A stretch of 64,000 nt of DNA from an uncultured Candidatus Saccharibacteria bacterium. GTDB taxonomy: Bacteria > Patescibacteriota > Minisyncoccia > Phycocordibacterales > WO2-35-19. Under the pieces are notes generated by a model. It saw only the letters and a program-made list of their open reading frames with translations, did no database searches and was not told the DNA's origin. Both the position numbers and the translations under genes were made by a program. Below are positions 1 through 64,000 of this stretch, piece by piece. The first letter of the stretch is position 1. Each line of letters begins with the position of its first letter. The stretch spans positions 352-64,351 of the forward strand of contig CAZPQX010000002.1 of assembly GCA_964589445.1 (NCBI GenBank), in the 5' to 3' direction.

Positions 1-117
1 ATGAGAAGCGGATTGAAACACTATATTGGTGCAACAGCAGCCTCTCCCCGTTAGGTTCTCTTGAAGAAATTCAGGAACTGCACCAGCTTGTTGCTGGATG
101 AGAGCCACTTTATTTTA

Positions 118-170
118 GCTCGCCGTGTGTTATCGGGAACTCCCGATCGTACTCGGCGGGTTTTCGTTTT
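118..170 (+). terminator. Rho-independent terminator after the partial upstream ORF
   Basis: Nested GC hairpin (cgccg...atcggg aact cccgat...cggcgg) followed by tttcgtttt. Confidence 0.5.
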
Positions 171-221
171 ATGTTATATTAAGCTCATAATGATAAATTG
201 TTGATTTGGGTTATTTAATTT

Positions 222-947
222 ATGCAAACAGAAATAAAGATAAAAACGGCGGATAAGAAAACCATTTATGGGACTTTTGTACCTGGTGACAAAAAGGCAG
301 AAAAATTGGTGGTTTTTGTACATGGATTTACTGGAAATCAAAATGAGCACATTTTTTTCAACGGAGCCAAATTTTTCTCATCGAACGGTTTTGATACTTT
401 TAGATTCAATCTTTATGCAGGAGGAAAGGGGAGTAGAAACTTCCGTGATACAAAGATAAGTTTGCACGGGCAAGACATAAGTACTGTAGTTAAATACTTC
501 AGGAAAAAATATCAAAAAATATTTGTGGTCGGGCACAGCTATGGGGGCACCTCACTCCTTTTCACTGACCAAAGTTTGGTTGACGGTTTTGTATTTTGGG
601 ACGCTTCTTATATCACCTCTAAAGATGCAAGTGCTCAAATGAAATACAATAAAGTTTTAGATGAATATATTCTGGATTGGGGGATAGAGATAATAGTTGG
701 TAAAAGCTTTGTGGAAGAGCTAAAGAACTTTCCTGATTGTGGAAAATTAATTAAACAAATCAACAAGCCTGTTTTGTTCATCTCGGCTGGAGAAAAAGGT
801 AATGCAAAACCAGGGGAAAAATATTTCAAACAGGCCAATAATCCTAAAAAACTGGTAAACCTAAAAACGGCAACTCACTGCTTTGATGATTTTAAAGACG
901 AGGAGAAATTGTTTGAAGAAACTTTCTCGTTTCTCAGAGACTTGTAA
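222..947 (+). CDS. alpha/beta hydrolase (dienelactone-hydrolase-like serine hydrolase)
   Basis: 241-aa ORF. GHSYGG nucleophile elbow (GxSxG), HGFTGN oxyanion region, C-terminal His. Confidence 0.6.
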   Translation: MQTEIKIKTADKKTIYGTFVPGDKKAEKLVVFVHGFTGNQNEHIFFNGAKFFSSNGFDTFRFNLYAGGKGSRNFRDTKISLHGQDISTVVKYFRKKYQKIFVVGHSYGGTSLLFTDQSLVDGFVFWDASYITSKDASAQMKYNKVLDEYILDWGIEIIVGKSFVEELKNFPDCGKLIKQINKPVLFISAGEKGNAKPGEKYFKQANNPKKLVNLKTATHCFDDFKDEEKLFEETFSFLRDL

Positions 948-986
948 TTTTTTCTAAGTGGTGTAGATTGTTTGCGGAGGTTAGCC

Positions 987-1178
987 GTGGGCAACTTTTT
1001 CTTTGTGGCTGGAGTTGTGTTTATCGTTTTGGCTGTGGTAGAGGCAGTACTCCATCCATTTAAAGCCGCAGTCATGTTGATGGAGGCGAAAGCCCGATAC
1101 TGGCAGGCGCGGGCTGCTTTAGAAGAACACCGGCTCTACTGCTTGGAAAAAGATTTACAGAAAGGAGGTGGGGCGTAA
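987..1178 (+). CDS. small GC-rich membrane protein (hypothetical)
   Basis: GTG start preceded by GGAGG SD (977-981). One hydrophobic helix then an amphipathic tail. GC-rich relative to surroundings. Followed by a terminator. Confidence 0.4.
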   Translation: MGNFFFVAGVVFIVLAVVEAVLHPFKAAVMLMEAKARYWQARAALEEHRLYCLEKDLQKGGGA

Positions 1179-1200
1179 CAACGCCCGCCTTTTCTTTTTT
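1163..1200 (+). terminator. intrinsic terminator
   Basis: gggcg-taacaa-cgccc hairpin plus ttttcttttttg. Confidence 0.6.
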
Positions 1201-1285
1201 GTAATTTTTTGCAAAGATTATTTTTAAATTTTTATTTCATTTGTAATTTTTGCGGAAAGGAGTTAGATTTTTGGGGGAGATAAGC

Positions 1286-1438
1286 ATGAGAACCGTGCTG
1301 AAACTTGCCCTGATTTGTCTTGCCGCTTTTGCGGCAGCAAAATTTGGCTTTTGGTTTTTCAGAAGCACCGAGGCCTTTGTCTGCCTCGGAGTCATGGGTG
1401 GAGGAGCTACTCTCCTCATAACAACCCCAAACCTTTAG
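1286..1438 (+). CDS. small hydrophobic peptide (50 aa, two predicted TM segments)
   Basis: ATG with GGGGAG SD 6 nt upstream. MRTVLKLALICLAAFAAAKFGFWFF... Followed by a hairpin plus T-run at 1460-1497. Confidence 0.4.
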   Translation: MRTVLKLALICLAAFAAAKFGFWFFRSTEAFVCLGVMGGGATLLITTPNL

Positions 1439-1528
1439 TTCAAGCGGCATGTTGTACCAGAAGCCCCCGCGACTACGGCGGGCTTTTGCTTTTGCAAAGA
1501 GGGTCTTGGCTAGGTAGAATGGGTTGAA

Positions 1529-2536
1529 ATGATATCTTCTGAGGCAATCCAAAAGATTTGTTCTGAATATGGGATCGGAAATTATATTTCTCTTGATAAA
1601 ATCAATCAGGGAGTTTTGAATGATAATTATCTTTTGGAGACCTCAATGGGAAAATATTTTATCAAATCAGTCAGGGAAAAGGCCAAAGATAGAATTGATA
1701 ATATTTATAGTGTGGAATCTTTTATGAAAGAAAAAGATATTCCGGCTATTGTAATGATGAAAACAAAATCTGGAAATATTTTTTTGGAGGATGAAAATAG
1801 TGTTTATACGGTGTATCCATTTTTGGAAGCTGACACCAGTCTCAAATATTCAAAGTCCGAATATTCTACTGTGGGAGAAATGCTTGGGAAAATACATGTT
1901 GCAGGGGGTGGAGATATTACTGGGATTACGGATGTAAAAAAATTTAAAAGACAAAATGATGAAGTCATCCTAGAAAGATTGGAAGGCCACAAGGATTTTA
2001 TTGAAGGTAAAAGTAGTTTAGATGAGACTGATAAACAATTTTTGGAATACATAGATTTTAAATTAAAAATTTATCCTAAAATTAAAAAAACAGAACTGCA
2101 GAGCGATACTCTAATTCATGGAGATTATCATCGAGGCAACTTACTTTTTGATAAAAAAACTAGGGAAATTATAGGTGTCTGCGATTGGGAAAAGACCGAA
2201 TTTGCTCCTCGATCTTATGAATTGTCGCGTTCAATATTCTATTCTTGCTTGCAAGATGAAGAGAATTTTGAAGACGGACTTGATAACGCAAAATCATTTC
2301 TTAATGGATACCTCTCTGTTTATCCAATGCAAAAAAGTGAAGTAATTGATGGTATGAATATGCGCGTTCATCGCATGGCTTTGTCGGGCTGGATTGAAGA
2401 GAAGTATTATAAAAATAATGACGACAGAGCAAATAAGTTTATAAGTAAAGAAATGAGAATGCTTGATAATTTGATAAATAGGGGATTGTTAGAGCGGATA
2501 AAAGAAATATTAAATACGGAGACATCACTGAAATAA
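1529..2536 (+). CDS. aminoglycoside/choline-kinase-like phosphotransferase (APH family)
   Basis: HGDYHRGNLLFD Brenner motif and DWE downstream motif of protein-kinase-like phosphotransferases. Confidence 0.65.
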   Translation: MISSEAIQKICSEYGIGNYISLDKINQGVLNDNYLLETSMGKYFIKSVREKAKDRIDNIYSVESFMKEKDIPAIVMMKTKSGNIFLEDENSVYTVYPFLEADTSLKYSKSEYSTVGEMLGKIHVAGGGDITGITDVKKFKRQNDEVILERLEGHKDFIEGKSSLDETDKQFLEYIDFKLKIYPKIKKTELQSDTLIHGDYHRGNLLFDKKTREIIGVCDWEKTEFAPRSYELSRSIFYSCLQDEENFEDGLDNAKSFLNGYLSVYPMQKSEVIDGMNMRVHRMALSGWIEEKYYKNNDDRANKFISKEMRMLDNLINRGLLERIKEILNTETSLK

Positions 2537-2577
2537 AATTGATTGACCCAAAAGACTATAAAGAATATTTTGGATGG

Positions 2578-2972
2578 GGTGAAATAGGGGATAGGATAAT
2601 GCAGCGGGCTTTGGAGTTGAAGGAAAATTCGGGTAAATGAAAAGGCTCGGAGAAATCTGTTGATCCTCCGAGCCGAACTTTAGAAGAGTGGTACTTCCTC
2701 TTACGGATGAGGTTAATAAACCTCTGCTCTCCGTAGCTAACCAAACTCGAGTGTTTGGCCAGCCGACCTCCTCCCTCGTACCCACCATTGGGTCGTTTGG
2801 GTTTAGAGCGAGTCGTCTCCAGTGGTGAACTGCGCGCTAACGCGTATAGGGCGACGAAGAACGAACGAGCCCGTGAACGCGCCGCAGCCACCATGCACTA
2901 CCACTCTTCTGTCTATAAGTATAGCATACATGCATAAAAAGTCAAGTGTGTTGTGACTTTGTTTGCTGAAGT
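2578..2972 (+). ncRNA. candidate structured ncRNA (unclassified; RNase P RNA, tmRNA or SRP RNA not resolved)
   Basis: About 390-nt GC-rich island (about 55% GC) in an AT-rich genome, with no SD-led ORF. TTGACC-N17-TATTTT promoter puts the transcript start near GGGGUGAAAUAGGGG. Multiple perfect hairpins (ggctcggag-N13-ctccgagcc; ccaaac-tcgagt-gtttgg). A 7-bp hairpin plus T-run sits at 2938-2970. Confidence 0.35.
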
Positions 2973-3044
2973 GCCCAAAAATGGCTTCTAATATGGCTAT
3001 TTAAAAAATGTGATAAAATTACCCCACGAAAACAATAAGATAAT

Positions 3045-3380
3045 ATGTTTGAAAAATTTTTTAGACCGAAAGTTGAAAAAGAGAGAGATGAAGAGGAAAT
3101 AGAAAAGCATTTGTTTGACCTATGTTCGTGGGAGTTTTCGGAAGTGGGGGTAAATATCATAACTATGAAAAGGGCTTTTACCGTCTTGAGGGAAGAAAAC
3201 AAAAATAAAAAATACGGGTTTACCAATAATAGGCTTTTAAATATTGTAAGGGATTGTGCTTCTCTCCATGCATGGCCTATACAAAATGCAGATGGGTCGT
3301 ATGAGTATCCAGATGAAAAAATAAAAGAAGAGATAGAAAAGATTCGTCTTAGTTTGCCGGAAGAAGAAAGAGGGATTTAG
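3045..3380 (+). CDS. hypothetical protein
   Basis: 111-aa acidic ORF downstream of the ncRNA candidate. No recognisable motif. Confidence 0.4.
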   Translation: MFEKFFRPKVEKERDEEEIEKHLFDLCSWEFSEVGVNIITMKRAFTVLREENKNKKYGFTNNRLLNIVRDCASLHAWPIQNADGSYEYPDEKIKEEIEKIRLSLPEEERGI

Positions 3381-3427
3381 TCTTATCTATTGCTTTTTTT
3401 ATAAAACATGCTATAATTATAAATAGC

Positions 3428-3724
3428 ATGAACTTTCTGATACTTTGCGTGTTGTTACTCGCTCCTCTTTGGGGTGAGGATAAGAAGCCGGTGGATGTGC
3501 CGGCAAAGAAGGAGGTCGTGGCGCCTCCCAAAAAAGATCCCCGCAACGTGAGGCAGTATGACTTTGAGACATACTGCAAAATGAATTGGTATTACTTTGA
3601 TCATCCTCAAGGGATGATCAGGTATTACCCTGAAATTTTCAAAGGGGTGGCACCGGACATCGCGGCTGGGTTTGTGCAGCAGAAGATGCTGCACAACCTA
3701 GCTGTCGCAGGGTGCGAGTGGTAG
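3428..3724 (+). CDS. small secreted protein (signal peptide)
   Basis: N-terminal MNFLILCVLLLAPLWG signal. GC-rich. Strong terminator immediately downstream. Confidence 0.5.
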   Translation: MNFLILCVLLLAPLWGEDKKPVDVPAKKEVVAPPKKDPRNVRQYDFETYCKMNWYYFDHPQGMIRYYPEIFKGVAPDIAAGFVQQKMLHNLAVAGCEW

Positions 3725-3732
3725 GTGGGCGA

Positions 3733-3772
3733 TGCCCGCGAGCCGTAAGGCTCGCGGGCAGTTTCTTTTTTA
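3733..3772 (+). terminator. intrinsic terminator
   Basis: cccgcgagcc-gtaa-ggctcgcggg 10-bp stem plus tttctttttt. Confidence 0.8.
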
Positions 3773-3780
3773 TATTTTTT

Positions 3781-3818
3781 ACAAAAGACAAAGGGCGCGG
3801 GTCGGAGACTCGCGCCCT
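3781..3818 (-). terminator. intrinsic terminator for the minus-strand membrane-protein gene
   Basis: gggcgcg...cgcgccc hairpin with a T-run on the minus strand. Confidence 0.6.
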
Positions 3819-3889
3819 CTAACGGGGAGATGGTCAGAAAGGAACGACATTTATAATATTACCATACTCCCACAAACACGCAAGTATTC

Positions 3890-4234
3890 CTATTTCTTAA
3901 ACAAATCTCCTGTCTTGAGTTTGAGTATGGCGAAGAGGTAGACTATCTCCAAGATGCCGATAGAGTTTATAATAAGTAGACCTATAAACCACTTTTCGTC
4001 TGCCCTCCTTGCCGCATGCCACAGCGCCAAACCCTTCCAAAAAAGAGACCAAATCATGACAGGGAAAAGCCACGCAAACGATCCAATCCCCAAATAAGAT
4101 CCTACGTTTATCATATAAATAAAATTACTTCTTAATTTAAGTATTTTATAATACTTTTTAGATTTAAAGTAGATTGGGTAATGAGTTTGTAAAATTCTCC
4201 AACTTAGTGTATAATTGAGATTAATAGGTCCCAT
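3890..4234 (-). CDS. small integral membrane protein (hypothetical; start uncertain)
   Basis: Three hydrophobic segments. Only minus-strand gene in this block. Own terminator. Confidence 0.45.
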   Translation of the reverse strand: MGPINLNYTLSWRILQTHYPIYFKSKKYYKILKLRSNFIYMINVGSYLGIGSFAWLFPVMIWSLFWKGLALWHAARRADEKWFIGLLIINSIGILEIVYLFAILKLKTGDLFKK

Positions 4235-4330
4235 ATAGGGATTTTGTTTTAATAATTATCGATCTAACGATTTAAATAGTGGCTTTCCAAAAAAGTAATG
4301 CCATTTTTTAGTGACTGGATTTAATAAAGA

Positions 4331-6119
4331 AATGGAAATAAGAAACATAGCTATAATCGCACACGTCGACCACGGGAAAACATCTCTTACAGATGCTATT
4401 TTGAAACAAACAGGCTCTAGTGCCGAAGGATTTTCAATGGACTCAAATGCACTCGAAAAAGAGCGTGGTATTACTATTTACTCCAAAAATGCTTCTGTTT
4501 CTTATAAGGGTACCAAAATAAATATCATAGACACTCCGGGCCACGCAGACTTCGGGTCAGAAGTAGAGCGTATACTTCGCTCTATAGACTCTGTGCTTTT
4601 GGTGGTGGACGCTCAGGAGGGCCCAATGCCTCAGACTCGTTTCGTGCTCAAAAAATCTCTTGAGATCGGACACAAGCCAATTGTAATTTTGAATAAAATA
4701 GACAAGCCAGCTGCAGACCCAGAGAGGGCACACAACGATGTGTTTGAGCTTTTCTTTGAACTAGAAGCTACCGAAGAACAGCTCAACTTCGAGACTGTTT
4801 ATGCTATAGGTAAATCTGGTATTGCTATCAGGAAGCTTGAAGATGAAAAGAAAGACATGACGCCTCTCCTCGATGTGATACTTGAGAGAGTGCCACCAGC
4901 AAAAAATGACAAAGATTTGCCACTCAAGGCACAGCCTTTCAACCTTGCTTATGACAACTTCCTCGGGAGGATGGCCATCCTCAGAGTTTATGAAGGTTCA
5001 ATCAAAAATGGACAAAAAGTTTTCTTCAAGAAATCAAACGGTGAAATAAAAGAAGGTAGGATAACCAAAATCTTTAATTTTGAAGGTATAGTCAGGAAAG
5101 AAGTAGATGTAGTAGAAGCAGGGGACGTGGCTATCATCGCCGGACTTCCTGATATTTATATCGGCGACACTATCGTCGACAATCCAGAGACAGAGAGCTT
5201 GCCTGCTATCAGTGTGGACGAGCCTACTATCGCAGTCGACTTTTTGGTCAACAATTCTCCTTTTGCGGGTAGGGAAGGTAAGTTTGTGACAAGCAGACAG
5301 ATAAAAGAGAGGCTTGAAAAAGAGCTCGAGATAAATGTGGGACTAAAAGTAGATTTCAATCCTCAAGCACAAGAAGGTAGCCAAAATAATGGTGGTCAGG
5401 ACTTCGTGAAAGTATATGGTAGAGGTGAGCTTCACATTTCAATACTAGTAGAAAATATGAGAAGAGAAGGCTTCGAGCTTCAAGTTTCTCAGCCTCAGGT
5501 GATCATAAAAGAAATTGATGGGGTAAAGTGTGAACCGTTTGAAGAAGTGACTATCGACGTGCCAGAAGAAATGCAGGGTGCAGTCATAGAGAAGCTCGGC
5601 AAGAGAGCTGCAGTGATGACAGACATGAAGCACCATGGTGGACGCCTCAGACTCACCTTCATCGGTCCAACAAGAGGCTTGCTCGGATACCGCGGACAGT
5701 TCGTCGTAGACACAAAAGGTGAGGGAATATTTTCAAGCAGAGTGGTCGGGTTCAAGCCTTATGCTGGTGAAATACAAAAGAAGCAGACTGGTGCTATGGT
5801 TTCTATGGCCAAGGGCAAGGCTTTGGCTTTCGCCCTAGACAACTTACAGACAAGAGGAACTTTGTATATCGAGCCTGGGGTTGAAGTTTATGAAGGTATG
5901 GTAGTAGGCGACACAGCAAAGGGCGACGACATGACGGTCAACCCAACTAAAGGCAAACAACTTACAAACATGCGCGCAAGCGGAAGCGATGACAAAGTGT
6001 ACCTCGCACCGGCTTTCAAACTTGGTATAGAAACTGGTCTCGAGATAATGTCAGGAGACGAATATCTAGAAATAACTCCAAAAAGCGTAAGGCTCAGGAA
6101 GAAAGTTTTTGTTTCCTAA
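4331..6119 (+). CDS. typA: translational GTPase TypA/BipA
   Basis: AHVDHGKTSLTD G1, DTPGHADF G3, NKIDK G4, and the TypA-specific C-terminal domain. Confidence 0.92.
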
Positions 6120-6120
6120 T

Positions 6121-6858
6121 TTACATCAAAGCCTCGACTCCGTCCCAGAGGCCGTCACCATCGCTATCTCTTTTGTTTGGATCTGTCTTTGTGCAGTTGG
6201 CTTTATTTTTATCTAAACATTTTTCTTCAAAGTCGCTTATGCCGTCTAGGTCGGAGTCTTCGGAGCGCACCATCGCCTGGTTTTCTGCATCTTCTTTAAA
6301 TTCTTTGGTTGTAGTGATGCTGCCTTTGAACGGGCTAAATGAAAGCATCTTCCAATTTCCACTTTGGTCTTTTACGAAAAATATAATTGCTCTGAACCTG
6401 CCATAAGCTCCCATCTCTGCTGAGTTTTCGGTCCAAAAATCTGTAGAGATAATTATTTGTTTTTCGTCGTACCAAACATTTTTGAACTCTTCTTTCTTGA
6501 GTACGCTGCCGTATGAGTACGCGCTCTGCATCCTATCTTTACATTCTTGGTTGGCTACTTCCATATCGCAAACTTCTGAAATTTTGTATACAGAAGATTT
6601 GACTCCGGACAAGTCACTCGCCTTGTTGTACGAAAGGTATTTTTGGAAAAGGTCCCAGGCTAGGGTTTTTGTAGCTTCTTTTCCTGAAGTGGTGGGGGTG
6701 GTGCTTGTGCTTTGTGTATTTTGCACTATTTGCTCACTTGTTTGCTCCGAAGTGACTAAGGGAGTATCTACAGGGGCAGCCTTTTTGGAATTTATAAAAT
6801 AAACACTTCCGGCTACTAATATAAGAGCTATTAAACTGAAAATTATTTTTTTGTTCAT
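6121..6858 (-). CDS. secreted protein with C-terminal Asp-rich calcium-binding-like (DxDGDG) motif
   Basis: Signal/TM MNKKIIFSLIALILVAGS, Thr/Ser linker, C-terminal DSDGDGLWDG. Convergent with typA. Confidence 0.5.
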   Translation of the reverse strand: MNKKIIFSLIALILVAGSVYFINSKKAAPVDTPLVTSEQTSEQIVQNTQSTSTTPTTSGKEATKTLAWDLFQKYLSYNKASDLSGVKSSVYKISEVCDMEVANQECKDRMQSAYSYGSVLKKEEFKNVWYDEKQIIISTDFWTENSAEMGAYGRFRAIIFFVKDQSGNWKMLSFSPFKGSITTTKEFKEDAENQAMVRSEDSDLDGISDFEEKCLDKNKANCTKTDPNKRDSDGDGLWDGVEALM

Positions 6859-6894
6859 GCAAACAAGTATAATTAAAGTATTGCTTAAATCAAC

Positions 6895-7500
6895 ATGCAA
6901 AGTTTTAAAAAAGTTTTAAAAAAGCTAAATACTCCTGTCAAAGTGCAAAACTTTTTGGATACCCTACCTTTCAATTTTGAAAAGCAGGGAGCTACTTATC
7001 TTTCACCAAAAATGGTGCTTGAGCAAAAAACAGCACACTGCTTTGAAGGCGCTCTCTTTGCGGCTGCCTGCTTCAAGGAGGTGGGGGTAGAGCATTACCT
7101 ACTTGATTTGAAGGTGAAGGATTTGAAGAAAGATAGTGACCACTGTGTTTGTGCTTTTAAAATAAATGGATATTGGGGTGCAATCTCAAAGACCAATCAC
7201 TCTGTGCTCCGATATCGCGACCCGATTTATAAAACTCCTCGCGAGCTGGCTCTCTCATACTTCCATGAATACTTTTTGGATACAGGCCAAAAGACCCTCA
7301 TCTCTTTTTCAAAGCCTTTTGATGTGTGGAAAAAGTTTGGCGAGACTTGGGTGGAGAGTGAGGAAGACCTAGATGAGATAGCCGAAGCACTCGATACCTC
7401 TCCGCACATCAACTTCGTACCAGAAGAAAACAAAAAGATGATAAGAAAGGCGGGGAAGACAGAAATAGCTGGTGCGGCAGTGGTGGAGTGGCAAAAATAA
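6895..7500 (+). CDS. transglutaminase-like (TGc) cysteine-peptidase-fold protein (putative)
   Basis: TAHCFEGALFAAACFKEVG resembles the TGc Cys motif. Downstream His/Asp candidates. Confidence 0.35.
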   Translation: MQSFKKVLKKLNTPVKVQNFLDTLPFNFEKQGATYLSPKMVLEQKTAHCFEGALFAAACFKEVGVEHYLLDLKVKDLKKDSDHCVCAFKINGYWGAISKTNHSVLRYRDPIYKTPRELALSYFHEYFLDTGQKTLISFSKPFDVWKKFGETWVESEEDLDEIAEALDTSPHINFVPEENKKMIRKAGKTEIAGAAVVEWQK

Positions 7501-7517
7501 TCCACAGATTTCACTTG

Positions 7518-7545
7518 TTGACTTTTTTAATTTTGAGTGTAGACT
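7518..7545 (+). promoter_or_regulatory. sigma70-like promoter for the GC-rich cassette
   Basis: TTGACT-N16-TAGACT. Confidence 0.35.
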
Positions 7546-7585
7546 AAAAAACCAGTTGTTCCAAATTTCCTTTCGAGGAGTTTCT

Positions 7586-7888
7586 GTGTCCCACGTTTAT
7601 CGGAAAGAGTCCCAGAAGAAACCATTCTTCCGGGAGGTTGCGTCTGTTGGGCAGGTGCGGAATGCGCTTGTTTACAACGGTCTTCCTGTTGTTGTGGAAG
7701 ATCTGCAGGGCGTTGATGATTGTGCGCTGCGGGCAGAGATCCGGAGGCGTTTCGGGGTCGAGGATTTAGCGATCCCGATCCGGATTGTGGACATGTCTAA
7801 GGTGAAGAATGGTGGATATCTGGCGATCCATCTTGCGAGGTCCAAGGAAGATCCTCGTTCGATGAGGTTTGACATGGAGATCCACTAG
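7586..7888 (+). CDS. GC-rich small hypothetical protein (100 aa)
   Basis: GTG start with GAGGAG SD 5 nt upstream. About 55% GC against about 38% background. Protein-like composition. Strong terminator downstream. Confidence 0.45.
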   Translation: MSHVYRKESQKKPFFREVASVGQVRNALVYNGLPVVVEDLQGVDDCALRAEIRRRFGVEDLAIPIRIVDMSKVKNGGYLAIHLARSKEDPRSMRFDMEIH

Positions 7889-7917
7889 GTCTCGGAATTT
7901 TACCCTTGTTTAAGGGA

Positions 7918-7950
7918 GGCTGCACACTCGCGAGCGTGCGGCCTTTTTTG
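7918..7950 (+). terminator. intrinsic terminator
   Basis: ggctgcacactcgcgagcgtgcggcc near-perfect palindrome plus tttttt. Confidence 0.75.
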
Positions 7951-8052
7951 TTTTCTCATTTTTCATCAATTCTTCATCTTTTGACTTGACAGGTTTTTCG
8001 TGGGGGAGTACGCTGTTGGGAGTAGTAAAAATCCCACCGTGGAAACGGTTTT

Positions 8053-8265
8053 TTGGAAAGTGTGTTCAAGATGGCATTGTATCCGAGCAAGAGTCAGATT
8101 GATAAGAAGAAGCCGGCGTCGTGGGGTCTTGATAACAAGTACCCTGGCTATACGCCAGATGGTCTGGGTGGGGGTATTTTGTTGACACAGCCACCCACTC
8201 CACGGCAGCAGCCGAGGCAGATGGTGGTCGGGAGTGGGAAGGTCGTGAAGATTCCCAAAGAGTGA
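8053..8265 (+). CDS. GC-rich Pro/Gly-rich small ORF (TTG start; doubtful)
   Basis: Second GC-rich unit with TTGACA-like -35 and a terminator at 8326-8362. Weak RBS. Confidence 0.25.
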   Translation: MESVFKMALYPSKSQIDKKKPASWGLDNKYPGYTPDGLGGGILLTQPPTPRQQPRQMVVGSGKVVKIPKE

Positions 8266-8325
8266 GCCGTTTGTTTGCGGCGCTCGCTTCGGGGGGTCTA
8301 AAATTGACCGTTTGGTCGAATAAAT

Positions 8326-8362
8326 CCGGTGGGCGCGTTGTCGTCCGGGCCGGTTTTTTTTG
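8326..8362 (+). terminator. intrinsic terminator
   Basis: GC hairpin (ccggtgggcgcg...ccgggccgg) plus T8. Confidence 0.6.
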
Positions 8363-8406
8363 CCCAAAAAATTTTTGTAAACACGAGAGAGTGATATAAT
8401 TGAATC

Positions 8407-9435
8407 ATGGAATTTGACTCTCTCTTTAAATTTAAAAACTCAAAATACATTTTCATCGTTGGTATCGGTGGCTCGAACCTCGCTTCCAAGGCAGTGTGGA
8501 GCGCACTCTCTTCTCATAATCCATTTTTAAATAAAAAAGTTTTTTTTATCGAGTCTCTCTCTGAATCACAAAGGCAAGAGATCATGTACATAGCCAAGAA
8601 TGAAGTTGGTTTACCTGAAGATATTTGCATCTTTGTCATAAGTAAGTCGGGGGAGACAAGGGAGACACTCATAAGTTTTAGTGGCCTGATTTCTATTTTT
8701 AAAAATATTTTGGGTACTAATATTTTTGAAAGGGTGGTGTGCATTTCGGAAAGAGACTCGAGGCTCTTTGTTGAGTCGCAGAAAGAAGGTGCATTATGCC
8801 TACCTTGGCAGCAGCAAGTGGGCGGCAGGTGGAGTGCTTTCACTACTGCACACACAGCAGTACTCTTTGTGCTTGGGGTGGATATAAACTCGTATTTGGC
8901 GGGGGAGAGGGAAATGATAGAGGTGTGTAGAGAAAAGGGCTACCACAAAGGGCTCGCAGAAAATATTTTTGAAAATTATAAAAATGGGAAGATAGTTTTG
9001 GATTTCTTTTTGTTTGATGCGCGGCTCGAGACTTTGGGCAAGTGGCTGAGGCAGCTCTTTGCAGAAAGTTTGGGCAAGCAAGGGATAACGGGTGAGAGGG
9101 TAGGGCTTTTGCCTACAGTTTCTCTCGGCCCTACTGACCTACACTCGATGCTGCAGCTATATCTTGGCGGACCGAATAATAGGTTTACCATTTTTGTAAA
9201 AAATGAAAGCGAGCAGGGGTTTGACTATGGTGCGTGCCTCGAGACAGAAGCGGCTTATCAAAATGCGAGTCTGCCTTTTACTGACTACAAACTGTCGGGA
9301 GTAAACGAAAAGGAAATTGCTAAGTTTATGAGATTTTTTATGAATGTGGTGCTCGAGCTTGCTACTCTTTTCAAAGTCGACCCATACGGCCAACCGGAGG
9401 TAGAAAAATATAAACAGCAGATAAAAAATAAATAA
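8407..9435 (+). CDS. pgi: glucose-6-phosphate isomerase (short archaeal/CPR-type)
   Basis: IGIGGSNLASKAVW and FVISKSGETRETL PGI signatures. Confidence 0.8.
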   Translation: MEFDSLFKFKNSKYIFIVGIGGSNLASKAVWSALSSHNPFLNKKVFFIESLSESQRQEIMYIAKNEVGLPEDICIFVISKSGETRETLISFSGLISIFKNILGTNIFERVVCISERDSRLFVESQKEGALCLPWQQQVGGRWSAFTTAHTAVLFVLGVDINSYLAGEREMIEVCREKGYHKGLAENIFENYKNGKIVLDFFLFDARLETLGKWLRQLFAESLGKQGITGERVGLLPTVSLGPTDLHSMLQLYLGGPNNRFTIFVKNESEQGFDYGACLETEAAYQNASLPFTDYKLSGVNEKEIAKFMRFFMNVVLELATLFKVDPYGQPEVEKYKQQIKNK

Positions 9436-9493
9436 CTTGTAACAAAACTAAATAACAGGTAATTTATAACTAATAACAAGTAACGAGAAAATC

Positions 9494-10330
9494 ATGTACA
9501 TACTATTTGACATCGGAGGGACGAAGATGAGGATTGCATATTCGGAAAACGGAGAATATTTTGAAGAGCCGAGGGTGGTGGAGACTCCGCATACTTACGA
9601 AGAAGGCAGGAATCTTTTTATAGAGACTGCAAAAGCAGCCGCAAAAGGGAGGGGTATAAAAATGCTTTGTGGAGGTATCGCTGGGCCTTTTGACGAAAAA
9701 AAGAGGTCTCTCGTGGGTAGCCCAAATCTCAAGGATTGGATAGGCAAACCTTTTCTCTCTGAAATATCGAGAGAGTTTGCTGCTCCTGTAAAGATAGAAA
9801 ATGACTCGGCTTTGGTTGGGCTCGGCGAGGCAAAGTTTGGTGCGGGTAGAGAAGACAAAATAGTTGCTTACATCACAATCTCAACTGGTTTTGGTGGTGT
9901 GAGGATTGTAAATCAGAAAATAGATAATAAATCGGTAGGTTTCGAGCCAGGGCACCAGATCATAGATGCAGACAAAACTTTGGTGCCGGATGTGAGTGGG
10001 CTAAGTGCAGACTATATACTTTCTGGTAAAGAAGTTGAAAAAAGAATGGGTGTGAAGCCAAGAGAAATAACCGACCCAGAATTTTGGGAAAGGATGGCGA
10101 AGTATTTGGCATTTGCTTTAAACAATGTAGCTGTCTTTTGGTCGCCTGACTCTATCGTGCTCGGGGGCTCGATGATCACAGGTAGTCCTGCAATATCTGT
10201 TGAAAGGACAGAAGAATATCTCAAAGAAATCTTAAAAATTTATCCTGAGATTCCAAAAATAAAGAAGGCAGAGCTCGGTGACTTTGGGGGGCTGTATGGG
10301 GCTCTAGCGATGCTTTCTTCTGTCTCATAA
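9494..10330 (+). CDS. sugar kinase, ROK/BadF-type ATPase fold (putative glucokinase)
   Basis: MYILFDIGGTKMRIAY phosphate-1 motif. GG...GG dimer/ATP motifs. Adjacent to pgi. Confidence 0.6.
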   Translation: MYILFDIGGTKMRIAYSENGEYFEEPRVVETPHTYEEGRNLFIETAKAAAKGRGIKMLCGGIAGPFDEKKRSLVGSPNLKDWIGKPFLSEISREFAAPVKIENDSALVGLGEAKFGAGREDKIVAYITISTGFGGVRIVNQKIDNKSVGFEPGHQIIDADKTLVPDVSGLSADYILSGKEVEKRMGVKPREITDPEFWERMAKYLAFALNNVAVFWSPDSIVLGGSMITGSPAISVERTEEYLKEILKIYPEIPKIKKAELGDFGGLYGALAMLSSVS

Positions 10331-10488
10331 ATCACCTAGCTTTCTCTCGATTAATTCAAAAATCTTACTCGGTATGTTCTTCGAAAAGCACTTTTAGCCC
10401 GGGAGTGACCATTTTTACTTCTTTGGTTCAAGGCTTTTCTCAGAATCATACCTCAACGATTTTTGAAATTTTTATAAAATGATAATAA

Positions 10489-10526
10489 GGGGTAGGGGTA
10501 GGGGTGGGGCTTTCTTGTGATATAAT
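10489..10526 (+). promoter_or_regulatory. G-quadruplex-capable motif overlapping a TATAAT promoter
   Basis: GGGGTAGGGGTAGGGGTGGGG at 10489-10509, then TATAAT at 10521-10526. Confidence 0.4.
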
Positions 10527-10545
10527 CTGCTGGTTAGTAAAAAAT

Positions 10546-10650
10546 TAAGATCTTCGCAAAATAAATTTTCTCTCGATACGTAAATTTCTTGCTAGAAATT
10601 TTACTTGTCCTCGCGCCAGTCGCGCTGCGGAATCTCGCGAAAAATTATTT
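10546..10650 (+). repeat. conserved intergenic element, copy 1 (second copy at 45573-45685)
   Basis: About 80% identity over about 100 nt with the grpE-upstream region. Shared CTCGATACG-AAATTT-TTGCTA-AAATTT and GCGCCAGTCGCGCTSCGGAATCTCGC core. Confidence 0.6.
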
Positions 10651-10677
10651 TGCTTAAGATCTACTAAAAAATAAAAA

Positions 10678-10908
10678 ATGGGAATAAAAAATTTTTTGAT
10701 GCGGAAAATGATGGAAAGTAAGATGAAGGGTATACCACAAGACCAACAGGAAAAAATGATAGCAATGATAGAGAAGAACCCAGAGCTTTTCCAAAAGATA
10801 GCTATTGAAATGCAAGAAGAAATGAAAAAAGGCAAAAGTGAGATGGACGCAGCTATGGCTGTGATGCCAAAGTATAAGGATGAATTACAAAAATTAAACT
10901 TAAACTAA
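10678..10908 (+). CDS. small helical charged protein (hypothetical)
   Basis: 76-aa Lys/Glu/Met-rich ORF immediately downstream of the conserved element. Adjacent to the NQO gene. Confidence 0.45.
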   Translation: MGIKNFLMRKMMESKMKGIPQDQQEKMIAMIEKNPELFQKIAIEMQEEMKKGKSEMDAAMAVMPKYKDELQKLNLN

Positions 10909-10911
10909 AGA

Positions 10912-11484
10912 ATGAAGAAAATTTTTATTTTTGTTGGGCACCCGGATACAGAGAGCTTTAATAGGCAGCTTGCATACTCATATGCAGATGGGGCTAGGGA
11001 AGCGGGGCATGAGGTAAGGATAAAAAATTTGAGTGAGCTAAAGTTTGACCCGATACTTCACCGTGGATACAGGGAGATACAAGAGCTCGAGCCAGACCTA
11101 AAAGCCGTACAAGAAGATATAAAGTGGTGCGAACATTTCGTGATCATTTACCCTTCGTGGTGGTCTACTATGCCAGCACTACTCAAAGGATTTTTTGACA
11201 GAGTGTGGCTGCCTGGCTTTGCATTCAAATTCCGCCCCAATGGTCTGTGGTGGGACGGTTTGCTCAAGGGTAGGACTGCAAGAGTCTTTGTCACATCTGA
11301 TGCGCCACCTTTCTTTACTCGTATAATCTTTGGTGACACTACAAACGAAATACGCAAAGGGATACTCTGGTTTGGAGGTCTTTCGGTATCTGTCAAAAAG
11401 ATCGGTCCATTAAAAAGGATAAGTGAAGAAAAGAAACAAAAATGGCTAAATAAGCTAAGGGGTTGGGGCAAAAAAGCTTACTAA
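10912..11484 (+). CDS. NAD(P)H dehydrogenase (quinone), flavodoxin-like fold (MdaB/KefF family)
   Basis: MKKIFIFVGHPDTESFN...FVIIYPSWW, typical of Flavodoxin_2. Confidence 0.75.
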   Translation: MKKIFIFVGHPDTESFNRQLAYSYADGAREAGHEVRIKNLSELKFDPILHRGYREIQELEPDLKAVQEDIKWCEHFVIIYPSWWSTMPALLKGFFDRVWLPGFAFKFRPNGLWWDGLLKGRTARVFVTSDAPPFFTRIIFGDTTNEIRKGILWFGGLSVSVKKIGPLKRISEEKKQKWLNKLRGWGKKAY

Positions 11485-11554
11485 TTTTTTTGGTTTATTT
11501 TACAAAACAGTGCTCACTTCTGAGCACTGTTTTGTTTTGTGATATATTTGCAAT

Positions 11555-12064
11555 GTGGAAAGTAAAAAGTTCGAAAATTATGTAAATCAAAATATTGGTG
11601 CCGTTTATAACTTTTGTTTCAGAATGCTTCAAGATGGGGGCTTGGCTGAAGATGCAACGCAAGAAGTATTTATAAAGGTTTGGAAGAACTTTTCAAAGGT
11701 AGACGAACAATTTAATCCAAAAGCTTGGCTATTTAAAATTGCCAGGAATACGACAATTGATATTTTGAGAAAGAAAAAGAATATTACATTTTCAATGATG
11801 GAAACTGAGGAGCAGACTTTTGCTGAAACTATAAAAGATGATGAGCCTCTTGCATATGAGGTATTTGAAAATAAAGAGAAGCTCTTAGAAATAGAAAATA
11901 TATTGTCACAGATTGACCCAGAGCTGAAAGAAATAATTATTTTGCACGACACGGAGGGTCTGACTTTTAAAGAATTATCTGAGGTGTTGGGCAGGCCGCT
12001 CAATACAATAAAAAGCCAATATAGGCGAGTTTTGCACCAAATCCGCTCAAAGCTTCGTATATAG
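11555..12064 (+). CDS. ECF-type RNA polymerase sigma factor
   Basis: Sigma70 region 2 (FIKVW, DATQEVF) and region 4 HTH (LTFKELSEVLGRPLNTIKSQYRR). Confidence 0.8.
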   Translation: MESKKFENYVNQNIGAVYNFCFRMLQDGGLAEDATQEVFIKVWKNFSKVDEQFNPKAWLFKIARNTTIDILRKKKNITFSMMETEEQTFAETIKDDEPLAYEVFENKEKLLEIENILSQIDPELKEIIILHDTEGLTFKELSEVLGRPLNTIKSQYRRVLHQIRSKLRI

Positions 12065-12067
12065 AGT

Positions 12068-12460
12068 ATGGAGTATAGATTTTTTTCCAAATTAGCCAGG
12101 GCAGAAGTGCCAAATGGCTTAAACGAACGTGTTTTGAATAACGTGTATCAGAGGGCTCAATTTTTAGAAAAAAGGAATTTCAAAATTTTTGCCTTTGCTG
12201 GTGCTACCTCTTTTTTAGCAATGGTACTTTCTCTATATCAACTTTTTGAAAATGCTAAACAAAGTGGATTTTTCAGTTATCTATCATTGCTTCTGTCAGA
12301 GAGGATAAACATTGTATATTATTGGAAAGAATTATCTTTTTCTCTCGTTGAGTCTATGCCTCTCCTATCTTCCTTGTTTCTCCTTGCTTCTCTCGGGTCT
12401 ACTCTTTTGTGGGTTTCAAAAATATTTGCGGATACAAAGCAGCTTAAAATAGTAATTTAA
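12068..12460 (+). CDS. membrane protein, putative anti-sigma factor
   Basis: Position directly after the ECF sigma. Two or three TM segments. Confidence 0.4.
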   Translation: MEYRFFSKLARAEVPNGLNERVLNNVYQRAQFLEKRNFKIFAFAGATSFLAMVLSLYQLFENAKQSGFFSYLSLLLSERINIVYYWKELSFSLVESMPLLSSLFLLASLGSTLLWVSKIFADTKQLKIVI

Positions 12461-12465
12461 AAAAA

Positions 12466-12942
12466 ATGGATACAGAAAAAATATTAAAATCGAAGGCACT
12501 CAAAAAAGTATTGATAGGATTTTCTTTGGTGGTTTTGCTCTTCGTGGCTTTGAGAGTTGGTGTAGCTATCGGTTATCACAAAGCGAGGTTTGCTGGTAAT
12601 TTCAATCATAACTTTGAAAGAAATTTCATGGGGCAAAGAGGTGGGATGAAAATGATTTTTAGTGATAGGGCGCCGGGTGGGCATGGGGCTGTGGGTAAGG
12701 TAGTAAGTATAAACCTGCCTGAGATAGTCGTAGCTGGACCAGACAATTTTGAAAAGACTGTAGTTTTCGGTACTACTACTTTGTTTAGAAAGTTTCAAGA
12801 AGAAATAACATCTTCAGAAATAAAAGAGGGTGATTTTGTGGTGGTGCTGGGGAACCCGAATGAAGATGGTAAGGTAGAAGCTTCTTTGTTGAGGATAATG
12901 CCAGAGCCAGAAAGAAGAGTTAAAAGAATAATGCCTAGATAA
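12466..12942 (+). CDS. membrane-anchored protein (hypothetical)
   Basis: N-terminal TM helix plus soluble domain. In-operon. Confidence 0.4.
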   Translation: MDTEKILKSKALKKVLIGFSLVVLLFVALRVGVAIGYHKARFAGNFNHNFERNFMGQRGGMKMIFSDRAPGGHGAVGKVVSINLPEIVVAGPDNFEKTVVFGTTTLFRKFQEEITSSEIKEGDFVVVLGNPNEDGKVEASLLRIMPEPERRVKRIMPR

Positions 12943-12943
12943 T

Positions 12944-14575
12944 ATGTTTTTTATAAAAATAAAAAAGTGGATTTTTTCACACAAGAAAATTAGTTTGTTT
13001 TTAATCATTGCCCTTGTTTTTGGTGGCTACAAGGTTTGGGCTAGTTTCAATCAAGACGAAGGCACTACAGAGTACCTGACTGCTATTGCTGAAAAAGGGG
13101 AAATAGTTTCTTCGGTGACTGGTACTGGGCAGGTTTCTGCATCAAACAGAGTTGATGTGGTGGCTGAAGTTTCAGGAGATGTGGTCTCTGTGCCTGTAAA
13201 GCTCGGAAACCCAGTAAGTAAAGGTGCTACTCTTGCGTATCTTGATTCGCGTGATGCTAGTAGGGCTGTTGAAAATGCAGAACTTTCTTTAGAGAATGCA
13301 AAAATATCTTATGAAAAAGCAAAAAAACAAGCAGCTGACCAGACTGAAGGCTCATCTATATCTGACATAAATAAATCATACGAAGATGGCTATACCGCCG
13401 TTTCAAATGCAATGATAGATATCCCCGACATTGTTTCTGGAACTGATGATATTTTTTATAACCCGTCACACTCTGCATATTTCGGAGATGTAAATATAAG
13501 ATCAACGGCTGGGGAGACTGCTATAACTTATAAATACGAAGCAGGTAGGATGTTTGATCGTACAAAAGCTGATTATCAAAAAATATTTCTTGATTATAAA
13601 AAGGTAAAAGTTTCTAATAGAGAAGATTTGGTAGCGTTGATTGAAGATACTTATAGTGCTGTCAAAGCTCTCCACTCCTCTCTTGTTTCTACATATAACA
13701 CCATAGACTATATTAAACAGAGGACGGATGCAGAAAATGTGCCAGCCGAGATAGCAACTGATAAAAATTATTTAAACTCAGCGATAGCTGAACTTAGTGG
13801 ACATATGACTTCTCTTTCAAATGCCCTCACTGATATAGAGGATGCAAAGGATAGCTCCACAGAAGCCACACTTGATCTAAAGTCGGCCGAGCTCGCTGTA
13901 AGTAAAGCGGAAGATGATTTGAGAAATGCTAAAGAAGATCTCGCAAACCATGCTATTAGAGCTCCTTTTTCAGGTGTCGTAGGTAAGGTTGATGTAGAGG
14001 TGGGTGATAAGATTTCTTCAAATGGGGCGGTCGCAACTATCATCACTGATGAAAAACTTGCCGAAGTCTCCTTAAATGAAGTAGACATAGCCAAAATAGA
14101 AAATGGACAGAAGGCTAGTGTCACTTTTGACGCTATCGATGATCTTAAAATCAGTGGCACTGTGAGTGAAATCGACTTGCTGGGGACTGTAAACCAGGGA
14201 GTGGTCAGTTATACTGTAAAAATTGCTTTTGATTCTAATGATGATCGTATAAAAACAGGGATGAGTCTTTCGGCTTCTATTTTTACAGAAAAAAAGGAGG
14301 GTGTAGTGCGTGTACCAAACTCGGCTGTCAAATCAAGGGCTGGGATGAGTTATGTTGAGAGGAAAAATGTTGATGGGTCTATCGTGCAGATACCTGTAAG
14401 GGTAGGTATCTCAAATGATGAATTTTCAGAAATAGTTTCTGGTTTGAATGAGGGTGAGAGTTTTGTGGTAAGGACGATCTCGGGTTCTTCAAATGCGTCT
14501 GCCACTCAGGCACCAAGTATATTTGGGGGTACGAGAGGCGCGGGCACAGGAGGTGCTAGATTTCAAGCAAGATAA
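12944..14575 (+). CDS. efflux periplasmic adaptor (HlyD/MacA-like membrane fusion protein)
   Basis: N-terminal TM, long coiled-coil region, C-terminal beta-barrel motifs (RAPFSGVVGKVDVEVGD). Confidence 0.75.
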   Translation: MFFIKIKKWIFSHKKISLFLIIALVFGGYKVWASFNQDEGTTEYLTAIAEKGEIVSSVTGTGQVSASNRVDVVAEVSGDVVSVPVKLGNPVSKGATLAYLDSRDASRAVENAELSLENAKISYEKAKKQAADQTEGSSISDINKSYEDGYTAVSNAMIDIPDIVSGTDDIFYNPSHSAYFGDVNIRSTAGETAITYKYEAGRMFDRTKADYQKIFLDYKKVKVSNREDLVALIEDTYSAVKALHSSLVSTYNTIDYIKQRTDAENVPAEIATDKNYLNSAIAELSGHMTSLSNALTDIEDAKDSSTEATLDLKSAELAVSKAEDDLRNAKEDLANHAIRAPFSGVVGKVDVEVGDKISSNGAVATIITDEKLAEVSLNEVDIAKIENGQKASVTFDAIDDLKISGTVSEIDLLGTVNQGVVSYTVKIAFDSNDDRIKTGMSLSASIFTEKKEGVVRVPNSAVKSRAGMSYVERKNVDGSIVQIPVRVGISNDEFSEIVSGLNEGESFVVRTISGSSNASATQAPSIFGGTRGAGTGGARFQAR

Positions 14576-15265
14576 ATGATTGAAATAAAAAACATAACCA
14601 AAACTTACAAGACGGGTGACATAGAGTTCGAGGCTCTTCGTGGTGTTAGTTTTAAAATAGAAGATGGAGAGTTTGTGGCTATCATGGGACCTTCTGGTTC
14701 GGGCAAGTCGACACTCATGCATATACTCGGAGCACTCGATACTCCTACATCTGGTACCTATCTTTTAGACGACAAAGATGTCTCGAGTTTTAGTGACGAT
14801 GATCTTGCTGAAATAAGAAAAAATAAAATTGGTTTTGTTTTCCAATCTTTCAATTTGCTGCCGAGGACTACTGTACTTAGAAATGTGATGTTGCCTCTCG
14901 TGTATTCTGGGGTTGGAGAGGAGGAGAGGGAGGCGAGAGCTAGGGCTTCTTTGATTTCTGCTGGACTTGATGAGGCTCACTTTTTTCATAAATCAAATGA
15001 ACTCTCTGGTGGTCAGATACAGCGTGTCGCTATCGCTCGCGCCCTTGTGAATGAGCCGTCTCTAATACTGGCGGACGAGCCTACGGGAAATTTGGATTCT
15101 AAGACAGGTGAAATAGTCCTGGGGACTTTTGAAGAGCTCAATAAAAAATTTGGTAGGACTATCATACTCATCACTCATGAGCAGGATGTAGCACTGCACG
15201 CAGACAGGATAATTTTTATAAAAGATGGACTGATAGTTGAAGACAGACTCAATAATAAAAAATAA
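14576..15265 (+). CDS. ABC transporter ATP-binding protein (MacB/LolD/FtsE family)
   Basis: GPSGSGKST Walker A, LSGGQIQRVAIARAL signature, ILADEPTGNLD Walker B. Confidence 0.9.
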   Translation: MIEIKNITKTYKTGDIEFEALRGVSFKIEDGEFVAIMGPSGSGKSTLMHILGALDTPTSGTYLLDDKDVSSFSDDDLAEIRKNKIGFVFQSFNLLPRTTVLRNVMLPLVYSGVGEEEREARARASLISAGLDEAHFFHKSNELSGGQIQRVAIARALVNEPSLILADEPTGNLDSKTGEIVLGTFEELNKKFGRTIILITHEQDVALHADRIIFIKDGLIVEDRLNNKK

Positions 15266-15271
15266 AATTAA

Positions 15272-16495
15272 ATGAAAATATCTGATGTCATAGATGAAAC
15301 ATATTCGGCTCTACTCGCAAATAAAGTAAGGACTGGGCTAACGATACTCGGTATAGTGATAGGTATTGCCTCTGTCATTGCTATGGTCTCCATTGGTGCT
15401 GGGGCACAAGGAGCTATAGAGTCTAGTATCCAATCCATCGGCTCGAACCTTGTCACTGTTTACCCAGGTGCTCAGGCTGGCGTGGGTAGTCAGGTGAGCT
15501 CAGGTAGGGGCTCGGCGAGGACCCTCACTAAAGAAGACGCCGACGCTATATTGGGAGAAGTCGTCAATGTCAGTGCAGTTTCTCCTGAAATTTCAGGAAG
15601 GTATCAGGTGACGGCAAAGGGATCAAACACCAACACATCTGTCATTGGTGTGACAGATGCTTATGCATCAGTGAGGAACCTCGAAGTAGAAGAAGGTGTA
15701 TTTGTATCTTCTCAAAATGTAAATAACTATTCTAAAGTTGCTGTTATAGGTCCTGCTGTCAGGGATGATCTTTTTGGTGAAGATGTTTATGTTATAGGTA
15801 AAGCCATAAGGATCAAGAATGTTCAGTTTACTATCGTGGGTGTGACAAAAGAGAAAGGTGGCAGTGGATTTTCAAATACTGATGATATGATATTTGTACC
15901 CCTCTCAAGCGCCCAAAGATTTTTGCTTGGTGATAATTATGTTTCAACTATCGGTGTGCAAGCTTCTGATTCGAAAGTGATGGAGCAAGTCGAAACCGAT
16001 ATCACCACTCTTTTACTCGAAAGGCACAAGATTTCTGACCCTGAGGCTGCTGACTTTAGTACTCTAAACCAAGCTGACATATTGGCTACCGCGTCTTCTG
16101 TGACTGATACATTTACTATACTTCTCGGGTCTGTGGCAGGTATTTCTCTTTTGGTTGGAGGTATCGGTATCATGAATATGATGCTGACTACTGTTACTGA
16201 AAGGACTAAAGAAATAGGTTTGCGTAAAGCTATTGGTGCCAAGTCGCGAGATATAAATTTTCAGTTTTTGACCGAAGCCGTGATGCTCACTTTTAGCGGG
16301 GGAGCTATAGGTGTGGCTTTGGGGTGGCTGACCTCGTTTCTGATCACATATTCGGGCGTACTACAAACAGAAGTGACTTTGAACTCCGTGCTCTTGGCTT
16401 TCGGTATCTCGGCTCTGATAGGGATAGTTTTTGGATACTACCCGGCACAAAGAGCAGCCAAGCTGAACCCAATAGAGGCATTGAGGTATGAGTAG
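15272..16495 (+). CDS. ABC transporter permease (FtsX/MacB-type)
   Basis: N-terminal TM, large periplasmic domain, C-terminal FtsX 3-TM module. Confidence 0.8.
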   Translation: MKISDVIDETYSALLANKVRTGLTILGIVIGIASVIAMVSIGAGAQGAIESSIQSIGSNLVTVYPGAQAGVGSQVSSGRGSARTLTKEDADAILGEVVNVSAVSPEISGRYQVTAKGSNTNTSVIGVTDAYASVRNLEVEEGVFVSSQNVNNYSKVAVIGPAVRDDLFGEDVYVIGKAIRIKNVQFTIVGVTKEKGGSGFSNTDDMIFVPLSSAQRFLLGDNYVSTIGVQASDSKVMEQVETDITTLLLERHKISDPEAADFSTLNQADILATASSVTDTFTILLGSVAGISLLVGGIGIMNMMLTTVTERTKEIGLRKAIGAKSRDINFQFLTEAVMLTFSGGAIGVALGWLTSFLITYSGVLQTEVTLNSVLLAFGISALIGIVFGYYPAQRAAKLNPIEALRYE

Positions 16496-16593
16496 ATTTT
16501 TCTCAAGCCTCTCATTTTGATATCTACAACCAACTCTGGATATTTTGGAAATAGGGAATACAATATTGTGTAATTAATATTTTCCCTAAGGGA

Positions 16594-19500
16594 ATGAAAA
16601 AAGTAACAATAAGTTTGTTGTTTGTGCTCTCTCTATTTGGTTTATTTTCTCCAAATTTTGCAAGTGCGGAGAATGTTTTTGTGTCAGGTGCTATCACTTC
16701 TGATACGACCTGGGTGTCTTCAAATGTGTATGTGATCAATAGTAGTTTTTCTGTGGACCTTGGGGTCACTTTGACCATAAGCCCGGGGACTGTGATAAAG
16801 GCTAGGAACACAGGTGCTGGAGGTCCTAGTATTTACGGCAGTTTGATTGCTTTGGGTACAGAAGAGAGCCCGATAATTTTTACTTCTTCAAATGATGACA
16901 GTTTCTCTGGAAGCTTAGATGAATACGAGAGTGTGGGTAGCCCCGGTGATTGGCAGGGTTTGTATTTTAAGCCTGGCTCTACTGGGAAATTTGACCATGT
17001 CCATCTTTCGTATGGTGGGTACGGCGGCTCGGGGTACGGTAATTTTGTAGGTATAGAAAATGATGGTGGAAATGTAGAAATCAAAAATTCTAAGATTTTT
17101 GATAATCACAAAATAGTCTCAAACGGAGCCGGAGGTGTGATGACTGCAGGAAGTGGAGTTTCCAATAAATCAGGAGATCTTTCTATTCAAAATTCTGTGA
17201 TTGAAAATAGTATGGTTGGGGTGAGGGTCAGCGCAGGCAATATTTCTATATCCGGAACTACTTTTAGAAATAATGTTGATAGTACGGGCCAGGGAAATGG
17301 GTATGGTATTTATACTTCTGGGTCTGATTCTCTAACTCTTTTGAATAATGTTTTTGAAGGCAATAAAAGAACTGCTCATATCCGTGTTGCACCCAACTTT
17401 GTGCATGGTGGGAATATGAGTAATGATCAGACTAACAGAGGTTTTGAGATAGACGGTGATTTGTCCGGGGAGGTCGTTCTGTCTAGTGGAGATATCCCTT
17501 ATATAGTGGGACATCTGATCATAAATCCTTCTGGCAAAATGGTCGTTGAACCAGGGGCAATTTTGAAGATGAATGATTTTGTCGCTTCGGGTGCGATTTA
17601 TGTGAACGGGGGAATTTTAGAATTTCGCGGTACTCCAGAAAATAAAATTTACATTACATCACTCCGAGACGATACTATTGGAGGGGACACAAATGGGGAC
17701 GGTGACCTCACTCTTCCTGCTCTCAAAAATTGGGCTTCTATATTTTTAGAAAATGGCTCGAATGCTTTGTTTGAAAATGTGGAGCTTGGTTATGGAGGGT
17801 ACAATTGGAATGGTGAATATTTAAATATTGGTGCTGCTATATATCAAAGAGGTGCTGAACTTTCTATAAAGAATTCTGTTTTTCATCACAATAGGACAGC
17901 GGATATTTTTACAGATGGAGGAAATACACAAATTTTTGGTAGCGAATTTGAGGGTAGTGATTATGGTATTTGGTCGCGAGGCGGCAGTACCACTGTATCA
18001 AACTCTAGCTTTACAAATCATGTTGGCCTTGGTGTTTATGGCGAGTCGGGGCCACAAGTGGATGCCAGGAATAATTGGTGGGGGAGTATTGATGGGCCGA
18101 AAGATACTTCAGATCCAAATCCGACGGGCAACGGAGATAAAATCCAGGGTAATGTAAATTACGCACCATTTCTCACTTCATGGCCCCCTTCGACAGAAAA
18201 AGTTATCAACCCGGTGATTATTGTTCCGGGGATTATGGGGTCTGCTTACAAAAATGGAAATTGGGTGATAGATCCTGTTTTTCATGTTTATGACAATTTG
18301 ATCGAAACGTTAGAGAAAAATGGATACACAAAAGGAGAAAATCTGTTCCCTTGGGGGTACGATTGGAAAAATTCAAATACAGAAAGTGCGTTACTCTTGA
18401 AGCAAAAAATTGATGAGATAAAAAATATATGTGGTTGTGAAGAAGTTGATATTGTCGCTCACTCTATGGGCGGTCTTGTAACTAGGGCATATGTCCAATC
18501 TGAAAATTATGAAAACGATATTGATCAAATTATTTTCTTAGGCACTCCACATAGAGGGGCGCCGAAAGATTATTTAACTTGGGAAGCGGCAGAACTTTCA
18601 CCGGATGCTTTTAATTTTTTTATAGAATCTCATTATAAGAAAGAAGCCAAAAAGTTAGGGTACAGTAACCTTTTCGAATATATCCATGATTGGCCTATAA
18701 AATCTGTGGAGGAACTCTTGTCGACTTCAAATTACTTGTACAGTGCTACTAGCAGCCAAACCTTAATTTATCCAATGGGCTACCCACGCAACATATTTCT
18801 GGAAAATTTAAACCAAGGGATTGTTGCTTTTCTTGAAGAAGATATTGATATTGCAAATATAATATCTAAAGCAAAGGACACTATAACGGGACTGAGGGTT
18901 GTTAATTCAAACAAACTTCCTTTGTGGCAACATGGCTACCCAGAAAATTATGACAGTAATACGGGAGACAAGGGTCTTATATTCGGTCTAGGTGATGGTA
19001 CTGTACCAGAGATAAATGCTTCTTTGGGCGAAAGAGTGGATATTTTTATATCCTCTGATCATGTTAATCTTCCTACAGATGCGATGGAAGAAATATTTGA
19101 TGAAATACATGGGGGAGAATTGGTAGACCCCGTAAAAACTTCTTTGCCACTTAAAATTTTGTTTGCCAAGATATTTTCACCAGCTGATTTTGTAATAATT
19201 GCTCCTGATGGGAAGAAGGTTGGAAAGAACTTCTCGACTGGACAGGAAATAAATGAAATACCAGGATCTTTCTACTCTGGATTTGACGGAGATGATGAAT
19301 ACGTGACCATCCCCGACCCAATGGACGGGGAATATAAAATTGAGCTTCAGGGAACTGGCTCGGGAGGGTCTTATCGTTTTGAGACTACCTACATAACAGA
19401 AGCTACTTCTACAACTGCCGAAGTTTCGGGGGTTACTGCACCAAATCAAATTACCAATCTTAAGGTTGGTATTGATAGTGAAAAACCAAATCAAACAAAA

Positions 19501-19785
19501 ATTGAAAAAGAAGTGACTTTGGATGTTTTGATATCTGACATAAATATGGCGTACAATTTGGGTTGGATAAAGGATGTAAAAGTAAAAAATGATTTGGTAA
19601 AAAAAGCTAAACTTCTTATAAAATTTGAAAAAAGAAGGAATGGAAAGTACGAAAAAGTGGTAGATAAATTGACAGTCATACTAGTTGATTTGGAGCTGGA
19701 TTTACTTCTTAAAAAAGGAAAGATAAATAAAGATGCTAGAGATTTATTAAGAAAAGATTTAAAATACATTATCAATAACAATTAA
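16594..19785 (+). CDS. large secreted multidomain protein: parallel beta-helix repeats, lipase/esterase domain and PPC-like domain
   Basis: Signal peptide. PbH1 repeats (NSKIFDNH..., NSVIENS...). VAHSMGGLV GxSxG lipase motif. Beta-sandwich-like C-terminal region. Confidence 0.7.
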   Translation: MKKVTISLLFVLSLFGLFSPNFASAENVFVSGAITSDTTWVSSNVYVINSSFSVDLGVTLTISPGTVIKARNTGAGGPSIYGSLIALGTEESPIIFTSSNDDSFSGSLDEYESVGSPGDWQGLYFKPGSTGKFDHVHLSYGGYGGSGYGNFVGIENDGGNVEIKNSKIFDNHKIVSNGAGGVMTAGSGVSNKSGDLSIQNSVIENSMVGVRVSAGNISISGTTFRNNVDSTGQGNGYGIYTSGSDSLTLLNNVFEGNKRTAHIRVAPNFVHGGNMSNDQTNRGFEIDGDLSGEVVLSSGDIPYIVGHLIINPSGKMVVEPGAILKMNDFVASGAIYVNGGILEFRGTPENKIYITSLRDDTIGGDTNGDGDLTLPALKNWASIFLENGSNALFENVELGYGGYNWNGEYLNIGAAIYQRGAELSIKNSVFHHNRTADIFTDGGNTQIFGSEFEGSDYGIWSRGGSTTVSNSSFTNHVGLGVYGESGPQVDARNNWWGSIDGPKDTSDPNPTGNGDKIQGNVNYAPFLTSWPPSTEKVINPVIIVPGIMGSAYKNGNWVIDPVFHVYDNLIETLEKNGYTKGENLFPWGYDWKNSNTESALLLKQKIDEIKNICGCEEVDIVAHSMGGLVTRAYVQSENYENDIDQIIFLGTPHRGAPKDYLTWEAAELSPDAFNFFIESHYKKEAKKLGYSNLFEYIHDWPIKSVEELLSTSNYLYSATSSQTLIYPMGYPRNIFLENLNQGIVAFLEEDIDIANIISKAKDTITGLRVVNSNKLPLWQHGYPENYDSNTGDKGLIFGLGDGTVPEINASLGERVDIFISSDHVNLPTDAMEEIFDEIHGGELVDPVKTSLPLKILFAKIFSPADFVIIAPDGKKVGKNFSTGQEINEIPGSFYSGFDGDDEYVTIPDPMDGEYKIELQGTGSGGSYRFETTYITEATSTTAEVSGVTAPNQITNLKVGIDSEKPNQTKIEKEVTLDVLISDINMAYNLGWIKDVKVKNDLVKKAKLLIKFEKRRNGKYEKVVDKLTVILVDLELDLLLKKGKINKDARDLLRKDLKYIINNN

Positions 19786-19788
19786 TTT

Positions 19789-20154
19789 ATGAAAAGAAAT
19801 TTATTACTATTTTTGGCTCTAGTATCAAGTTCTTCCTTAATTTCAATATTTCTAGGAGAAAAAATCAGTACCAGTTTGTTTCCTTTTGCTGGAAGTTGGA
19901 TTGTTCCATTTGAAATAATACATTTCGTAAACAGTTTTCCATTTGTCTATTATTTCCTGGCACCATTTTTGTTTTTATCTTGGGGGGAGGGTAAAAAATG
20001 GGTTTGGATAATCGTTTCTGTTTTGCCACTTGTTATTATAGAGATTTATATAGGCGCTTTTGTAGAATTTTTGAGTTTAAATCTAACCTTCTTTATTTCT
20101 GGAGTCTTCTTGTCGTTTATCACTAAATTCACAGTAGGTAAAATAAAAAAATAA
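19789..20154 (+). CDS. small multi-TM membrane protein
   Basis: 121 aa, four hydrophobic segments. Confidence 0.45.
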   Translation: MKRNLLLFLALVSSSSLISIFLGEKISTSLFPFAGSWIVPFEIIHFVNSFPFVYYFLAPFLFLSWGEGKKWVWIIVSVLPLVIIEIYIGAFVEFLSLNLTFFISGVFLSFITKFTVGKIKK

Positions 20155-20170
20155 TTGATTTTTATCTAGC

Positions 20171-20207
20171 GAAAAACCCGAGGAGTGTGTACTCGACTCG
20201 GGTCTTT
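20171..20207. terminator. bidirectional intrinsic terminator
   Basis: cccgag-gagtgtgtactcgact-cgggt with A-run upstream and T-run downstream. Confidence 0.6.
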
Positions 20208-20516
20208 GGACTATCGGGGGACGAGCTGGTTTGCGTCAAACTCAGCCAAATTTGCGCTTGCACTACTCATCACTGCGTTTGCGGTGTTGAGTGTGTTTAC
20301 AAGCAAATTTTCGCCCGCCACGAATACTTCTGACATAAGGAACTTGAGGATAATTATCGTTAACCCAAGTCCCAACGCTTTTCTCATATTATTAAAAATT
20401 GCGGGGGCTAGGTGCAAAGCTGACGAAGCTTTGCACGAGAGCTAACGACTCTCCTCCCTCCGGAGACTAGGCGCGCTTTTCGCGACCACTCTCCGGAGGC
20501 TTTCCTTATGTACCTG
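20203..20516 (-). ncRNA. candidate structured ncRNA on the minus strand (unclassified)
   Basis: Minus-strand TTGACA-N17-TATAGT promoter (20522-20550) and terminator at 20177-20202. Transcript has consecutive perfect hairpins (GCCUCCGGAGA...UCUCCGGAGG with GAAAA-looped inner stem; GUGCAAAGCU-UCGUC-AGCUUUGCAC; GAGAG-UCGUUAG-CUCUC). No downstream gene. No credible ORF. Confidence 0.4.
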
Positions 20517-20521
20517 CTTTT

Positions 20522-20550
20522 ACTATATAAGTACTTCATCTTCGTGTCAA
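20522..20550 (-). promoter_or_regulatory. near-consensus sigma70 promoter (minus strand)
   Basis: TTGACA (20545-20550 complement), 17-nt spacer, TATAGT (20522-20527 complement). Confidence 0.55.
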
Positions 20551-20617
20551 GTGGAAGTCAGTTGGATCTATCGGGCCGCTTTCTTTTTATATAAATTTTA
20601 ATTAAACTGATTTCAAT

Positions 20618-21010
20618 ATGGCTTGGGAAGACAGACCTCAAATAATTAAAGATGTTGGTTTTGACTTTAGGTGGGACTCGAAAAAGGTCTGGTCTTTAGA
20701 TGTGTCAGCTGAGAAAATGGATATGCAAGATTTGATTTGGCACTTCGACATCCCATTTTGGGAAGTGGAGGGGACAGACGACTATAATCTTAAACCCTGG
20801 GAAGTAATCGAGAACCCTGACAAACACTCTATTCACTACAAAAAGGTCCAAGAAGCCGATTTGAAATACCCGATTGATATTATGGAAAACAAAGGCAGGT
20901 GGCTTATTCTCGATGGTCTTCATCGTTTAGTAAAAGCTCATATGCAAGGACTCAAAAAAGTAATGGTCCGCAAGATCCCGAGAGAAAAAATTCCTGAAAT
21001 TTTGAAATAA
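20618..21010 (+). CDS. ParB/sulfiredoxin-like nuclease-domain protein (putative)
   Basis: YPIDIME...LILDGLHRLVKA resembles the ParB-like DGxHR motif. Confidence 0.4.
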   Translation: MAWEDRPQIIKDVGFDFRWDSKKVWSLDVSAEKMDMQDLIWHFDIPFWEVEGTDDYNLKPWEVIENPDKHSIHYKKVQEADLKYPIDIMENKGRWLILDGLHRLVKAHMQGLKKVMVRKIPREKIPEILK

Positions 21011-21053
21011 AATAAAAAAAATATAAACAAAAGCCCCGCGTATTCTGCGGGGC
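21011..21053 (-). terminator. intrinsic terminator for the 128-aa minus-strand gene
   Basis: gccccgcg-tattct-gcggggc hairpin with a long T-run on the minus strand. Confidence 0.7.
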
Positions 21054-21061
21054 CTGTATAC

Positions 21062-21448
21062 CTAGCGGCGAAAGCTGTTCCAAAGAGACGGTGCTCCGAA
21101 GGGTGGCTCCTTCTTCCACTTGATCGTCTTCCGGTTTGTAATCCAGTGAGGACGATCTGGGCGACCAAAGCCACAACCATCGAAATCTGGTGCGAGACCG
21201 TGAGTGTTCCTCGGTTGCTCCACCTTTCCTTCACGGAAGAACTTTCGTGCGATCCGAGACGCTTTACCACGAATCTCTCGTGGCCAGCGATAATCTCGGT
21301 ATTCCTTGAGAAGCTTGTCGATCTGCTCCGGTGTGCTGGCCGATGTGCCGGCGATGATGAGTTTTACATCCTTCGGGTCCACCTTCCCCTCAGCCATTTC
21401 TTCACAGCATTTGCCGAGGCTCAAACCGATCAGTCTAGTTTTACGCAT
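21062..21448 (-). CDS. GC-rich hypothetical protein (128 aa)
   Basis: AAGGAG SD 7 nt upstream of ATG. About 52% GC. Isolated on the minus strand between + strand genes. Confidence 0.5.
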   Translation of the reverse strand: MRKTRLIGLSLGKCCEEMAEGKVDPKDVKLIIAGTSASTPEQIDKLLKEYRDYRWPREIRGKASRIARKFFREGKVEQPRNTHGLAPDFDGCGFGRPDRPHWITNRKTIKWKKEPPFGAPSLWNSFRR

Positions 21449-21718
21449 ATCAATCTCCTTTGACTTTTTGTTAGAGGGTTGGGTGTTTCGAACACCCTTA
21501 CCTCAGTCTCTAGAGACCAACACGCTTACAGTAGAGGTGTTCGTTGAAAGAAAAAAATCGTCTTTGCTAGGTCATGTTAAAGAACTCCTTTCTGGGGCTA
21601 ACTAATAAACAGTATACCAAATTATATACTAAAAGTCAATATGTGTAAAGGGTAAGTAAAATAAAGATTTTTTGGCGAAAAAGTGGAGAAAAACTTTAAA
21701 ATAAAGTAGATTGTAGGA

Positions 21719-22747
21719 ATGGCAAATATCACTGTCGGGATTGTCGGGCTACCAAATGTGGGCAAATCCACTCTTTTCAACGCACTTACAAAAAAGTCGG
21801 TGCCGGCGGAGAATTACCCTTTTTGTACGATTGACCCCTCGGTGGGTATCGTGCCTGTGCCTGACGAAAGGCTCGAAAAACTAAATGAATTTTCTAAATC
21901 AGCAAAAAAGGTGCCAGCAGTGGTGGAGTTTACTGACATCGCAGGGCTAGTGAAAGGGGCTTCGGAAGGAGAAGGTTTGGGCAATAAGTTCCTCTCTCAC
22001 ATCAGAGAAGTTGACGCTATCGCGCAGGTTGTCCGAATTTTTGAAGACAAAGATATCATACATGTGAATAACAAAGTTGATCCACTTTCAGATATCGAAA
22101 CCATAAACCTCGAACTCATCTTGGCAGACTTGCAGGTCGTCGAAAAAAGGCTTGGCTCTCTCGAAAAAGAAGCAAGGTCTGGAAAGAAAGAAGCAATCAT
22201 AGAAAAAAGTGGTTTGGAAAAGGTGAAGAAAGTTTTGGAAGAAGGTAAGCTTGCAAGTAGTGCAAAGGGAGAGCTTGATGAAAAGGAGGCGCCCCTCGTC
22301 AAAAATTTGCAGCTTCTCAGCATGAAGCCGATATTTTATGTACTCAACAATTCAGAAGCGGCCCAGCCCGCCTCGCAAGCGAGAGCGTTGCTGGCGGGAG
22401 AAAACAGTATGGTTAGAAATAATTTTGTTGAGGTTGACGCAATTTTTGAAAAAGGTTTTGATGATCTGATAAAAAAAGCTTACGAAACTCTCGACCTTGT
22501 CACCTTCTTTACTACCGGGGAAGACGAGACAAGAGGCTGGACTACCCGCCGCGGAGCTACCGCACCGCAGGCGGGCAGGTCAATTCACGGCGACTTTGAG
22601 GAGAAGTTTATACGAGCCGAGGTGATAGCTTGGGACAAACTTTTGGAAGCAGGCAGCTATGCTGCTGCTCGTGAAAAGGGCTGGCTCCGCACAGAAGGTA
22701 AAGAATATATAGTCCAAGACGGGGATGTGATTGAGTTTAAAATTTAG
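21719..22747 (+). CDS. ychF: ribosome-binding ATPase YchF (Obg-like)
   Basis: [19 protein letters not shown]-loop and C-terminal TGS domain. Confidence 0.9.
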
Positions 22748-22772
22748 CCTAAAAATGGTATAATTAGGCGTA

Positions 22773-23711
22773 ATGGTTTTTGTGGGTTTATTTATTTTTG
22801 CCTTATTAATCCTAACTTTTATTTTTATGGAAAATTCTCGTACATCTGCTAAAGACTTCTTTTTGCATCTCGGAATGATGGTTTCTCTTTATGCTGTGAC
22901 TATCGCCTTTATCAATCTTGTTTTTAGTGTCATTGGTCGCGCTTTCCCTGACATGATCACAAACGGCTACTATTGGTCGCAAGGTTCAGAGATAAGCATG
23001 CCCGTGGCTACTCTCATCATCGTCTTTCCTATATTTTTGATACTTTCAAGATTTGTATATAAGTCATATATAGAGAGTCCTGACAAAAAGAACTTGAGCA
23101 TAAGAAAGTGGCTCACTTACATCACTCTGTTTATCGCAGGGGTAATACTCGCGGGCGACCTCGTGACTGTGCTTTATAAATTCCTTGATGGGCAAGATTT
23201 GACCACAGCATTTTTGCTCAAGGCTTTGACAGTCCTCCTAGTATCTGGGTTTGTGTTTGGGTATTATCTTCAAGATATAAGAGAAAGGGTTTCTAGTAAT
23301 CAGAGAAAGTTTTGGGCAATGGGTGTGGCTCTCATAATTTTAATTTCTATTATCCTTGGCTTTGCAGTGATCGGTAGCCCAAGGACTCAAAGGCAGCTTC
23401 GTATGGATCAGGAGACTGTTTATTCACTCGACAATGCGAATTGGCAGGTGATCAACTATTGGCAGGTGAACGGCATGATACCAGACTCCATACCAAGTCT
23501 TACTCCAGAAATAGATTATAAAAAGACGGGAAATATGACCTATGAACTCTGTGCTACATTTAACCATTCAAATCAATATAGGGGTGGAAATATGGGATGG
23601 GTTGTGGGCCCAAAAATGCCTGGAGTGGTGGACTGGTCTCATAATGTAGGATACCACTGCTTTGAAATGCAGATTGACCCAGTCATGTACCCAACTCAGG
23701 TGAGAGGGTAG
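22773..23711 (+). CDS. integral membrane protein (hypothetical)
   Basis: Six or more predicted TM helices. No motif recognised. Confidence 0.45.
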   Translation: MVFVGLFIFALLILTFIFMENSRTSAKDFFLHLGMMVSLYAVTIAFINLVFSVIGRAFPDMITNGYYWSQGSEISMPVATLIIVFPIFLILSRFVYKSYIESPDKKNLSIRKWLTYITLFIAGVILAGDLVTVLYKFLDGQDLTTAFLLKALTVLLVSGFVFGYYLQDIRERVSSNQRKFWAMGVALIILISIILGFAVIGSPRTQRQLRMDQETVYSLDNANWQVINYWQVNGMIPDSIPSLTPEIDYKKTGNMTYELCATFNHSNQYRGGNMGWVVGPKMPGVVDWSHNVGYHCFEMQIDPVMYPTQVRG

Positions 23712-23784
23712 ATCAAATATCTTTAGGGGAATACATTATTTTGTATTATGAAAAAAAGATTTTTCATTGTATATTGTTTTATAA

Positions 23785-26718
23785 ATGAATAATTATGATC
23801 ACAAAGAAATAGATAAGAAGTGGCCCCACTCCGCTGAAGCTTCGCGGGGCAAGCAAGAGTATAATCATCGAGAGATTGAGTCTAAATGGCAAGAAGTTTG
23901 GAATAAAAATAAACTTTATAAAACAGAGGAAGATCCAAGTAAACCCAAGTCTTTTGTTTTGGACATGTTCCCTTATCCTTCTGGAGAGGGCTTGCATGTC
24001 GGTCACCCCAAGGGCTACATCGCTACTGACATTTATTCCCGTATGAAAAAAATGCAAGGGCACAATGTCTTGCACCCAATGGGATGGGATGCTTTTGGAT
24101 TGCCTGCGGAGAACTTTGCTATAAAACATAAAATTCACCCAAGAGTTGCAGTAGAAAAAAATATTCAAAGATTTAAAGAGCAGCTTTCAAAAATTGGTTT
24201 TAACTATGATTGGGGCAGGGAAATAAATACTACAGATCCAGAATACTATAAATGGACACAGTGGATATTTTTGAAGATGCTCGAAAAAGGTTTGGCTTAT
24301 GAATCTTATGAACCGATAAACTGGTGCCCTTCTTGCCAGACTGGTCTTGCAAATGAAGATTTGGAGTCAGATGGTACTTGTGAACGCTGTGGCTCTGTCG
24401 TAGAAAAGCGCCCAATGCGACAGTGGGTTTTGAAAATAACAGAATACGCAGACAGGATGCTTGAAGATTTGAAACTTTTGGATTGGCCTGAATATATAAA
24501 GGAGGCTCAGAGGAATTGGATAGGTAGGAGTGAGGGGATGCTCTTCAGTGCTCCAGTAAAAGATACTGACTTAAAAATTCAAACATTTTCAGCGCATTTC
24601 GAAGGTTTTGCTGCAGATACTTTTGTTGTAATCGCACCAGATCATCCGTTTTTGCCACAGTTGGTAAAAGGGACTGAAAAAGAAAAAGAAGTTTTGGAAT
24701 TTGCTCAAAAGCTCGTGGAAAAAAGATTGGCTCAAGGGTTTGCTGCCGAAAAAGAGTCAGAAGGGATTTTCACTGGTCGTTATATTGTTGATCCGGTGGG
24801 TAATGGAGATTTGCCAATTTGGGTGGCGAGTTATGCGCTCGCTGATTATGGTACGGGTATAGTGAAATGTTCTGCTCATGATGAGCGAGATTTCGCCTTT
24901 GCGAAAAAATACAATGTTCCCTTGAAAGAAGTTTTGATCCCAAGGATGATTGACTATACCAACCCTCATGTTGAAGGTAAAAAGGTAGTTTTTCGAAAAG
25001 CTGTTATTGTACTTCTCAAAAATCCAAAAACTGGTGAAATATTGACTTTGAAATGGAAGAAGCAGCCCTGGGTCACTTTTGTCATGGGAGGAATTGAAGA
25101 AGGGGAAACTCCAGAACAGGCGGCAGAAAGGGAAATAAAAGAAGAAACTGGTTATCAAAATATAAAAAATATAAAAATTTTGGGTGGTCCGACCCAGGCA
25201 GAATTTTTTGCAGCTCACAAGGATGAAAATCGCATCACCAACTCGTGGCTTGCGGTCGCTGAGCTTGCTGATGAAACTCAAGAAAGTTTGTCCGATGAAG
25301 AAGCTGCGATACATGAACTTGAATGGGTTGATCCAGAAAAAATAGATCCTAAAAAAATCCAGCATAGCGAGGCTGCACTTATCTTGGATAGGATGAAAAA
25401 TGGAGTGAAGGCTTGGACTGATATGAAAAACAGTGTACTTTTGGCACCAGAGCAGTTTAAAGGAAAGATTGCGGGAGAAGTACGACAAGAAATAATCGAA
25501 TATTTAGAAAAAAATAAATTAGCTGAAAAAAAGACCACATATAAAATAAAAGATTGGGTGTTTAGTAGGCAGAGATATTGGGGAGAGCCAATACCTGTGA
25601 TCCATTGCGAAGAGTGTGGGGTCGTAGGCGTGCCCGAAAAAGATTTGCCGGTGAGACTTCCTGATGTTGAAAATTATCAGCCGACAGGTACTGGTGAGTC
25701 TCCGCTTGCCAACATTGAGAATTGGGTAAATACAACTTGTCCTAAGTGTGGTGGTGCTGCAAGGCGCGAGACAAACACGATGCCTCAGTGGGCAGGGTCT
25801 TCTTGGTATTATTTGCGCTTCATGGATCCAAAAAATAGTGAGAAACTTGTCGACCCCAAAAAAGAAAAATACTGGGCGCCTGTTGATGTGTATGTCGGGG
25901 GGGACCATGCGGTGAGACATCTTATATATGCTAGGTTTTGGCATAAGTTTTTGTTTGACATTGGCTCTGTGAGTACCGAAGAGCCTTTTGCTAGATTGGA
26001 ATTCTTGGGATTTATTTTGGCAAAAGACGGAAGGAAGATGAGTAAGAGATGGGGGAATGTGATAAATCCTGACGATATAGTTGATTTGTGGGGAGCAGAT
26101 ACCTTGAGGCTCTATGAGATGTTTATGGGCCCATTTGAAAACACGATTGCTTGGAAAGATGAAAGTCTTATAGGTGTCAGGAGATTTTTAGAAAGGTCTT
26201 GGAAATTTGCGCATGGCAATTTTGTAGATCAAGATTCTCAAGAAAAAAATCAAAAAATAGAGTCATTACTACACAAAACAATCAAAAAAGTAACTGAAGA
26301 CATAGAAGGTTTCAAATTCAATACCGCCATTTCTACGATGATGATCTTGCTCAATGAATTTGAGGCGAATAAAGATTTGGTTTCTAAAGAATATGTCGAG
26401 GTATTTTTGAAACTTTTGGCCCCTTTTGCTCCTCATATGGCCGAAGAGATATGGTCTGGTTTTGGAAACCAAAAATCAATACATTTGGAAGAATGGCCAA
26501 AGTTTGACGAGTTAAAAACCAAGGAGACAGAGGTAAAAATTATGGTGCAGGTAAACGGCAGAGTGAGGGCAAATTTCGTTGCAAATGCTGGTATTTCTGA
26601 AGAAGAAGCCAAAAAACAGGCCCTCGCCATGCCAGAAGTTCAGAAGTGGATTCAAGGTCTTAGCATAGAGAAGACAATCTTTGTTGTGGATAAGCTTCTG
26701 AATATCGTTGTAAAATAG
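23785..26718 (+). CDS. leuS: leucyl-tRNA synthetase with an embedded Nudix hydrolase domain
   Basis: HVGHPKGY (HIGH), KMSKRWGN (KMSKS) and a LeuRS-specific anticodon-binding C-terminus. A GGIEEGETPEQAAEREIKEETG Nudix box lies within an insertion of about 150 aa (about nt 24940-25420). Confidence 0.9.
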   Translation: MNNYDHKEIDKKWPHSAEASRGKQEYNHREIESKWQEVWNKNKLYKTEEDPSKPKSFVLDMFPYPSGEGLHVGHPKGYIATDIYSRMKKMQGHNVLHPMGWDAFGLPAENFAIKHKIHPRVAVEKNIQRFKEQLSKIGFNYDWGREINTTDPEYYKWTQWIFLKMLEKGLAYESYEPINWCPSCQTGLANEDLESDGTCERCGSVVEKRPMRQWVLKITEYADRMLEDLKLLDWPEYIKEAQRNWIGRSEGMLFSAPVKDTDLKIQTFSAHFEGFAADTFVVIAPDHPFLPQLVKGTEKEKEVLEFAQKLVEKRLAQGFAAEKESEGIFTGRYIVDPVGNGDLPIWVASYALADYGTGIVKCSAHDERDFAFAKKYNVPLKEVLIPRMIDYTNPHVEGKKVVFRKAVIVLLKNPKTGEILTLKWKKQPWVTFVMGGIEEGETPEQAAEREIKEETGYQNIKNIKILGGPTQAEFFAAHKDENRITNSWLAVAELADETQESLSDEEAAIHELEWVDPEKIDPKKIQHSEAALILDRMKNGVKAWTDMKNSVLLAPEQFKGKIAGEVRQEIIEYLEKNKLAEKKTTYKIKDWVFSRQRYWGEPIPVIHCEECGVVGVPEKDLPVRLPDVENYQPTGTGESPLANIENWVNTTCPKCGGAARRETNTMPQWAGSSWYYLRFMDPKNSEKLVDPKKEKYWAPVDVYVGGDHAVRHLIYARFWHKFLFDIGSVSTEEPFARLEFLGFILAKDGRKMSKRWGNVINPDDIVDLWGADTLRLYEMFMGPFENTIAWKDESLIGVRRFLERSWKFAHGNFVDQDSQEKNQKIESLLHKTIKKVTEDIEGFKFNTAISTMMILLNEFEANKDLVSKEYVEVFLKLLAPFAPHMAEEIWSGFGNQKSIHLEEWPKFDELKTKETEVKIMVQVNGRVRANFVANAGISEEEAKKQALAMPEVQKWIQGLSIEKTIFVVDKLLNIVVK

Positions 26719-26799
26719 GACCACTTCAAAGATTTGACATATATTGTATAATTTGTTACAACTATATAGCTAATGTTGCATAATAATTTTTAATCTTTT

Positions 26800-27855
26800 A
26801 TGAAAAATAATCCTTCAAAAAACAAACAAATACCACTTTCGTTCAACCCTAAACAGGTAGTGAAGAAGCTTTTGAATTCACTTCCTTCTAGAGCTCAGGA
26901 CATCATAGTGGGTAGGTTTGGTCTTTCTGGGGGAGGTGAAGAGATGACTCTTGAGTCTATCGGTAAGAAATATGGTATCACAAGAGAGAGAGTCAGGCAG
27001 ATAGAAAATTATGCAATCAATCATATAAGAAAGTCTGATACTTACGAAAAAGAAAAAGTTTCTTTTGAGGAATTGTTTAAGGTTATAAAAGGTATGGGCG
27101 GCATAGTTTCTGAAGAGGACTTACTAGAAAGCCTAGGTAAAGATGCTACTACAAGAAAAAATGTTCACTTCCTTTTGGTGGTGGGTGACAGCTTCAGTAA
27201 AGTAAAAGAAGATGTCGAATTCAAACACAGGTGGCACATAGACAAAGAGCTTGCAGACAGGATACACGAAGCTATCCAAAAACTTTATTCAGGTCTCAAA
27301 GATGATGAGATCGTACCAGAGTCTGAAATAGTGGCTTCATTCTTAGAGCATCTTAAGGGTGTATCAGACGAATACAAAAATGATGAGATACTCACAAGAT
27401 GGCTTTCAATTTCTAAAAATATTTCCAAAAATCCTCTTGGTGAATGGGGTAGATCAAAATCTTCAAATATAAAGACAAAGGGTGTTAGAGACTACGCATA
27501 CTTGATACTCAGAAAGCATGGTTCACCTATACACTTTAGAGAAGTGGCTAAACTCATAGGAGAAATCTTCAATAAGAAGGCTCATGTCGCTACTACTCAC
27601 AACGAACTTATAAAAGACCCAAGATTTGTACTTGTAGGCAGAGGTCTTTATGCTCTTAAGGAGTGGGGCTACTCTACTGGTGTGGTAAAAGATGTCATAA
27701 AAGATATTTTGAAAAGAGAAGGTCCTCTATCAAAGGGCGATATTCTAGAAAGGGTTTTGAAGGAAAGATATGTCAAAGAAAATACAGTTTTGGTAAATCT
27801 ACAGAATCCAAAATTCTTCAAGAAAAACAAGCAAGGTCTCTACGTTGTCGCTTAA
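26800..27855 (+). CDS. sigma-70 region 4 domain-containing DNA-binding protein
   Basis: LESIGKKYGITRERVRQIENYAINHIRK matches the region-4 HTH. Remainder unknown. Confidence 0.5.
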   Translation: MKNNPSKNKQIPLSFNPKQVVKKLLNSLPSRAQDIIVGRFGLSGGGEEMTLESIGKKYGITRERVRQIENYAINHIRKSDTYEKEKVSFEELFKVIKGMGGIVSEEDLLESLGKDATTRKNVHFLLVVGDSFSKVKEDVEFKHRWHIDKELADRIHEAIQKLYSGLKDDEIVPESEIVASFLEHLKGVSDEYKNDEILTRWLSISKNISKNPLGEWGRSKSSNIKTKGVRDYAYLILRKHGSPIHFREVAKLIGEIFNKKAHVATTHNELIKDPRFVLVGRGLYALKEWGYSTGVVKDVIKDILKREGPLSKGDILERVLKERYVKENTVLVNLQNPKFFKKNKQGLYVVA

Positions 27856-27866
27856 ACTAAGTCACG

Positions 27867-27905
27867 AAAATCACAATTAAAAAATTATTTAATTGTGATT
27901 TTTTA
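27867..27905 (+). terminator. intrinsic terminator
   Basis: aaaatcacaattaaa / tttaattgtgatttt perfect palindrome plus T-run. Confidence 0.6.
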
Positions 27906-27920
27906 GTACTCAAGTTATCA

Positions 27921-27990
27921 AAACCCAAAAAGTGCAAAAACAAAAAGCGAGATTTATCTGCCGTTTTTTGTTTTTGCACTTTTTGGGTTT
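27921..27990. repeat. 26-bp perfect inverted repeat with 18-nt spacer
   Basis: aaacccaaaaagtgcaaaaacaaaaa ... tttttgtttttgcactttttgggttt. Confidence 0.7.
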
Positions 27991-28061
27991 TACTGTTTAT
28001 ATAGAAACTTTTACAACTTTTTCTCTTGGCACTTTAGTCTCTGGACTATATAATTGTAAAT

Positions 28062-29294
28062 ATGTCTGGTTTTTTTGATAGCGAACTGTGGGATTTATTT
28101 TTAGTTGCTCTAAAGTACGCATATCGTTTTATGCCACTTTGGCTTCCTCTTATACTTTTGTATTTGCTTTTTAATGCTTGGATTTATTACAAAAGGACAA
28201 AATACTTGAGCTCTCTCGGGTATAAACTTCTCGAAATAAAACTACCAAGAGAAATACTCAAATCTCCTGCTGCTATGGAAATAGTGCTAGGTACTTTTTC
28301 TCAGGGCGGAGGAGAGAGTACTTGGATAGATAGGATCTGGAATGGTAAGACGAGGGATTGGTTTTCTCTTGAGATAGTCTCAAGAGAGGGCGAAGTGCAT
28401 TTTTATATTTGGACAAGACCGAAGTACAAAAAGGTTATAGAAACACAAATATATTCTCAGTATCCAGGAGTCGAGATTTACGAAGTGCCTGACTACACAC
28501 TTCCTTTTTATTATGACAAAGAAAAAATAGAAATTTGGGGGGCTGATTTTGTGCTTACCAAAGCCGACCCATACCCAATAAAAACCTATGTTGACTACGG
28601 ACTAGATAAAGACCCCAAGGAGGAATTTAAAATTGATCCGATGACTCCGCTTGTAGAATTTATGGGTTCTATCACCCAAGGTCAGCATATATGGGTGCAA
28701 ATAATGATCAGGGCGCATAAGAAGAGGAGAATCTGGGATCTTTTTGATGAAAAAGAAGATGCTTGGGTAGAGGAAGCCAAAACAGAAAAAGAAAAGATAC
28801 TTGCTAAGTTGAAGTCTGATAAGGATGCTGGGTTTCCTAGGATACCTACTAAAATTGAAGGGGACACCATAGCAGCCCTCGAAAGAAGTGTCACCAAGCT
28901 TCCTTTTGATTGCGGTATAAGGGCCATTTATATAGCAGACAAAGATAAATTTAGTTCTTCAAACATAGGTGGTATCACTGGCGCTTGGAAGCAGTATGGC
29001 TCTGCAAACCTAAATGGCTTCAAACCAGCTGGTTGGATGACTATATTTGACTACCCTTGGCAAGAATGGGGAGGCAAAAAAGATGCACTTAAACCTATAT
29101 TGCTAGAAGAGTATAAGCTACGTCGTTACTTTCATTCTACAAATATGGGCGCTGATTTTTATAGCAAACCTTTTGTACTCAATGTTGAAGAGCTTGCCAC
29201 TATATTTCACTTCCCAGGCGCAGTACTCGCTACACCTACATTTACTAGACTTCCATCCAAGAAATCCAATGCACCTTCTAATCTTCCAATATGA
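28062..29294 (+). CDS. hypothetical membrane-anchored protein, translationally coupled to mltG
   Basis: N-terminal TM. 410 aa. Stop overlaps the mltG start (ATGA). Confidence 0.5.
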   Translation: MSGFFDSELWDLFLVALKYAYRFMPLWLPLILLYLLFNAWIYYKRTKYLSSLGYKLLEIKLPREILKSPAAMEIVLGTFSQGGGESTWIDRIWNGKTRDWFSLEIVSREGEVHFYIWTRPKYKKVIETQIYSQYPGVEIYEVPDYTLPFYYDKEKIEIWGADFVLTKADPYPIKTYVDYGLDKDPKEEFKIDPMTPLVEFMGSITQGQHIWVQIMIRAHKKRRIWDLFDEKEDAWVEEAKTEKEKILAKLKSDKDAGFPRIPTKIEGDTIAALERSVTKLPFDCGIRAIYIADKDKFSSSNIGGITGAWKQYGSANLNGFKPAGWMTIFDYPWQEWGGKKDALKPILLEEYKLRRYFHSTNMGADFYSKPFVLNVEELATIFHFPGAVLATPTFTRLPSKKSNAPSNLPI

Positions 29295-30409
29295 TGAAAT
29301 TGAAAGTTTTATTTGAAAAGATTTTTTCTAAATTTGGCAATACATACGAATGGCTCAGGTACAAACTTGAATTGTTGCGTTTGGCTATAAGTACACACCC
29401 GAGATTTATCATTTTTAGGCTAGAACTCTTTAGATGGTTTCCGTTTCTCTCTAAAAATATTTTTAAGGTTATCTCTGTTTCTTTTGTCGCTGTTTTTTTC
29501 TTTCTGATTTTTTATGTTATCAGTTGGCGCTCTCCGTCTCCATTTCCTGATCATGTGCTCGTGACAGTGGAAAGAGGTGAGTCTTTGGGGCAGATAGCTA
29601 CACACTTGAAAGAAAAGCGGGTGATAAGGTCGGAGTTTTGGCTCAAAGTTTTTGTAACCCTGATGGGTGGTCAAAATAAAGTGATAGCGGGTGACTACTA
29701 CTTCCCAGACCCTAAAAATATCTTTGAGGTTTCGAGCACTTTGCGTAGGGGGAGGTTTGGCCTTATCTCAGTCAGGGTCACTTTGCATGAAGGCTTGTCT
29801 TCTATTGAAATGGCAGACATTTTAGAAAAGGAACTGCCGGCATTTAGCAAAGAAGATTTTATTTCTGAAGTCGAGAGCTCTGGATTTGAGGGTTATCTTT
29901 TCCCTGACACTTACTTCTTTTTGCCAAATACAAAAGCAAGTGACGTGATACTCACCATGCGTGAAAATTTCGCAAGACAAGTCGCCCCTTTTGAGGAAGA
30001 TATTTTAAATTCAGGCAAGTCAATGAACGACCTCGTGATCATGGCATCGATCGTTGAAGATGAGGCAAATAGTGCTATAGATACAAAGAGGATAGTCGCA
30101 GGTATTCTTTGGAAAAGATTGCGTATAGAAATGCCGCTACAGGTTGACGCACCATTTGTCTACTATAATGGCAAAAATAGCTACACTTTGAGTCTAGAAG
30201 ATTTGAAGGAAGACCATCCTTATAACACTTATGTAAATAAGGGGCTGCCTCCGACTGCTATCACCAACCCAGGGATTGATTCGATAAGGGCGGCTATCGC
30301 TCCTACCAATACCGACTATTTATTTTTTATGTCAGACAAGAGTGGCAATATGTACTACGCAGCAGATTTTGACGGACATCAGCACAACAGAGAGAGGTAT
30401 TTGAGGTAG
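29291..30409 (+). CDS. mltG: endolytic murein transglycosylase MltG (YceG family)
   Basis: N-terminal TM, LysM-like region, YceG motifs (LQVDAPFVYY, GLPPTAITNPG). Confidence 0.8.
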   Translation: MMKLKVLFEKIFSKFGNTYEWLRYKLELLRLAISTHPRFIIFRLELFRWFPFLSKNIFKVISVSFVAVFFFLIFYVISWRSPSPFPDHVLVTVERGESLGQIATHLKEKRVIRSEFWLKVFVTLMGGQNKVIAGDYYFPDPKNIFEVSSTLRRGRFGLISVRVTLHEGLSSIEMADILEKELPAFSKEDFISEVESSGFEGYLFPDTYFFLPNTKASDVILTMRENFARQVAPFEEDILNSGKSMNDLVIMASIVEDEANSAIDTKRIVAGILWKRLRIEMPLQVDAPFVYYNGKNSYTLSLEDLKEDHPYNTYVNKGLPPTAITNPGIDSIRAAIAPTNTDYLFFMSDKSGNMYYAADFDGHQHNRERYLR

Positions 30410-30422
30410 TGTCGGATGTAAA

Positions 30423-30541
30423 CCCAAAAAACCAAAAACACTACTCCTTCTGCGTTAGGTCATAAGCCTGCCCGCCATGCTTCGCAAGGCGATGCGGGCG
30501 GGGTTTTAGGCTCTTGAAGAAGTGTGTTTTTGGTTTTTTGG
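30423..30541. repeat. 19-bp perfect inverted repeat (cccaaaaaaccaaaaacac) flanking an 81-nt spacer with an inner GC hairpin
   Basis: Arms 30423-30441 and 30523-30541. Inner cctgcccgcc...gcgggcgggg hairpin. Confidence 0.6.
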
Positions 30542-30552
30542 GAAATAAAATA

Positions 30553-30591
30553 TAAAAAGTTGCGCTCCGCTCGTTCTTCACGAGCGGAGCG
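30553..30591 (-). terminator. intrinsic terminator for the minus-strand 130-aa gene
   Basis: gcgctccgctcg-ttcttca-cgagcggagcg 11-bp stem with a T-run on the minus strand. Confidence 0.7.
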
Positions 30592-30600
30592 GTTTCAGTG

Positions 30601-30993
30601 TTAGGCCGGGATCTGGGCTGGGGCGAATAATTGCTCGAATATCTCATCTGACGGGCATGGTGACATGCCGTTCAGGGAGAGGAATGGGGTGCTCCCTGCA
30701 AATACAGGTCGCAGCCAGTAAAACACGATGCTCCTGGGGAGCACACTTGCTCCATCTTCTAAAGTCGTCACCAGCCTTACTTGCCACATTTCAGCCGGGG
30801 GTTTTGGTGACACCCGACTAGTTCCGGTAGCCTCTATTCGGGCCACTATATTCTTTTTTGAGATGTGGTTGCCATAGTAACTTTGCACAGACATTAGCAG
30901 ATTTGTACCTGCTCCGTGCAACGCATCATTTGCGATATACCAGGTTCCCAAGGGTTCCCCAGGGAAAGTGATCCCTGATTCGATTCTGAACAT
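30601..30993 (-). CDS. GC-rich hypothetical protein (130 aa)
   Basis: AGGAGG SD 6 nt upstream of ATG. About 52% GC. Lone minus-strand gene. Confidence 0.5.
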   Translation of the reverse strand: MFRIESGITFPGEPLGTWYIANDALHGAGTNLLMSVQSYYGNHISKKNIVARIEATGTSRVSPKPPAEMWQVRLVTTLEDGASVLPRSIVFYWLRPVFAGSTPFLSLNGMSPCPSDEIFEQLFAPAQIPA

Positions 30994-31030
30994 GTTGCCA
31001 ACCTCCTGTTTTTAGATTAAAATAGAAATA

Positions 31031-32284
31031 ATGAAAAGTCAAGGAAAAAAAGTCATAGATCCTGAGCGAAGTCGAAGGGTTTTTGTAGGCCTTTCGGGCG
31101 GGGTGGACTCGGCTGTTTCTGCTGCACTCCTCAAGAGCCAGGGTTTTGATGTGACTGGAGTTTTTATCAAGGCTTGGTCACCTCCTGGCTTCGTCTGTAC
31201 ATGGAAAGAAGACAGAAGGAGCGCCATGAGAGCGGCGGCTGTTTTGGATATCCCATTTCTCACTCTTGATTTGGAAAAGGAATACAAAAAGGATGTTGTG
31301 GACTATATGATACGAGAATATAGAGAAGGCAAGACTCCCAACCCTGACGTAATGTGCAATAAGGAAATAAAGTTTGGGCACTTTTTGAAATTTGCTCTCG
31401 AAAATGGCGCTGACTACGTGGCGACGGGGCATTACGCTCGAGTCCATGCAAGTCAGGAGTTGCGAGGAGAAGGTTCTCTCAAAAAGTCCTCGGGTTCCTT
31501 CCCTTCGGTCGGCCAGACTTTTATCGAGAACTTTTCTGTCCTGTTGCTTGAGGGAAAAGATAAGAACAAAGACCAATCATATTTTCTCTGGACACTAACA
31601 CAAGATCAGCTAAAGCACACACTTTTCCCGATTGGGCACTTGGAAAAGTCAGAAGTAAGGAAGCTTGCTCACAAATTTGGTTTGCCTCAAGAAACACGCA
31701 AAGACAGTCAAGGACTCTGCTTCCTCGGCAAGATAGACATGAAAGAATTCTTGAAGGAATATCTCGATGTTAAAAAAGGGGATGTATTGAATGAAAACGG
31801 TGAGGTGATAGGTGAGCATGATGGTGCAGAGCTTTTCACTTTAGGAGAAAGGCACGGGTTTAGTATTTTTAAACAAACAGGTGAGCCAATGTATGTGGTG
31901 AGCAAGGATGTTGAAAAAAATACTATTACGATTGCAGTGAAATATAATTTTGATGAGAAAAATGAGACGGCAGAGCAGGAAAGCTCCTCCTCAAAAAGTC
32001 CTCGGTCCCTCGCCCAGGGCTCAGCCAGACTTTTTTCAGAGGACTTTCCTGCTCTGCCTAGGCGAATTTATTCACAAAACTGGATTTCGGGCGAGGAACC
32101 GAAGGAAGAAATCGAGTGCAGGCTTCGTTATAGGCAGACAAAAATAAAGTGCAGGGTAGAGGGGGATAATTTATTTTTGACAGATGGGGAAATAGTGGCT
32201 CCTGGTCAATCAGTTGTTTTTTATGGGCCTGCCTCTTCGGCGGAAATAAGTGAAATTTGCCTTGGTGGTGCTATAATAGCCTAG
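31031..32284 (+). CDS. mnmA: tRNA-specific 2-thiouridylase MnmA (with two in-frame palindromic insertions)
   Basis: VGLSGGVDSAVSA PP-loop, KDQSYFL, C-terminal PGQSVVFY...CLGGAII. Two insert regions relative to canonical MnmA. Confidence 0.85.
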   Translation: MKSQGKKVIDPERSRRVFVGLSGGVDSAVSAALLKSQGFDVTGVFIKAWSPPGFVCTWKEDRRSAMRAAAVLDIPFLTLDLEKEYKKDVVDYMIREYREGKTPNPDVMCNKEIKFGHFLKFALENGADYVATGHYARVHASQELRGEGSLKKSSGSFPSVGQTFIENFSVLLLEGKDKNKDQSYFLWTLTQDQLKHTLFPIGHLEKSEVRKLAHKFGLPQETRKDSQGLCFLGKIDMKEFLKEYLDVKKGDVLNENGEVIGEHDGAELFTLGERHGFSIFKQTGEPMYVVSKDVEKNTITIAVKYNFDEKNETAEQESSSSKSPRSLAQGSARLFSEDFPALPRRIYSQNWISGEEPKEEIECRLRYRQTKIKCRVEGDNLFLTDGEIVAPGQSVVFYGPASSAEISEICLGGAIIA

Positions 32285-32304
32285 TAAATTAGGCATTATA
32301 GATT

Positions 32305-33141
32305 ATGAAAGAAAAAATATTAATTACAAAAGCGACAGGCGAAAGGGAAAATTTTGATTCAAATAAACTCAGGAGTTCTCTTCTTAGATCGAGGGCTGAG
32401 CCAAATATCGTAGATGATATTATAGGTAGGGTAGAGCTTGAGCTTAGAGACGGCATGACTACTGCCGAAATATACAGGAATGCTTTTGCCTTACTTAAAG
32501 AAAAACACGTAAAAGCATCTGTTAGGTATTCACTTCGTAACGCGGTGATGGACATGGGGCCGACTGGTTTCCCATTTGAGAAACTTATAGCAGAGATTTG
32601 GCGAGCAAAAGGTTTTGAAAGTACTACTGACTATATAGCAAAGGGTAAATGTGTCGACCATGAGATAGATGTGGCTGCTTGGAATAATGAAAAGCTCATC
32701 ATGATAGAAGCTAAATTTCATAATGAGTTTGGTATAAAGTCTGATCTCAAAACTGTTTTGTATGTAAACTCGAGATGGGCTGATCTGGAAGGCGAAGTTT
32801 TTGACGGGATTTTGGGAGGCAGGAAACTTAGTGAAGGTTGGCTTATCACAAATACAAAATTTACTGAGCAGGCTATAAAATATGCGCAGTGTAGAAAAAT
32901 GAATTTGATTGGTTGGAATTACCCAGAGACAGGCAATTTGCAGGATTTGATAGAAGATAGCGGCATGCACCCGATCACTTCTTTGAAAAGTATTGGTCCG
33001 AGAGAAGAGAGGCTCCTCATGGAGGCGGGTATCGTGCTTTGCAACCAAGCAAAAGAAAATCAAGATGTGGTAAGACAGGCAGGTATCACGGGTGAAAAAT
33101 TTGTAGAAATGATGCAAGAAATAGATTTGATACAGCAATGA
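32305..33141 (+). CDS. ATP-cone domain fused to Mrr-like restriction-endonuclease fold with C-terminal HhH
   Basis: N-terminal ATP-cone (KILITKATGERENFDSNKL). FEKLIAEIW...DHEIDVAAW...IEAK PD-(D/E)xK. LKSIGPREERLLMEAGI HhH. Confidence 0.6.
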   Translation: MKEKILITKATGERENFDSNKLRSSLLRSRAEPNIVDDIIGRVELELRDGMTTAEIYRNAFALLKEKHVKASVRYSLRNAVMDMGPTGFPFEKLIAEIWRAKGFESTTDYIAKGKCVDHEIDVAAWNNEKLIMIEAKFHNEFGIKSDLKTVLYVNSRWADLEGEVFDGILGGRKLSEGWLITNTKFTEQAIKYAQCRKMNLIGWNYPETGNLQDLIEDSGMHPITSLKSIGPREERLLMEAGIVLCNQAKENQDVVRQAGITGEKFVEMMQEIDLIQQ

Positions 33142-33866
33142 GTTTTTATAAAAAAAAGTTATATGAGCCTGATTCTAAGGAATATTTCAAAGTAAGTCGA
33201 TCAAAAATCGATTTATTTGTTGAGTGTCCGAGGTGTTTTTATTTGGATAGAAGGGTGGGGGTGTCGAGGCCCCAAGGCTTTCCTTTCAACTTAAACAGTG
33301 CCGTCGACCTACTTCTTAAAAAAGAATTTGATATTCATAGAAAGCAAAAAACTCCTCATCCACTCATGGATAGCTACGGTATAGAAGCCGTGCCTTTTGA
33401 AGATAAGAGGATGGATGAATGGAGGGAAAACTTTGTCGGGGTCCAGGCTTTTCATAAACCAACAAACTTTTTGGTTTTTGGTGCCGTGGATGATTTGTGG
33501 GTAAACAAGCAGGGAGAAATTATGGTTGTCGACTACAAGGCGACCAGCAAAGATGGGGAAGTGGGGCTCGACGCTGAGTGGCAGGGAGGGTACAAGAGGC
33601 AGATGGAGGTGTACCAGTGGCTCCTCCGGGGCAATGATTTGAAAGTTTCTGACACTGGGTATTTTGTTTATGCAAACGGCAAGAGAGATAGGGAGGCTTT
33701 CGAGGGTAAGCTCGAGTTTGATATAAAGATAATTTCTTATACTGGTAGTACTGAATGGGTAGAAGAAACTTTGGAAAAAATGAAAAAGTGTTTGGATGGT
33801 GACCTGCCAAAATGCTCACCAAATTGTGAGTATTGTAAGTATGTTTCCGAGGCTGCAAAGTCATAA
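33138..33866 (+). CDS. PD-(D/E)XK nuclease, Cas4/RecB-like with four-Cys (Fe-S) cluster
   Basis: N-terminal CPRC. VVDYKAT (D..K), QMEVYQW (QxxxY), C-terminal CLDGDLPKCSPNCEYC. Start overlaps the upstream gene. Confidence 0.65.
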   Translation: MSFYKKKLYEPDSKEYFKVSRSKIDLFVECPRCFYLDRRVGVSRPQGFPFNLNSAVDLLLKKEFDIHRKQKTPHPLMDSYGIEAVPFEDKRMDEWRENFVGVQAFHKPTNFLVFGAVDDLWVNKQGEIMVVDYKATSKDGEVGLDAEWQGGYKRQMEVYQWLLRGNDLKVSDTGYFVYANGKRDREAFEGKLEFDIKIISYTGSTEWVEETLEKMKKCLDGDLPKCSPNCEYCKYVSEAAKS

Positions 33867-33883
33867 AAAACCAGAAAAGAAAA

Positions 33884-33960
33884 AACCTGAAGTAAAATTT
33901 TGATCTCCGTGGGAACCCTTTAGGGAGGAGGAGTCAGAATTTTACTTCAGGTTTTTTTTG
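33884..33960 (+). terminator. long-armed hairpin terminator
   Basis: 16-bp arms aacctgaagtaaaatt / aattttacttcaggtt, about 37-nt spacer, T8. Confidence 0.6.
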
Positions 33961-34232
33961 GAAATTTGGATAAAAAAAGGCGGACCAACTGCGTCCGCTC
34001 TCATGTCTTGTTAGGCGTGCTTTTTGGGACGGACCCTCTTCTTTCTCTCCTCTTCCTCTTTGTTGTCTTGCGCTGTTTCTCGCGCAAGGAGTTCTGTAAG
34101 GGGAAAAGAGTTGAAGGGTCTCTGGTGGGGAGCACGCCTACCGTATACGACTTGGCTTTTGTACAGCCTATCCAACCCTTTAAGAGTGTGCATGTCTACT
34201 CCTACCAAAATGCTATAATTTTTGAAACTAAA

Positions 34233-34493
34233 ATGCAAAGGAAAACTTTTAAACAAAAAGTACTGGAGGTAGTGAGTAAAATTCCAAAAGGAAAAATCAT
34301 GACTTACAAAGAAGTCGCCAAGAAGGCAGGCAGCCCCAATGCGAGTCGTGCTGTAGGTAGTGTTTTGAAGACCAATTTTGACCCTAGCATCCCATGCCAC
34401 AGGGTCATAAGGAGTGATGGTGTCACGGGCGAGTACAATAGGGGGCGAGAAAATAAAATCAAACTATTAAAAGCAGAAGGGGCGCTACTCTAA
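34233..34493 (+). CDS. ogt: methylated-DNA-protein-cysteine methyltransferase, stand-alone catalytic/DNA-binding domain
   Basis: IPCHRVI active-site motif. TATAAT at 34214-34219 just upstream. The longer ORF upstream has a non-protein-like N-terminus. Confidence 0.7.
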   Translation: MQRKTFKQKVLEVVSKIPKGKIMTYKEVAKKAGSPNASRAVGSVLKTNFDPSIPCHRVIRSDGVTGEYNRGRENKIKLLKAEGALL

Positions 34494-34641
34494 GTGTGCG
34501 TCCCTGTCACGAATTCGAATATTACTCCAAAAATACTCAAAACAATAATTATAATCAGCATCAAGGATGCGAAACTGACCTGCGGTTCCTTGAGATTTTT
34601 TTCATGTTGCACCTCTTTTTCTTTTATAACATAATTTCCAC

Positions 34642-35247
34642 ATGACTAATACTACAGAAGATAGGAAAGAGCTCATGAAGCAAATAAGGGACGAGGTGGT
34701 GGCTCTCAAAAATTCTCCGCTATACAAATTTCGTATTGAAAATAAAAACTTGCCGGTGATTGGCGAGGGTAGCCACTCGGCCAAAATCATGTTTATAGGT
34801 GAAGCCCCAGGGAGGAACGAAGCCAAAACGGGGCGGCCTTTTTGCGGTAGAGCAGGCGAAATATTCAACAAACTTTTAGAAAGTGTCGGTATTAAAAGAG
34901 AAGATGTGTATGTGACAAATATTGTTAAGGATAGGCCGCCACAAAATAGGGATCCACTTCCAGAAGAAATAAAAATATATGGGCCATTTCTCGATAGGCA
35001 GATAGAGATAGTGAGGCCGGAAGTTATCGCCACGCTTGGCCGCTATGCGATGGGCTATGTCATGCCCAAATTTGATCTTGGTTCGGAACTTGAACCGATA
35101 GGCAAAGCTCACGGCAAAACATACGAAGCGGAGGCAAGCTATGGGAAAATAAAAATCATACCTCTCTATCACCCAGCCGTGGCTGTCTACAACTCCCACA
35201 CTCTCGATATTCTAAAAAAAGATTTTGAAGTTTTGAAAGGGATTTGA
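34642..35247 (+). CDS. udg: uracil-DNA glycosylase, family 4
   Basis: GEGSHSAKIMFIGEAPGRNE motif A. Cys residues. HPA motif near the C-terminus. Confidence 0.8.
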   Translation: MTNTTEDRKELMKQIRDEVVALKNSPLYKFRIENKNLPVIGEGSHSAKIMFIGEAPGRNEAKTGRPFCGRAGEIFNKLLESVGIKREDVYVTNIVKDRPPQNRDPLPEEIKIYGPFLDRQIEIVRPEVIATLGRYAMGYVMPKFDLGSELEPIGKAHGKTYEAEASYGKIKIIPLYHPAVAVYNSHTLDILKKDFEVLKGI

Positions 35248-35259
35248 TTAATACTCGAT

Positions 35260-35389
35260 AAATCTGATGTTCTTTTTCGACATAAGTTTTGTAGTCCACG
35301 GATAAAATTTTGCTAAATTTTTCCTCGTGTTCGGTTCAGTCAACCTCACAAGGGACTCCAAAACTCATGCCTCAACAAACATCAGATTT
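35260..35389. repeat. 12-bp perfect inverted repeat pair flanking 106 nt, upstream of pepF
   Basis: aaatctgatgtt (35260-35271) and aacatcagattt (35378-35389). Confidence 0.4.
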
Positions 35390-35430
35390 GCAAGTTTTGA
35401 GAAAAGGTTAATTTGGAGTAAGATAACAAA

Positions 35431-37206
35431 ATGAACCACAAAACAGAATGGGATTTTTCCCTTATTTACAAAGGAGAGGTAGAGCCTCAAGTTAAAAAAG
35501 ATTTAAGCAATATCAAAAAGGCATATCTTGGCTTTATAAAAAAATACAGCAAAGATAAAAAATATTTGAAAAATGATAAAGCTCTTCGAAAAGCTCTTGA
35601 GGATTATGAGTCGATAGGAAAAAACCCAGCAGGAGAGAGACCATACCTTTATTTTAACTATAAAAGAGCACTCAATTCCTCTGACAACGAATCCCAAGCT
35701 GAGCTTATGAAGCTCTCCAACTTTTTCACCGAGCTATCAAACCAGATGGAGTTCTTTATGCTTGATATCGCTAAAATACCTGCACCAATCCAGAAAAAGT
35801 TTTTGAAGTCCAAGGAGCTTGCTCCTTTCAAATATTTTCTTAAGAAAATATTTGAAAATGCAAAACACAATCTCTCTGAGCCGGAAGAAAAGATAATGAA
35901 TCTCAAGGGTCTCCCTTCTCATGGCATGTGGACTTCAGGTTTCGGAAGAGTCTTAAATAAACAGACTGTAAATTTTGATGGCAAAGATTTGCCGGTATCT
36001 GAAGCGAGCTCTCTCATCCCGACTCTCCCAAAAGAAAAGCGGCACGAATTGCACCAGAAGCTCATGCAAGTTTATAAAGGAGTCTCTGATTTTGCAGAGA
36101 GTGAGATGAATGCGATTGTTACAAACAAGAAAATAAACGACAAACTTCGCGGCTATAAAGTGCCTTTTGAGGCGACTGTTAAGTCTTACGAAAATGATAT
36201 GAAGACTGTGAAGGATTTGGTAGCATCTGTCACCAAAAATTTCTACATTGCTCACAAGTTTTTCAAAATAAAAGCTGAGATGCTTGGCGAGGAGAAACTT
36301 TTTTATCCTGACAGAGCTGCCAAGGTGGGGGACGTAAGTATAAAAATGTCATTTGAAGAAACTGCTTCAAAAACAATTTCTGCCTTCAATTCTGCTGACC
36401 CTGAATTTGGTGCTTTCGTAGAAGAGATGTTTCAAAACGGACAAGTAGATGTCTTCCCAAAAAGAGGGAAGACAGGCGGAGCTTTTTGTTCCTCGAGCTC
36501 TACCCAGCCTATCTTTGTATTACTCAACCATGTAGACGACTTTAGGTCTCTCACCACCTTGGCTCACGAGATGGGCCACGCTTTGCACAGTAAATATTCT
36601 AAAAATCAGAGACCTATTTATGAAGACTACACCATTGCAGTCGCGGAAGTTGCTAGTACATTTTTTGAAAATCTTGTTTTTGAAGACGCTATGCAGGGTC
36701 TCGACGATAAGCAAAAAATGGTCTTGCTGCATGACAAGATAAACGACGACATCTCTACTATATTTCGCCAAATAGCTTGTTTCAATTTTGAAAATGAGCT
36801 GCATGAGACTGTGAGGAAAGAAGGCTTTTTGCCCAAAGAAAAAATAGCTGAGCTCATGAATAAGCACATGGCTAGCTACCTTGGAAATAAGTTTGAAATG
36901 AAAGAAGATGATGGATATTTCTTTGTCTCTTGGTCTCACATAAGAAACTTCTTTTATGTCTACTCATATGCTTTCGGACAGCTTGTCTCAGATAGCCTCT
37001 ATGAAATGTATAAACAAGACAAGTCAAACATTGTAAAAATAAAGAAGTTTCTCTCTGCTGGAGGTTCGGATAGTCCAGAAAATATATTCAAAGCAATCGG
37101 CATAAACCCCGACAAAAAGTTTTTCGAAAAAGGTTTGAAGAAGATCGAACGCAACATCGCTACCCTCGAAAAACTCTGGATATTAAACAGGAGATCATTT
37201 AAGTAA
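35431..37206 (+). CDS. pepF: oligoendopeptidase F (M3 family)
   Basis: HEMGHALH zinc motif and overall M3B architecture. Confidence 0.85.
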   Translation: MNHKTEWDFSLIYKGEVEPQVKKDLSNIKKAYLGFIKKYSKDKKYLKNDKALRKALEDYESIGKNPAGERPYLYFNYKRALNSSDNESQAELMKLSNFFTELSNQMEFFMLDIAKIPAPIQKKFLKSKELAPFKYFLKKIFENAKHNLSEPEEKIMNLKGLPSHGMWTSGFGRVLNKQTVNFDGKDLPVSEASSLIPTLPKEKRHELHQKLMQVYKGVSDFAESEMNAIVTNKKINDKLRGYKVPFEATVKSYENDMKTVKDLVASVTKNFYIAHKFFKIKAEMLGEEKLFYPDRAAKVGDVSIKMSFEETASKTISAFNSADPEFGAFVEEMFQNGQVDVFPKRGKTGGAFCSSSSTQPIFVLLNHVDDFRSLTTLAHEMGHALHSKYSKNQRPIYEDYTIAVAEVASTFFENLVFEDAMQGLDDKQKMVLLHDKINDDISTIFRQIACFNFENELHETVRKEGFLPKEKIAELMNKHMASYLGNKFEMKEDDGYFFVSWSHIRNFFYVYSYAFGQLVSDSLYEMYKQDKSNIVKIKKFLSAGGSDSPENIFKAIGINPDKKFFEKGLKKIERNIATLEKLWILNRRSFK

Positions 37207-37207
37207 G

Positions 37208-37942
37208 ATGAAAATAATAACATTAAATATTTGGGGAGGTAGGGTTTATGAACCATTAATTAAATTTCTGGAAGATAATAAAAATATTGATGTTTTTTGT
37301 TTTCAAGAAGTCTATCATGAGGCAAATGGTAAGGAAGTTTTGTATACAGATGCTTCTCTAGATATTTTTAAAAAAATTAAGGATGTATTACCAGAATACA
37401 ATTCTTTCTATAGACCTTGTTTAGATGATTACTATGGTTTGGCTGCTTTTACCAAGAAAAGCTTAAATATTTTGGAGGAAGAAGAAATTTATGTCCATAA
37501 ACATAAGGGTTATAAACCAAGTGATCATGTTGGATTTCATGCTAAAAATGTTCAATATATAAAAATACTTAACAACGGAAAAGAAGTTAGCATTTTTAAT
37601 TTTCATGGTCTTTGGAATGGCCAGGGAAAAACTGATACAGAAGACAGGATTAATCAATCCCAGAATGTTAAGAAATTTATGGATTCAAAGACTGGAGAAA
37701 AAATACTTTGCGGTGATTTTAATCTTTTACCAGATACCAAAAGCCTTTCAATTCTGGAAAATGGCATGAGAAATCTAATAAAAGATTATGGTATAGAATC
37801 AACAAGAACCAGTTTTTATCCAAAACCAATTAAGTTTGCCGATTATGTTTTGGTTTCTCCAGGAATAGAAGTCAAGGATTTTAAAGTTTTACCTGAGGAA
37901 GTTTCCGACCACTCCGCTCTGTATTTAGAATTTTCAAATTGA
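37208..37942 (+). CDS. endonuclease/exonuclease/phosphatase (EEP) family protein
   Basis: MKIITLNIWGG, FCFQEV, C-terminal SDHSALY, typical of EEP. Confidence 0.75.
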   Translation: MKIITLNIWGGRVYEPLIKFLEDNKNIDVFCFQEVYHEANGKEVLYTDASLDIFKKIKDVLPEYNSFYRPCLDDYYGLAAFTKKSLNILEEEEIYVHKHKGYKPSDHVGFHAKNVQYIKILNNGKEVSIFNFHGLWNGQGKTDTEDRINQSQNVKKFMDSKTGEKILCGDFNLLPDTKSLSILENGMRNLIKDYGIESTRTSFYPKPIKFADYVLVSPGIEVKDFKVLPEEVSDHSALYLEFSN

Positions 37943-37985
37943 TATTTTTGTCTCTTTTTGATAACTTTTTTTAGGAGGTGTTGTC

Positions 37986-38192
37986 TTGGCGTGGGCACAA
38001 ATTGTTAAAAAAAGTGAACGGGAGAAAAAGTTGGAAGCCGTTCTCAAAGCTCTACTGAAGGAGCCGTCTATAGTACAGGCTTCCAAAATAGCTTTAGTAG
38101 GCAGGATTGCTAAAGAGTCCGGTGTTTCGGAAGAGGATGTCTGGTGGCTTACAGGTTTAGACAAGCCTGGGCCGCCTGTGCCTCAGGATTGA
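37986..38192 (+). CDS. small hypothetical protein (TTG start)
   Basis: AGGAGG SD upstream. Terminator at 38205-38228. Confidence 0.4.
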   Translation: MAWAQIVKKSEREKKLEAVLKALLKEPSIVQASKIALVGRIAKESGVSEEDVWWLTGLDKPGPPVPQD

Positions 38193-38278
38193 TTGCCCAA
38201 GAAAGGGCTCGCTTGGCGGGCCCTTTTGCATATCAAAATACAGAAAGAAAAATTGGCAAAATATGATATATTGAAATC

Positions 38279-40039
38279 ATGAAATCCGAAGAAATACGAA
38301 AGAGGTTTTTGGAGTTTTTTAGAGAAAGAGGGCACACTATTTTGCCTAGCAGTTCGCTTTTGCCTGAAAACGACCCTTCAGTCCTATTTACTACAGCCGG
38401 CATGCAGCCACTAGTACCGTACCTTTTGGGTGAAAAACATCCAGGCGGAAAGAGGCTCGCCAATATCCAAAAATGCGTTCGCACGGGAGATATCGATGAA
38501 ATAGGTGACAACACTCACCTCACTTTTTTTGAAATGATGGGCAACTGGTCGCTTGGAGATTACTTTAAAAAAGAAGCCATCGAGTGGAGTTTTGAGCTTT
38601 TGACTAGCAAAGAAAAAGGTTTTGGTCTCGACCCGAGGAGGCTCTACGTCACCTGTTTTGAAGGTAACGATGACGCTCCGAGGGACGAAGAGTCTGCAAA
38701 TATTTGGAAAGAAATTTTTGAAAAAAATGGCATAGGTGGTGAGAGGATATATTTCATGCCAGCCAAAAACAATTGGTGGCAGCCTGGGCCAAATGGGCCT
38801 TGCGGACCAGACACCGAAATGTTTTACGACCTTACGGGCGTGATTACGGACGGAATGACGAAGGAAGAATATTTAAAGGCAGATGACGCACAAAAAGTAG
38901 TTGAAATCTGGAACGACGTCTTCATGGAATTTTTGAAAAAAGATGACAAAGTGGTTGGGAAGCTTGAAGCCAAAAATGTAGATACAGGATCGGGGCTAGA
39001 GAGGATTTGCGCTGTACTCCAAGGAAAGACAAATGTTTTCGAGACAGATCTTTTTGAAAATATAATCGGGAAAATAAAAGAGATTGCCACCTCTTCTAAC
39101 TTAAAATCAGAGAGAGTGGTCGCTGACCATGTGAGGAGCTCTGTATTTATGATAGGAGACGGAGTAATCCCATCAAACACTGACCAGGGATATATATTGC
39201 GTAGGCTATTGCGTAGAGCGGTGCGACACGCAGATATTTTGGGAATTGAAAAAATGAAATTGTCAGAGATTGCATTGGTCGTGATAGACAAATACAAAGC
39301 TACTTACCCAAACCTCGAAGATAAGAGAAGTGAAATTGAAAGTGGAATAAAGGTAGAAGAAGAAAAGTTTAGGAAGACTTTAGAAAATGGTATGAAGGAG
39401 TTTGAGAAAGGAACTGACCCATTTGTTTTGTTCTCTTCTTATGGTTTCCCATTTGAGCTCACCAAGGAGCTTGCAAATGAAAAGGGTATTGAGGTAGACG
39501 AGGAAGATTTTAAAAAGAAATTTGAAAGTCATCAGGAGCTCAGTCGCTCTGGTGCTGAACAGAAATTCAAAGGGGGCTTAGGTGACACTAGTGAGATGAG
39601 TATCAAATACCACACCACTACGCACTTGTTGCATCAGGCGCTCCGAGAAGTACTCGGTACTCATGTAGAGCAGAAGGGTAGCAACATCACACCTGAGAGA
39701 CTGAGGTTTGACTTTGCCCACCCTCAAAAAATGACAGAAGAAGAAAAGAGTAGAGTCGAGCAAATCGTAAATCAAAAAATACAGGAAGATCTTCCTGTAA
39801 ATAAGGTGGTAATGAAAAAGGAAGAAGCAGAAAAGATTGGCGCACTTCATTTTTTCGGTGATAAGTACGGTGACGAAGTCTCCGTATATTTCATCGGCGA
39901 CTCTATCGAAAATGCTTATTCAAAAGAATTTTGCGGAGGCCCGCACATCGAACATACGGGCAGTCTTGGTAAATTTAAAATCTCAAAAGAAGAATCGGTG
40001 GCAGCGGGAATCCGCCGCATCAAAGCTATCCTCGAATAA
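38279..40039 (+). CDS. alaS: alanyl-tRNA synthetase, truncated form (catalytic plus editing domain, no C-Ala)
   Basis: N-terminal class II AlaRS motifs (FTTAGMQP, RTGD). Editing HxxxH...CGGPH. 586 aa. Confidence 0.85.
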   Translation: MKSEEIRKRFLEFFRERGHTILPSSSLLPENDPSVLFTTAGMQPLVPYLLGEKHPGGKRLANIQKCVRTGDIDEIGDNTHLTFFEMMGNWSLGDYFKKEAIEWSFELLTSKEKGFGLDPRRLYVTCFEGNDDAPRDEESANIWKEIFEKNGIGGERIYFMPAKNNWWQPGPNGPCGPDTEMFYDLTGVITDGMTKEEYLKADDAQKVVEIWNDVFMEFLKKDDKVVGKLEAKNVDTGSGLERICAVLQGKTNVFETDLFENIIGKIKEIATSSNLKSERVVADHVRSSVFMIGDGVIPSNTDQGYILRRLLRRAVRHADILGIEKMKLSEIALVVIDKYKATYPNLEDKRSEIESGIKVEEEKFRKTLENGMKEFEKGTDPFVLFSSYGFPFELTKELANEKGIEVDEEDFKKKFESHQELSRSGAEQKFKGGLGDTSEMSIKYHTTTHLLHQALREVLGTHVEQKGSNITPERLRFDFAHPQKMTEEEKSRVEQIVNQKIQEDLPVNKVVMKKEEAEKIGALHFFGDKYGDEVSVYFIGDSIENAYSKEFCGGPHIEHTGSLGKFKISKEESVAAGIRRIKAILE

Positions 40040-40060
40040 TTTTCCACAAAATATTTTATT

Positions 40061-41491
40061 TTGTGGGTGAAGAGCTGTATAATTAAAAGTATGGTAAAAG
40101 TTCAGTTTAGTGATGTACTTCCTCCTGACAAGAGGAGCATCCGCAACATATCAATCTCAAGACCAAACAAGAGAAGGAATATTGAAGTTGTAGAGACAGC
40201 AGGCTCAATGGATAAAGTAAATATCTCTCAACAAAGAGATGTTTACCCTAAGGCTCCTGTAGCTTCAATTCCTTCTGTAACAAGAGAGGTGCCTGAGACA
40301 AAAAGCAACCCTGCTTACGAATTTTATTATCCAAAGAAAGATAATCTAGGTTCGGGGGGAGGCGATGGCAGAAGAAAGACCTTTATAATAGGAGGTTTGG
40401 TCGTAGCTGCTTGTCTCATTTTTGTATTTTCCATGATGACAGTATTTTCTTCGGCTACTGTTTTGCTTAATCCCAAAAATCAAGATCTACAGGTGTCTCT
40501 CGATTTTACTGCTAGCAAAGACCCTATAGCTACGAGTACAGTGAGGTACGAGGTATTGAAGCTCACCAAGTCTGACAGTACTTCTGTTGAAGCTACAGGC
40601 GAAGAGTTTGTCGAAGAGAAGGCAAGTGGCAAAATAGTTATATACAATAATTTTTCTTCTGAACCTCAGAGACTCATAATCAGGACAAGGTTTGAGAGTG
40701 CACAAGGGCTTATATATCGTATACCTGAGTCTATAGTAGTGCCGGGTAAAACATCGCAAGGCCCGGGTAGTATAGAGGTGACGGTTTTCGCAGATGAAGC
40801 AGGAGAGAAATATAATATAGAAAAGACAGATTTTACAGTGCCAGGATTTAAGAGTGATGCAGAAAGGTACAAGGGTTTTTATGCTAGATCTGCTACAGAT
40901 ATGAGTGGAGGATTTTCGGGCAAAAGGAAAACCGTAGCCGCGGCTGACAAGAGTACAGCACTCGGCCTTTTGGATGCCAATCTTACTGAGGCGGTTTCAA
41001 AAGAATTTGATTCAAAAGTTCCAGAAGGGCTGGTATTGCTAAAAGATTCAATAGTTTTTGATTATAGGGAAACAGCTCAAAATGAGGATTCCTCAAGGGT
41101 GACTATAGGAAGAGAGGTGGATGCATATGCCATACTTCTAAACAAAGACGATCTTTCTAAAATGATATCGGCTAAGTATCTGGAGGGTAACCCGGAGTGG
41201 CAAAATATGCCTTCAATGATAAAAGATTTCTCTGGTCTAAGGGTGTCTAAAAAACCAAACGCAGTACCAAGTAATGGTAATATAAATTTAGGCATAGAAG
41301 GTGGTGCTACTATATTTGCTCATGTTGATGTAGATGCTATAGTAGCTAAGCTCTCTGGTATAGAGAAGAAAAACATAAATTCTCTTATCGAGAGCATGCC
41401 AAATGTATCAAGTATGAAGGTCACACTAAGGCCAATTTGGAAGCAGTCTTTCCCAGAAAACCCTTCAAAAATAGAGGTAAAACTGGAATGA
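40061..41491 (+). CDS. hypothetical membrane-anchored protein (start uncertain)
   Basis: One TM (IIGGLVVAACLIFVFSMMTVF) then a large extracytoplasmic domain. No motif recognised. Confidence 0.45.
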   Translation: MWVKSCIIKSMVKVQFSDVLPPDKRSIRNISISRPNKRRNIEVVETAGSMDKVNISQQRDVYPKAPVASIPSVTREVPETKSNPAYEFYYPKKDNLGSGGGDGRRKTFIIGGLVVAACLIFVFSMMTVFSSATVLLNPKNQDLQVSLDFTASKDPIATSTVRYEVLKLTKSDSTSVEATGEEFVEEKASGKIVIYNNFSSEPQRLIIRTRFESAQGLIYRIPESIVVPGKTSQGPGSIEVTVFADEAGEKYNIEKTDFTVPGFKSDAERYKGFYARSATDMSGGFSGKRKTVAAADKSTALGLLDANLTEAVSKEFDSKVPEGLVLLKDSIVFDYRETAQNEDSSRVTIGREVDAYAILLNKDDLSKMISAKYLEGNPEWQNMPSMIKDFSGLRVSKKPNAVPSNGNINLGIEGGATIFAHVDVDAIVAKLSGIEKKNINSLIESMPNVSSMKVTLRPIWKQSFPENPSKIEVKLE

Positions 41492-41563
41492 AGACAGAAT
41501 TAAGCCCATCTATTGACCTTATTATCCTTTTGTGATAACCTTCGACATTGTTGTTTCAATTTG

Positions 41564-41809
41564 ATGACAGAAAAAACAAGCCGAGCAAATAGTGTAGGAG
41601 TGGTGACGGAAAGTCTCCCAAATGCCCTTTTTCGCGTGTTACTCGAAAAAGAGCAAAAAGAAGTGCTTGCTTATCTTTCTGGAAAGATGCGACTCAACAG
41701 AATTAAGGTAATAATAGGTGATTCTGTGGAAATGGTGCTCGACCCTTACGGGGGTAAGGCAAGGATAGTCCGCAGGGTTGACGGTTATAGGCCACCAGCT
41801 GTATCGTAA
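41564..41809 (+). CDS. infA: translation initiation factor IF-1
   Basis: [42 protein letters not shown]1-like fold. Confidence 0.85.
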
Positions 41810-41821
41810 AATATATTTAAT

Positions 41822-41938
41822 ATGAAGGTCAAAGCCTCTATAAAGAAAATGTGTACAAAGTGTAAGCTCGTAAGGCGAGGAGGTATTCTCTTTGTTATTT
41901 GCTCGGGCAACCCAAAGCACAAGCAGAGGCAGGGATAA
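41822..41938 (+). CDS. rpmJ: 50S ribosomal protein L36
   Basis: [38 protein letters not shown] (38 aa; below the ORF-track cutoff). Confidence 0.9.
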
Positions 41939-41949
41939 TTTTAATACAA

Positions 41950-42330
41950 ATGAGAGTTTTAGGAATCACAATACCAGATGAAAAAAGATTAGAGATAGGA
42001 CTCACCGCTCTTTTCGGTATGGGTAGATCAAGAGCTCAGAGCGTACTTGATCAGGCTGGTGTGGATTGGGGCAAGAAAGCTAAAGACTTGAGCGACGAAG
42101 AAGAAAACAAAATAAAAAAAATAATTGAAAGCTACAAAATAGAAGGCGACCTAAAAAGAGAGGTGGCTGGAAACATAAAAAGACTGAAAGACATCAAAGC
42201 TTACAGAGGTATCCGCCACATGAGGTCCCTCCCAGCTAGAGGTCAAAGGACAAAAACAAATTCTAGGACCAGAAGAGGAAATGTAAGGAAGACAATGGGT
42301 ACTGGAAGAAGAGCCGTTGAGAAGAAGTAA
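41950..42330 (+). CDS. rpsM: 30S ribosomal protein S13
   Basis: MRVLGITIPDEKRLEIGLTALFGMGRSRAQ... Confidence 0.9.
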   Translation: MRVLGITIPDEKRLEIGLTALFGMGRSRAQSVLDQAGVDWGKKAKDLSDEEENKIKKIIESYKIEGDLKREVAGNIKRLKDIKAYRGIRHMRSLPARGQRTKTNSRTRRGNVRKTMGTGRRAVEKK

Positions 42331-42339
42331 TATAAAATT

Positions 42340-42768
42340 ATGGGAAAGAAAAGAATTGTAAAAACAGAAGAAGTGGCAGAGTCAAAAGTAGAGGGGGATG
42401 TTAAGGCTGGCTCAAAGAAAAGATTTGAGTCTGGTATTCTTTTTGTAAGATCTACTTACAACAACACATTGCTTACAATAGCTGACAAGAAGGGTAATGT
42501 ACTCGCATCTTCTTCGAGCGGTGCCTTAGGATTTAAGGGTGCCAAGAAGGGAACACCATTTGCTGCTGCAAAGGTAGGCGAGACTTTAGCTCTCAAAGCT
42601 CAGACACTAGGCCTTAAGGAAATTTCTGTAGTTGTGAAGGGCGTAGGATTAGGAAGAGAGTCTGGTATCAGGGGTTTTATTTCTAAAGGTATAAATATAT
42701 CTTCTATAAAGGACGAGACACCTGTGCCTCATAATGGTCCAAAACCTAAGAAACCAAGAAGGGTATAA
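42340..42768 (+). CDS. rpsK: 30S ribosomal protein S11
   Basis: ILFVRSTYNNTLLTIADKKGNVLASSSSGALGFKGAKK... Confidence 0.9.
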   Translation: MGKKRIVKTEEVAESKVEGDVKAGSKKRFESGILFVRSTYNNTLLTIADKKGNVLASSSSGALGFKGAKKGTPFAAAKVGETLALKAQTLGLKEISVVVKGVGLGRESGIRGFISKGINISSIKDETPVPHNGPKPKKPRRV

Positions 42769-42794
42769 TATTTAAATATTGAAACTAAAAGATT

Positions 42795-43400
42795 ATGAAA
42801 ATTGGTCCAAAATACAAAATAGCAAGAAAACTTCGAAGCAAAATATTTGAGAAAACTCAAACTCAAAAATATGCTGTGAGAGAAGAGAGGAAGCTCAAGC
42901 ACAAGCCATGGAGGCCAAAGACAGACTTCGGAAACCAGCTAAATGAAAAGCAGAAGGCAAGAATGTTTTATGTTGTTTCTGAAAAGCAGTTTAGAAATTA
43001 TGTCACAAAGGCTCTCTCTGATAAGGGTGGCTCTCCTGCATCAAACTTGCTCGGTCTTCTTGAAAAGAGGCTTGATAATGTAGTTTGGAGATCTGGTATA
43101 TTGCCTACTCACCTAAATGCAAGACAGGCTGTAGCTCACGGACACTTCTTGGTAAATGGTAGGAAAGTTTACACTCCTTCATATCACCTAAGAGAGGGAG
43201 ACAAGGTTTCAATAAGAGAAGGAAGCAAGAACAGTAAATTGTTTGGAGATTTTGAAGCAAAAGCAGCATCATTGCAGTTCCCTGGTTGGATGACTGTGAA
43301 TGCAAAAGATAAGGAGATAGTAGTAAAGTCAGACACTGTGACAGTAGACGGAGAACTCCTTTTCGATTTGGGCCAAGTTATAGAGTATTACCAAAGATAA
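42795..43400 (+). CDS. rpsD: 30S ribosomal protein S4
   Basis: N-terminal KYKIARKLRSKIF. S4 RNA-binding domain (LDNVVWRSGI). Confidence 0.9.
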   Translation: MKIGPKYKIARKLRSKIFEKTQTQKYAVREERKLKHKPWRPKTDFGNQLNEKQKARMFYVVSEKQFRNYVTKALSDKGGSPASNLLGLLEKRLDNVVWRSGILPTHLNARQAVAHGHFLVNGRKVYTPSYHLREGDKVSIREGSKNSKLFGDFEAKAASLQFPGWMTVNAKDKEIVVKSDTVTVDGELLFDLGQVIEYYQR

Positions 43401-43433
43401 TTATAAAAAATAAGAGCTTAATTTTTCAATAAA

Positions 43434-44414
43434 ATGACAACAGATAACTTTGAAAAATCCATAGTTTTGCCTTCAAAACCTAAAATCGTCTCCGAAGATG
43501 GCAACAAGGGTGTTTATGAGATAGACGGATTTTACCCAGGCTATGGTTTTACTATAGGAAATAGTTTGAGGAGGATCATCCTCTCTTCTCTTCCTGGTGC
43601 TGCTATCACATCTATAAAAATAAATGGTGTTGATCACGAATTTTCTTCTATCAAAGGAGTTAGGGAAGATGTGATCCTTATCATGCTAAATATGAAGAAG
43701 CTTAGAGTAAAGCTCCTTTCAAACGAACCTCAGACTTTGACTTTGAAAAAGAAGGGTATTGGACTCGTCACAGCTAAAGACATAGAAGCTCCTGGACAAG
43801 TTGAAATAGTAAATCCAGAACTAGAAATCGCAACTATCACTGACAAAGACACAGAGCTCTCAATTGAAATGACAGTTGAGCAAGGTTTGGGATTTGTAAG
43901 TAAAGATAGAGTTGCTAAGGACAGAGTGGATATAGGTACAATAGTTTTGGATGCAAACTTCACTCCAATAAGAAGAGTTAGCTACGAAGTTGAAAATATG
44001 AGAGTTGGAGACAGGACTGATTTCAACAGACTCAGGATTTCTATCGAGACAGATGGTAGCATCACAGCTACTGAGGCACTTGTAAGGTCTATCAATATTA
44101 TGATAGAACAGTTGCAGGCAATAACAGACTTTAAACCAGAGAAAGAAGTGGTAGAAGCGCAAGTTTTTGAAGCAGAAGAGAGTGAGGAGGATAAATCTAT
44201 GAAGAAGATTGACCTTGAATCTCTAAAGACAAGAATAGAGGACTTGAATCTTGGAGCAAGGACACTCAATGCTCTTGCTGGCGCAAACATCAGGACTTTG
44301 GGAGGTTTGGCAAGAAAGAAAGAGAAAGACATTTTAGAAATAGAAGGTCTAGGAGCTAAAGGAGTAGCTGAGATAAAGAGAGTTTTAGGAGAGAATGGCA
44401 TAACACTTAAATAA
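43434..44414 (+). CDS. rpoA: DNA-directed RNA polymerase subunit alpha
   Basis: N-terminal dimerisation domain (GYGFTIGNSLRRILLSSLPG) and C-terminal alpha-CTD. Confidence 0.92.
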   Translation: MTTDNFEKSIVLPSKPKIVSEDGNKGVYEIDGFYPGYGFTIGNSLRRIILSSLPGAAITSIKINGVDHEFSSIKGVREDVILIMLNMKKLRVKLLSNEPQTLTLKKKGIGLVTAKDIEAPGQVEIVNPELEIATITDKDTELSIEMTVEQGLGFVSKDRVAKDRVDIGTIVLDANFTPIRRVSYEVENMRVGDRTDFNRLRISIETDGSITATEALVRSINIMIEQLQAITDFKPEKEVVEAQVFEAEESEEDKSMKKIDLESLKTRIEDLNLGARTLNALAGANIRTLGGLARKKEKDILEIEGLGAKGVAEIKRVLGENGITLK

Positions 44415-44439
44415 GTTAGAAAAAGAGAATTAAAAAACA

Positions 44440-44790
44440 ATGAGGCATCACAACCAAAACAGAAAATTGGGAAGGGTCAGGAAGGTAAGGAGAGCGCTTT
44501 TGAATTCGCTCGCTAGGTCTTTGGTGCTTCACGAAAAAATAGAAACTACAGAAGCTAAAGCAAAAGAGCTAAGACCTTTCGTAGAAAAGTTGGTTACTAA
44601 GGCCAAGCTTGGTACAGTAGCTGCAAGAAGAGCTGTTTCAATAAAACTTGGTAAAGATGCTGGTAAGATTTTGGTTGACACTCTTTCAAAGCAGTATCAA
44701 GATAGGAAAGGAGGCTTTGTCAGGATAATAAAGAACAAGAGAAGGCTTTCTGATGGTAGTAAAATGGCTATAATAGAATTTGTAAAATAA
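44440..44790 (+). CDS. rplQ: 50S ribosomal protein L17
   Basis: MRHHNQNRKLGRVRKVRRALLNSLARSLV... Confidence 0.9.
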   Translation: MRHHNQNRKLGRVRKVRRALLNSLARSLVLHEKIETTEAKAKELRPFVEKLVTKAKLGTVAARRAVSIKLGKDAGKILVDTLSKQYQDRKGGFVRIIKNKRRLSDGSKMAIIEFVK

Positions 44791-44795
44791 AGAAA

Positions 44796-45140
44796 ATGGA
44801 ATACACAGTAGACGCACAAAATAAGAAATTGGGAAGAGTGGCAACTGAGATAGCTGTTTTGCTCATGGGCAAAAAGACTCCTGACTTCACTAAAAACGCA
44901 ATACCAAGTACTAAGGTCACTGTTTTGAATGCTTCAAAAATAGAAGTTACAACTAAAAAGATGCTTGAGAAGACATACAAAAACTATTCTGGTTACCCAG
45001 GAGGTTTAAAGGAGACTGTCATGAAAAAGGTTGTAGCAGATAAGGGTATGAAAGAGACTCTTAAAATCGCAGTAAAGGGCATGCTTCCTAAGAATAAACT
45101 TAGAGACAGGATGATGAAAAATTTAACAATCACAGAATAA
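44796..45140 (+). CDS. rplM: 50S ribosomal protein L13
   Basis: VDAQNKKLGRVATEIAVLLMGK...YKNYSGYPGG. Confidence 0.85.
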   Translation: MEYTVDAQNKKLGRVATEIAVLLMGKKTPDFTKNAIPSTKVTVLNASKIEVTTKKMLEKTYKNYSGYPGGLKETVMKKVVADKGMKETLKIAVKGMLPKNKLRDRMMKNLTITE

Positions 45141-45141
45141 A

Positions 45142-45552
45142 ATGACTACCAAGAAAACAGAAAAATACTTTGAAGGTGTAGGCAGAAGGAAGACTTCTGT
45201 AGCTAGAGTGAGGATAACTCCTTCTTCAAAAAATGTTTTTGAAATAAACGGTAAACCTCTCGTAGAATATTTCCCTACAAAAGAAATGCAGAGAGTGGTG
45301 GCCGATGCTATCCAAAACTTAAAAACACCTTCTACTTGGTCTGTATCAGCTAAACTTTCTGGTGGTGGTATACATTCTCAGTCAGAAGCTCTCCGTCACG
45401 GACTCTCAAGAGCTCTTCTCAAATTTGATGAAAGATCAACAAAAGAATCTTTAAAACCACTAGGTTTCCTAAAGAGAGATCCAAGAGCAAAAGAAAGAAG
45501 GAAATTCGGTCTCAAGAAAGCTAGAAAGGCTCCACAGTGGAGCAAACGTTAG
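45142..45552 (+). CDS. rpsI: 30S ribosomal protein S9
   Basis: GGGIHSQSEALRHGLSRAL...KKARKAPQWSKR. Confidence 0.9.
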   Translation: MTTKKTEKYFEGVGRRKTSVARVRITPSSKNVFEINGKPLVEYFPTKEMQRVVADAIQNLKTPSTWSVSAKLSGGGIHSQSEALRHGLSRALLKFDERSTKESLKPLGFLKRDPRAKERRKFGLKKARKAPQWSKR

Positions 45553-45572
45553 AGACTACCGAGGATTAGGGA

Positions 45573-45685
45573 GCAAAATAGCTTCCTTTGCTCGATACGG
45601 AAATTTTTTGCTAAAAATTTGCCTCTGTCTAGCGCCAGTCGCGCTCCGGAATCTCGCTCAGGAACTATTTTGCTCCCTAATCTGA
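45573..45685 (+). repeat. conserved intergenic element, copy 2 (upstream of grpE-dnaK-dnaJ)
   Basis: Homologous to 10546-10650. Core GCGCCAGTCGCGCTCCGGAATCTCGC at 45632-45657. Confidence 0.6.
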
Positions 45686-45740
45686 AAAATTAAAGAGGTT
45701 TAATTTATATAATTATTAAAATTAAGCTAAAATATTTACT

Positions 45741-46289
45741 ATGGAACACGAAGATGATATCCAATTTGATGAAAATATAGACGAAGAGGGGAACCACGAC
45801 CAATCTTCTTTGGTCAAAAAACTTCGTGAAAAGATTAAAAACTTAGAAGGGAAAAATCAGGAATATCTGACTGGTTGGCAGAAAGAGAGAGCTGAAGGAG
45901 TGAATTTGCGGAAGAGGCTCGAAGAAGAAAAAAAGGAATTCGCCAAATTTGCTAAAGAAGATATCGCGACAGAAATAATCCCCGTACTCGACTCGTTTGA
46001 ATCTGCATTTAAAAACAAAGAAGCATGGGAGAAGGTAGATAAAAATTGGAGGGTGGGCGTCGAGTATATACATACACAGCTCGTCAACGTCCTTTCTAAT
46101 CATGGAGTCGCGACGGTGAGCCCACTCGGTCAAACTTTTGACCCGCAGAGGGATGAGGCAATAGAAATGGTAGAAGTGGAGGATAAAAAAGACGACCACA
46201 AGATAATTGAGGTGCTTAGTGTGGGCTACAAAATAGGAGACAGGATAATCCGCGCACCGAAGGTAAGGGTAGGGGAATATAAAGGTTAA
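45741..46289 (+). CDS. grpE: nucleotide exchange factor GrpE
   Basis: Coiled-coil N-terminus and C-terminal beta domain (VLSVGYKIGDRIIRAPKV). Confidence 0.88.
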   Translation: MEHEDDIQFDENIDEEGNHDQSSLVKKLREKIKNLEGKNQEYLTGWQKERAEGVNLRKRLEEEKKEFAKFAKEDIATEIIPVLDSFESAFKNKEAWEKVDKNWRVGVEYIHTQLVNVLSNHGVATVSPLGQTFDPQRDEAIEMVEVEDKKDDHKIIEVLSVGYKIGDRIIRAPKVRVGEYKG

Positions 46290-46401
46290 CAATCTATATT
46301 ATACCAAATTTTGAAAAGACAGTCAAGTTAACAGAGTGTTGTATGAAGGGTATAATTTTAGCCGCAAATACTTTTAATTTATAAACTAACTTTAAATTCA
46401 C

Positions 46402-48270
46402 ATGTCAAAAATCATAGGAATAGATCTTGGTACTACAAACTCAGCAGTGGCTGTCATGGAGTCGGGAAACCCAAAGATAATTGAAAACAGCGAAGGTGCT
46501 CGTACCACTCCATCTATCGTCGCTGTTTCGAAGACTGGAGAGAGGCTCGTAGGGCTCCTTGCTCGTAGGCAAGCGGTGACCAATCCGAAGAATACTGTTT
46601 TTGGCATAAAGAGATTTATCGGTCACAACTTTGATGAGGAAGCAGTACAGAAAGACAAAAACACAGTTCCATTTGAAATGTCAAAGTCTGACGCCGGTGG
46701 GGTCAGTGTAAAAATAGGTGACAAAGACTACATGCCAGAAGAGATTTCAGCCATGATTCTCTCCAAGATAAAAGCTGATGCAGAAGCAAAGCTCGGTGAG
46801 AAGGTAACAGAGGCTATCATCACAGTACCTGCATACTTCAATGACGCTCAGAGGAAGGCTACTAAGGACGCAGGCGCTATCGCGGGTCTTGATGTGAAGA
46901 GGATTATAAACGAGCCTACTGCAGCAGCTCTCGCATATGGTTTTAACAAAAAGAAAGACGAACAGATCGCGGTCTTCGACTTCGGAGGAGGAACATTTGA
47001 TATTTCTATTTTGGAAGTTGGTGAGGATATCGTCGAAGTGAAATCAACCGACGGAGACAGCCACCTTGGTGGTAAAGACATAGACCAGAAGATAATTCAC
47101 TGGCTTGCGGATGAGTTTAAAAAGGAGAGCGGTATAGATATCACCAAAGACCCCCTTGCTCTACAGAGGCTCGATGAGGCTGCTGAGAAGGCTAAGATTG
47201 AGCTTTCTACTGCAATGGATACAGAAATCAATATCCCATTCATAACTTCAGATTCTTCTGGTCCTCGCCACTTGCTCATAAAGATGACTCGCGCAAAGCT
47301 CGAGGAAATCGCAGATGAGTTCATAAAGAGGTCAATCGAAATCACTAAGAGGGCGATAGAAGCTTCACCATTTAAGGTGGAAGATATAGATGAAGTGGTA
47401 CTCGTAGGAGGTCAGACAAGAATGCCAAAGATTATCGAAGAGGTGAAAAAGTTTTTTGGTAAGGAACCAAACAAATCTATCAACCCAGATGAGGTGGTGG
47501 CTCTCGGAGCTGCTATCCAGGGAGGTATCATCGCAGGGGACGTCAAAGATATATTGCTTCTCGATGTCATCCCTCTTTCACTTGGTATCGAGACTATGGG
47601 TGGAGTAGCTACTAAACTTATAGAAAGAAACACCACAGTGCCTGCTTCTCGCTCACAGGTATTTTCTACAGCGGCAGACAATCAGACAAGTGTAGAGATA
47701 CACGTGGTGCAGGGTGAGAGGCCTCTAGCTAGCGATAACAGGTCCTTGGGTAGGTTTATTCTCGATGGTATACCACCTGCTCCTCGTGGAGTGCCACAGG
47801 TGGAAGTGACTTTTGATATCGATGCAAACGGTATATTGAATGTTAAAGCAAAAGATAAAACTTCTGGCAAAGAGCAGTCTATAAAAATAGAAGGTAGCTC
47901 AGGTCTTTCAAAAGAAGAAATAGAAAAAATGCAGAAGGAGGCTGAAATGCACGCAGCCGATGACTTGAAGAAAAAAGAGGCTGCTGAATCAAGGAATATT
48001 GCTGAGCAGCTTATATACACAGCTGAAAAGTCACTTAAAGATGCTGAGGGAAAAATATCTGATGAAATAAAGAGCGGAGTAAATGTAAAGATTGATGATC
48101 TCCGTAAGGTAAAGGATGGATCGGATGTGGATGCTATAAAGAAGGCAACAGAAGATCTTTCAAAAGAAATGCAAAAGATAGGCGAGCATATGCAAAAAAG
48201 TAGTAATGAGCAGCCAGCATCTGGTAGCGAGGACAAAAAAGAAGAGGATAAGGGTGAAAATCCACAATAA
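46402..48270 (+). CDS. dnaK: molecular chaperone DnaK (Hsp70)
   Basis: [32 protein letters not shown]. Confidence 0.95.
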
Positions 48271-48326
48271 AAAACGCCACTGAGTCTAATAGCCAAAAGC
48301 TTAAAAATCTGATATAATCAATAGTA

Positions 48327-49406
48327 ATGAAGAATTACTACGAAATCTTGGGAGTGACCAAAAATGCCTCAAAAGAGGAGATAAAGAAGGCTTTTAGGGC
48401 ACTCGCACATAAGTATCACCCTGATAAAAAAGGGGGGGATGCTGAAAAGTTTAAAGAAGTAAATGAAGCTTACTCTGTGCTTTCTGACGACCAAAAAAGA
48501 GCTCAATATGATACTTATGGGCAGACATTTTCAGGTAATGGAGGGGCTGGGCAGAGTGGCTTCGGAGGTTTCCAGGGCAATTGGGGTGATTTCGGTTTCG
48601 ACTTTTCTCAGGGAGGTTTCGATCAAGAGTTTGATCTCGGTGATATATTTGGAGAATTTTTCGGCGGTGGCAGGTCAAAGGTTAAGAGGGGTAGGGATAT
48701 ATCGATAGATGTCGAGCTTTCATTTGAAGAGGCTGTTTTTGGTGTTGAGAGAGTTTTTCTTATAAACAAAATTTCGACCTGTAGTGTTTGTAGTGGCTCT
48801 GGAGCTAAAAAGGGCAGTGATATGGTTTCTTGTACCACATGTAATGGCAAGGGAAAAATAAGAGAAGTAAAGAGGTCAATTTTTGGATCAATAGAGGTTT
48901 CAAAAGTATGTGAAATTTGTAGTGGTTCAGGCAAGATGCCAAAAGAAAAGTGTGAAAATTGTCATGGGGTGGGTGTGCTCAAAAATCAGGAAGAAGTAAA
49001 AATAAAAATACCTTCTGGTATAGATGACGGCGAAATGATACGCATGTCGGGCGCTGGCGAAGCTGTGAAGGGTGGCCAAAATGGTGACTTATATGTCAAA
49101 GTCCACACCAAGAAGCATAAGATTTTCAAAAAAGAAGGTGCTGATCTGATAATGAACTTAGATGTGAAGCTCTCAGACGCTTTGCTTGGAGCCTTATATA
49201 GCATAGAGACACTCGATGGAGCGGCTGATCTCAAAATACCAGAAGGTGTAAACACGGGAGAAATTTTACGAATAGGAGGTAAGGGTGTGCCAACTCAAGG
49301 TAAGTCAAGAGGAGATATCCTTGTAAATATAAAAGTAGTTTTGCCAAAAAAACTTTCCAAATCTCAAAAAGAGACAATCAAAAAACTCCAAGAAGAAGGT
49401 CTGTAA
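48327..49406 (+). CDS. dnaJ: molecular chaperone DnaJ
   Basis: J-domain HPD (YHPDKK). G/F-rich linker. Four CxxCxGxG zinc-finger repeats. Confidence 0.92.
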
Positions 49407-49465
49407 TTTAAAAATATTTTTGAGTTTTCCCCTCTATTTCTAATAGAAGGGTTTTTGAGTTTTGT

Positions 49466-51439
49466 TTGTGTGATAAAATATTTTTATATATGGCACGCTC
49501 TATGGTTTTAGGAAATGGCAACATGATGGTTTGTCTCGATAAATTCGGGCAGGTCAGAGATTTGTATTTTCCTTACGTAGGAAGTGAAAATCACATTGGT
49601 CAAAATCAGACACACAAAATAGGTGTTTTTGTTGATGGGAGTATCAGTTGGCTCGACAGTGGTGAGTGGCAGACTAAGATTGACTATGAAAATAACTCAA
49701 TGGTCGGCAATATAAAAGCAGGCAATAATAACAAAGGTTTATTTATTGAAACACAAGATGTCGTATACAATGAAAAAAATATTTTTTTGAGAAAAATAAC
49801 TCTAAAAAATACAAGTAACAGGCAGCGCAAAATAAAACTATTTTTGAATCAACAGTTTAAGATAAGTGACAACAATCATGCTGACACCGCTTATTTTTCT
49901 GGTGGCATACAGTCTATTATCCATTACAAAGGCAGACGAGTTTTTTTGGTGGGTGGTTTGTGTGAAGACAAACCATTTGAACAGTACAGCATCGGATTTT
50001 GTGGTATAGAAGGTAAGGAGGGTACTTGGAAGGATGCAGAAGACGGCATATTGTCTCTCAACCCTATCGAGCATGGCGTGGTGGACTCTGTAGTGGGTTG
50101 GGAAAGGGATTTGGATCCGGAAGGAGTGATGGTCGTTTATTATTTTGTAGCCGCTGGGGAGACATATAAGGACTCTCTCGCACTAACGGAATACTTTTTT
50201 CAGAAGGGTGGTGAACATCTGATTGGGTCAACAAGAGATTTTTGGAAGGCTTGGCTCGGACAGGTGCCTATATATTTCCCTAAGCTTTCAGAATCTGTAA
50301 GAAATCTTTTTTACAGCTCTCTTTTGGTCATGAGAGCGCACTCAGATAACAGAGGAGGTATCTTGGCGTCAGCTGACTCCGGTAATGTCCAGTATGGAGG
50401 TGATACTTATGGTTATGTGTGGCCTAGAGACGCGTGTTTTACAGCCTGGAGCTTTGATTTGGCAGGTTTTTTTGATGTGTCTAAGAGGTTTTATGGGTTT
50501 GCTAGTGATGTTTTGACCGAAGAAGGGTATGTACTTCATAAGTATCAGCCAGACCATTCACTTGGAAGTTCCTGGCACCCTTGGGTGAGGGATGGTAAGA
50601 GGCAACTCGCTATACAAGAAGACGAAACAGCCATTTTACTTGTCGGTCTTTGGGAGCATTATGTGAGAGCTAAGGATCTTGAGTTTATCGAAAATATTTA
50701 TAACGATTTTATAAAAAGGGCGGCTGATTTTCTTATAAGGTATAAAAATGTGCATACAGGTTTGCCTCTGCCTACTTATGATTTGTGGGAGGAGGTTTAT
50801 TGTGTCTCTCCTTTTACTGCTTCTGTCGTCTATGCTGGGCTTATGTCGGCTGGTCATTTTGCCAAGACTTTGGGTAAAGAAGATGACGCTGAACTTTTTT
50901 ATGGTGAGGCAGAAAAGGTAAGGAAGGGCATAATGTCTGTCCTTTGGGATGAAAAGGAGAGATATTTTTTCAAAATATTTGGAGATACAGGTGAGATGGA
51001 TATGAGAGTTGATTCGAGTAGTTTTTATGGCCTGTTTAGGTTTGGGGTGCTTTCGCCTGATGACCCTCGCATGAAAGAAGCTTTTTCTGTAGCAAGCAGA
51101 CGTCTTTCTGGTGGTATAAAAATCGGAGGACTGGCTAGGTATGAGGGTGATAGCTACTCAAAAGTCTCTGAAGAGGCTACAGGCAACCCTTGGTTTGTTA
51201 CTACTTTATGGTTTACTCAATATAAAATATCAATTGCTTCTTCTCTTTTGGACATGGAAGCAATAGCAAATGACCTTGAGTGGGTAGCCAAATTTGCAGT
51301 ATCTGGCATGCTTTCTGAGCAGCTTAATCCCCACACAGGCGAGCCTTTGTCAGCCACTCCTCTAACTTGGAGCCACTCTGAATTTGTGCGAACCGTCATA
51401 GAATATTATAAAAAAATGCAATCTTTAGGCTTTGCATAA
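49466..51439 (+). CDS. glycoside hydrolase family 15 (glucoamylase/glucodextranase-like)
   Basis: YVWPRDACFTAW and LWEE motifs of the GH15 (alpha/alpha)6 barrel. N-terminal beta domain. Confidence 0.75.
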   Translation: MCDKIFLYMARSMVLGNGNMMVCLDKFGQVRDLYFPYVGSENHIGQNQTHKIGVFVDGSISWLDSGEWQTKIDYENNSMVGNIKAGNNNKGLFIETQDVVYNEKNIFLRKITLKNTSNRQRKIKLFLNQQFKISDNNHADTAYFSGGIQSIIHYKGRRVFLVGGLCEDKPFEQYSIGFCGIEGKEGTWKDAEDGILSLNPIEHGVVDSVVGWERDLDPEGVMVVYYFVAAGETYKDSLALTEYFFQKGGEHLIGSTRDFWKAWLGQVPIYFPKLSESVRNLFYSSLLVMRAHSDNRGGILASADSGNVQYGGDTYGYVWPRDACFTAWSFDLAGFFDVSKRFYGFASDVLTEEGYVLHKYQPDHSLGSSWHPWVRDGKRQLAIQEDETAILLVGLWEHYVRAKDLEFIENIYNDFIKRAADFLIRYKNVHTGLPLPTYDLWEEVYCVSPFTASVVYAGLMSAGHFAKTLGKEDDAELFYGEAEKVRKGIMSVLWDEKERYFFKIFGDTGEMDMRVDSSSFYGLFRFGVLSPDDPRMKEAFSVASRRLSGGIKIGGLARYEGDSYSKVSEEATGNPWFVTTLWFTQYKISIASSLLDMEAIANDLEWVAKFAVSGMLSEQLNPHTGEPLSATPLTWSHSEFVRTVIEYYKKMQSLGFA

Positions 51440-51466
51440 TCCTAGCTTGTAGTTTATATTTCTTCT

Positions 51467-52858
51467 ATGGATTATAAGCTCACTATAGGCCTCGAAATTC
51501 ATGCCGAATTAAAGACACAGAGCAAAATGTTTTGCTCGTGTAAAAATGACCCTGATGAAAAAAGGCCTAATTTTAATATTTGTCCCGTATGTCTGGCTCA
51601 CCCAGGGACACTGCCTGTGATCAATAAGGAGGCGGTAAAGAATGTGCTCAAGGTGGGGCTAGCTCTCGGAGGCACGCTGGCTGATGAAACAGAGTTTGAT
51701 AGGAAGAATTATTTTTATCCAGATATACCAAAGGGTTATCAAATAAGTCAGTACAAGTATCCTCTTGTCTCAGGAGGAGAGCTCCTCGGGGTGAAGCTAA
51801 CCAGGATCCATCTAGAGGAGGACACGGGCAAATCTAGTCATGAGGGAGACGTGAGCCTTGTTGACTTTAATAGAGCTGGGCTCCCTCTTATGGAGCTAGT
51901 GACAGAGCCATGTATACATAGCAGTAAGGATGCCGCTCTTTTTGCCATGGAGCTACAGAAGGTTTTGCAATACTTAGGGGTATCTTCTGCAAATATGGAG
52001 AAGGGTGAGATGAGACTCGAGGCTAATATATCTGTAAGCAAAGATGGCACTCTTGGTACAAAGGTAGAAGTCAAGAATCTAAACTCATTTAAATCGGTTG
52101 AAAAGGCAATAGAGCACGAACTAAAAAGGCAGGTAGAGCTGATAGAGGGAGGTGGTCAGGTGATCCAGGAGACAAGGGGTTGGAATGACTCAAGCGGCAC
52201 CACCTTCTCTCAAAGGGCCAAAGAGACCTCCAAAGATTATAGATATTTCCCAGATCCTGACCTTCCAAAACTTAAAATAAGTGAAATACCCGAGTTTTCT
52301 GTGGAATCTTTAAGGCAAAGTGTCGGTGAAATACCAAGTGAAAAAAGAGAAAGGTTTAAGAAGGATTATGGTCTTAAAGACGCTGATGTTGAATTTTATA
52401 TACAAAATTCCTCCCTTACTCGCTTTTTTGAAGAGTGTGCGAGCCTACTTATAGATAAAAAGGGTTTCCAGACCTTATCTAATCTTGTGGTCACTGATAT
52501 AGCATCTATGGGGGAAGGGTATAAGGATTTAAATACTAAAAATGTGGCTGAACTCGTGGATATGTTTTTGAAGGGCGATATATCGTCTAGGGTAATGAAA
52601 GACATCTTGCCTAAGATAAGCAACGAATCCCCTAGAGCACTAGCTGATAGGGAGGGTTTGTTACAAAAAAGTGATGGCGCGGAGGTAGAGAAGGTGGCAC
52701 AAAGGATCATAGAGGCCAATCCCTCTGTCGTCGAGGAGTACAAATCAGGTAAGGTTTCTAGTATCCAATTTTTACTCGGGCAAGCCATGAAAGAGACCAA
52801 GGGGTCTATAAATCCTCAGGTTCTGAGGTCTACTTTTGAGAAACTTCTTTCTGACTAA
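51467..52858 (+). CDS. gatB: aspartyl/glutamyl-tRNA amidotransferase subunit B
   Basis: MDYKLTIGLEIHAEL...MFCSC and C-terminal YqeY-like domain. Confidence 0.9.
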   Translation: MDYKLTIGLEIHAELKTQSKMFCSCKNDPDEKRPNFNICPVCLAHPGTLPVINKEAVKNVLKVGLALGGTLADETEFDRKNYFYPDIPKGYQISQYKYPLVSGGELLGVKLTRIHLEEDTGKSSHEGDVSLVDFNRAGLPLMELVTEPCIHSSKDAALFAMELQKVLQYLGVSSANMEKGEMRLEANISVSKDGTLGTKVEVKNLNSFKSVEKAIEHELKRQVELIEGGGQVIQETRGWNDSSGTTFSQRAKETSKDYRYFPDPDLPKLKISEIPEFSVESLRQSVGEIPSEKRERFKKDYGLKDADVEFYIQNSSLTRFFEECASLLIDKKGFQTLSNLVVTDIASMGEGYKDLNTKNVAELVDMFLKGDISSRVMKDILPKISNESPRALADREGLLQKSDGAEVEKVAQRIIEANPSVVEEYKSGKVSSIQFLLGQAMKETKGSINPQVLRSTFEKLLSD

Positions 52859-53450
52859 TATTTTTTTCTAGAAATTCTTTGTATTTTAAAGGTCCTCCAA
52901 TAGGCTCAAGTATTTCTTCTGTATTTAAAAGTTCACCAAACCTGTTGGTTTTTAGATAGTCATATTTGCTTGACCATGTATCTTTTTCTGTATTTTGGTG
53001 TAGTGTGCAGGATGTTTTGGCTAGGTCTATTTGAAGTATTAAATCAGCACTAAAAGGTCCATTAAATACGTGACCTTTCTTTGAGTATTTAGAATTAAAG
53101 TATTTGCTGTAGGCGGTAGATATGCGATGCATATATACAGAAAGGATTGATTCTTGTATGTTTTTTATAAGTAGAGAGAAGCTATTTTTTTGGACTGAGA
53201 AGGCTAGTAGACTTATGCTGCGGTCCTCTAGTATAGGGTCTAATTTAGCTTGGGTGGTGGTGAATTTACCCTTGCGTAGGTACATCCGTGTAGACCAAGA
53301 GCTATTGTGTATAGGGGTAGGGGACTGGAAGTGGGTGATCAGAAATAGAAAGCGGGCCACATCTTCTTCGTCTATAAAAATATTTTCTTTGTTTAAACCA
53401 AGGTTTGATATTAGGTAGTATTTATCTTTTTCAAAAACTTCGTAACGCAT
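52830..53450 (-). CDS. IS200/IS605-like Y1 (HUH) transposase homolog (REP-associated tyrosine transposase-like), probably catalytically degenerate
   Basis: YYLISNLG...IFIDEEDVARFL (compare YHIxxRG...IF.DD.DR..FL). KKGHVFNGPFSADLI (compare GHLFQGRFKS.L). HUH His residues and C-terminal catalytic Tyr motif not conserved. Convergent 29-nt overlap with gatB. Confidence 0.55.
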   Translation of the reverse strand: MRYEVFEKDKYYLISNLGLNKENIFIDEEDVARFLFLITHFQSPTPIHNSSWSTRMYLRKGKFTTTQAKLDPILEDRSISLLAFSVQKNSFSLLIKNIQESILSVYMHRISTAYSKYFNSKYSKKGHVFNGPFSADLILQIDLAKTSCTLHQNTEKDTWSSKYDYLKTNRFGELLNTEEILEPIGGPLKYKEFLEKNISQKEVSQK

Positions 53451-53699
53451 CTTATTATTTGTTCTCCCATGTCGGAAGCCTCATTTTTATCTTGTATGAT
53501 TTCATTATAACTTATTCTCACTCACTGTTATTTTAGAGTGTGGATAAGTATCTAAAGCTCGGGTTTGAATATCTAACGCTGAGCGTTTGATATAGATTTT
53601 AGTATAAAAATATTGTAAAAAAGGGTTTTTCGAGAGGCTTGAAAATAGGGGTAAGCTCAGTTTGGGGTGGGGCCAAAATAGCCAATCTCGCCTGGACCT

Positions 53700-54100
53700 A
53701 CCTTCGGAAGGGAGAGGAGTGGTATTTTATGATATATTTTTTGACTTTTTACAAAATAAATTATAAAAACAAAAATTATTATTTAGTCTAATTTTCTACT
53801 AAATAATTTTTGAGATACAAAAATTATATTTTTTTCATCTTATATTCTTTGAAGAGTTTTATTTTATTTTTAAATTTTATTCTTTTTAAAAAATTTGAAT
53901 AATTATCTGTATTAAAAAAATTATTTTAAATATAAAAATATTTTATTATTTAAATTTTTATATTTAGGAAGTGTCAAAAATATTTTAAAATTTAAAAAAA
54001 GATAGTATCTATTTTCGTTTATGGTAAATAGGACAATAGGGGACTCATAAAATTTTAATTTATATTTTTTAATAAAAATTAATTTTTATTATTTATCATT
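53700..54100. other. extreme AT-rich non-coding tract (about 85-90% AT)
   Basis: About 400 nt of A/T runs with no ORF, flanked by DnaA-box-like 9-mers. Confidence 0.7.
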
Positions 54101-54102
54101 TT

Positions 54103-54417
54103 TTAATGAAGAGTGTTGTTGTCTGGTGCGCTATCACTTTCTGATTTTATGTCTCTATCATCCTCTTCACTTTCTTCATTTTCAAGGTGCTGTACAACTA
54201 GCTTTCTTACGAGAGACTTTTTCTCTTTTATTAAGAATGGACTGGTTTCTATAAGATCAATCACTTGGTCTATATCTTCTACTCTATATATACGGTAGTT
54301 ATTGAATGGATGTCTGTATGCTTTGAGCTTACCGTTCTTGTCCCAATTGCGCAAGGTGAGCTTAGATACTCCAAGGATAGATGCTGCGTCTTTTATGGTT
54401 ATGTATTTATTGCTCAT
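54103..54417 (-). CDS. excisionase/MerR-family HTH DNA-binding protein (HTH_17-like)
   Basis: YITIKDAASILGVSKLTLRNWDKNGKLKAYR...YRIYRVEDI, with an acidic C-terminal tail. Confidence 0.65.
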   Translation of the reverse strand: MSNKYITIKDAASILGVSKLTLRNWDKNGKLKAYRHPFNNYRIYRVEDIDQVIDLIETSPFLIKEKKSLVRKLVVQHLENEESEEDDRDIKSESDSAPDNNTLH

Positions 54418-54902
54418 TGTATTTAAAGGTTATTTTATATAAAAATAAACATATATAAACCTTAATAAACATTATAAACTTATATTAATAAATATTAAAG
54501 TTTATATATGTGGAAAACTAAAAATATATCAATATAGATATTGCTTACCATGACATTCTGTAGTGGGGTTTACTTGGTTTAGGTCTTGTCTTTCTGCATT
54601 AAGGGCGACAACCTGATTTTCCTTGTGAAGCCCGATAGACTCTTGTGTGCGTAAAATCCAAATAAAATGGGTAATCTGTATATTTAAGTCGCTGACCAAG
54701 GGGCTTCTAGTTCTGAGAGGTGTTTTTTTGCGACTTTGAGGGCAATATTTTGTACTTCATGAGTCATTATGCGATGTTTGGGTATATTCTAAAAAAATAA
54801 AAAATGTGAAAAAATTTTGAAAAAATATCGGTTGACTTTTTTAAAAAAAATGGAGATATGTCTCGGATGAATGAAGAAATACTTTTTTCAAATAACACTT
54901 AA

Positions 54903-54911
54903 TTATCCACA
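54903..54911 (+). promoter_or_regulatory. consensus DnaA box TTATCCACA
   Basis: Perfect 9-mer. A second perfect copy lies in reverse orientation at 53539-53547. Relaxed matches at 54509-54517 and 54805-54813. Confidence 0.45.
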
Positions 54912-54954
54912 CTTTTTTCTTTATCTCGTCTTCACGAGATATTAAAATAAATAG

Positions 54955-57900
54955 GTGCAAGGATCTCTGAATTTTGAAGGCAAAAAATATATATCAGCAA
55001 AAGATGCTGCTAAGCAATTTGGCTATACAAGTGACTACATTGGTCAGCTTTGTCGTGGTGGTAAAATAAAATCAAAGCTTGTGGGTAGGGTGTGGTATGT
55101 ACTCGAATCAGAAATATCTTCTTACAAAAAAGTTCATCTCGCTCCAGGTAGACCATCTAAAAAAAATCTTTCAAACAAAAAAACACTACACTCATCTTCA
55201 TTTAAGAAAACAAAAAAAATTGCAGATTCAAAAGAAGATGTTTTGTTAGAAAATAAAAAAGAAATTTATTTAAATTTAGAAACACCTAAAGAATCACCAA
55301 AATACAACGTATTTCCTGAAATATCTCGGGTTGCCGAGATTGATTCAAAAAAAGTCTTATATATAGAAGACAATTCAGAGCTATTCCCAACACTCAAAAG
55401 AAACATAGACCTCGAATACATAAAAAGACATGCTTTTGATAACCTAGAAAAGGCAAAAAGCGGCAAATATAAAGCGACCAAATTTGATAAAACAGTCGCT
55501 TCTTCGCTTGTGGCAGTAGTCGTACTTTCTTTGGGCACTTTTGGTCTTTTTGAAGGGTCAAATTTCATAAACAGACTAAAGACAGAGTCTCGAGGTTCTG
55601 CTTTTGAAGAAGTTTCGCTGCTCTATTCTCCTCTCGTTAGAGATATAAACAGATCTGTGGCTCAAATTTCAGAAAAAACAGGAGTTTCTAGTTCACAGTT
55701 GGCTCTCTCTGTCGCATCAGATAGCAATACAAAATTAGTTTTTGATTTTGTAAGGAATATTGGAGAAAAAGTATTTGGCAGGTTCTTTGGCAAAGAGACT
55801 GTTTTGGTGGATTCTGGCGAATCAAACACGGTAAAAACAATAGTTATAAAAGAGACTTCTTATCCTTCTGCTGCTCCCGCACAAAATACAGTATCTACCC
55901 AAGCAAAGACAGTCTTCTTACCTTCTTTTGATAAGGAATACATAAACTCACTCATCGAAGAAAAATTTGTGGCTCTCAAAAACAATTTCCTCACTAGCAC
56001 CATTGCTCCAAATGTAAACAGGTACTATGTGTCAAGACAAAATGATGAAATAGTCGGCAATATAGGAAGTGTGGTTGCCAATCTCGAAGACAGGATAGAC
56101 GATGCAATCTCAAATATATCACTCACTGACCTCAATCTTTCTACTCTTTCAGTATCAGGTACCTCTATATTCTCTGGAAATGTGTCTCTAAATGGCTCGA
56201 CCACAGCAAGCACACTCTCTGCCACGGATTGGCTTTCTGTAGGTACTACCACAAATCATGCCACTCTCACAGTGGATGGTGCTTTTTACTTGGCGCAAGT
56301 TACCCCTCCGGGAGACACATCAAACAGGCTTTACAATGACGGAGGTGATTTGTATTGGAATGGCTCTATACTCGCTGGCTCCGGAGTGGGCAATTGGTCT
56401 ACAGATGGCACTAGTGTATGGAGAGCTTCAGGAAAAGTGGGTATAGGTACATCTACTCCTTCAACAGCTTTAGTTGTTCAAGGAAATGGTCTGACTTATG
56501 TAAATACAAATACAAATGCAGGAAGTTCTACAATATCTTTTGGAGGAGGCAACAATAATCGCCCTGTCTTTAATATGGGCCCCTTGGGTACTCCAGATGA
56601 ATTTAAAATATGGAACCTTGGATATTACCAGATGGGCGCTACAAATTCACAAGGATTAGCTCTTATGACCAACAATACCAATCGCTTGTATATAACAAGT
56701 GCTGGAAATGTAGGTATTGGAACAACAAGTCCAGGTAGTTTACTACAAATAGAAGGGAACCCATCTGGAGCAATACTTACTCTAAGGAGGGCTTCAACTG
56801 CAGGGGATTTGCCAATTTACTTTACAAAATCAAATGGTGGGCTCCAGGGAGCCATAGTTTCTTATAATGCAGGAGATATTTCTCTACATACAACTGATGG
56901 GGCAGAAAAAGTCAGATTGTTAAATAATGGAAATTTGGGTATTGGCACCACATCACCATTTGCAAAACTTTCTGTCGAGTCGACTGCGGGGGCTGCACAG
57001 TTTGCTATTGGCTCATCAACCGCCACTTCTTTTATTGTCGACAAAAATGGAAATGTTGGGATTGGTATAGTGACCCCTACACAAGCATTGGATGTAGTGG
57101 GAAGCGTACAAGCTTCAGGTAGTTTCTATTCTGGAAATGGTATAGGCATATCTCCAACTCAAACTACCATGTATAGTGGCTACAATTTTGGTTGGAATGC
57201 AAACGCTACTCGCGCAGGAAGCCCTGATGTAAATCTTTCAAGGGGTGGTGTATCAAAATTGTATTTAGGCAACGGCACATTAGGTGACTTTACTGGTACT
57301 TTGATTGCGGGAAACATAGGAGTCGCTACTACTTCTCCCTCTGCAAAACTTTCTATAAAGGCGGATGGTACTGGTACTGGCAGAGCATTTACTATTTCTG
57401 ACTCTGCTGATGCCGAGAAACTCACTGTACTTGATAATGGAAGTTTGCTCTTAGGTACTGGCTCACAGCTAGCAAGCTCGGGCAAGATAAGATTGACGCT
57501 TGGTGATGGTATCAGGTGGAGGAGAAATGATTTGGTAAATGATATGGGCATTACATACGATGCATCAGGTTCTTTTTGGTACGGTACAGCATCTTCTTCA
57601 TCTGCTCCTTTCCTTATAAATTCAAGCGGAAATATAGGGGTGGGTATATCTAGTCCTACAAGCCTTTTGACCTTGTATGGTGCGAGCCAGACCATCACAC
57701 TTCAAAATCCAACTACAGGTAGTACTGTAAGTGATGGCTACTACTTGGGGCTAGGTGCCGGCACCACAGATATGTATTTGTGGAATAGAGAGAGTGGTGC
57801 TGTCTATTTTGGTCAAAACAATGGTACTGTTATGACTTTAAATAATGGGAATGTCGGTATTGGTACTACGACTCCAGTGACCAAACTTACAGTTTATGGT

Positions 57901-60900
57901 ACTTCAGCTGATGCTTCTGCTTTGCTTGATAACGGCATATTTACAGTAAGAGGAAGCAACGGAGCTTATCTCCAAATTGGATCACAGACTGGCGAGCCTT
58001 ACGGTCTATATTTGCAGGGTAAAGATAGGACAAACAATGGTACTACATACCCTATCTTATTAAATCCAGTTGGAGGAAATGTGGGTGTTGGTACCACTAC
58101 TCCTTGGGGTAAGCTTTCGATCACAAATACGGGTAGCGGCCCAAGTTTTATCGTCGAAGACAGCACATCTCCTGATGCTTCTCCTTTTGTAATAGATGCG
58201 AGTGGGAATGTGGGGGTGGGGACGGTTGTTGCAGATAACAAGCTTCATATTGTTGATACACTGGCTAGCAATTTGCGCTACGGACTTAAATTAAGCAATT
58301 CGGCAGACGGAGTAGGTGCTGCAACTGGAATTTTATTTGAAGTTCAAGGTGGTGCAGCTGGAAGAGGAAAAGGTGGTCTTATATATCAAAATGATACTTC
58401 TTTAGGTTGGAATAGAGGAGATTTTATGTTTCTACAGAATTCAACAGCTGACGCCACAAACCCTACTGCTTCTAATGCAGTACTTACTATAAAAAATAAT
58501 GGTAATGTCGGTATTGGTTCGACCTCACCATTTGCAAAACTTTCTGTTGAATCGACTGCGGGAGCATCACAGTTTGTGGTCGGGTCATCGACTGCAACGC
58601 AATTCATTGTCGACAAGAATGGGAATGTGGGAGTGGGGACTGCGAATCCAACTTCCTTGTTACAAATATACGGTCAGGGCGTTGACATTTTGCAAGTTGG
58701 TAATGGTGTAGATACAAATACAAGTTTGAATGTACAAAATAGAGCTTTGTTTGGTTATAACCAAACAAGAGCGGCTGCTACTATACAAGGCATATCAGGT
58801 AGGGGTATAGATTTTAATGTTAATAACAATACATTTGGTTCGGGTCAGGCTATGGTAATCACAAGTGCTGGTAACGTCGGAGTCGGTACCACATCTCCTT
58901 TGGGCTTGCTCTCAGTAAACGCAAATGGCCTTGCGAGCGGCGCACCTCAGTTTGTCGTCGGCTCAAGCACGGCGACAAACCTTATAGTGGCTAATGATGG
59001 AAATGTGGGCGTAGGTATGACAAGTCCTTCATACAAGCTGGATGTGAATGGAGACATAAGATACGGTGCAAACGGTACTTTGAGGATAAATGGTGCCGGA
59101 AACTTTAAATTAGATAGCGATGAACTTTTCTTTGGTGGAGGCTCTCTTGGGACGATAAAAACAAACTGGGGTGGTGGAGGCCTAAGTTTGATAGCTGGAG
59201 GCAACAATCAGACAAGTGGCGATATCTCTTTGATAACAAATACAGCTTCTGGTGATGTGACAAGACTTATAATAAAAAGTGATGGAAATGTCGGCATCGG
59301 CACCACATCACCATACGCAAAGCTCTCTGTAGTAGGAGATGCAGCAATCACTGGCAATGTGAGAGTGGCTGGGCTCACTGCTACAGGCACAGTCACTTTC
59401 TCCGGTATCACTGGCTCTGACCAGTGTCTCCAAGTAGACGCAAACGGAGTAGTCGCTGGTACAGGAAGTGCTTGCGGCTCTAGTAGTGGTGGGTCAGCTG
59501 GCGGCACATGGGCGACTACCACATCACAAGTTGCGGGTAGGTTTGTAAACTATTCACTCAACTCTACTGACCTGGTAGCGATAGGCAGCAACTCGACCAC
59601 CACAGCAGAATTTTGGTTCGACCCAAACACTTCGACTTCATATCTTTCTGGAAATGTGGGTATCGGGGTTACATCTCCAGGAAATAAATTACATATAACA
59701 GGTGGAGGTATTTCTATAGGTAACAATGCGGCTCTAACAGACAGAGGTTTGATAAGTGTACATGATTCTTCAGATGCAAGAATAAATATTACTAAGGCAG
59801 GTGTGGATGGTTATAGATTGGAAACAAATGGAACTGCTGGTTCTTCTTATTTCACTATTGGAAGGGATAATGGAAGCTCTGATACTGGTAGTACTAATGC
59901 ATTTTTGAATATAACTCAGGCAGGCAATGTGGGCGTTGGCTCTACCACTCCAATGGATAAATTAACTGTTGTGGGAGGGGACATAAGTCTTTCAAGAAAT
60001 CAATACATTAGATTTAGATCTGAATCCTCTTCTATACAATCAGCAGCTATAGGTGGCACTTCTAGCAACGATCTTGCTTTTTACACAAATGGCCTAGCTG
60101 AAGGTATGAGACTTACTTCTTCTGGATATTTGGGTATTGCCTCTACTTCTCCTTGGGGGCTCCTATCCGTTAACCCAAATGGACTTTCAAGCGGCGCACC
60201 ACAATTCGTCGTCGGCTCAAGCACAGCTACCAACTTCATTATTGCGAATAATGGAAATGTGGGTGTGGGTATCACAAACCCAACTGCAAAATTAGATGTG
60301 AACGGTTCAATCTATTTGAGAACCGGGAGTTTTTTCTCAGATACTTATAGTGGTTATTCTGGAGGTGCTGTTACTCACAATATTCCATCAAGTTCATATT
60401 TGAGGTTTGTTATGGGTTCTCCAACTTCCTCTTTCCAAATACAAGATTCTTCTGCTGTGCCTCTATTAAAAATGGAAGCAAACGGAAGATTGGGGCTTGG
60501 AAGCAGCACCCCTTGGGCACAACTTTCAGTCCACCGAAATACTTCTGACACATCATACTCTCCACTCTTCGCTATCGCTTCTTCGACTGCTAGCGGCACG
60601 ACGACAAACTTCATTGTGGCAAATAATGGGAATGTCGGCATCGGGACTACTAATCTAACTGATAACTTAACCCTTAAACCATCATCAGCAGGTAAGGGAA
60701 TGGTGGTAAGGGAATCAGACGATGGTAATGAAGCAATTAGACTACTTGGTTTTTCTGGTGGTGGAAATCTAAGCCTCCAAACTGGAGGAGTAAATACAAT
60801 TAGCTTTGATGCCACAAGTGCCTCAGGGATATCATATTTTAATGCTGGGAATGTCGGCATCGGCACTACTACACCAAATAGGAAACTAACTGTATTTTCT

Positions 60901-63900
60901 GATTCTACAGTAGGGCAATCTCAATTAAGACTTGGTTTTAGTGATCAATTCTCTTGGGATATAGGAAGAGACAACGGTTCTTCTGATGGTAGATTGATGT
61001 TTACAAGTAATCACAATGGTACAACAGCAGAAAGAATGTCAATTTTATCAAACACCGGCAATGTAGGTATTGGTACTACATCCCCTTGGGGCTTGCTATC
61101 CGTAAATGCAAACGGACTTTCAAGCGGTGTGCCTCAATTTGTAGTCGGCTCATCTACAGCGACAAACTTCATTGTGGCGAATGGTGGGAATGTAGGTATA
61201 GGTACAGCAGAACCTACAGAAAAATTATCAGTAAATGGCAATATTCAAATTCCTTCAGGTAGTGCTATTCGTCTTTCGTCACTAGCAGGAAGCCCCCAAA
61301 TATTCTCATCTGGTTCCACAAATATTAGTATCAGCCCTGCCTCAAATGGAACTGTGGTACTTGGCTCTGTTGCGGGTATAAAAGCAGGAGTTGGTACTAC
61401 AACGCCATTTGGTGCACTTGCAGTTAACAGTATTGCTGGTGTGCCTGGATTTACTGTTGGCTCATCAACAGGAACATACTTTATTGTCGACAAGAATGGA
61501 AATGTGGGTGTGGGGACGACGAGTCCATTCAGTCATTTTGAGGTTCAAGGTTCCGGGATATATGACGCATACAATACTATTACCGCATCAGGAGGGAATC
61601 AGGCGGCATTATATATCAGACGTGTACAATCGGGAGGTTCGTATAACAACGGCTGGACTTGGTATATTCCTGCTTCATCTAAAGATTTGCGGCTTTATGG
61701 CGACGCGGGCGGGGATTTGTTAACGGTGCAATCAACTACCGGTAACGTGGGTATTGGTACTACAAGTCCTTCGTCGGCTTTGCATGTTTCTAACTCAAGT
61801 GCCAATCCTCTGCTAACATTTGAGAGGCCTGGTGTTTCGACTGTTAATTTTGGGAATTCTGGTTCTGTTTGGACATGGTCTTCAAGTGCGGCATCTGCAA
61901 ACCACTTTGCATTTGCGCCAGCTGGAGTAGAGGCGATGAGGATACAAAATGGTGGCAACGTCGGTATCGGTACTACAGCTCCAGGAGACAAGCTTGAAGT
62001 TTCTGGAAATGTTTTTGCTTCAGCCTTCAACTCTACAAGTACTGTCTCTAGGTATAATTCAATTGGTGGAGTATTTATGGCAGGAAATGGTGGAAGTTCT
62101 TATGCTGAAATACGAGCCTACTCAGATGTTGCTGGTACTGGAAAGATTTTGTCTCTAAATTCAAATGGTGGCAATGTCGGTATTGGTACTACAAGTCCAA
62201 CCAATACACTAGCTATTTCAGGTATTGGTCTTGATATAAATCGTGATGGTGCAGAGCCTAATGTTGTATTTAGATCAACTGGGGCACAAGTTTCTCAGAT
62301 TAGAGGACTAGTCGGTGGTGGTTTGAGATTTACAAACGGTAATTCAAGTTCTGAATGGGCAAAAATTGATTCTAGTGGAAATTTTGGTGTTGGTTCTTCT
62401 ACTCCTTGGGGACTCCTCTCTGTAAATGCAAATGGGCTATCTAGTGGCGCACCACAATTCGTAGTCGGTTCATCTACAGCAACCAACTTTATCGTGGCGA
62501 ATGGTGGAAACGTTGGTGTAGGATTGCTCAGCCCAAGTTCAAGACTTGATGTCCAAGGTGTGGCTGGTGCAACTAATATATTTAGAGTTGCCTCTTCTAC
62601 TGGCTCTGATCTCCTCACTGTAGATAAGGCGGGAAACGTTTGGATAGGTACGACAGTTGTAGAACAAAGGACTCTTACTCTCCAAGCTACTGACCCTGTA
62701 TTTTATTTGAAATCATATGGAGGTTCTTCTGCACAAATTAAATATGACGGGGGATCTACTTTCACTTTGACTGACGGAACAACAAACATTTTGCAATTTA
62801 ATAATTCTGGAAGCGGTAATGATATTGATATTGTCGCTAGAAACAGTTCTGATTCTGATATTGGTTTTAATACAGGAAATGGGCAAAGAAGAATGACTGT
62901 AAAATATGATGGAAATGTCGGCATCGGTACTACTACACCACAAACCAAGCTTGTTATTTACGATACTGATTATGCGACAAACAACAGAGCCAACTTAGAG
63001 ATAATGACTTCTTCTAGTCAGGCGGCTGGCGTAGGAGGTTCGATTGCTTTTGGTGGCAGAAATGATCAGGGTACTTCTCCTTCAAATAGTCCATATATTT
63101 TTGGAAAAATAGAAGGTATAAGTGAGGGCTCAACTGGCTGGGCTGGTGCACTTGCATTTTCTACTACAGAAGGAAGTTCGGGTATTACAGAAAAATTGAG
63201 AATAACTAGTGCAGGTTATACAGGTGTGGGTTCTTCTACACCTTGGGGACTCCTCTCCGTCAATGCAAATGGACTATCTAGCGGAGCTCCTCAGTTTGTC
63301 GTGGGCTCATCTACAGCAACCAACTTTATCGTGGCGAATAATGGAAATGTGGGAGTAGGGACTGCTAGCCCATCTCATAAGTTAACTTTGGCCAGTGGAA
63401 ATTTTGCAGTCGAAACCGGAAACATGTATTTAGCTTCTGGTAATAGTATTCATTTTGATTATGGTTCAAGTAATAGTTATTACATCCAAAAGAATGGAAC
63501 TAACTTATATCTTGGTACTGGCGGAAGTTTTGCAATGATGAATGGTAATGTAGGTGTCGGCACCACAACACCAGGTGACTTACTTACACTCTCATCTCTA
63601 AACCCAAGAATTGATTTGTGGGCAAATACTTCTACTTCAACTAGAGTGGCTTTGACTTCTTATGGAAACCTAGGATTTGCAACTTTGCAAACTAGAGGTG
63701 CTTTTGGTTTGAGACTCGGTACAAATAGTGGTGAACATTTGAATATAGATACTTCAGGTAATGTAGGTATTGGGACGTCATCACCAACTTACTTGTTAAA
63801 TGTTGTAGGTGCTACTGGTGGAGTTTCTGGAATCACTACACAAAATACCAGTGCCTCATCGTATGGTATGCTTAATGTCTTTAACAAAGGAGCAAAGGGT

Positions 63901-64000
63901 TTAAATGTTTACGCTCTCGGTTCTACATACGGCAACACCTTCTTTGGTGGGGTTACTGGGAATAACCAATTGGTACTTGAGGCAAATTCAGGAACTAGTA
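54955..64000 (+). CDS. giant cell-surface protein (>3,015 aa, 3' partial): N-terminal excisionase-like HTH, single TM, then about 30 tail-fibre-like G-N-V-G-I-G-T-T-S-P repeats
   Basis: Uninterrupted frame from GTG 54955 (in-frame TAG at 54952) to the window end, verified codon by codon for the first 700 nt and spot-checked downstream. Not in the ORF track because no stop falls within the window. All listed minus-strand ORFs from 55266 to 62948 are its antisense shadows. Confidence 0.8.
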   Translation, partial: MQGSLNFEGKKYISAKDAAKQFGYTSDYIGQLCRGGKIKSKLVGRVWYVLESEISSYKKVHLAPGRPSKKNLSNKKTLHSSSFKKTKKIADSKEDVLLENKKEIYLNLETPKESPKYNVFPEISRVAEIDSKKVLYIEDNSELFPTLKRNIDLEYIKRHAFDNLEKAKSGKYKATKFDKTVASSLVAVVVLSLGTFGLFEGSNFINRLKTESRGSAFEEVSLLYSPLVRDINRSVAQISEKTGVSSSQLALSVASDSNTKLVFDFVRNIGEKVFGRFFGKETVLVDSGESNTVKTIVIKETSYPSAAPAQNTVSTQAKTVFLPSFDKEYINSLIEEKFVALKNNFLTSTIAPNVNRYYVSRQNDEIVGNIGSVVANLEDRIDDAISNISLTDLNLSTLSVSGTSIFSGNVSLNGSTTASTLSATDWLSVGTTTNHATLTVDGAFYLAQVTPPGDTSNRLYNDGGDLYWNGSILAGSGVGNWSTDGTSVWRASGKVGIGTSTPSTALVVQGNGLTYVNTNTNAGSSTISFGGGNNNRPVFNMGPLGTPDEFKIWNLGYYQMGATNSQGLALMTNNTNRLYITSAGNVGIGTTSPGSLLQIEGNPSGAILTLRRASTAGDLPIYFTKSNGGLQGAIVSYNAGDISLHTTDGAEKVRLLNNGNLGIGTTSPFAKLSVESTAGAAQFAIGSSTATSFIVDKNGNVGIGIVTPTQALDVVGSVQASGSFYSGNGIGISPTQTTMYSGYNFGWNANATRAGSPDVNLSRGGVSKLYLGNGTLGDFTGTLIAGNIGVATTSPSAKLSIKADGTGTGRAFTISDSADAEKLTVLDNGSLLLGTGSQLASSGKIRLTLGDGIRWRRNDLVNDMGITYDASGSFWYGTASSSSAPFLINSSGNIGVGISSPTSLLTLYGASQTITLQNPTTGSTVSDGYYLGLGAGTTDMYLWNRESGAVYFGQNNGTVMTLNNGNVGIGTTTPVTKLTVYGTSADASALLDNGIFTVRGSNGAYLQIGSQTGEPYGLYLQGKDRTNNGTTYPILLNPVGGNVGVGTTTPWGKLSITNTGSGPSFIVEDSTSPDASPFVIDASGNVGVGTVVADNKLHIVDTLASNLRYGLKLSNSADGVGAATGILFEVQGGAAGRGKGGLIYQNDTSLGWNRGDFMFLQNSTADATNPTASNAVLTIKNNGNVGIGSTSPFAKLSVESTAGASQFVVGSSTATQFIVDKNGNVGVGTANPTSLLQIYGQGVDILQVGNGVDTNTSLNVQNRALFGYNQTRAAATIQGISGRGIDFNVNNNTFGSGQAMVITSAGNVGVGTTSPLGLLSVNANGLASGAPQFVVGSSTATNLIVANDGNVGVGMTSPSYKLDVNGDIRYGANGTLRINGAGNFKLDSDELFFGGGSLGTIKTNWGGGGLSLIAGGNNQTSGDISLITNTASGDVTRLIIKSDGNVGIGTTSPYAKLSVVGDAAITGNVRVAGLTATGTVTFSGITGSDQCLQVDANGVVAGTGSACGSSSGGSAGGTWATTTSQVAGRFVNYSLNSTDLVAIGSNSTTTAEFWFDPNTSTSYLSGNVGIGVTSPGNKLHITGGGISIGNNAALTDRGLISVHDSSDARINITKAGVDGYRLETNGTAGSSYFTIGRDNGSSDTGSTNAFLNITQAGNVGVGSTTPMDKLTVVGGDISLSRNQYIRFRSESSSIQSAAIGGTSSNDLAFYTNGLAEGMRLTSSGYLGIASTSPWGLLSVNPNGLSSGAPQFVVGSSTATNFIIANNGNVGVGITNPTAKLDVNGSIYLRTGSFFSDTYSGYSGGAVTHNIPSSSYLRFVMGSPTSSFQIQDSSAVPLLKMEANGRLGLGSSTPWAQLSVHRNTSDTSYSPLFAIASSTASGTTTNFIVANNGNVGIGTTNLTDNLTLKPSSAGKGMVVRESDDGNEAIRLLGFSGGGNLSLQTGGVNTISFDATSASGISYFNAGNVGIGTTTPNRKLTVFSDSTVGQSQLRLGFSDQFSWDIGRDNGSSDGRLMFTSNHNGTTAERMSILSNTGNVGIGTTSPWGLLSVNANGLSSGVPQFVVGSSTATNFIVANGGNVGIGTAEPTEKLSVNGNIQIPSGSAIRLSSLAGSPQIFSSGSTNISISPASNGTVVLGSVAGIKAGVGTTTPFGALAVNSIAGVPGFTVGSSTGTYFIVDKNGNVGVGTTSPFSHFEVQGSGIYDAYNTITASGGNQAALYIRRVQSGGSYNNGWTWYIPASSKDLRLYGDAGGDLLTVQSTTGNVGIGTTSPSSALHVSNSSANPLLTFERPGVSTVNFGNSGSVWTWSSSAASANHFAFAPAGVEAMRIQNGGNVGIGTTAPGDKLEVSGNVFASAFNSTSTVSRYNSIGGVFMAGNGGSSYAEIRAYSDVAGTGKILSLNSNGGNVGIGTTSPTNTLAISGIGLDINRDGAEPNVVFRSTGAQVSQIRGLVGGGLRFTNGNSSSEWAKIDSSGNFGVGSSTPWGLLSVNANGLSSGAPQFVVGSSTATNFIVANGGNVGVGLLSPSSRLDVQGVAGATNIFRVASSTGSDLLTVDKAGNVWIGTTVVEQRTLTLQATDPVFYLKSYGGSSAQIKYDGGSTFTLTDGTTNILQFNNSGSGNDIDIVARNSSDSDIGFNTGNGQRRMTVKYDGNVGIGTTTPQTKLVIYDTDYATNNRANLEIMTSSSQAAGVGGSIAFGGRNDQGTSPSNSPYIFGKIEGISEGSTGWAGALAFSTTEGSSGITEKLRITSAGYTGVGSSTPWGLLSVNANGLSSGAPQFVVGSSTATNFIVANNGNVGVGTASPSHKLTLASGNFAVETGNMYLASGNSIHFDYGSSNSYYIQKNGTNLYLGTGGSFAMMNGNVGVGTTTPGDLLTLSSLNPRIDLWANTSTSTRVALTSYGNLGFATLQTRGAFGLRLGTNSGEHLNIDTSGNVGIGTSSPTYLLNVVGATGGVSGITTQNTSASSYGMLNVFNKGAKGLNVYALGSTYGNTFFGGVTGNNQLVLEANSGTS

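Follow-up and report, generated by a model that had tools for sequence, protein, structure and literature searches.

A family of predicted ATP-cone nucleases in a housekeeping region of Paceibacteria chromosomes

The 64-kb stretch of DNA analysed (hereafter, the window) shows a gene, G1, which encodes an ATP-cone joined to an AF1548/Mrr-type PD-(D/E)xK nuclease and a helix-hairpin-helix (HhH) domain. The gene lies in a vertically inherited housekeeping and maintenance block of a Paceibacteria (Patescibacteria/CPR) chromosome, not in a defence locus, and it belongs to a very large and so far uncharacterised family, with thousands of proteins of about 280 aa in Patescibacteria and Bacteroidota. 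K9, G12 and K21 of the ATP-cone and E92, D122, E135 and K137 of the nuclease core are invariant across both phyla. The most sensible reading of G1 is that the ATP-cone would make the nuclease respond to nucleotide pools. It is tentatively proposed that G1 may be an adenine-nucleotide-gated endonuclease, which turns over or salvages nucleic acid together with an exonuclease that differs between lineages.

Results

Organization of the locus

The four consecutive ORFs of the earlier note are all present on the + strand (Table 1), and the 4-nt overlap which it gave between G1 and G2 is read in the sequence as ATGA. The domain assignments of the four genes also hold, although the ATP-cone of G1 scores below the Pfam cut-off. 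The stop codon of the MnmA gene is 20 nt ahead of the G1 start, and because only these 20 nt separate them, both genes are probably co-transcribed. The inverted repeat downstream of G2 looks like a bidirectional intrinsic terminator closing the MnmA-G1-G2 unit; a simple terminator scan overlooked this hairpin because its loop exceeds 8 nt. There are 367 nt between G2 and the MGMT gene, with the hairpin inside, and 148 nt between the MGMT and UDG4 genes, so that the four genes do not form a single operon, and MGMT and UDG4 are each encoded in a transcription unit of their own. The window also encodes YchF, LeuRS, YceG, PepF, AlaRS, the ribosomal proteins S13/S11/S4, RpoA and DnaK.

Table 1. Features of the G1 region; positions are those of the window.
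Feature	Position	Strand	Description
MnmA	31031-32284	+	tRNA 2-thiouridylase; Pfam tRNA_Me_trans, 241.8 bits
G1	32305-33141	+	278 aa; ATP-cone, AF1548/Mrr-type PD-(D/E)xK nuclease and HhH
G1 ATP-cone domain	32305-32565	+	residues ~1-87; predicted beta-hairpin and four helices
G1 nuclease core	32566-32925	+	residues ~88-207; predicted catalytic E92, D122, E135-x-K137
G1 C-terminal domain	32926-33138	+	helical HhH domain (AF1548-like_C, PF22357)
G2	33138-33866	+	242 aa; predicted solo Cas4-family (RecB-like) exonuclease with Fe-S cysteines
Inverted repeat	33873-33960	n/a	stem of ~29 bp, A-run and T-run at the flanks; sequence read directly
TGcTATAAT motif	34211-34219		ahead of the G3 start at 34233
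G3 (MGMT)	34233-34493	+	86 aa; single-domain O6-alkylguanine-DNA alkyltransferase, PCHRV
G4 (UDG4)	34642-35247	+	family-4 uracil-DNA glycosylase; GEAPG and HPA motifs, without Fe-S cysteines

Domains and conserved residues of G1

G1 scores 37.2 bits against Pfam Mrr_cat (PF04471; cut-off 21) over residues 88 to 202, its match to PDB 1Y88 (AF1548) spans residues 94 to 272, and PF22357 is on record for its homologues. The N-terminus scores 23.9 bits against PF03477 (E = 6.4e-5), under the gathering cut-off of 25.8; a PF03477 match is precomputed for most homologues, and the beta-hairpin and four-helix bundle expected of an ATP-cone (about 85-90 residues) are present. The residues E92, D122, E135 and K137 are invariant both in a 42-sequence set and in a 40-sequence set from two phyla, which argues for catalysis. 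Between Patescibacteria and Bacteroidota, E120 joins these four residues and K9, G12 and K21 as invariant, despite an overall identity of 33-40%, and F17, R74 and Y75 of the ATP-cone are nearly invariant. An Ala directly follows K9 throughout the family, at the position which corresponds to R10 of E. coli NrdA. Given this Ala and the PF03477 score under the cut-off, nucleotide binding by G1 is stated here as a prediction.

AF1548 of Archaeoglobus fulgidus is a structural-genomics protein predicted to be restriction-endonuclease-like, with no assigned function. Its predicted catalytic residues are D38/E51/K53 (PMC1821046), and the spacing of D...ExK equals that of D122/E135/K137 in G1; however, AF1548 has no ATP-cone, the match starting at residue 94 of G1. 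The ATP-cones of ribonucleotide reductases and NrdR share with G1 the K...G......K signature; of their K-R pair, G1 has Ala in place of the second basic residue. In G1 the effector domain follows the ATP-cone, and the output is a nuclease, not a reductase or a DNA-binding Zn-ribbon. By analogy, G1 probably works as these proteins do, by nucleotide-dependent oligomerisation or allostery.

The nearest fold to the ATP-cone of G1 is NrdR, its N-terminal motif is similar to the one in E. coli NrdR (BLASTP E 1e-4 against a single NrdR sequence), and the HhH tail would bind DNA. These similarities would suit a non-catalytic regulator, composed of an ATP-cone, an HhH domain and an inactive nuclease fold, which represses its targets by nucleotide-dependent DNA binding. 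Such a regulator is extremely improbable: it does not agree with the invariant nuclease residues over two phyla, G1 opens directly with the ATP-cone and shows no Zn-ribbon (Cys4 ribbon), and ribonucleotide reductase genes are not associated with G1 in 105 loci.

Distribution and inheritance of G1

At least 2,180 homologues were retrieved with G1, and at least 7,522 with the Pontibacter copy as query, all of them of about 277-290 aa; the family contains 418 clusters at 50% identity with E <= 1e-30. Its members are about 60% identical between families and uniform in length, and no relevant paper on them was found in the literature search. The gene order YceG-MnmA-G1-...-AlaRS is syntenic in about 80 Paceibacteria loci, and MnmA is immediately upstream of G1 in 51 of 65 related loci. 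The percent identities of G1 and MnmA are correlated (r = 0.89) and show similar means (50.5% and 50.2%, respectively): G1 is co-inherited with MnmA at an equal divergence rate. No G1 homologues were found in phage genomes, IMG/VR contigs or PHROGs. Two homologues are plasmid-borne, both inside a metabolic operon.

These data bear on the suggestion of the earlier note that the genes might form a compact defence module, with G1 as a Type IV/Mrr-like or abortive-infection nuclease set off by the disturbance of (d)NTP pools during phage infection, and G2 as an accessory nuclease. The Mrr_cat core, a weak PADLOC likeness of G1 to Csx1, CARF_PDDEXK and ZorD (E ~1e-3), the plasmid-borne copies, and the defence-like singletons mREase_IV, REase_I, MADS-like and PbeA, occasionally located in the slot downstream of G1, are consistent with it. 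However, the best PADLOC E-value of G1 (1.5e-3) is not significant, the singletons are rare among neighbour families that are otherwise housekeeping, and the copies on plasmids belong to a metabolic operon. The window contains neither a complete defence system nor any tandem or CRISPR-like array, and with only isolated single-component matches it does not place the genes near a defence island. Defence genes are fast-evolving and patchy, whereas the G1 family is conserved and even in length, and it shares the divergence of MnmA, so it is not patchy or mobile; viral homologues are lacking in the three collections searched. G1 shares the catalytic-domain family PF04471 with Mrr and Type IV restriction endonucleases, but it differs from them in its high conservation, vertical inheritance and housekeeping or metabolic context; it has no domain for reading modified DNA, the ATP-cone being the sole N-terminal domain, and no methyltransferase partner was seen. 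A defence role is thus very unlikely. An Mrr-type domain beside a Cas4-like gene does not on its own point to defence, and here synteny and phyletic pattern mark the locus as housekeeping.

Genes downstream of G1 in CPR loci, and recurrent neighbours

The slot downstream of G1 is variable, and G2, MGMT and UDG4 each occupy it optionally. Within 3 kb downstream of G1, among 58 related loci, a UDG4 gene is found in 28, a Cas4-like gene in 27 and an MGMT gene in 14, and 19 loci contain none of the three. The pairing of G1 with G2 therefore recurs, but it is not obligate, as G1 is found without G2 in other loci and throughout Bacteroidota. In a set of 81 loci, mostly of Paceibacteria, 25 have the Cas4-like gene directly after G1, and for 20 of these the gap is between -29 and +14 nt; this tight spacing is weak evidence of functional coupling, since CPR genomes are compact and any gene after G1 is tightly packed. 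Other genes in this slot encode MgtC, which follows G1 in 12-17 CPR loci and is also nearby in the loci L080, L082 and L089, HD_3 (a YfbR-like 5'-deoxynucleotidase; several CPR loci) and the protein-repair enzyme PCMT. P-type cation ATPases are recurrent near G1 homologues.

The Cas4-like nuclease G2

G2 scores 43.5 bits against Pfam PDDEXK_1. It carries the RecB-type D, DxK and QxxxY motifs and has cysteines at its N- and C-terminus, and its fold is like that of Cas4 and matches the end-resection nucleases Dna2, AdnAB, RecE, Exo5 and MGME1. The earlier note described a 4-Cys Fe-S signature. Cysteines of the Fe-S type are present, but five of them are conserved instead of a simple set of four: C30 and C33 in 100% of the orthologues, C230 and C233 in 90% and C218 in 72%. 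Classic Cas4 iron staples contain one N-terminal and three C-terminal cysteines, whereas the layout of G2 is CxxC ... C-x11-C-x2-C. From these features, G2 is predicted to be a Cas4/RecB-like iron-staple exonuclease of the solo Cas4 type; it shares these motifs and conserved N- and C-terminal cysteines with Cas4, the Dna2 nuclease domain, AddB/AdnAB and Exo5, but it has no cas1, cas2 or CRISPR array alongside. Its assignment as a CRISPR-associated Cas4 was rejected: the score against the Cas4 equivalog TIGR00372 is 30.4 bits, under the cut-off of 65, and there is no array in the 64 kb. No cas genes besides the Cas4-like gene were found among 105 neighbour-family representatives.

MGMT and UDG4

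G3 is a minimal MGMT, as the earlier note proposed, with scores of 95.9 bits against PF01035 and 76.9 bits against TIGR00589 (cut-off 46.4) and an IPCHRV motif; it does not contain the N-terminal domain of full-length MGMT enzymes. Its true start is the ATG at 34233, which gives 86 aa as in the orthologues; a 175-aa ORF beginning with TTG at 33966 was discarded as too long compared with them. G4 belongs to the family-4 UDGs (TIGR00758, 187.1 bits, cut-off 125.3), and GEAPG and YHPA are conserved in G4 and its orthologues. Family-4 UDGs typically contain four cysteines ligating a [4Fe-4S] cluster. These are absent from G4, which contains just one Cys; among 39 orthologues, 33 have 0-2 Cys, and the alignment shows only one Cys-rich column. 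Both proteins are ordinary stand-alone repair enzymes, and G2 is likewise an ordinary protein.

These neighbours bring in the main alternative for G1, a dedicated repair or recombination module in which G1 would cut as an endonuclease specific for structures or lesions (e.g., a resolvase, flap or AP-site nuclease) and G2 would resect the ends, in pathways shared with UDG4 and MGMT, the ATP-cone limiting cutting to cells whose dNTP/ATP supply suffices for repair synthesis. The frequencies of UDG4, Cas4-like and MGMT genes downstream of G1, the presence of PCMT in the same slot and the end-resection fold of G2 agree with it, as does the HhH domain of G1, HhH domains being typical of repair proteins; in addition, JGI labels some members of the G1 family 'Holliday junction resolvase'. 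However, all these repair neighbours come from a single lineage with synteny across the entire block, and so amount to roughly one evolutionary observation. They are also optional, a third or so of the loci (19/58) showing none of the three, MGMT and UDG4 are transcribed separately here, and the partners of G1 in Bacteroidota and Chlamydiota include no repair gene. A repair role for G1 is possible, although rather unlikely.

The G1 operon outside the CPR

In Bacteroidota and in a Chlamydiota plasmid, the G1 homologue is the first gene of an operon, followed by genes encoding a TTHA0252-like beta-CASP RNase, an AMP-phosphorylase-like protein, a PRPP-synthetase-like protein and PPK2; cation ATPases are also among the partners. 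The beta-CASP hydrolase follows G1 in seven of 11 non-CPR loci (L080, L082, L096, L097, L100, L101 and L102), and its nearest relative is RNase TTHA0252 of Thermus (E = 1.6e-70). The protein encoded by the next gene is nearest to PDB 4GA5/4GA6 (E = 2.5e-102), true thymidine phosphorylases reaching about 1e-39; 4GA4-4GA6 are the AMP phosphorylase of Thermococcus kodakarensis. The operon genes are thus alike to those of the archaeal/CPR nucleoside pathway (AMP phosphorylase, pentose bisphosphate), an archaeal-type nucleoside/AMP pathway which CPR bacteria are reported to carry (PMC5113843, PMC6389311). Unlike these operons, the CPR loci and the window show no AMP phosphorylase, beta-CASP or PRPP-synthetase genes near G1. 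In Bradyrhizobium, a trio of MBL, PRPP-synthetase and thymidine-phosphorylase-family genes is induced by microoxia (PMC6515984). No description of an ATP-cone nuclease as part of the nucleoside pathway was found in the literature searched.

Discussion

In the tentatively favoured turnover role, G1 would be an active AF1548-type PD-(D/E)xK endonuclease whose N-terminal ATP-cone senses ATP versus dATP/ADP. Nucleotide binding would shift the oligomeric or conformational state and toggle cleavage, by analogy with ribonucleotide reductase and NrdR, in whichever direction the regulation runs, and the HhH tail would keep the enzyme on nucleic acid independently of sequence. G1 would cut internally, and a tightly coupled exonuclease, G2 here and the TTHA0252-like beta-CASP RNase in Bacteroidota, would take the fragments to mononucleotides. 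The products would pass to the AMP-phosphorylase-like and PRPP-synthetase-like enzymes in Bacteroidota and to nucleotide salvage in CPR, so that the system would serve to turn over nucleic acid and recycle nucleotides under the control of nucleotide or energy status. The presence of an exonuclease gene after G1 in both clades (Cas4-like in CPR, beta-CASP outside) and of AMP-phosphorylase-like, PRPP-synthetase-like, PPK2 and HD_3 neighbours counts for this turnover role, whereas the DNA-repair neighbours in Paceibacteria (UDG4, MGMT) count against it and fit a repair role equally. The lack of AMP phosphorylase, beta-CASP and PRPP-synthetase genes near G1 in CPR loci also counts against the turnover role. 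The substrate may be DNA or RNA, and a single one may not suit both clades, since the partner in Bacteroidota is an RNase homologue while the HhH domain and the Cas4-like partner point to DNA.

To our knowledge, the established roles of ATP-cones are confined to the control of dNTP synthesis, through ribonucleotide reductases and NrdR, and a nuclease under ATP-cone control would be new enzymology. The G1 family is easy to test, since it has homologues in culturable Bacteroidota and G1 is a small protein with a structure model of high confidence. A broader and rather doubtful view is that the family might constitute an unrecognised class of allosteric nucleases, the first ATP-cone output beyond ribonucleotide reduction and its repressor, that gatekeeps the catabolism of self or scavenged nucleic acids. 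Depletion of adenine nucleotides would then trigger cutting by G1, the fragments would go to the Cas4-like exonuclease in Paceibacteria or to the beta-CASP exonuclease in Bacteroidota, and the mononucleotides would enter salvage or the AMP-phosphorylase/pentose-bisphosphate route. If so, G1 would be a core, vertically inherited element of the scavenging lifestyle of salvage-dependent CPR bacteria, suggesting a regulated way of obtaining nucleotides from nucleic acid in organisms unable to make their own, and its MgtC, P-type ATPase and PPK2 neighbours would link it to Mg2+/ATP homeostasis.

Domain architecture of the four genes

G1, which starts 20 nt past the end of the gene encoding the tRNA 2-thiouridylase MnmA, encodes a protein showing the Pfam ATP-cone at residues 6-65 (23.9 bits, slightly under the cut-off of 25.8) and Mrr_cat at residues 88-202 (37.2 bits, cut-off 21). 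Residues 94-272 align with AF1548 of Archaeoglobus (PDB 1Y88, E = 4e-29), which is the only related solved structure, and further matches include many PD-(D/E)xK nucleases, among them AspBHI, MspJI, Can2, NucS and Hjc. The structure model of G1 reaches a pTM of 0.89. Given these matches, the ATP-cone, Mrr-like nuclease and C-terminal HhH architecture proposed in the earlier note is correct. G2 overlaps G1 by the four nucleotides previously described and encodes a nuclease matching PDDEXK_1 (43.5 bits), in which the RecB-type motifs (D119, D132-Y-K134 and Q155...Y159) and the cysteines C30, C33, C230 and C233 are conserved, C218 being less so. The Cas4 equivalog model gives 30.4 bits, under its cut-off of 65. 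G3 and G4 are, as had been read from the sequence, a minimal O6-alkylguanine-DNA alkyltransferase (MGMT) containing the PCHRV motif and a family-4 uracil-DNA glycosylase (UDG4). A TTG at 33966 was dropped as the start of G3, since the orthologues start as the ATG in the table does. G4 and its orthologues do not show the four Fe-S cluster cysteines usual for UDG4, and 33 of 39 orthologues have between zero and two cysteines; this suggests that Paceibacteria have a UDG4 lineage devoid of the cluster. G2, G3 and G4 all belong to known families and are unremarkable within them.

Coordinates of the features of the G1 region and of the operons headed by G1 homologues
Feature	Position	Strand	Description
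c7 protein	26800-27855		Sigma70 region 4 and HARE-HTH domain; conserved as first member of the syntenic block
410-aa backbone protein	28062-29294		N-terminal hydrophobic segment
YceG-MnmA gap	30410-31030		G+C-rich, 620 nt
Terminator hairpin	30591-30563	-	Strong, 12 bp; within the YceG-MnmA gap
G1-G4	32305-35247	+	Four co-directional ORFs, from ORF reading of the window
G1	32305-33141	+	278 aa, three parts
G2	33138-33866	+	242 aa; start overlaps the G1 stop (ATGA)
Inverted repeat	33873-33960		Stem of about 29 bp, A-run and T-run at the flanks; directly after G2
Terminator-like hairpin	33998-33980	-	Within the G2-MGMT spacer
G3	start ATG 34233	+	86 aa, single-domain alkyltransferase, IPCHRV
G4	34642-35247	+	Family-4 UDG, TIGR00758 187 bits
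476-aa backbone protein	40061-41491
Operon of L096	1972-6597		Headed by G1 homologue
Operon of L097	7995-12602		Headed by G1 homologue
Operon of L100	7001-14855		Headed by G1 homologue
Operon of L102	6001-12855		Headed by G1 homologue

Transcription units and intergenic gaps

The G2-MGMT spacer (33867-34233, 367 nt) shows the inverted repeat first, then a G+C-rich stretch, and a TGcTATAAT motif lies ahead of the MGMT gene; another gap, of 148 nt, precedes the UDG4 gene. Because of the hairpin, the spacer, this motif and the second gap, the four genes form at least two transcription units, probably three, and not a single module. The gap between the YceG and MnmA genes is of similar size in relatives, where it holds unrelated small antisense ORFs, and in the window it may contain an unannotated minus-strand non-coding RNA. 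Rfam searches of both gaps with an E-value threshold gave chance hairpin matches or nothing, with no match for 30410-31030 and no family match for 33867-34233, and blastn of the G+C-rich gaps against the related loci found no nucleotide conservation.

Gene order and inheritance of G1

The gene order was compared in 95 related loci, and a scan of genome contigs with the G1 protein gave 12 loci. The order c7, c5, YceG, MnmA, G1, variable slot and AlaRS is kept throughout Paceibacteria, and MnmA is directly upstream of G1 in 51 of the 65 loci with enough flank. Homologues of the gene encoding the 410-aa backbone protein are near G1 in 37 related loci and those of the 476-aa protein gene in 10; neither protein has relatives in Pfam or PDB. 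Identities to the window copy average 50.5% for G1 and 50.2% for MnmA and correlate at r = 0.89, and this parallel divergence is the mark of vertical co-inheritance of the two genes. G1 is inherited as a housekeeping gene.

The slot downstream of G1 varies in content: DUF7282, MgtC, Cas4-like, PCMT, MGMT, HD_3 5'-nucleotidase-like, UDG4, and PepF or M16 peptidase genes are found in it, combined differently from locus to locus. In 58 loci the flank on the downstream side spans 3 kb or more; 27 of these contain G2, 28 UDG4 and 14 MGMT, and 19 show none of the three. The gene next to G1, scored in 81 loci, is G2 in 25, MgtC in 12-13, UDG4 in 10, DUF7282 in seven and another gene in the rest. The G1-G2 pairing is thus recurrent yet optional inside a housekeeping backbone. 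Rare large defence-like genes with mREase_IV, REase_I, MADS-like and PbeA matches were also observed in the slot across these related loci.

The slot bears on the main rival to the function proposed below, namely that G1 and G2 are a pair of nucleases dedicated to repair or recombination. This is suggested by UDG4, MGMT and PCMT as neighbours of G1 and by the fold of G2, which is of the end-resection type. The linkage to UDG4, MGMT and PCMT is optional and restricted to one syntenic lineage, and we regard this explanation as somewhat less likely than the function proposed below.

Defence reading

The earlier note had also suggested that G1 with G2 could be a compact defence or repair module. 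The window contains genes encoding YchF, LeuRS, a sigma-like protein, YceG, MnmA, PepF, AlaRS, S13, S11, S4, RpoA, DnaK/DnaJ/GrpE, GatB and others of this kind, and no CRISPR-like array was found in its 64 kb, as that note had stated for the surroundings of the cluster. PADLOC gave no significant match for G1 and only isolated single-component similarities for the window, including mad3, mad8 and MzaA; the mad3 match is inferred to be PepF, from E-values parallel to those for Peptidase_M3. No proximity to defence islands was seen: the neighbours are housekeeping genes, and only a few singletons among 105 neighbour-family representatives match defence models. A viral or mobile origin of G1 was considered and rejected, as no homologue was found in 50,697 phage genomes (tblastn), IMG/VR or PHROGs, and BFVD fold matches to G1 span single domains only (TM at most 0.39). 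With this housekeeping context, the co-inheritance with MnmA and the negative searches against it, a defence locus is highly improbable.

The G1 family and its conservation

At least 2,180 proteins match G1, nearly all of 275-290 aa and with identities of about 60% between Zambryskibacteria and Paceibacteria; 418 clusters at 50% identity match with E <= 1e-30. A Bacteroidota member of the family has at least 7,522 matches, from Pontibacter, Adhaeribacter, Sporocytophaga, Flavobacterium, Cyclobacterium and Saprospiraceae, which are listed under the names 'ATP cone domain-containing protein', 'restriction endonuclease', 'ATPase' and 'Holliday junction resolvase'. The family has thousands of members already catalogued by domains. 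At 33-40% identity between the two phyla, the ATP-cone residues K9, G12 and K21 and the nuclease residues E92, E120, D122, E135 and K137 are invariant, and the linker GPxG(F/Y)PFE is conserved in both. The D...ExK residues of G1 align with D38/E51/K53, the predicted catalytic residues of AF1548 (PMC1821046). The invariance of catalytic and cone residues over two phyla argues for an active enzyme with its ATP-cone under selection; a non-catalytic regulator resembling NrdR is, in our estimate, highly improbable. The literature searched gave no experimental paper on the family and nothing else on it except the 2007 prediction of AF1548 as a restriction-like nuclease (PMC1821046), and an ATP-cone placed ahead of a nuclease as output is not described in the literature searched.

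Operons headed by G1 homologues outside CPR

Two plasmid copies, of Pontibacter actiniarum and Criblamydia sequanensis, each head an identical same-strand operon containing, in order, the ATP-cone nuclease, an MBL-fold hydrolase, a 'thymidine phosphorylase family protein' (about 500 aa) and a ribose-phosphate pyrophosphokinase. L100 and L102, on contigs of chromosomal size, show the same arrangement with additional genes for a 227-aa unknown protein, PPK2 and a P-type ATPase, and their G1 homologues share about 60% identity with the Pontibacter copy. Between the Criblamydia operon and that of L100, a Cyclobacterium-like contig, the genes show 66-73% identity, which indicates that the operon has moved horizontally. 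The hydrolase is of the beta-CASP type, nearest to the Thermus RNase TTHA0252 (E = 1.6e-70), and follows the nuclease in seven of 11 non-CPR loci. The phosphorylase is nearest to PDB 4GA5/4GA6 (E = 2.5e-102), which we take to be the Thermococcus AMP phosphorylase; true thymidine phosphorylases match it with E values near 1e-39. P-type cation ATPases, MgtC (with DUF4010), PPK2 and metal-efflux genes recur near G1 homologues, and many CPR loci show MgtC directly after G1. In Bradyrhizobium, an MBL, PRPP-synthetase and phosphorylase trio is induced by microoxia (PMC6515984). The Burkholderia lxa low-oxygen locus was discarded as a home of the Bacteroidota-type operon, its paper making no mention of these genes.

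Predicted function

In G1 the PD-(D/E)xK site is intact, the ATP-cone is conserved and an HhH tail is present. Two lineages that are not related to each other place a gene of the exonuclease class after it: Paceibacteria a Cas4-like one and Bacteroidota a TTHA0252-like beta-CASP one. Nucleotide-catabolic enzymes complete the Bacteroidota operon. Our tentative proposal, held at somewhat less than even confidence, is that G1 is an adenine-nucleotide-switched nuclease acting with its partner exonuclease in nucleic-acid turnover or nucleotide recycling. As the cones of RNR and NrdR do, the ATP-cone would bind ATP/dATP and switch the nuclease through a change of oligomeric state; G1 would cut endonucleolytically and the partner would digest the products to mononucleotides, in tune with nucleotide or energy status. 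Such a purpose would suit CPR bacteria, which are reported to carry the nucleoside/AMP pathway (PMC5113843, PMC6389311). Since the gene occurs in Bacteroidota that can be cultured, and switching of the nuclease by nucleotides is an easily checked prediction, biochemical work on the family is worthwhile.

Other features of the window

In LeuRS (23785-26718), residues 403-529 form an inserted NUDIX domain, immediately behind the editing domain. The stretch from 53.5 to 64 kb appeared free of ORFs, the lack in its last 9 kb being due to one giant plus-strand ORF (54955-64000, at least 3,015 aa) that runs off the end of the window.

Follow-up and report, generated by a model that had tools for sequence, protein, structure and literature searches.

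The window, the whole 64,000-nt stretch of DNA that was analysed, ends inside its largest gene. This gene occupied positions 54955..64000 on the + strand with 3015 stop-free codons, and its frame leaves the window unterminated, which is why it was missing from the open reading frame track, as the earlier note had recognised. The start codon was a GTG at 54955 with an in-frame TAG immediately 5' of it, and residue 1 of the protein lined up with Met1 of the homologues in the alignment. No Shine-Dalgarno sequence was visible upstream of the GTG. Three independently assembled Logan contigs were 100%, 100% and 99.8% identical to the window over the giant-gene region. Two of them entered the gene and terminated within it, and between the helix-turn-helix (HTH) domain and the repeats both were free of frameshifts. 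The internal repeats were under purifying selection, with a pS of 0.60 versus a pN of 0.074. The assignment to CPR/Patescibacteria also stood, as every named close homologue and syntenic locus derived from MAGs of the Paceibacteria/Parcubacteria type. The best explanation is that an ultra-small CPR bacterium of the Paceibacteria type encodes a type II membrane protein (N-in, C-out), and that the window holds roughly the first two-thirds of its gene.

The predicted cytoplasmic part began with an excisionase/MerR-type winged helix (aa 12-57; 54988..55125, + strand). Its nearest structural neighbours were the DNA binders Xis, BldC, the small terminase subunit, MerR proteins and RacA. The HTH_17 signature positions R34, G36, R45 and W47 were kept, and the residues invariant in the module family included Y24, D27, Y28, G30, Q31, L32, C33, R34 and W47. 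The giant protein's own HTH_17 score was below the Pfam cut-off. Excisionase, BldC and MerR N-terminal winged helices (HTH_17, TIGR01764) and the chromosome anchor RacA are soluble, whereas the module always preceded a transmembrane (TM) helix, had its own invariant signature GY.SDYIGQLCR and matched no NCBIfam model. The turn and helix 2 were the best-conserved part of the module, based on 408 unique modules. The recognition helix was almost invariant over thousands of proteins, varying only between locus types, and the module was often tandemly duplicated. A cytoplasmic Lys-rich linker followed (aa 58-180; 55126..55494, + strand), with 15.7% Lys in the first 210 aa of the protein. Its membrane-proximal part was kept in orthologues, as seen in the alignment with the L018 orthologue.

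A single TM helix, VASSLVAVVVLSLGTFGLFEG, was located at aa 181-201 (55495..55557, + strand). With a Kyte-Doolittle value of 2.18, it was the sole window above 1.6 in 3015 aa. The N-terminal 180 aa held 38 K+R versus 23 D+E, and eight K+R were counted in the 30 residues preceding the helix versus four following it. This charge bias fits the positive-inside rule for a predicted N-in/C-out orientation. Among module-bearing homologues, 18 of 18 had a single TM helix downstream of the module, one of them with a weaker second hydrophobic segment beyond. The extracellular juxtamembrane neck (aa 202-492; 55558..56430, + strand) had zero Pfam or NCBIfam matches. Its motif APNVNRYYV(S/T)RQND was kept in P0001-P0004 and in orthologous loci.

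The remainder of the protein in the window consisted of tail-fibre/MAT-type beta-helix repeats (aa 493-3015; 56431..63999, + strand), a region of at least 2,500 aa with 33 capping-loop motifs of the form GNVGIG..P...L. Between aa 493 and 2935, 33 loose and 26 strict GNVG[IV]G motifs were counted; 1000 shuffles gave 0.30 and 0.009, respectively. The motifs were spaced 40-122 aa apart, plus a single gap of 266 aa. The composition C-terminal of the TM helix was 14.8% G, 12.6% S, 10.6% T and 8.6% N. In a search against the PDB, the repeat profile matched only the mosaic adhesive trimer (MAT) fibres of Bdellovibrio, with 8OND at E 8.3e-23 and further matches to 8OML, 8OL4, 8OJN and 8ON4. Against PHROG, tail-fibre families were retrieved with E values of 1e-22 to 1e-32 (best 2.5e-32). 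A Foldseek search with an AF2 monomer segment returned MAT fibres at all top 15 positions, superposing poorly (TM-score at most 0.33, E about 1e-3). Homology of the repeats to the shaft regions of Bdellovibrio MAT fibres and of phage tail fibres was demonstrated by profile similarity. The earlier comparison with beta-helical adhesins or pectate lyases was too loose, as the repeats are related specifically to trimeric Bdellovibrio MAT fibres and to the tail fibres of phages. The overall arrangement described in the earlier note proved real: the gene is giant, its product starts with an HTH_17/excisionase-type fold, and a lone TM helix and repeats of the tail-fibre type follow.

The search for relatives gave 1,295 matches at E<=1e-10. 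The best 120 of these were mostly 1,500-4,500 aa long, with two slightly below. Those named by source came nearly all from Patescibacteria lineages, and many carried PF13884. The module with one TM helix was present in 26 of these 120, an ordinary signal anchor in 27. Full-length Patescibacteria relatives comprised 3,100-4,500 aa and ended C-terminally in the Peptidase_S74 chaperone domain, which was confirmed in P0123, P0197 and P0218. The HTH-TM module family comprised 7,279 clusters at E<=1e-3, of which 4,326 remained at E<=1e-10, and has so far been found only in Patescibacteria-type genomes. Its members ranged from tail-anchored proteins of 260 aa up to giants. Among the best 149 representatives, 140 had exactly one TM helix, and the 141 with a detected TM helix had a median of 48 residues past it. 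The fused HTH-TM-fibre architecture recurred in dozens of other species. A split form, with a short HTH-TM gene followed by a separate fibre gene, was present in L004, L043, L089 and the P0017 locus, whereas the two are fused here. Sequence comparison demonstrated that the module and its fusion to fibre repeats are conserved across many Patescibacteria. The giant gene is not the singular oddity it had been taken for, but one member of a very large, syntenic and conserved family. No literature description of the HTH-TM-fibre arrangement, common in CPR/Patescibacteria, was found.

Genes of the HTH-TM family were almost always directly downstream of gatB. The neighbours of the giant gene were the housekeeping genes dnaK, dnaJ and gatB in conserved synteny, and phage genes were absent. 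A divergent gene at 54103..54417 on the - strand encoded a MerR/excisionase-type regulator of 104 aa (Pfam MerR 39.3 bits, HTH_17 35.1 bits; TIGR01764), with 48% identity to the syntenic 80-aa gene of L004. Such a MerR-like gene was divergent to the HTH-TM gene in 31 of 80 loci, and no other partner gene consistently adjoined the locus. The 104-aa protein had been proposed as a paralogue of the module. BLASTP gave 11/30 identities at E 4e-4 and the module-family HMM missed the protein even at E 10, so the resemblance is one of superfamily, MerR/excisionase, rather than of close paralogues. The gene order gatB, divergent MerR-like gene, HTH-TM gene was shown to be conserved, as were the promoter elements.

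Upstream of the giant gene, a TTATCCACA box was located at 54903..54911 (+ strand), 52 nt before the start codon. It was found at a fixed upstream distance in 64 of the 69 long HTH-TM genes (80 loci) compared with 0/66 gatB genes, and the window held three exact copies where 0.51 were expected. The palindrome TATCTCGT-cttc-ACGAGATA (54922..54941, + strand) lay directly 5' of a -10-like hexamer. A palindrome of this type or its type-B counterpart preceded 47/69 long HTH-TM genes, and neither type was found upstream of the 66 gatB, 150 other and 31 MerR-like genes. The hexamer TAAAAT (54943..54948, + strand) ended 6 nt before the GTG in leaderless-type geometry; a spacing of 6-8 nt between hexamer and start recurred in 14 of 31 orthologous loci. 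Transcription appears to begin with the GTG or next to it, driven by a putative promoter that combines the TTATCCACA box and a palindromic operator. The product of the divergent MerR-like gene probably acts on this operator. The palindrome type differed along with the HTH subtype between two locus types; phylogeny and the variable presence of the MerR-like gene confound this difference. The TTATCCACA box showed no co-variation with the HTH helix, so nothing in the comparison pointed directly to binding of the module to an element in the promoter of its own gene.

Among known systems, the closest in shaft repeat and capping-loop motif were the MAT fibres of Bdellovibrio bacteriovorus, such as Bd2133 (8OND), Bd1334, Bd2439 and Bd3182, which are trimeric intertwined beta-helices (Caulton et al. 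2024, PMC10769870). Both groups are cell-encoded and non-viral, relatives have S74 or another tip domain at their end, and the presumed role in both is recognition of another cell's surface. MAT proteins comprise about 1,000 aa, start with a signal peptide, have a conserved N-terminal domain of 130 aa for surface binding and belong to a diderm predator. The giant protein, in contrast, exceeds 3,000 aa and has neither signal peptide nor MAT N-domain, but a cytoplasmic winged helix and then a TM anchor. Phage fibres with a C-terminal Peptidase_S74 chaperone, such as T5 pb1 and the K1F endosialidase (PHROG 9942, 18345), share the repeats and, with the full-length relatives, PF13884. They differ in that the giant gene is embedded in a conserved chromosomal setting of housekeeping genes and not in a cluster of virion genes, its N-terminus is a membrane anchor rather than a virion attachment domain, and S74 would lie outside the window. 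Very large membrane-associated proteins with a proposed role in fibrous surfaces and host attachment were described for the CPR bacteria Vampirococcus lugosii (PMC8080830) and Strigamonas methylophilicida (PMC13059738). The adhesion domains listed there, for Absconditabacteria, are of different kinds (fibronectin, integrin, PKD, DUF11 among others). The term helix-turn-helix is absent from the main text of both papers and 'tail fiber' from PMC13059738.

The reading we favour, with some reservation, is a membrane-anchored trimeric adhesion fibre, at the base of which HTH domains, probably DNA-binding, are clustered. By homology, the ectodomain would be an intertwined homotrimeric beta-helix fibre. 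Scaled from Bd2133, where the 370 aa of residues 662-1031 span 142 A (PMC10769870), the part in the window would reach about 100 nm. Beyond the window, the C-terminus would carry the intramolecular chaperone Peptidase_S74 and perhaps tip domains after it, like the complete relatives P0194, P0197 and P0218. Judged solely by its relatives, the fibre may be a host/prey or surface adhesin. The TM helix would be the anchor, substituting for the MAT signal peptide and surface-binding N-domain and for the virion-attachment end of phage fibres; such anchoring suits a cell without an outer membrane. Trimerisation would gather three HTH domains beneath the fibre base, which is among the least certain steps. 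Least certain is also that the membrane HTH would tether or regulate a DNA locus, as membrane-bound ToxR does, instead of relaying a signal.

Alternatively, the winged helix could be a protein-protein adaptor that joins the fibre base and the many ectodomain-less family members to one cytoplasmic partner in common, for example a component of the cytoskeleton, of a chaperone system or of secretion. Precedents are the HTH of RodZ, which binds MreB, and CbpM, a protein of MerR fold with a J-domain as its ligand. The turn and helix 2 were near-invariant even between paralogues within one locus, suggesting a common ligand, and many family members were tail-anchored without a sensor domain. Near-invariance of the recognition helix is unusual for transcription factors and would fit a shared protein partner equally well. 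However, the HTH fold with its DNA-binding neighbours, the retained HTH_17 signature, the strongly basic linker and the frequent tandem duplication, which resembles head-to-tail DNA binding by Xis and BldC, argue for DNA binding at the membrane, and a consistently adjacent partner gene was absent, the MerR-like gene excepted. An adaptor was considered rather unlikely. One-component signalling, in which host contact would alter the oligomeric state or geometry of the HTH and switch a regulon, possibly including its own promoter, was held to be improbable. Membrane-bound ToxR is described in PMC10629549 as acting by tethering DNA to the membrane, and the conserved palindrome in the gene's own promoter, its type changing with HTH subtype under the confounding given above, would also fit. 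The ToxR/CadC analogy of the earlier note applies to the topology, bitopic and N-in, with a cytoplasmic DNA-binding-type domain tethered by one TM helix to a large ectodomain. It fails as family membership: ToxR, CadC and TcpP combine an OmpR/PhoB-type winged helix with a small periplasmic sensor domain, whereas the giant protein combines an excisionase/MerR-type fold with a structural fibre. Most family members nearly lack an ectodomain able to sense, which excludes a sensor-to-DNA logic as the core function of the family, and a fibre of about 100 nm is implausible as an allosteric transmitter.

Release of the HTH as a latent transcription or DNA-binding factor by regulated proteolysis, loosely like MyRF or RIP-controlled anti-sigma systems, is very improbable. 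MyRF joins a DNA-binding domain to an S74-type trimerising domain, and relatives of the giant protein likewise pair a DNA-binding-type domain with S74. MyRF has its S74/ICA domain on the membrane side of the DNA-binding domain, placed between that domain and the TM helix, with no membrane separating the two; here, S74 would lie at the far extracellular end, from where its self-cleavage cannot free the HTH. A PrsW-type protease gene was close to one homologue, but across the loci compared no conserved protease gene was present in the locus, and a cleavage motif was not identified. The MAT capping-loop motif retrieves MyRF too (Caulton et al., PMC10769870). An assembly chimera, or a prophage or tailocin tail-fibre gene read through from an upstream small HTH gene, was given hardly any weight and is already close to refuted. 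Repeats do break short-read assemblies, as in the two Logan contigs ending within the gene, and they match phage tail-fibre families. Nevertheless, the HTH-to-repeat junction was identical across independent assemblies, the fusion recurred in dozens of other species, and dnaK, dnaJ and gatB adjoined the giant gene in conserved synteny without phage genes. The repeat copies differed at 60% of synonymous sites and are therefore not collapsed duplicates.

The giant gene occupied 54955-64000 on the forward strand, where translation gave 3015 codons free of stops. It had been missing from the ORF list for the sole reason, named in the earlier note, that its frame extends past the end of the window. 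The frame opened with GTG immediately after an in-frame TAG. GTG was accepted as the start codon because residue 1 of the window protein aligned with Met1 of its homologues (MNNSLVFDGRKYISAK..., MDGILNFDGKKYISAK...). Logan assemblies of three other sequencing runs had 100%, 100% and 99.8% identity to the window in this region. Of the three Logan contigs, found via the 104-aa protein encoded divergently upstream (54103-54417, reverse strand), two entered the giant gene and ended inside it at 2515 and 1100 codons; the third terminated upstream of it. The repeats explain the assembly breaks in the gene. The helix-turn-helix (HTH) and the repeats were joined in the same way in the independent assemblies, two of which reached into the gene, and the continuity assumed in the earlier note was thereby upheld. 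This agreement shows that the junction is not an assembly accident. An exact 65-mer from the end of the window had no match in genome_contigs or metagenome_contigs, and the search with residues 1-480 yielded no identical protein. One ORF from a Zambryskibacteria MAG (L018 849-4694) was considered as a complete orthologue of 1281 aa and rejected, since it ends in a run of N (X in the protein). Its end is a scaffolding artefact, and 'short' versions of such giant genes in public MAGs can have the same origin.

The protein began with the HTH (aa 12-57), which matched Pfam HTH_17, followed by a Lys-rich linker (aa 58-180; 15.7% Lys within the first 210 aa). A single transmembrane (TM) helix was located at aa 181-201. 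With a Kyte-Doolittle value of 2.18, it was the only segment of the protein above 1.6, in agreement with the one helix about 180 aa in that had been proposed. Lys and Arg numbered eight in the 30 residues before the helix and four after it, a bias that points to an N-in/C-out orientation. Hydropathy and positive-inside charge bias together indicate a single TM helix with a predicted cytoplasmic N-terminus and extracytoplasmic C-terminus. The neck (aa 202-492) was kept in orthologues (APNVNRYYVSRQND), and 12 homologous sequences were found for aa 318-515. It had no family match in Pfam or NCBIfam, and Pfam models matched neither the neck nor the repeats of the window protein. The repeats filled aa 493-3015 and contained 33 GNVGIG-type motifs at intervals of 40-122 aa.

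These 33 motifs compared with 0.30 expected, and 26 motifs under the strict definition compared with 0.009 in shuffles. The sequence after the TM helix was rich in G (14.8%), S (12.6%), T (10.6%) and N (8.6%), and the repeat units followed the pattern of shaft repeats with capping loops (V-G-x-G-x-x-x-P-x-x-x-L type). Searched against the PDB, the whole window protein matched two sequences, both Bdellovibrio fibres. A profile of the 33 units matched 8OND/Bd2133 with an E value of 8.3e-23, also 8OML, 8OL4, 8OJN and 8ON4, and nothing else; all are mosaic adhesive trimer (MAT) fibres of Bdellovibrio bacteriovorus. The PHROG tail-fibre families 9942 and 18345 matched all three thirds of the ectodomain with E values of 1e-22 to 1e-32. 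These results supported the tail-fibre-like nature of the repeats put forward earlier. MAT fibres have been shown to be trimeric, intertwined beta-helices, and their capping loops carry this motif (PMC10769870). Scaled from Bd2133, in which 370 aa span 142 Å (PMC10769870), the 2,523 aa of repeats in the window would reach a length of about 97 nm. An AlphaFold monomer of aa 2005-2135, a single chain only, was all-beta with a pLDDT of 76.9. The top 15 Foldseek matches of this model were all MAT fibres, but with E values around 1e-3 and TM-scores of at most 0.33. Low TM-scores are expected for one chain of an intertwined trimer modelled alone. Model and Foldseek matches are consistent with MAT homology and not decisive. 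Five copies of a 41-aa unit shared 90% identity at the protein level and only 78% at the DNA level (pS 0.60, pN 0.074). The repeats are old, and purifying selection acts on them.

At E ≤ 1e-10 the ectodomain search found 1,295 proteins, of which the best 120 were mostly 1,500-4,500 aa long, with two slightly shorter. Named sources among these 120 were nearly all Patescibacteria (Taylor-, Campbell-, Nomura-, Kaiser-, Doudna-, Sung- and Moranii-bacteria), and single matches were labelled Acetobacteraceae, Bacillota and Omnitrophica. Many of the 120 ended in Peptidase_S74 (S74, PF13884), and some were named 'tail fiber domain-containing protein'. At the N-terminus, 26 had the HTH module and one TM segment (HTH-TM) and 27 an ordinary signal anchor. 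The other 67 lacked both the module and a hydrophobic segment near the N-terminus; N-truncation or a different kind of protein is the probable explanation. Complete proteins with HTH-TM, fibre and S74, the latter a type of C-terminal intramolecular chaperone domain characterised by an SDxxxK motif, were P0194 (4,407 aa), P0197 (3,136 aa), P0218 (3,067 aa) and P0123 (1,699 aa). Judged by these relatives, the C-terminus of the window protein, beyond the window, most likely carries S74. The domain was not terminal in P0218 (S74 at 2741-2793, Ig-like at 2947-3020) and P0197 (S74 at 2852-2908 of 3136 aa). Beyond it were 230-330 aa, including a Bact_surface_Ig-like domain, which autoproteolysis would remove together with the chaperone, in contrast to phage fibres.

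The N-terminal module had the elements of the excisionase-type fold, namely a strand, a helix-turn-helix, a beta-hairpin wing and a C-terminal helix. Its score against HTH_17 (PF12728) was 17.7 bits in the whole protein, 24.9 bits in the first 80 aa and 25.6 bits in the first 66 aa, so that it fell just short of the Pfam gathering threshold of 27 bits even as an isolated N-terminus. Related modules passed this threshold (P0123, 35.9 bits; P0218, 30.7 bits; P0007, 28.4 bits), and 8 of 20 modules matched at E ≤ 0.01. The proposed HTH_17 domain thus stood as a match at aa 12-57 and as a family trait, but not by the score of the window protein itself. A profile of the modules had no match among PDB sequences, and the module was placed by fold comparison alone. 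The 104-aa neighbour, which had been regarded as a paralogue of the module, had only 11 of 30 residues in common with it and was missed by the module-family HMM; the paralogy was not supported. Its product is a bona fide MerR/excisionase-type protein.

Searches with the first 480 aa found Patescibacteria relatives that shared the whole N-terminal region at 35-38% identity and others that shared the HTH only (46-62% identity), followed by unrelated sequence. In all of these a single TM segment was present 100-310 aa past the HTH, sometimes at the extreme C-terminus, and one relative had an additional weaker hydrophobic segment beyond it. The window module aligned with 19 further modules from 18 homologues. 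The profile of these 20 modules matched 7,279 clusters (50% identity) at E ≤ 1e-3, of which 4,326 remained at E ≤ 1e-10. Most of the 149 best-ranking clusters among the 7,279 were proteins of 300-400 aa with two tandem modules. Exactly one TM segment was present in 140 of the 149; where it was detected, a median of 48 residues followed, most proteins having fewer than 50 residues outside the membrane. Tandem duplication gave most top-scoring members of 300-400 aa two copies and was also seen in P0177 and P0005, and P0169 (4,310 aa) had three copies. Conservation over 408 unique modules peaked at the turn and helix 2 (GY..DYiGQLaR) and at the wing Trp. The family is defined here by an N-terminal GY.SDY[IL].(Q/R)L.R, exactly one downstream TM segment and a gene position a few kb downstream of gatB. 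The window gene had all three. The module family, the neck and a 206-aa neighbour were not covered by any NCBIfam model, and neither a dedicated curated family model nor a published description of the module family was found.

In the window, gatB was located at 51467-52858, approximately 2.1 kb upstream of the giant gene. An HTH-TM gene lay just downstream of gatB in every protein look-up (P0012, P0017, P0018, P0014, P0005 and a 270-aa neighbour of P0194). Species-representative genomes were scanned with the peptide pattern [SKG]DY[IV]GQLCR, which gave 441 confirmed loci. The best 80 of the 441 were nearly all from Patescibacteria-type MAGs or carried plain 'bacterium' labels; the three exceptions by label were two Gammaproteobacteria and one Azotimanducaceae. 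gatB was present at most 4 kb upstream in 68 of these 80 loci. The gene order (secA ... obg) gatB, opposite-strand MerR-like gene, HTH-TM gene was common to many Paceibacteria-type genomes (window 51467-54417; orthologous loci L004, L006, L008-L090). The module family has the character of a core locus that is inherited vertically, not of a mobile adhesin island, and its degree of conservation suggests a core function.

Two layouts were distinguished. Type A, that of the window, comprised gatB, a divergent small MerR-like gene and a long HTH-TM gene; the 104-aa protein of the window had 48% identity to the syntenic 80-aa protein of L004. Type B comprised gatB, a tail-anchored HTH-TM protein of 250-320 aa and a second long HTH-TM gene. 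Some type-A loci (L004, L043, L089 and the P0017 locus) encoded a short HTH-TM protein, then a signal-peptide cassette and, in a gene apart, the fibre, which there had GNVGIG motifs and a signal anchor of its own; the fibre gene of the P0017 locus encoded 3,504 aa. Anchor and fibre, split in some genomes and fused in the window, are thereby functionally linked. The cassette of the split loci (L004 8972-13127; L012, L029, L037, L043, L079, L089) was located downstream of the short HTH-TM gene. It encoded S/T-rich proteins (about 225 and 250 aa) and one of 310-405 aa that has a signal peptide at one end and a TM segment at the C-terminus; the cassette looks like a conserved surface-assembly module. 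A second conserved context was bipA-adk-ispA-ftsJ followed by the giant gene and Laminin_G_3 proteins, which holds the complete relatives P0197 and P0173.

Counting of k-mers over 27 orthologous intergenic regions identified the box TTATCCACA, the textbook consensus of a DnaA box, in 22-23 of the 27, compared to a maximum of 12-19 in shuffles. The window held three copies against 0.51 expected (54903-54911, forward; 53539-53547 and 26685-26693, reverse). The box kept a fixed distance to the start codon: most type-A loci had it at -47 to -54 (the window at -52) and type-B loci at -68 to -79. Among 80 Patescibacteria loci (L008-L087), counted up to 140 nt upstream with at most one mismatch, the box preceded 64 of 69 long HTH-TM genes, 41 of them with an exact copy, 19 of 31 MerR-like genes, none of 66 gatB genes and 15 of 150 other ORFs. 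The box was followed by a palindrome, which in type-A loci read (A)TCTCGG-N4-6-CCGAGA(T) and adjoined GTATAAT, and in type-B loci read TTCGGATATCCGA and stood immediately 5' of the ATG. One or the other was found upstream of 47 of the 69 long HTH-TM genes and of no gatB, MerR-like or other gene. In the window the palindrome (54922-54941) lay between the box and a -10-like TAAAAT (54943-54948) that ends 6 nt before the GTG. In 14 of 31 loci a -10-like hexamer ended 6-8 nt short of the start codon, and no Shine-Dalgarno sequence was present upstream of the GTG in the window. The short spacing and the missing Shine-Dalgarno sequence suggest a leaderless or nearly leaderless mRNA.

A palindrome between the -35 position and the -10 hexamer occupies the classic position of a MerR operator. 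By this analogy, the divergent MerR-like protein would be the likeliest binder of the type-A palindrome. The HTH module as binder of the TTATCCACA box was rejected as unsupported, as the box variants (CCACA versus CCCCA) did not co-vary with the adjacent HTH. Both HTH subtypes were found behind the same box. Because co-variation with the recognition helix was lacking, the box was not attributed to the module, and its putative binder would more simply be a universal factor, for example DnaA. The AT-rich intergenic region with its DnaA-type boxes was also considered as a replication origin and rejected, since cumulative GC skew climbed steadily across the window. Nearly all long ORFs of the 50 kb upstream that were not nested in a longer ORF lay on the forward strand, which was likewise counted against an origin.

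The best supported reading of the giant protein is a type-II, membrane-anchored homotrimeric adhesin. Its ectodomain would form a tail-fibre-type shaft used as a long adhesin, and the TM helix would anchor this fibre directly in the cytoplasmic membrane. All 21 Bdellovibrio MATs have a signal peptide and then a conserved beta-rich N-terminal domain of about 130 aa (PMC10769870). The window protein has neither and instead carries the HTH, the 120-aa Lys-rich linker and the TM helix. The earlier comparison with ToxR/CadC was borne out for the predicted topology (single TM, N-in, C-out), but not for the HTH, which is not an OmpR/PhoB-type winged helix. Furthermore, the ectodomain is a structural fibre, in contrast to the ToxR/CadC sensor domain. 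Giant surface proteins are already known in CPR bacteria (PMC8080830, PMC13059738), as is the fibre type itself from MAT and phage fibres. Membrane-tethered DNA binders are also known, as described for ToxR (PMC10629549).

For the module, putative DNA binding is indirectly supported by the DNA-binding neighbours of its fold, the retained HTH_17 signature (R34/R45/W47), the basic linker and a tandem duplication resembling the head-to-tail DNA binders Xis and BldC. A classical regulator role is disfavoured by the near-invariance of the recognition helix and by the lack of an ectodomain in most of the family. Such a pattern suggests that the modules share a target and that their core function is to hold something at the membrane. 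The main rival is that the HTH would serve as a protein adaptor like those of RodZ or CbpM. Membrane-tethered DNA binding is the function that we favour and wholly infer for the module. A further step, which we regard as rather unlikely, is that HTH-TM proteins are a Patescibacteria-wide coupler of cell surface and DNA. In the fused giants, the trimeric host-binding fibre, about 100 nm long, would then rest on three membrane-tethered DNA-binding domains, and these would hold a specific chromosomal locus or incoming DNA at the host contact, or switch a TCTCGG-N4-6-CCGAGA regulon on engagement of the fibre. If true, such a coupler would be a new class, an adhesin-linked membrane-tethered DNA-binding system at a conserved core locus beside gatB.

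A large part of bacterial diversity belongs to the CPR/Patescibacteria, whose presumed way of life is attachment to other cells. To our knowledge, host binding by Paceibacteria-type lineages is essentially unknown. The homology of their giant 'hypothetical' surface proteins to the structurally solved Bdellovibrio MATs and to phage tail fibres offers an immediate structural model and a route from fibre tips to receptor prediction. A published link between Patescibacteria giants and MAT fibres was not found in the full-text literature search, an absence that is provisional. Among fibres whose N-terminus could be identified, about half have the anchor module, which would place a DNA-binding-type domain on the cytoplasmic side. 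This module family of more than 7,000 clusters has a fixed chromosomal position and a conserved promoter. The HTH-TM anchor, the family of this size, the gatB synteny and the promoter were likewise not found in the full-text literature, again provisionally.

Further features were observed around the giant gene. A 206-aa ORF (52830-53450, reverse strand) overlapped the 3' end of gatB by 29 nt and was called as a gene in the Logan contigs, too. It had no Pfam or NCBIfam match. An exact TTATCCACA box was located 89-97 nt upstream of its start, and the ORF may belong to the same regulon as the box-bearing genes. The intergenic spacer of 537 nt was very AT-rich, with a middle part (54529-54780) more G+C-rich by eye that held short ORFs only (56 aa on the reverse strand). 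The 56-aa ORF had no family match and Rfam had no match in 53000-56000; the middle part may represent the remains of a gene or a small RNA that escaped annotation. A one-mismatch copy of TTATCCACA was present about 100 nt upstream of the start codon of the MerR-like gene on the reverse strand. A 26-nt inverted repeat (54449-54474 and 54486-54511, 85% complementary, 11-nt spacer) overlapped the best promoter-like site on the reverse strand (54498-54471) upstream of the same gene and may be an autoregulatory operator.
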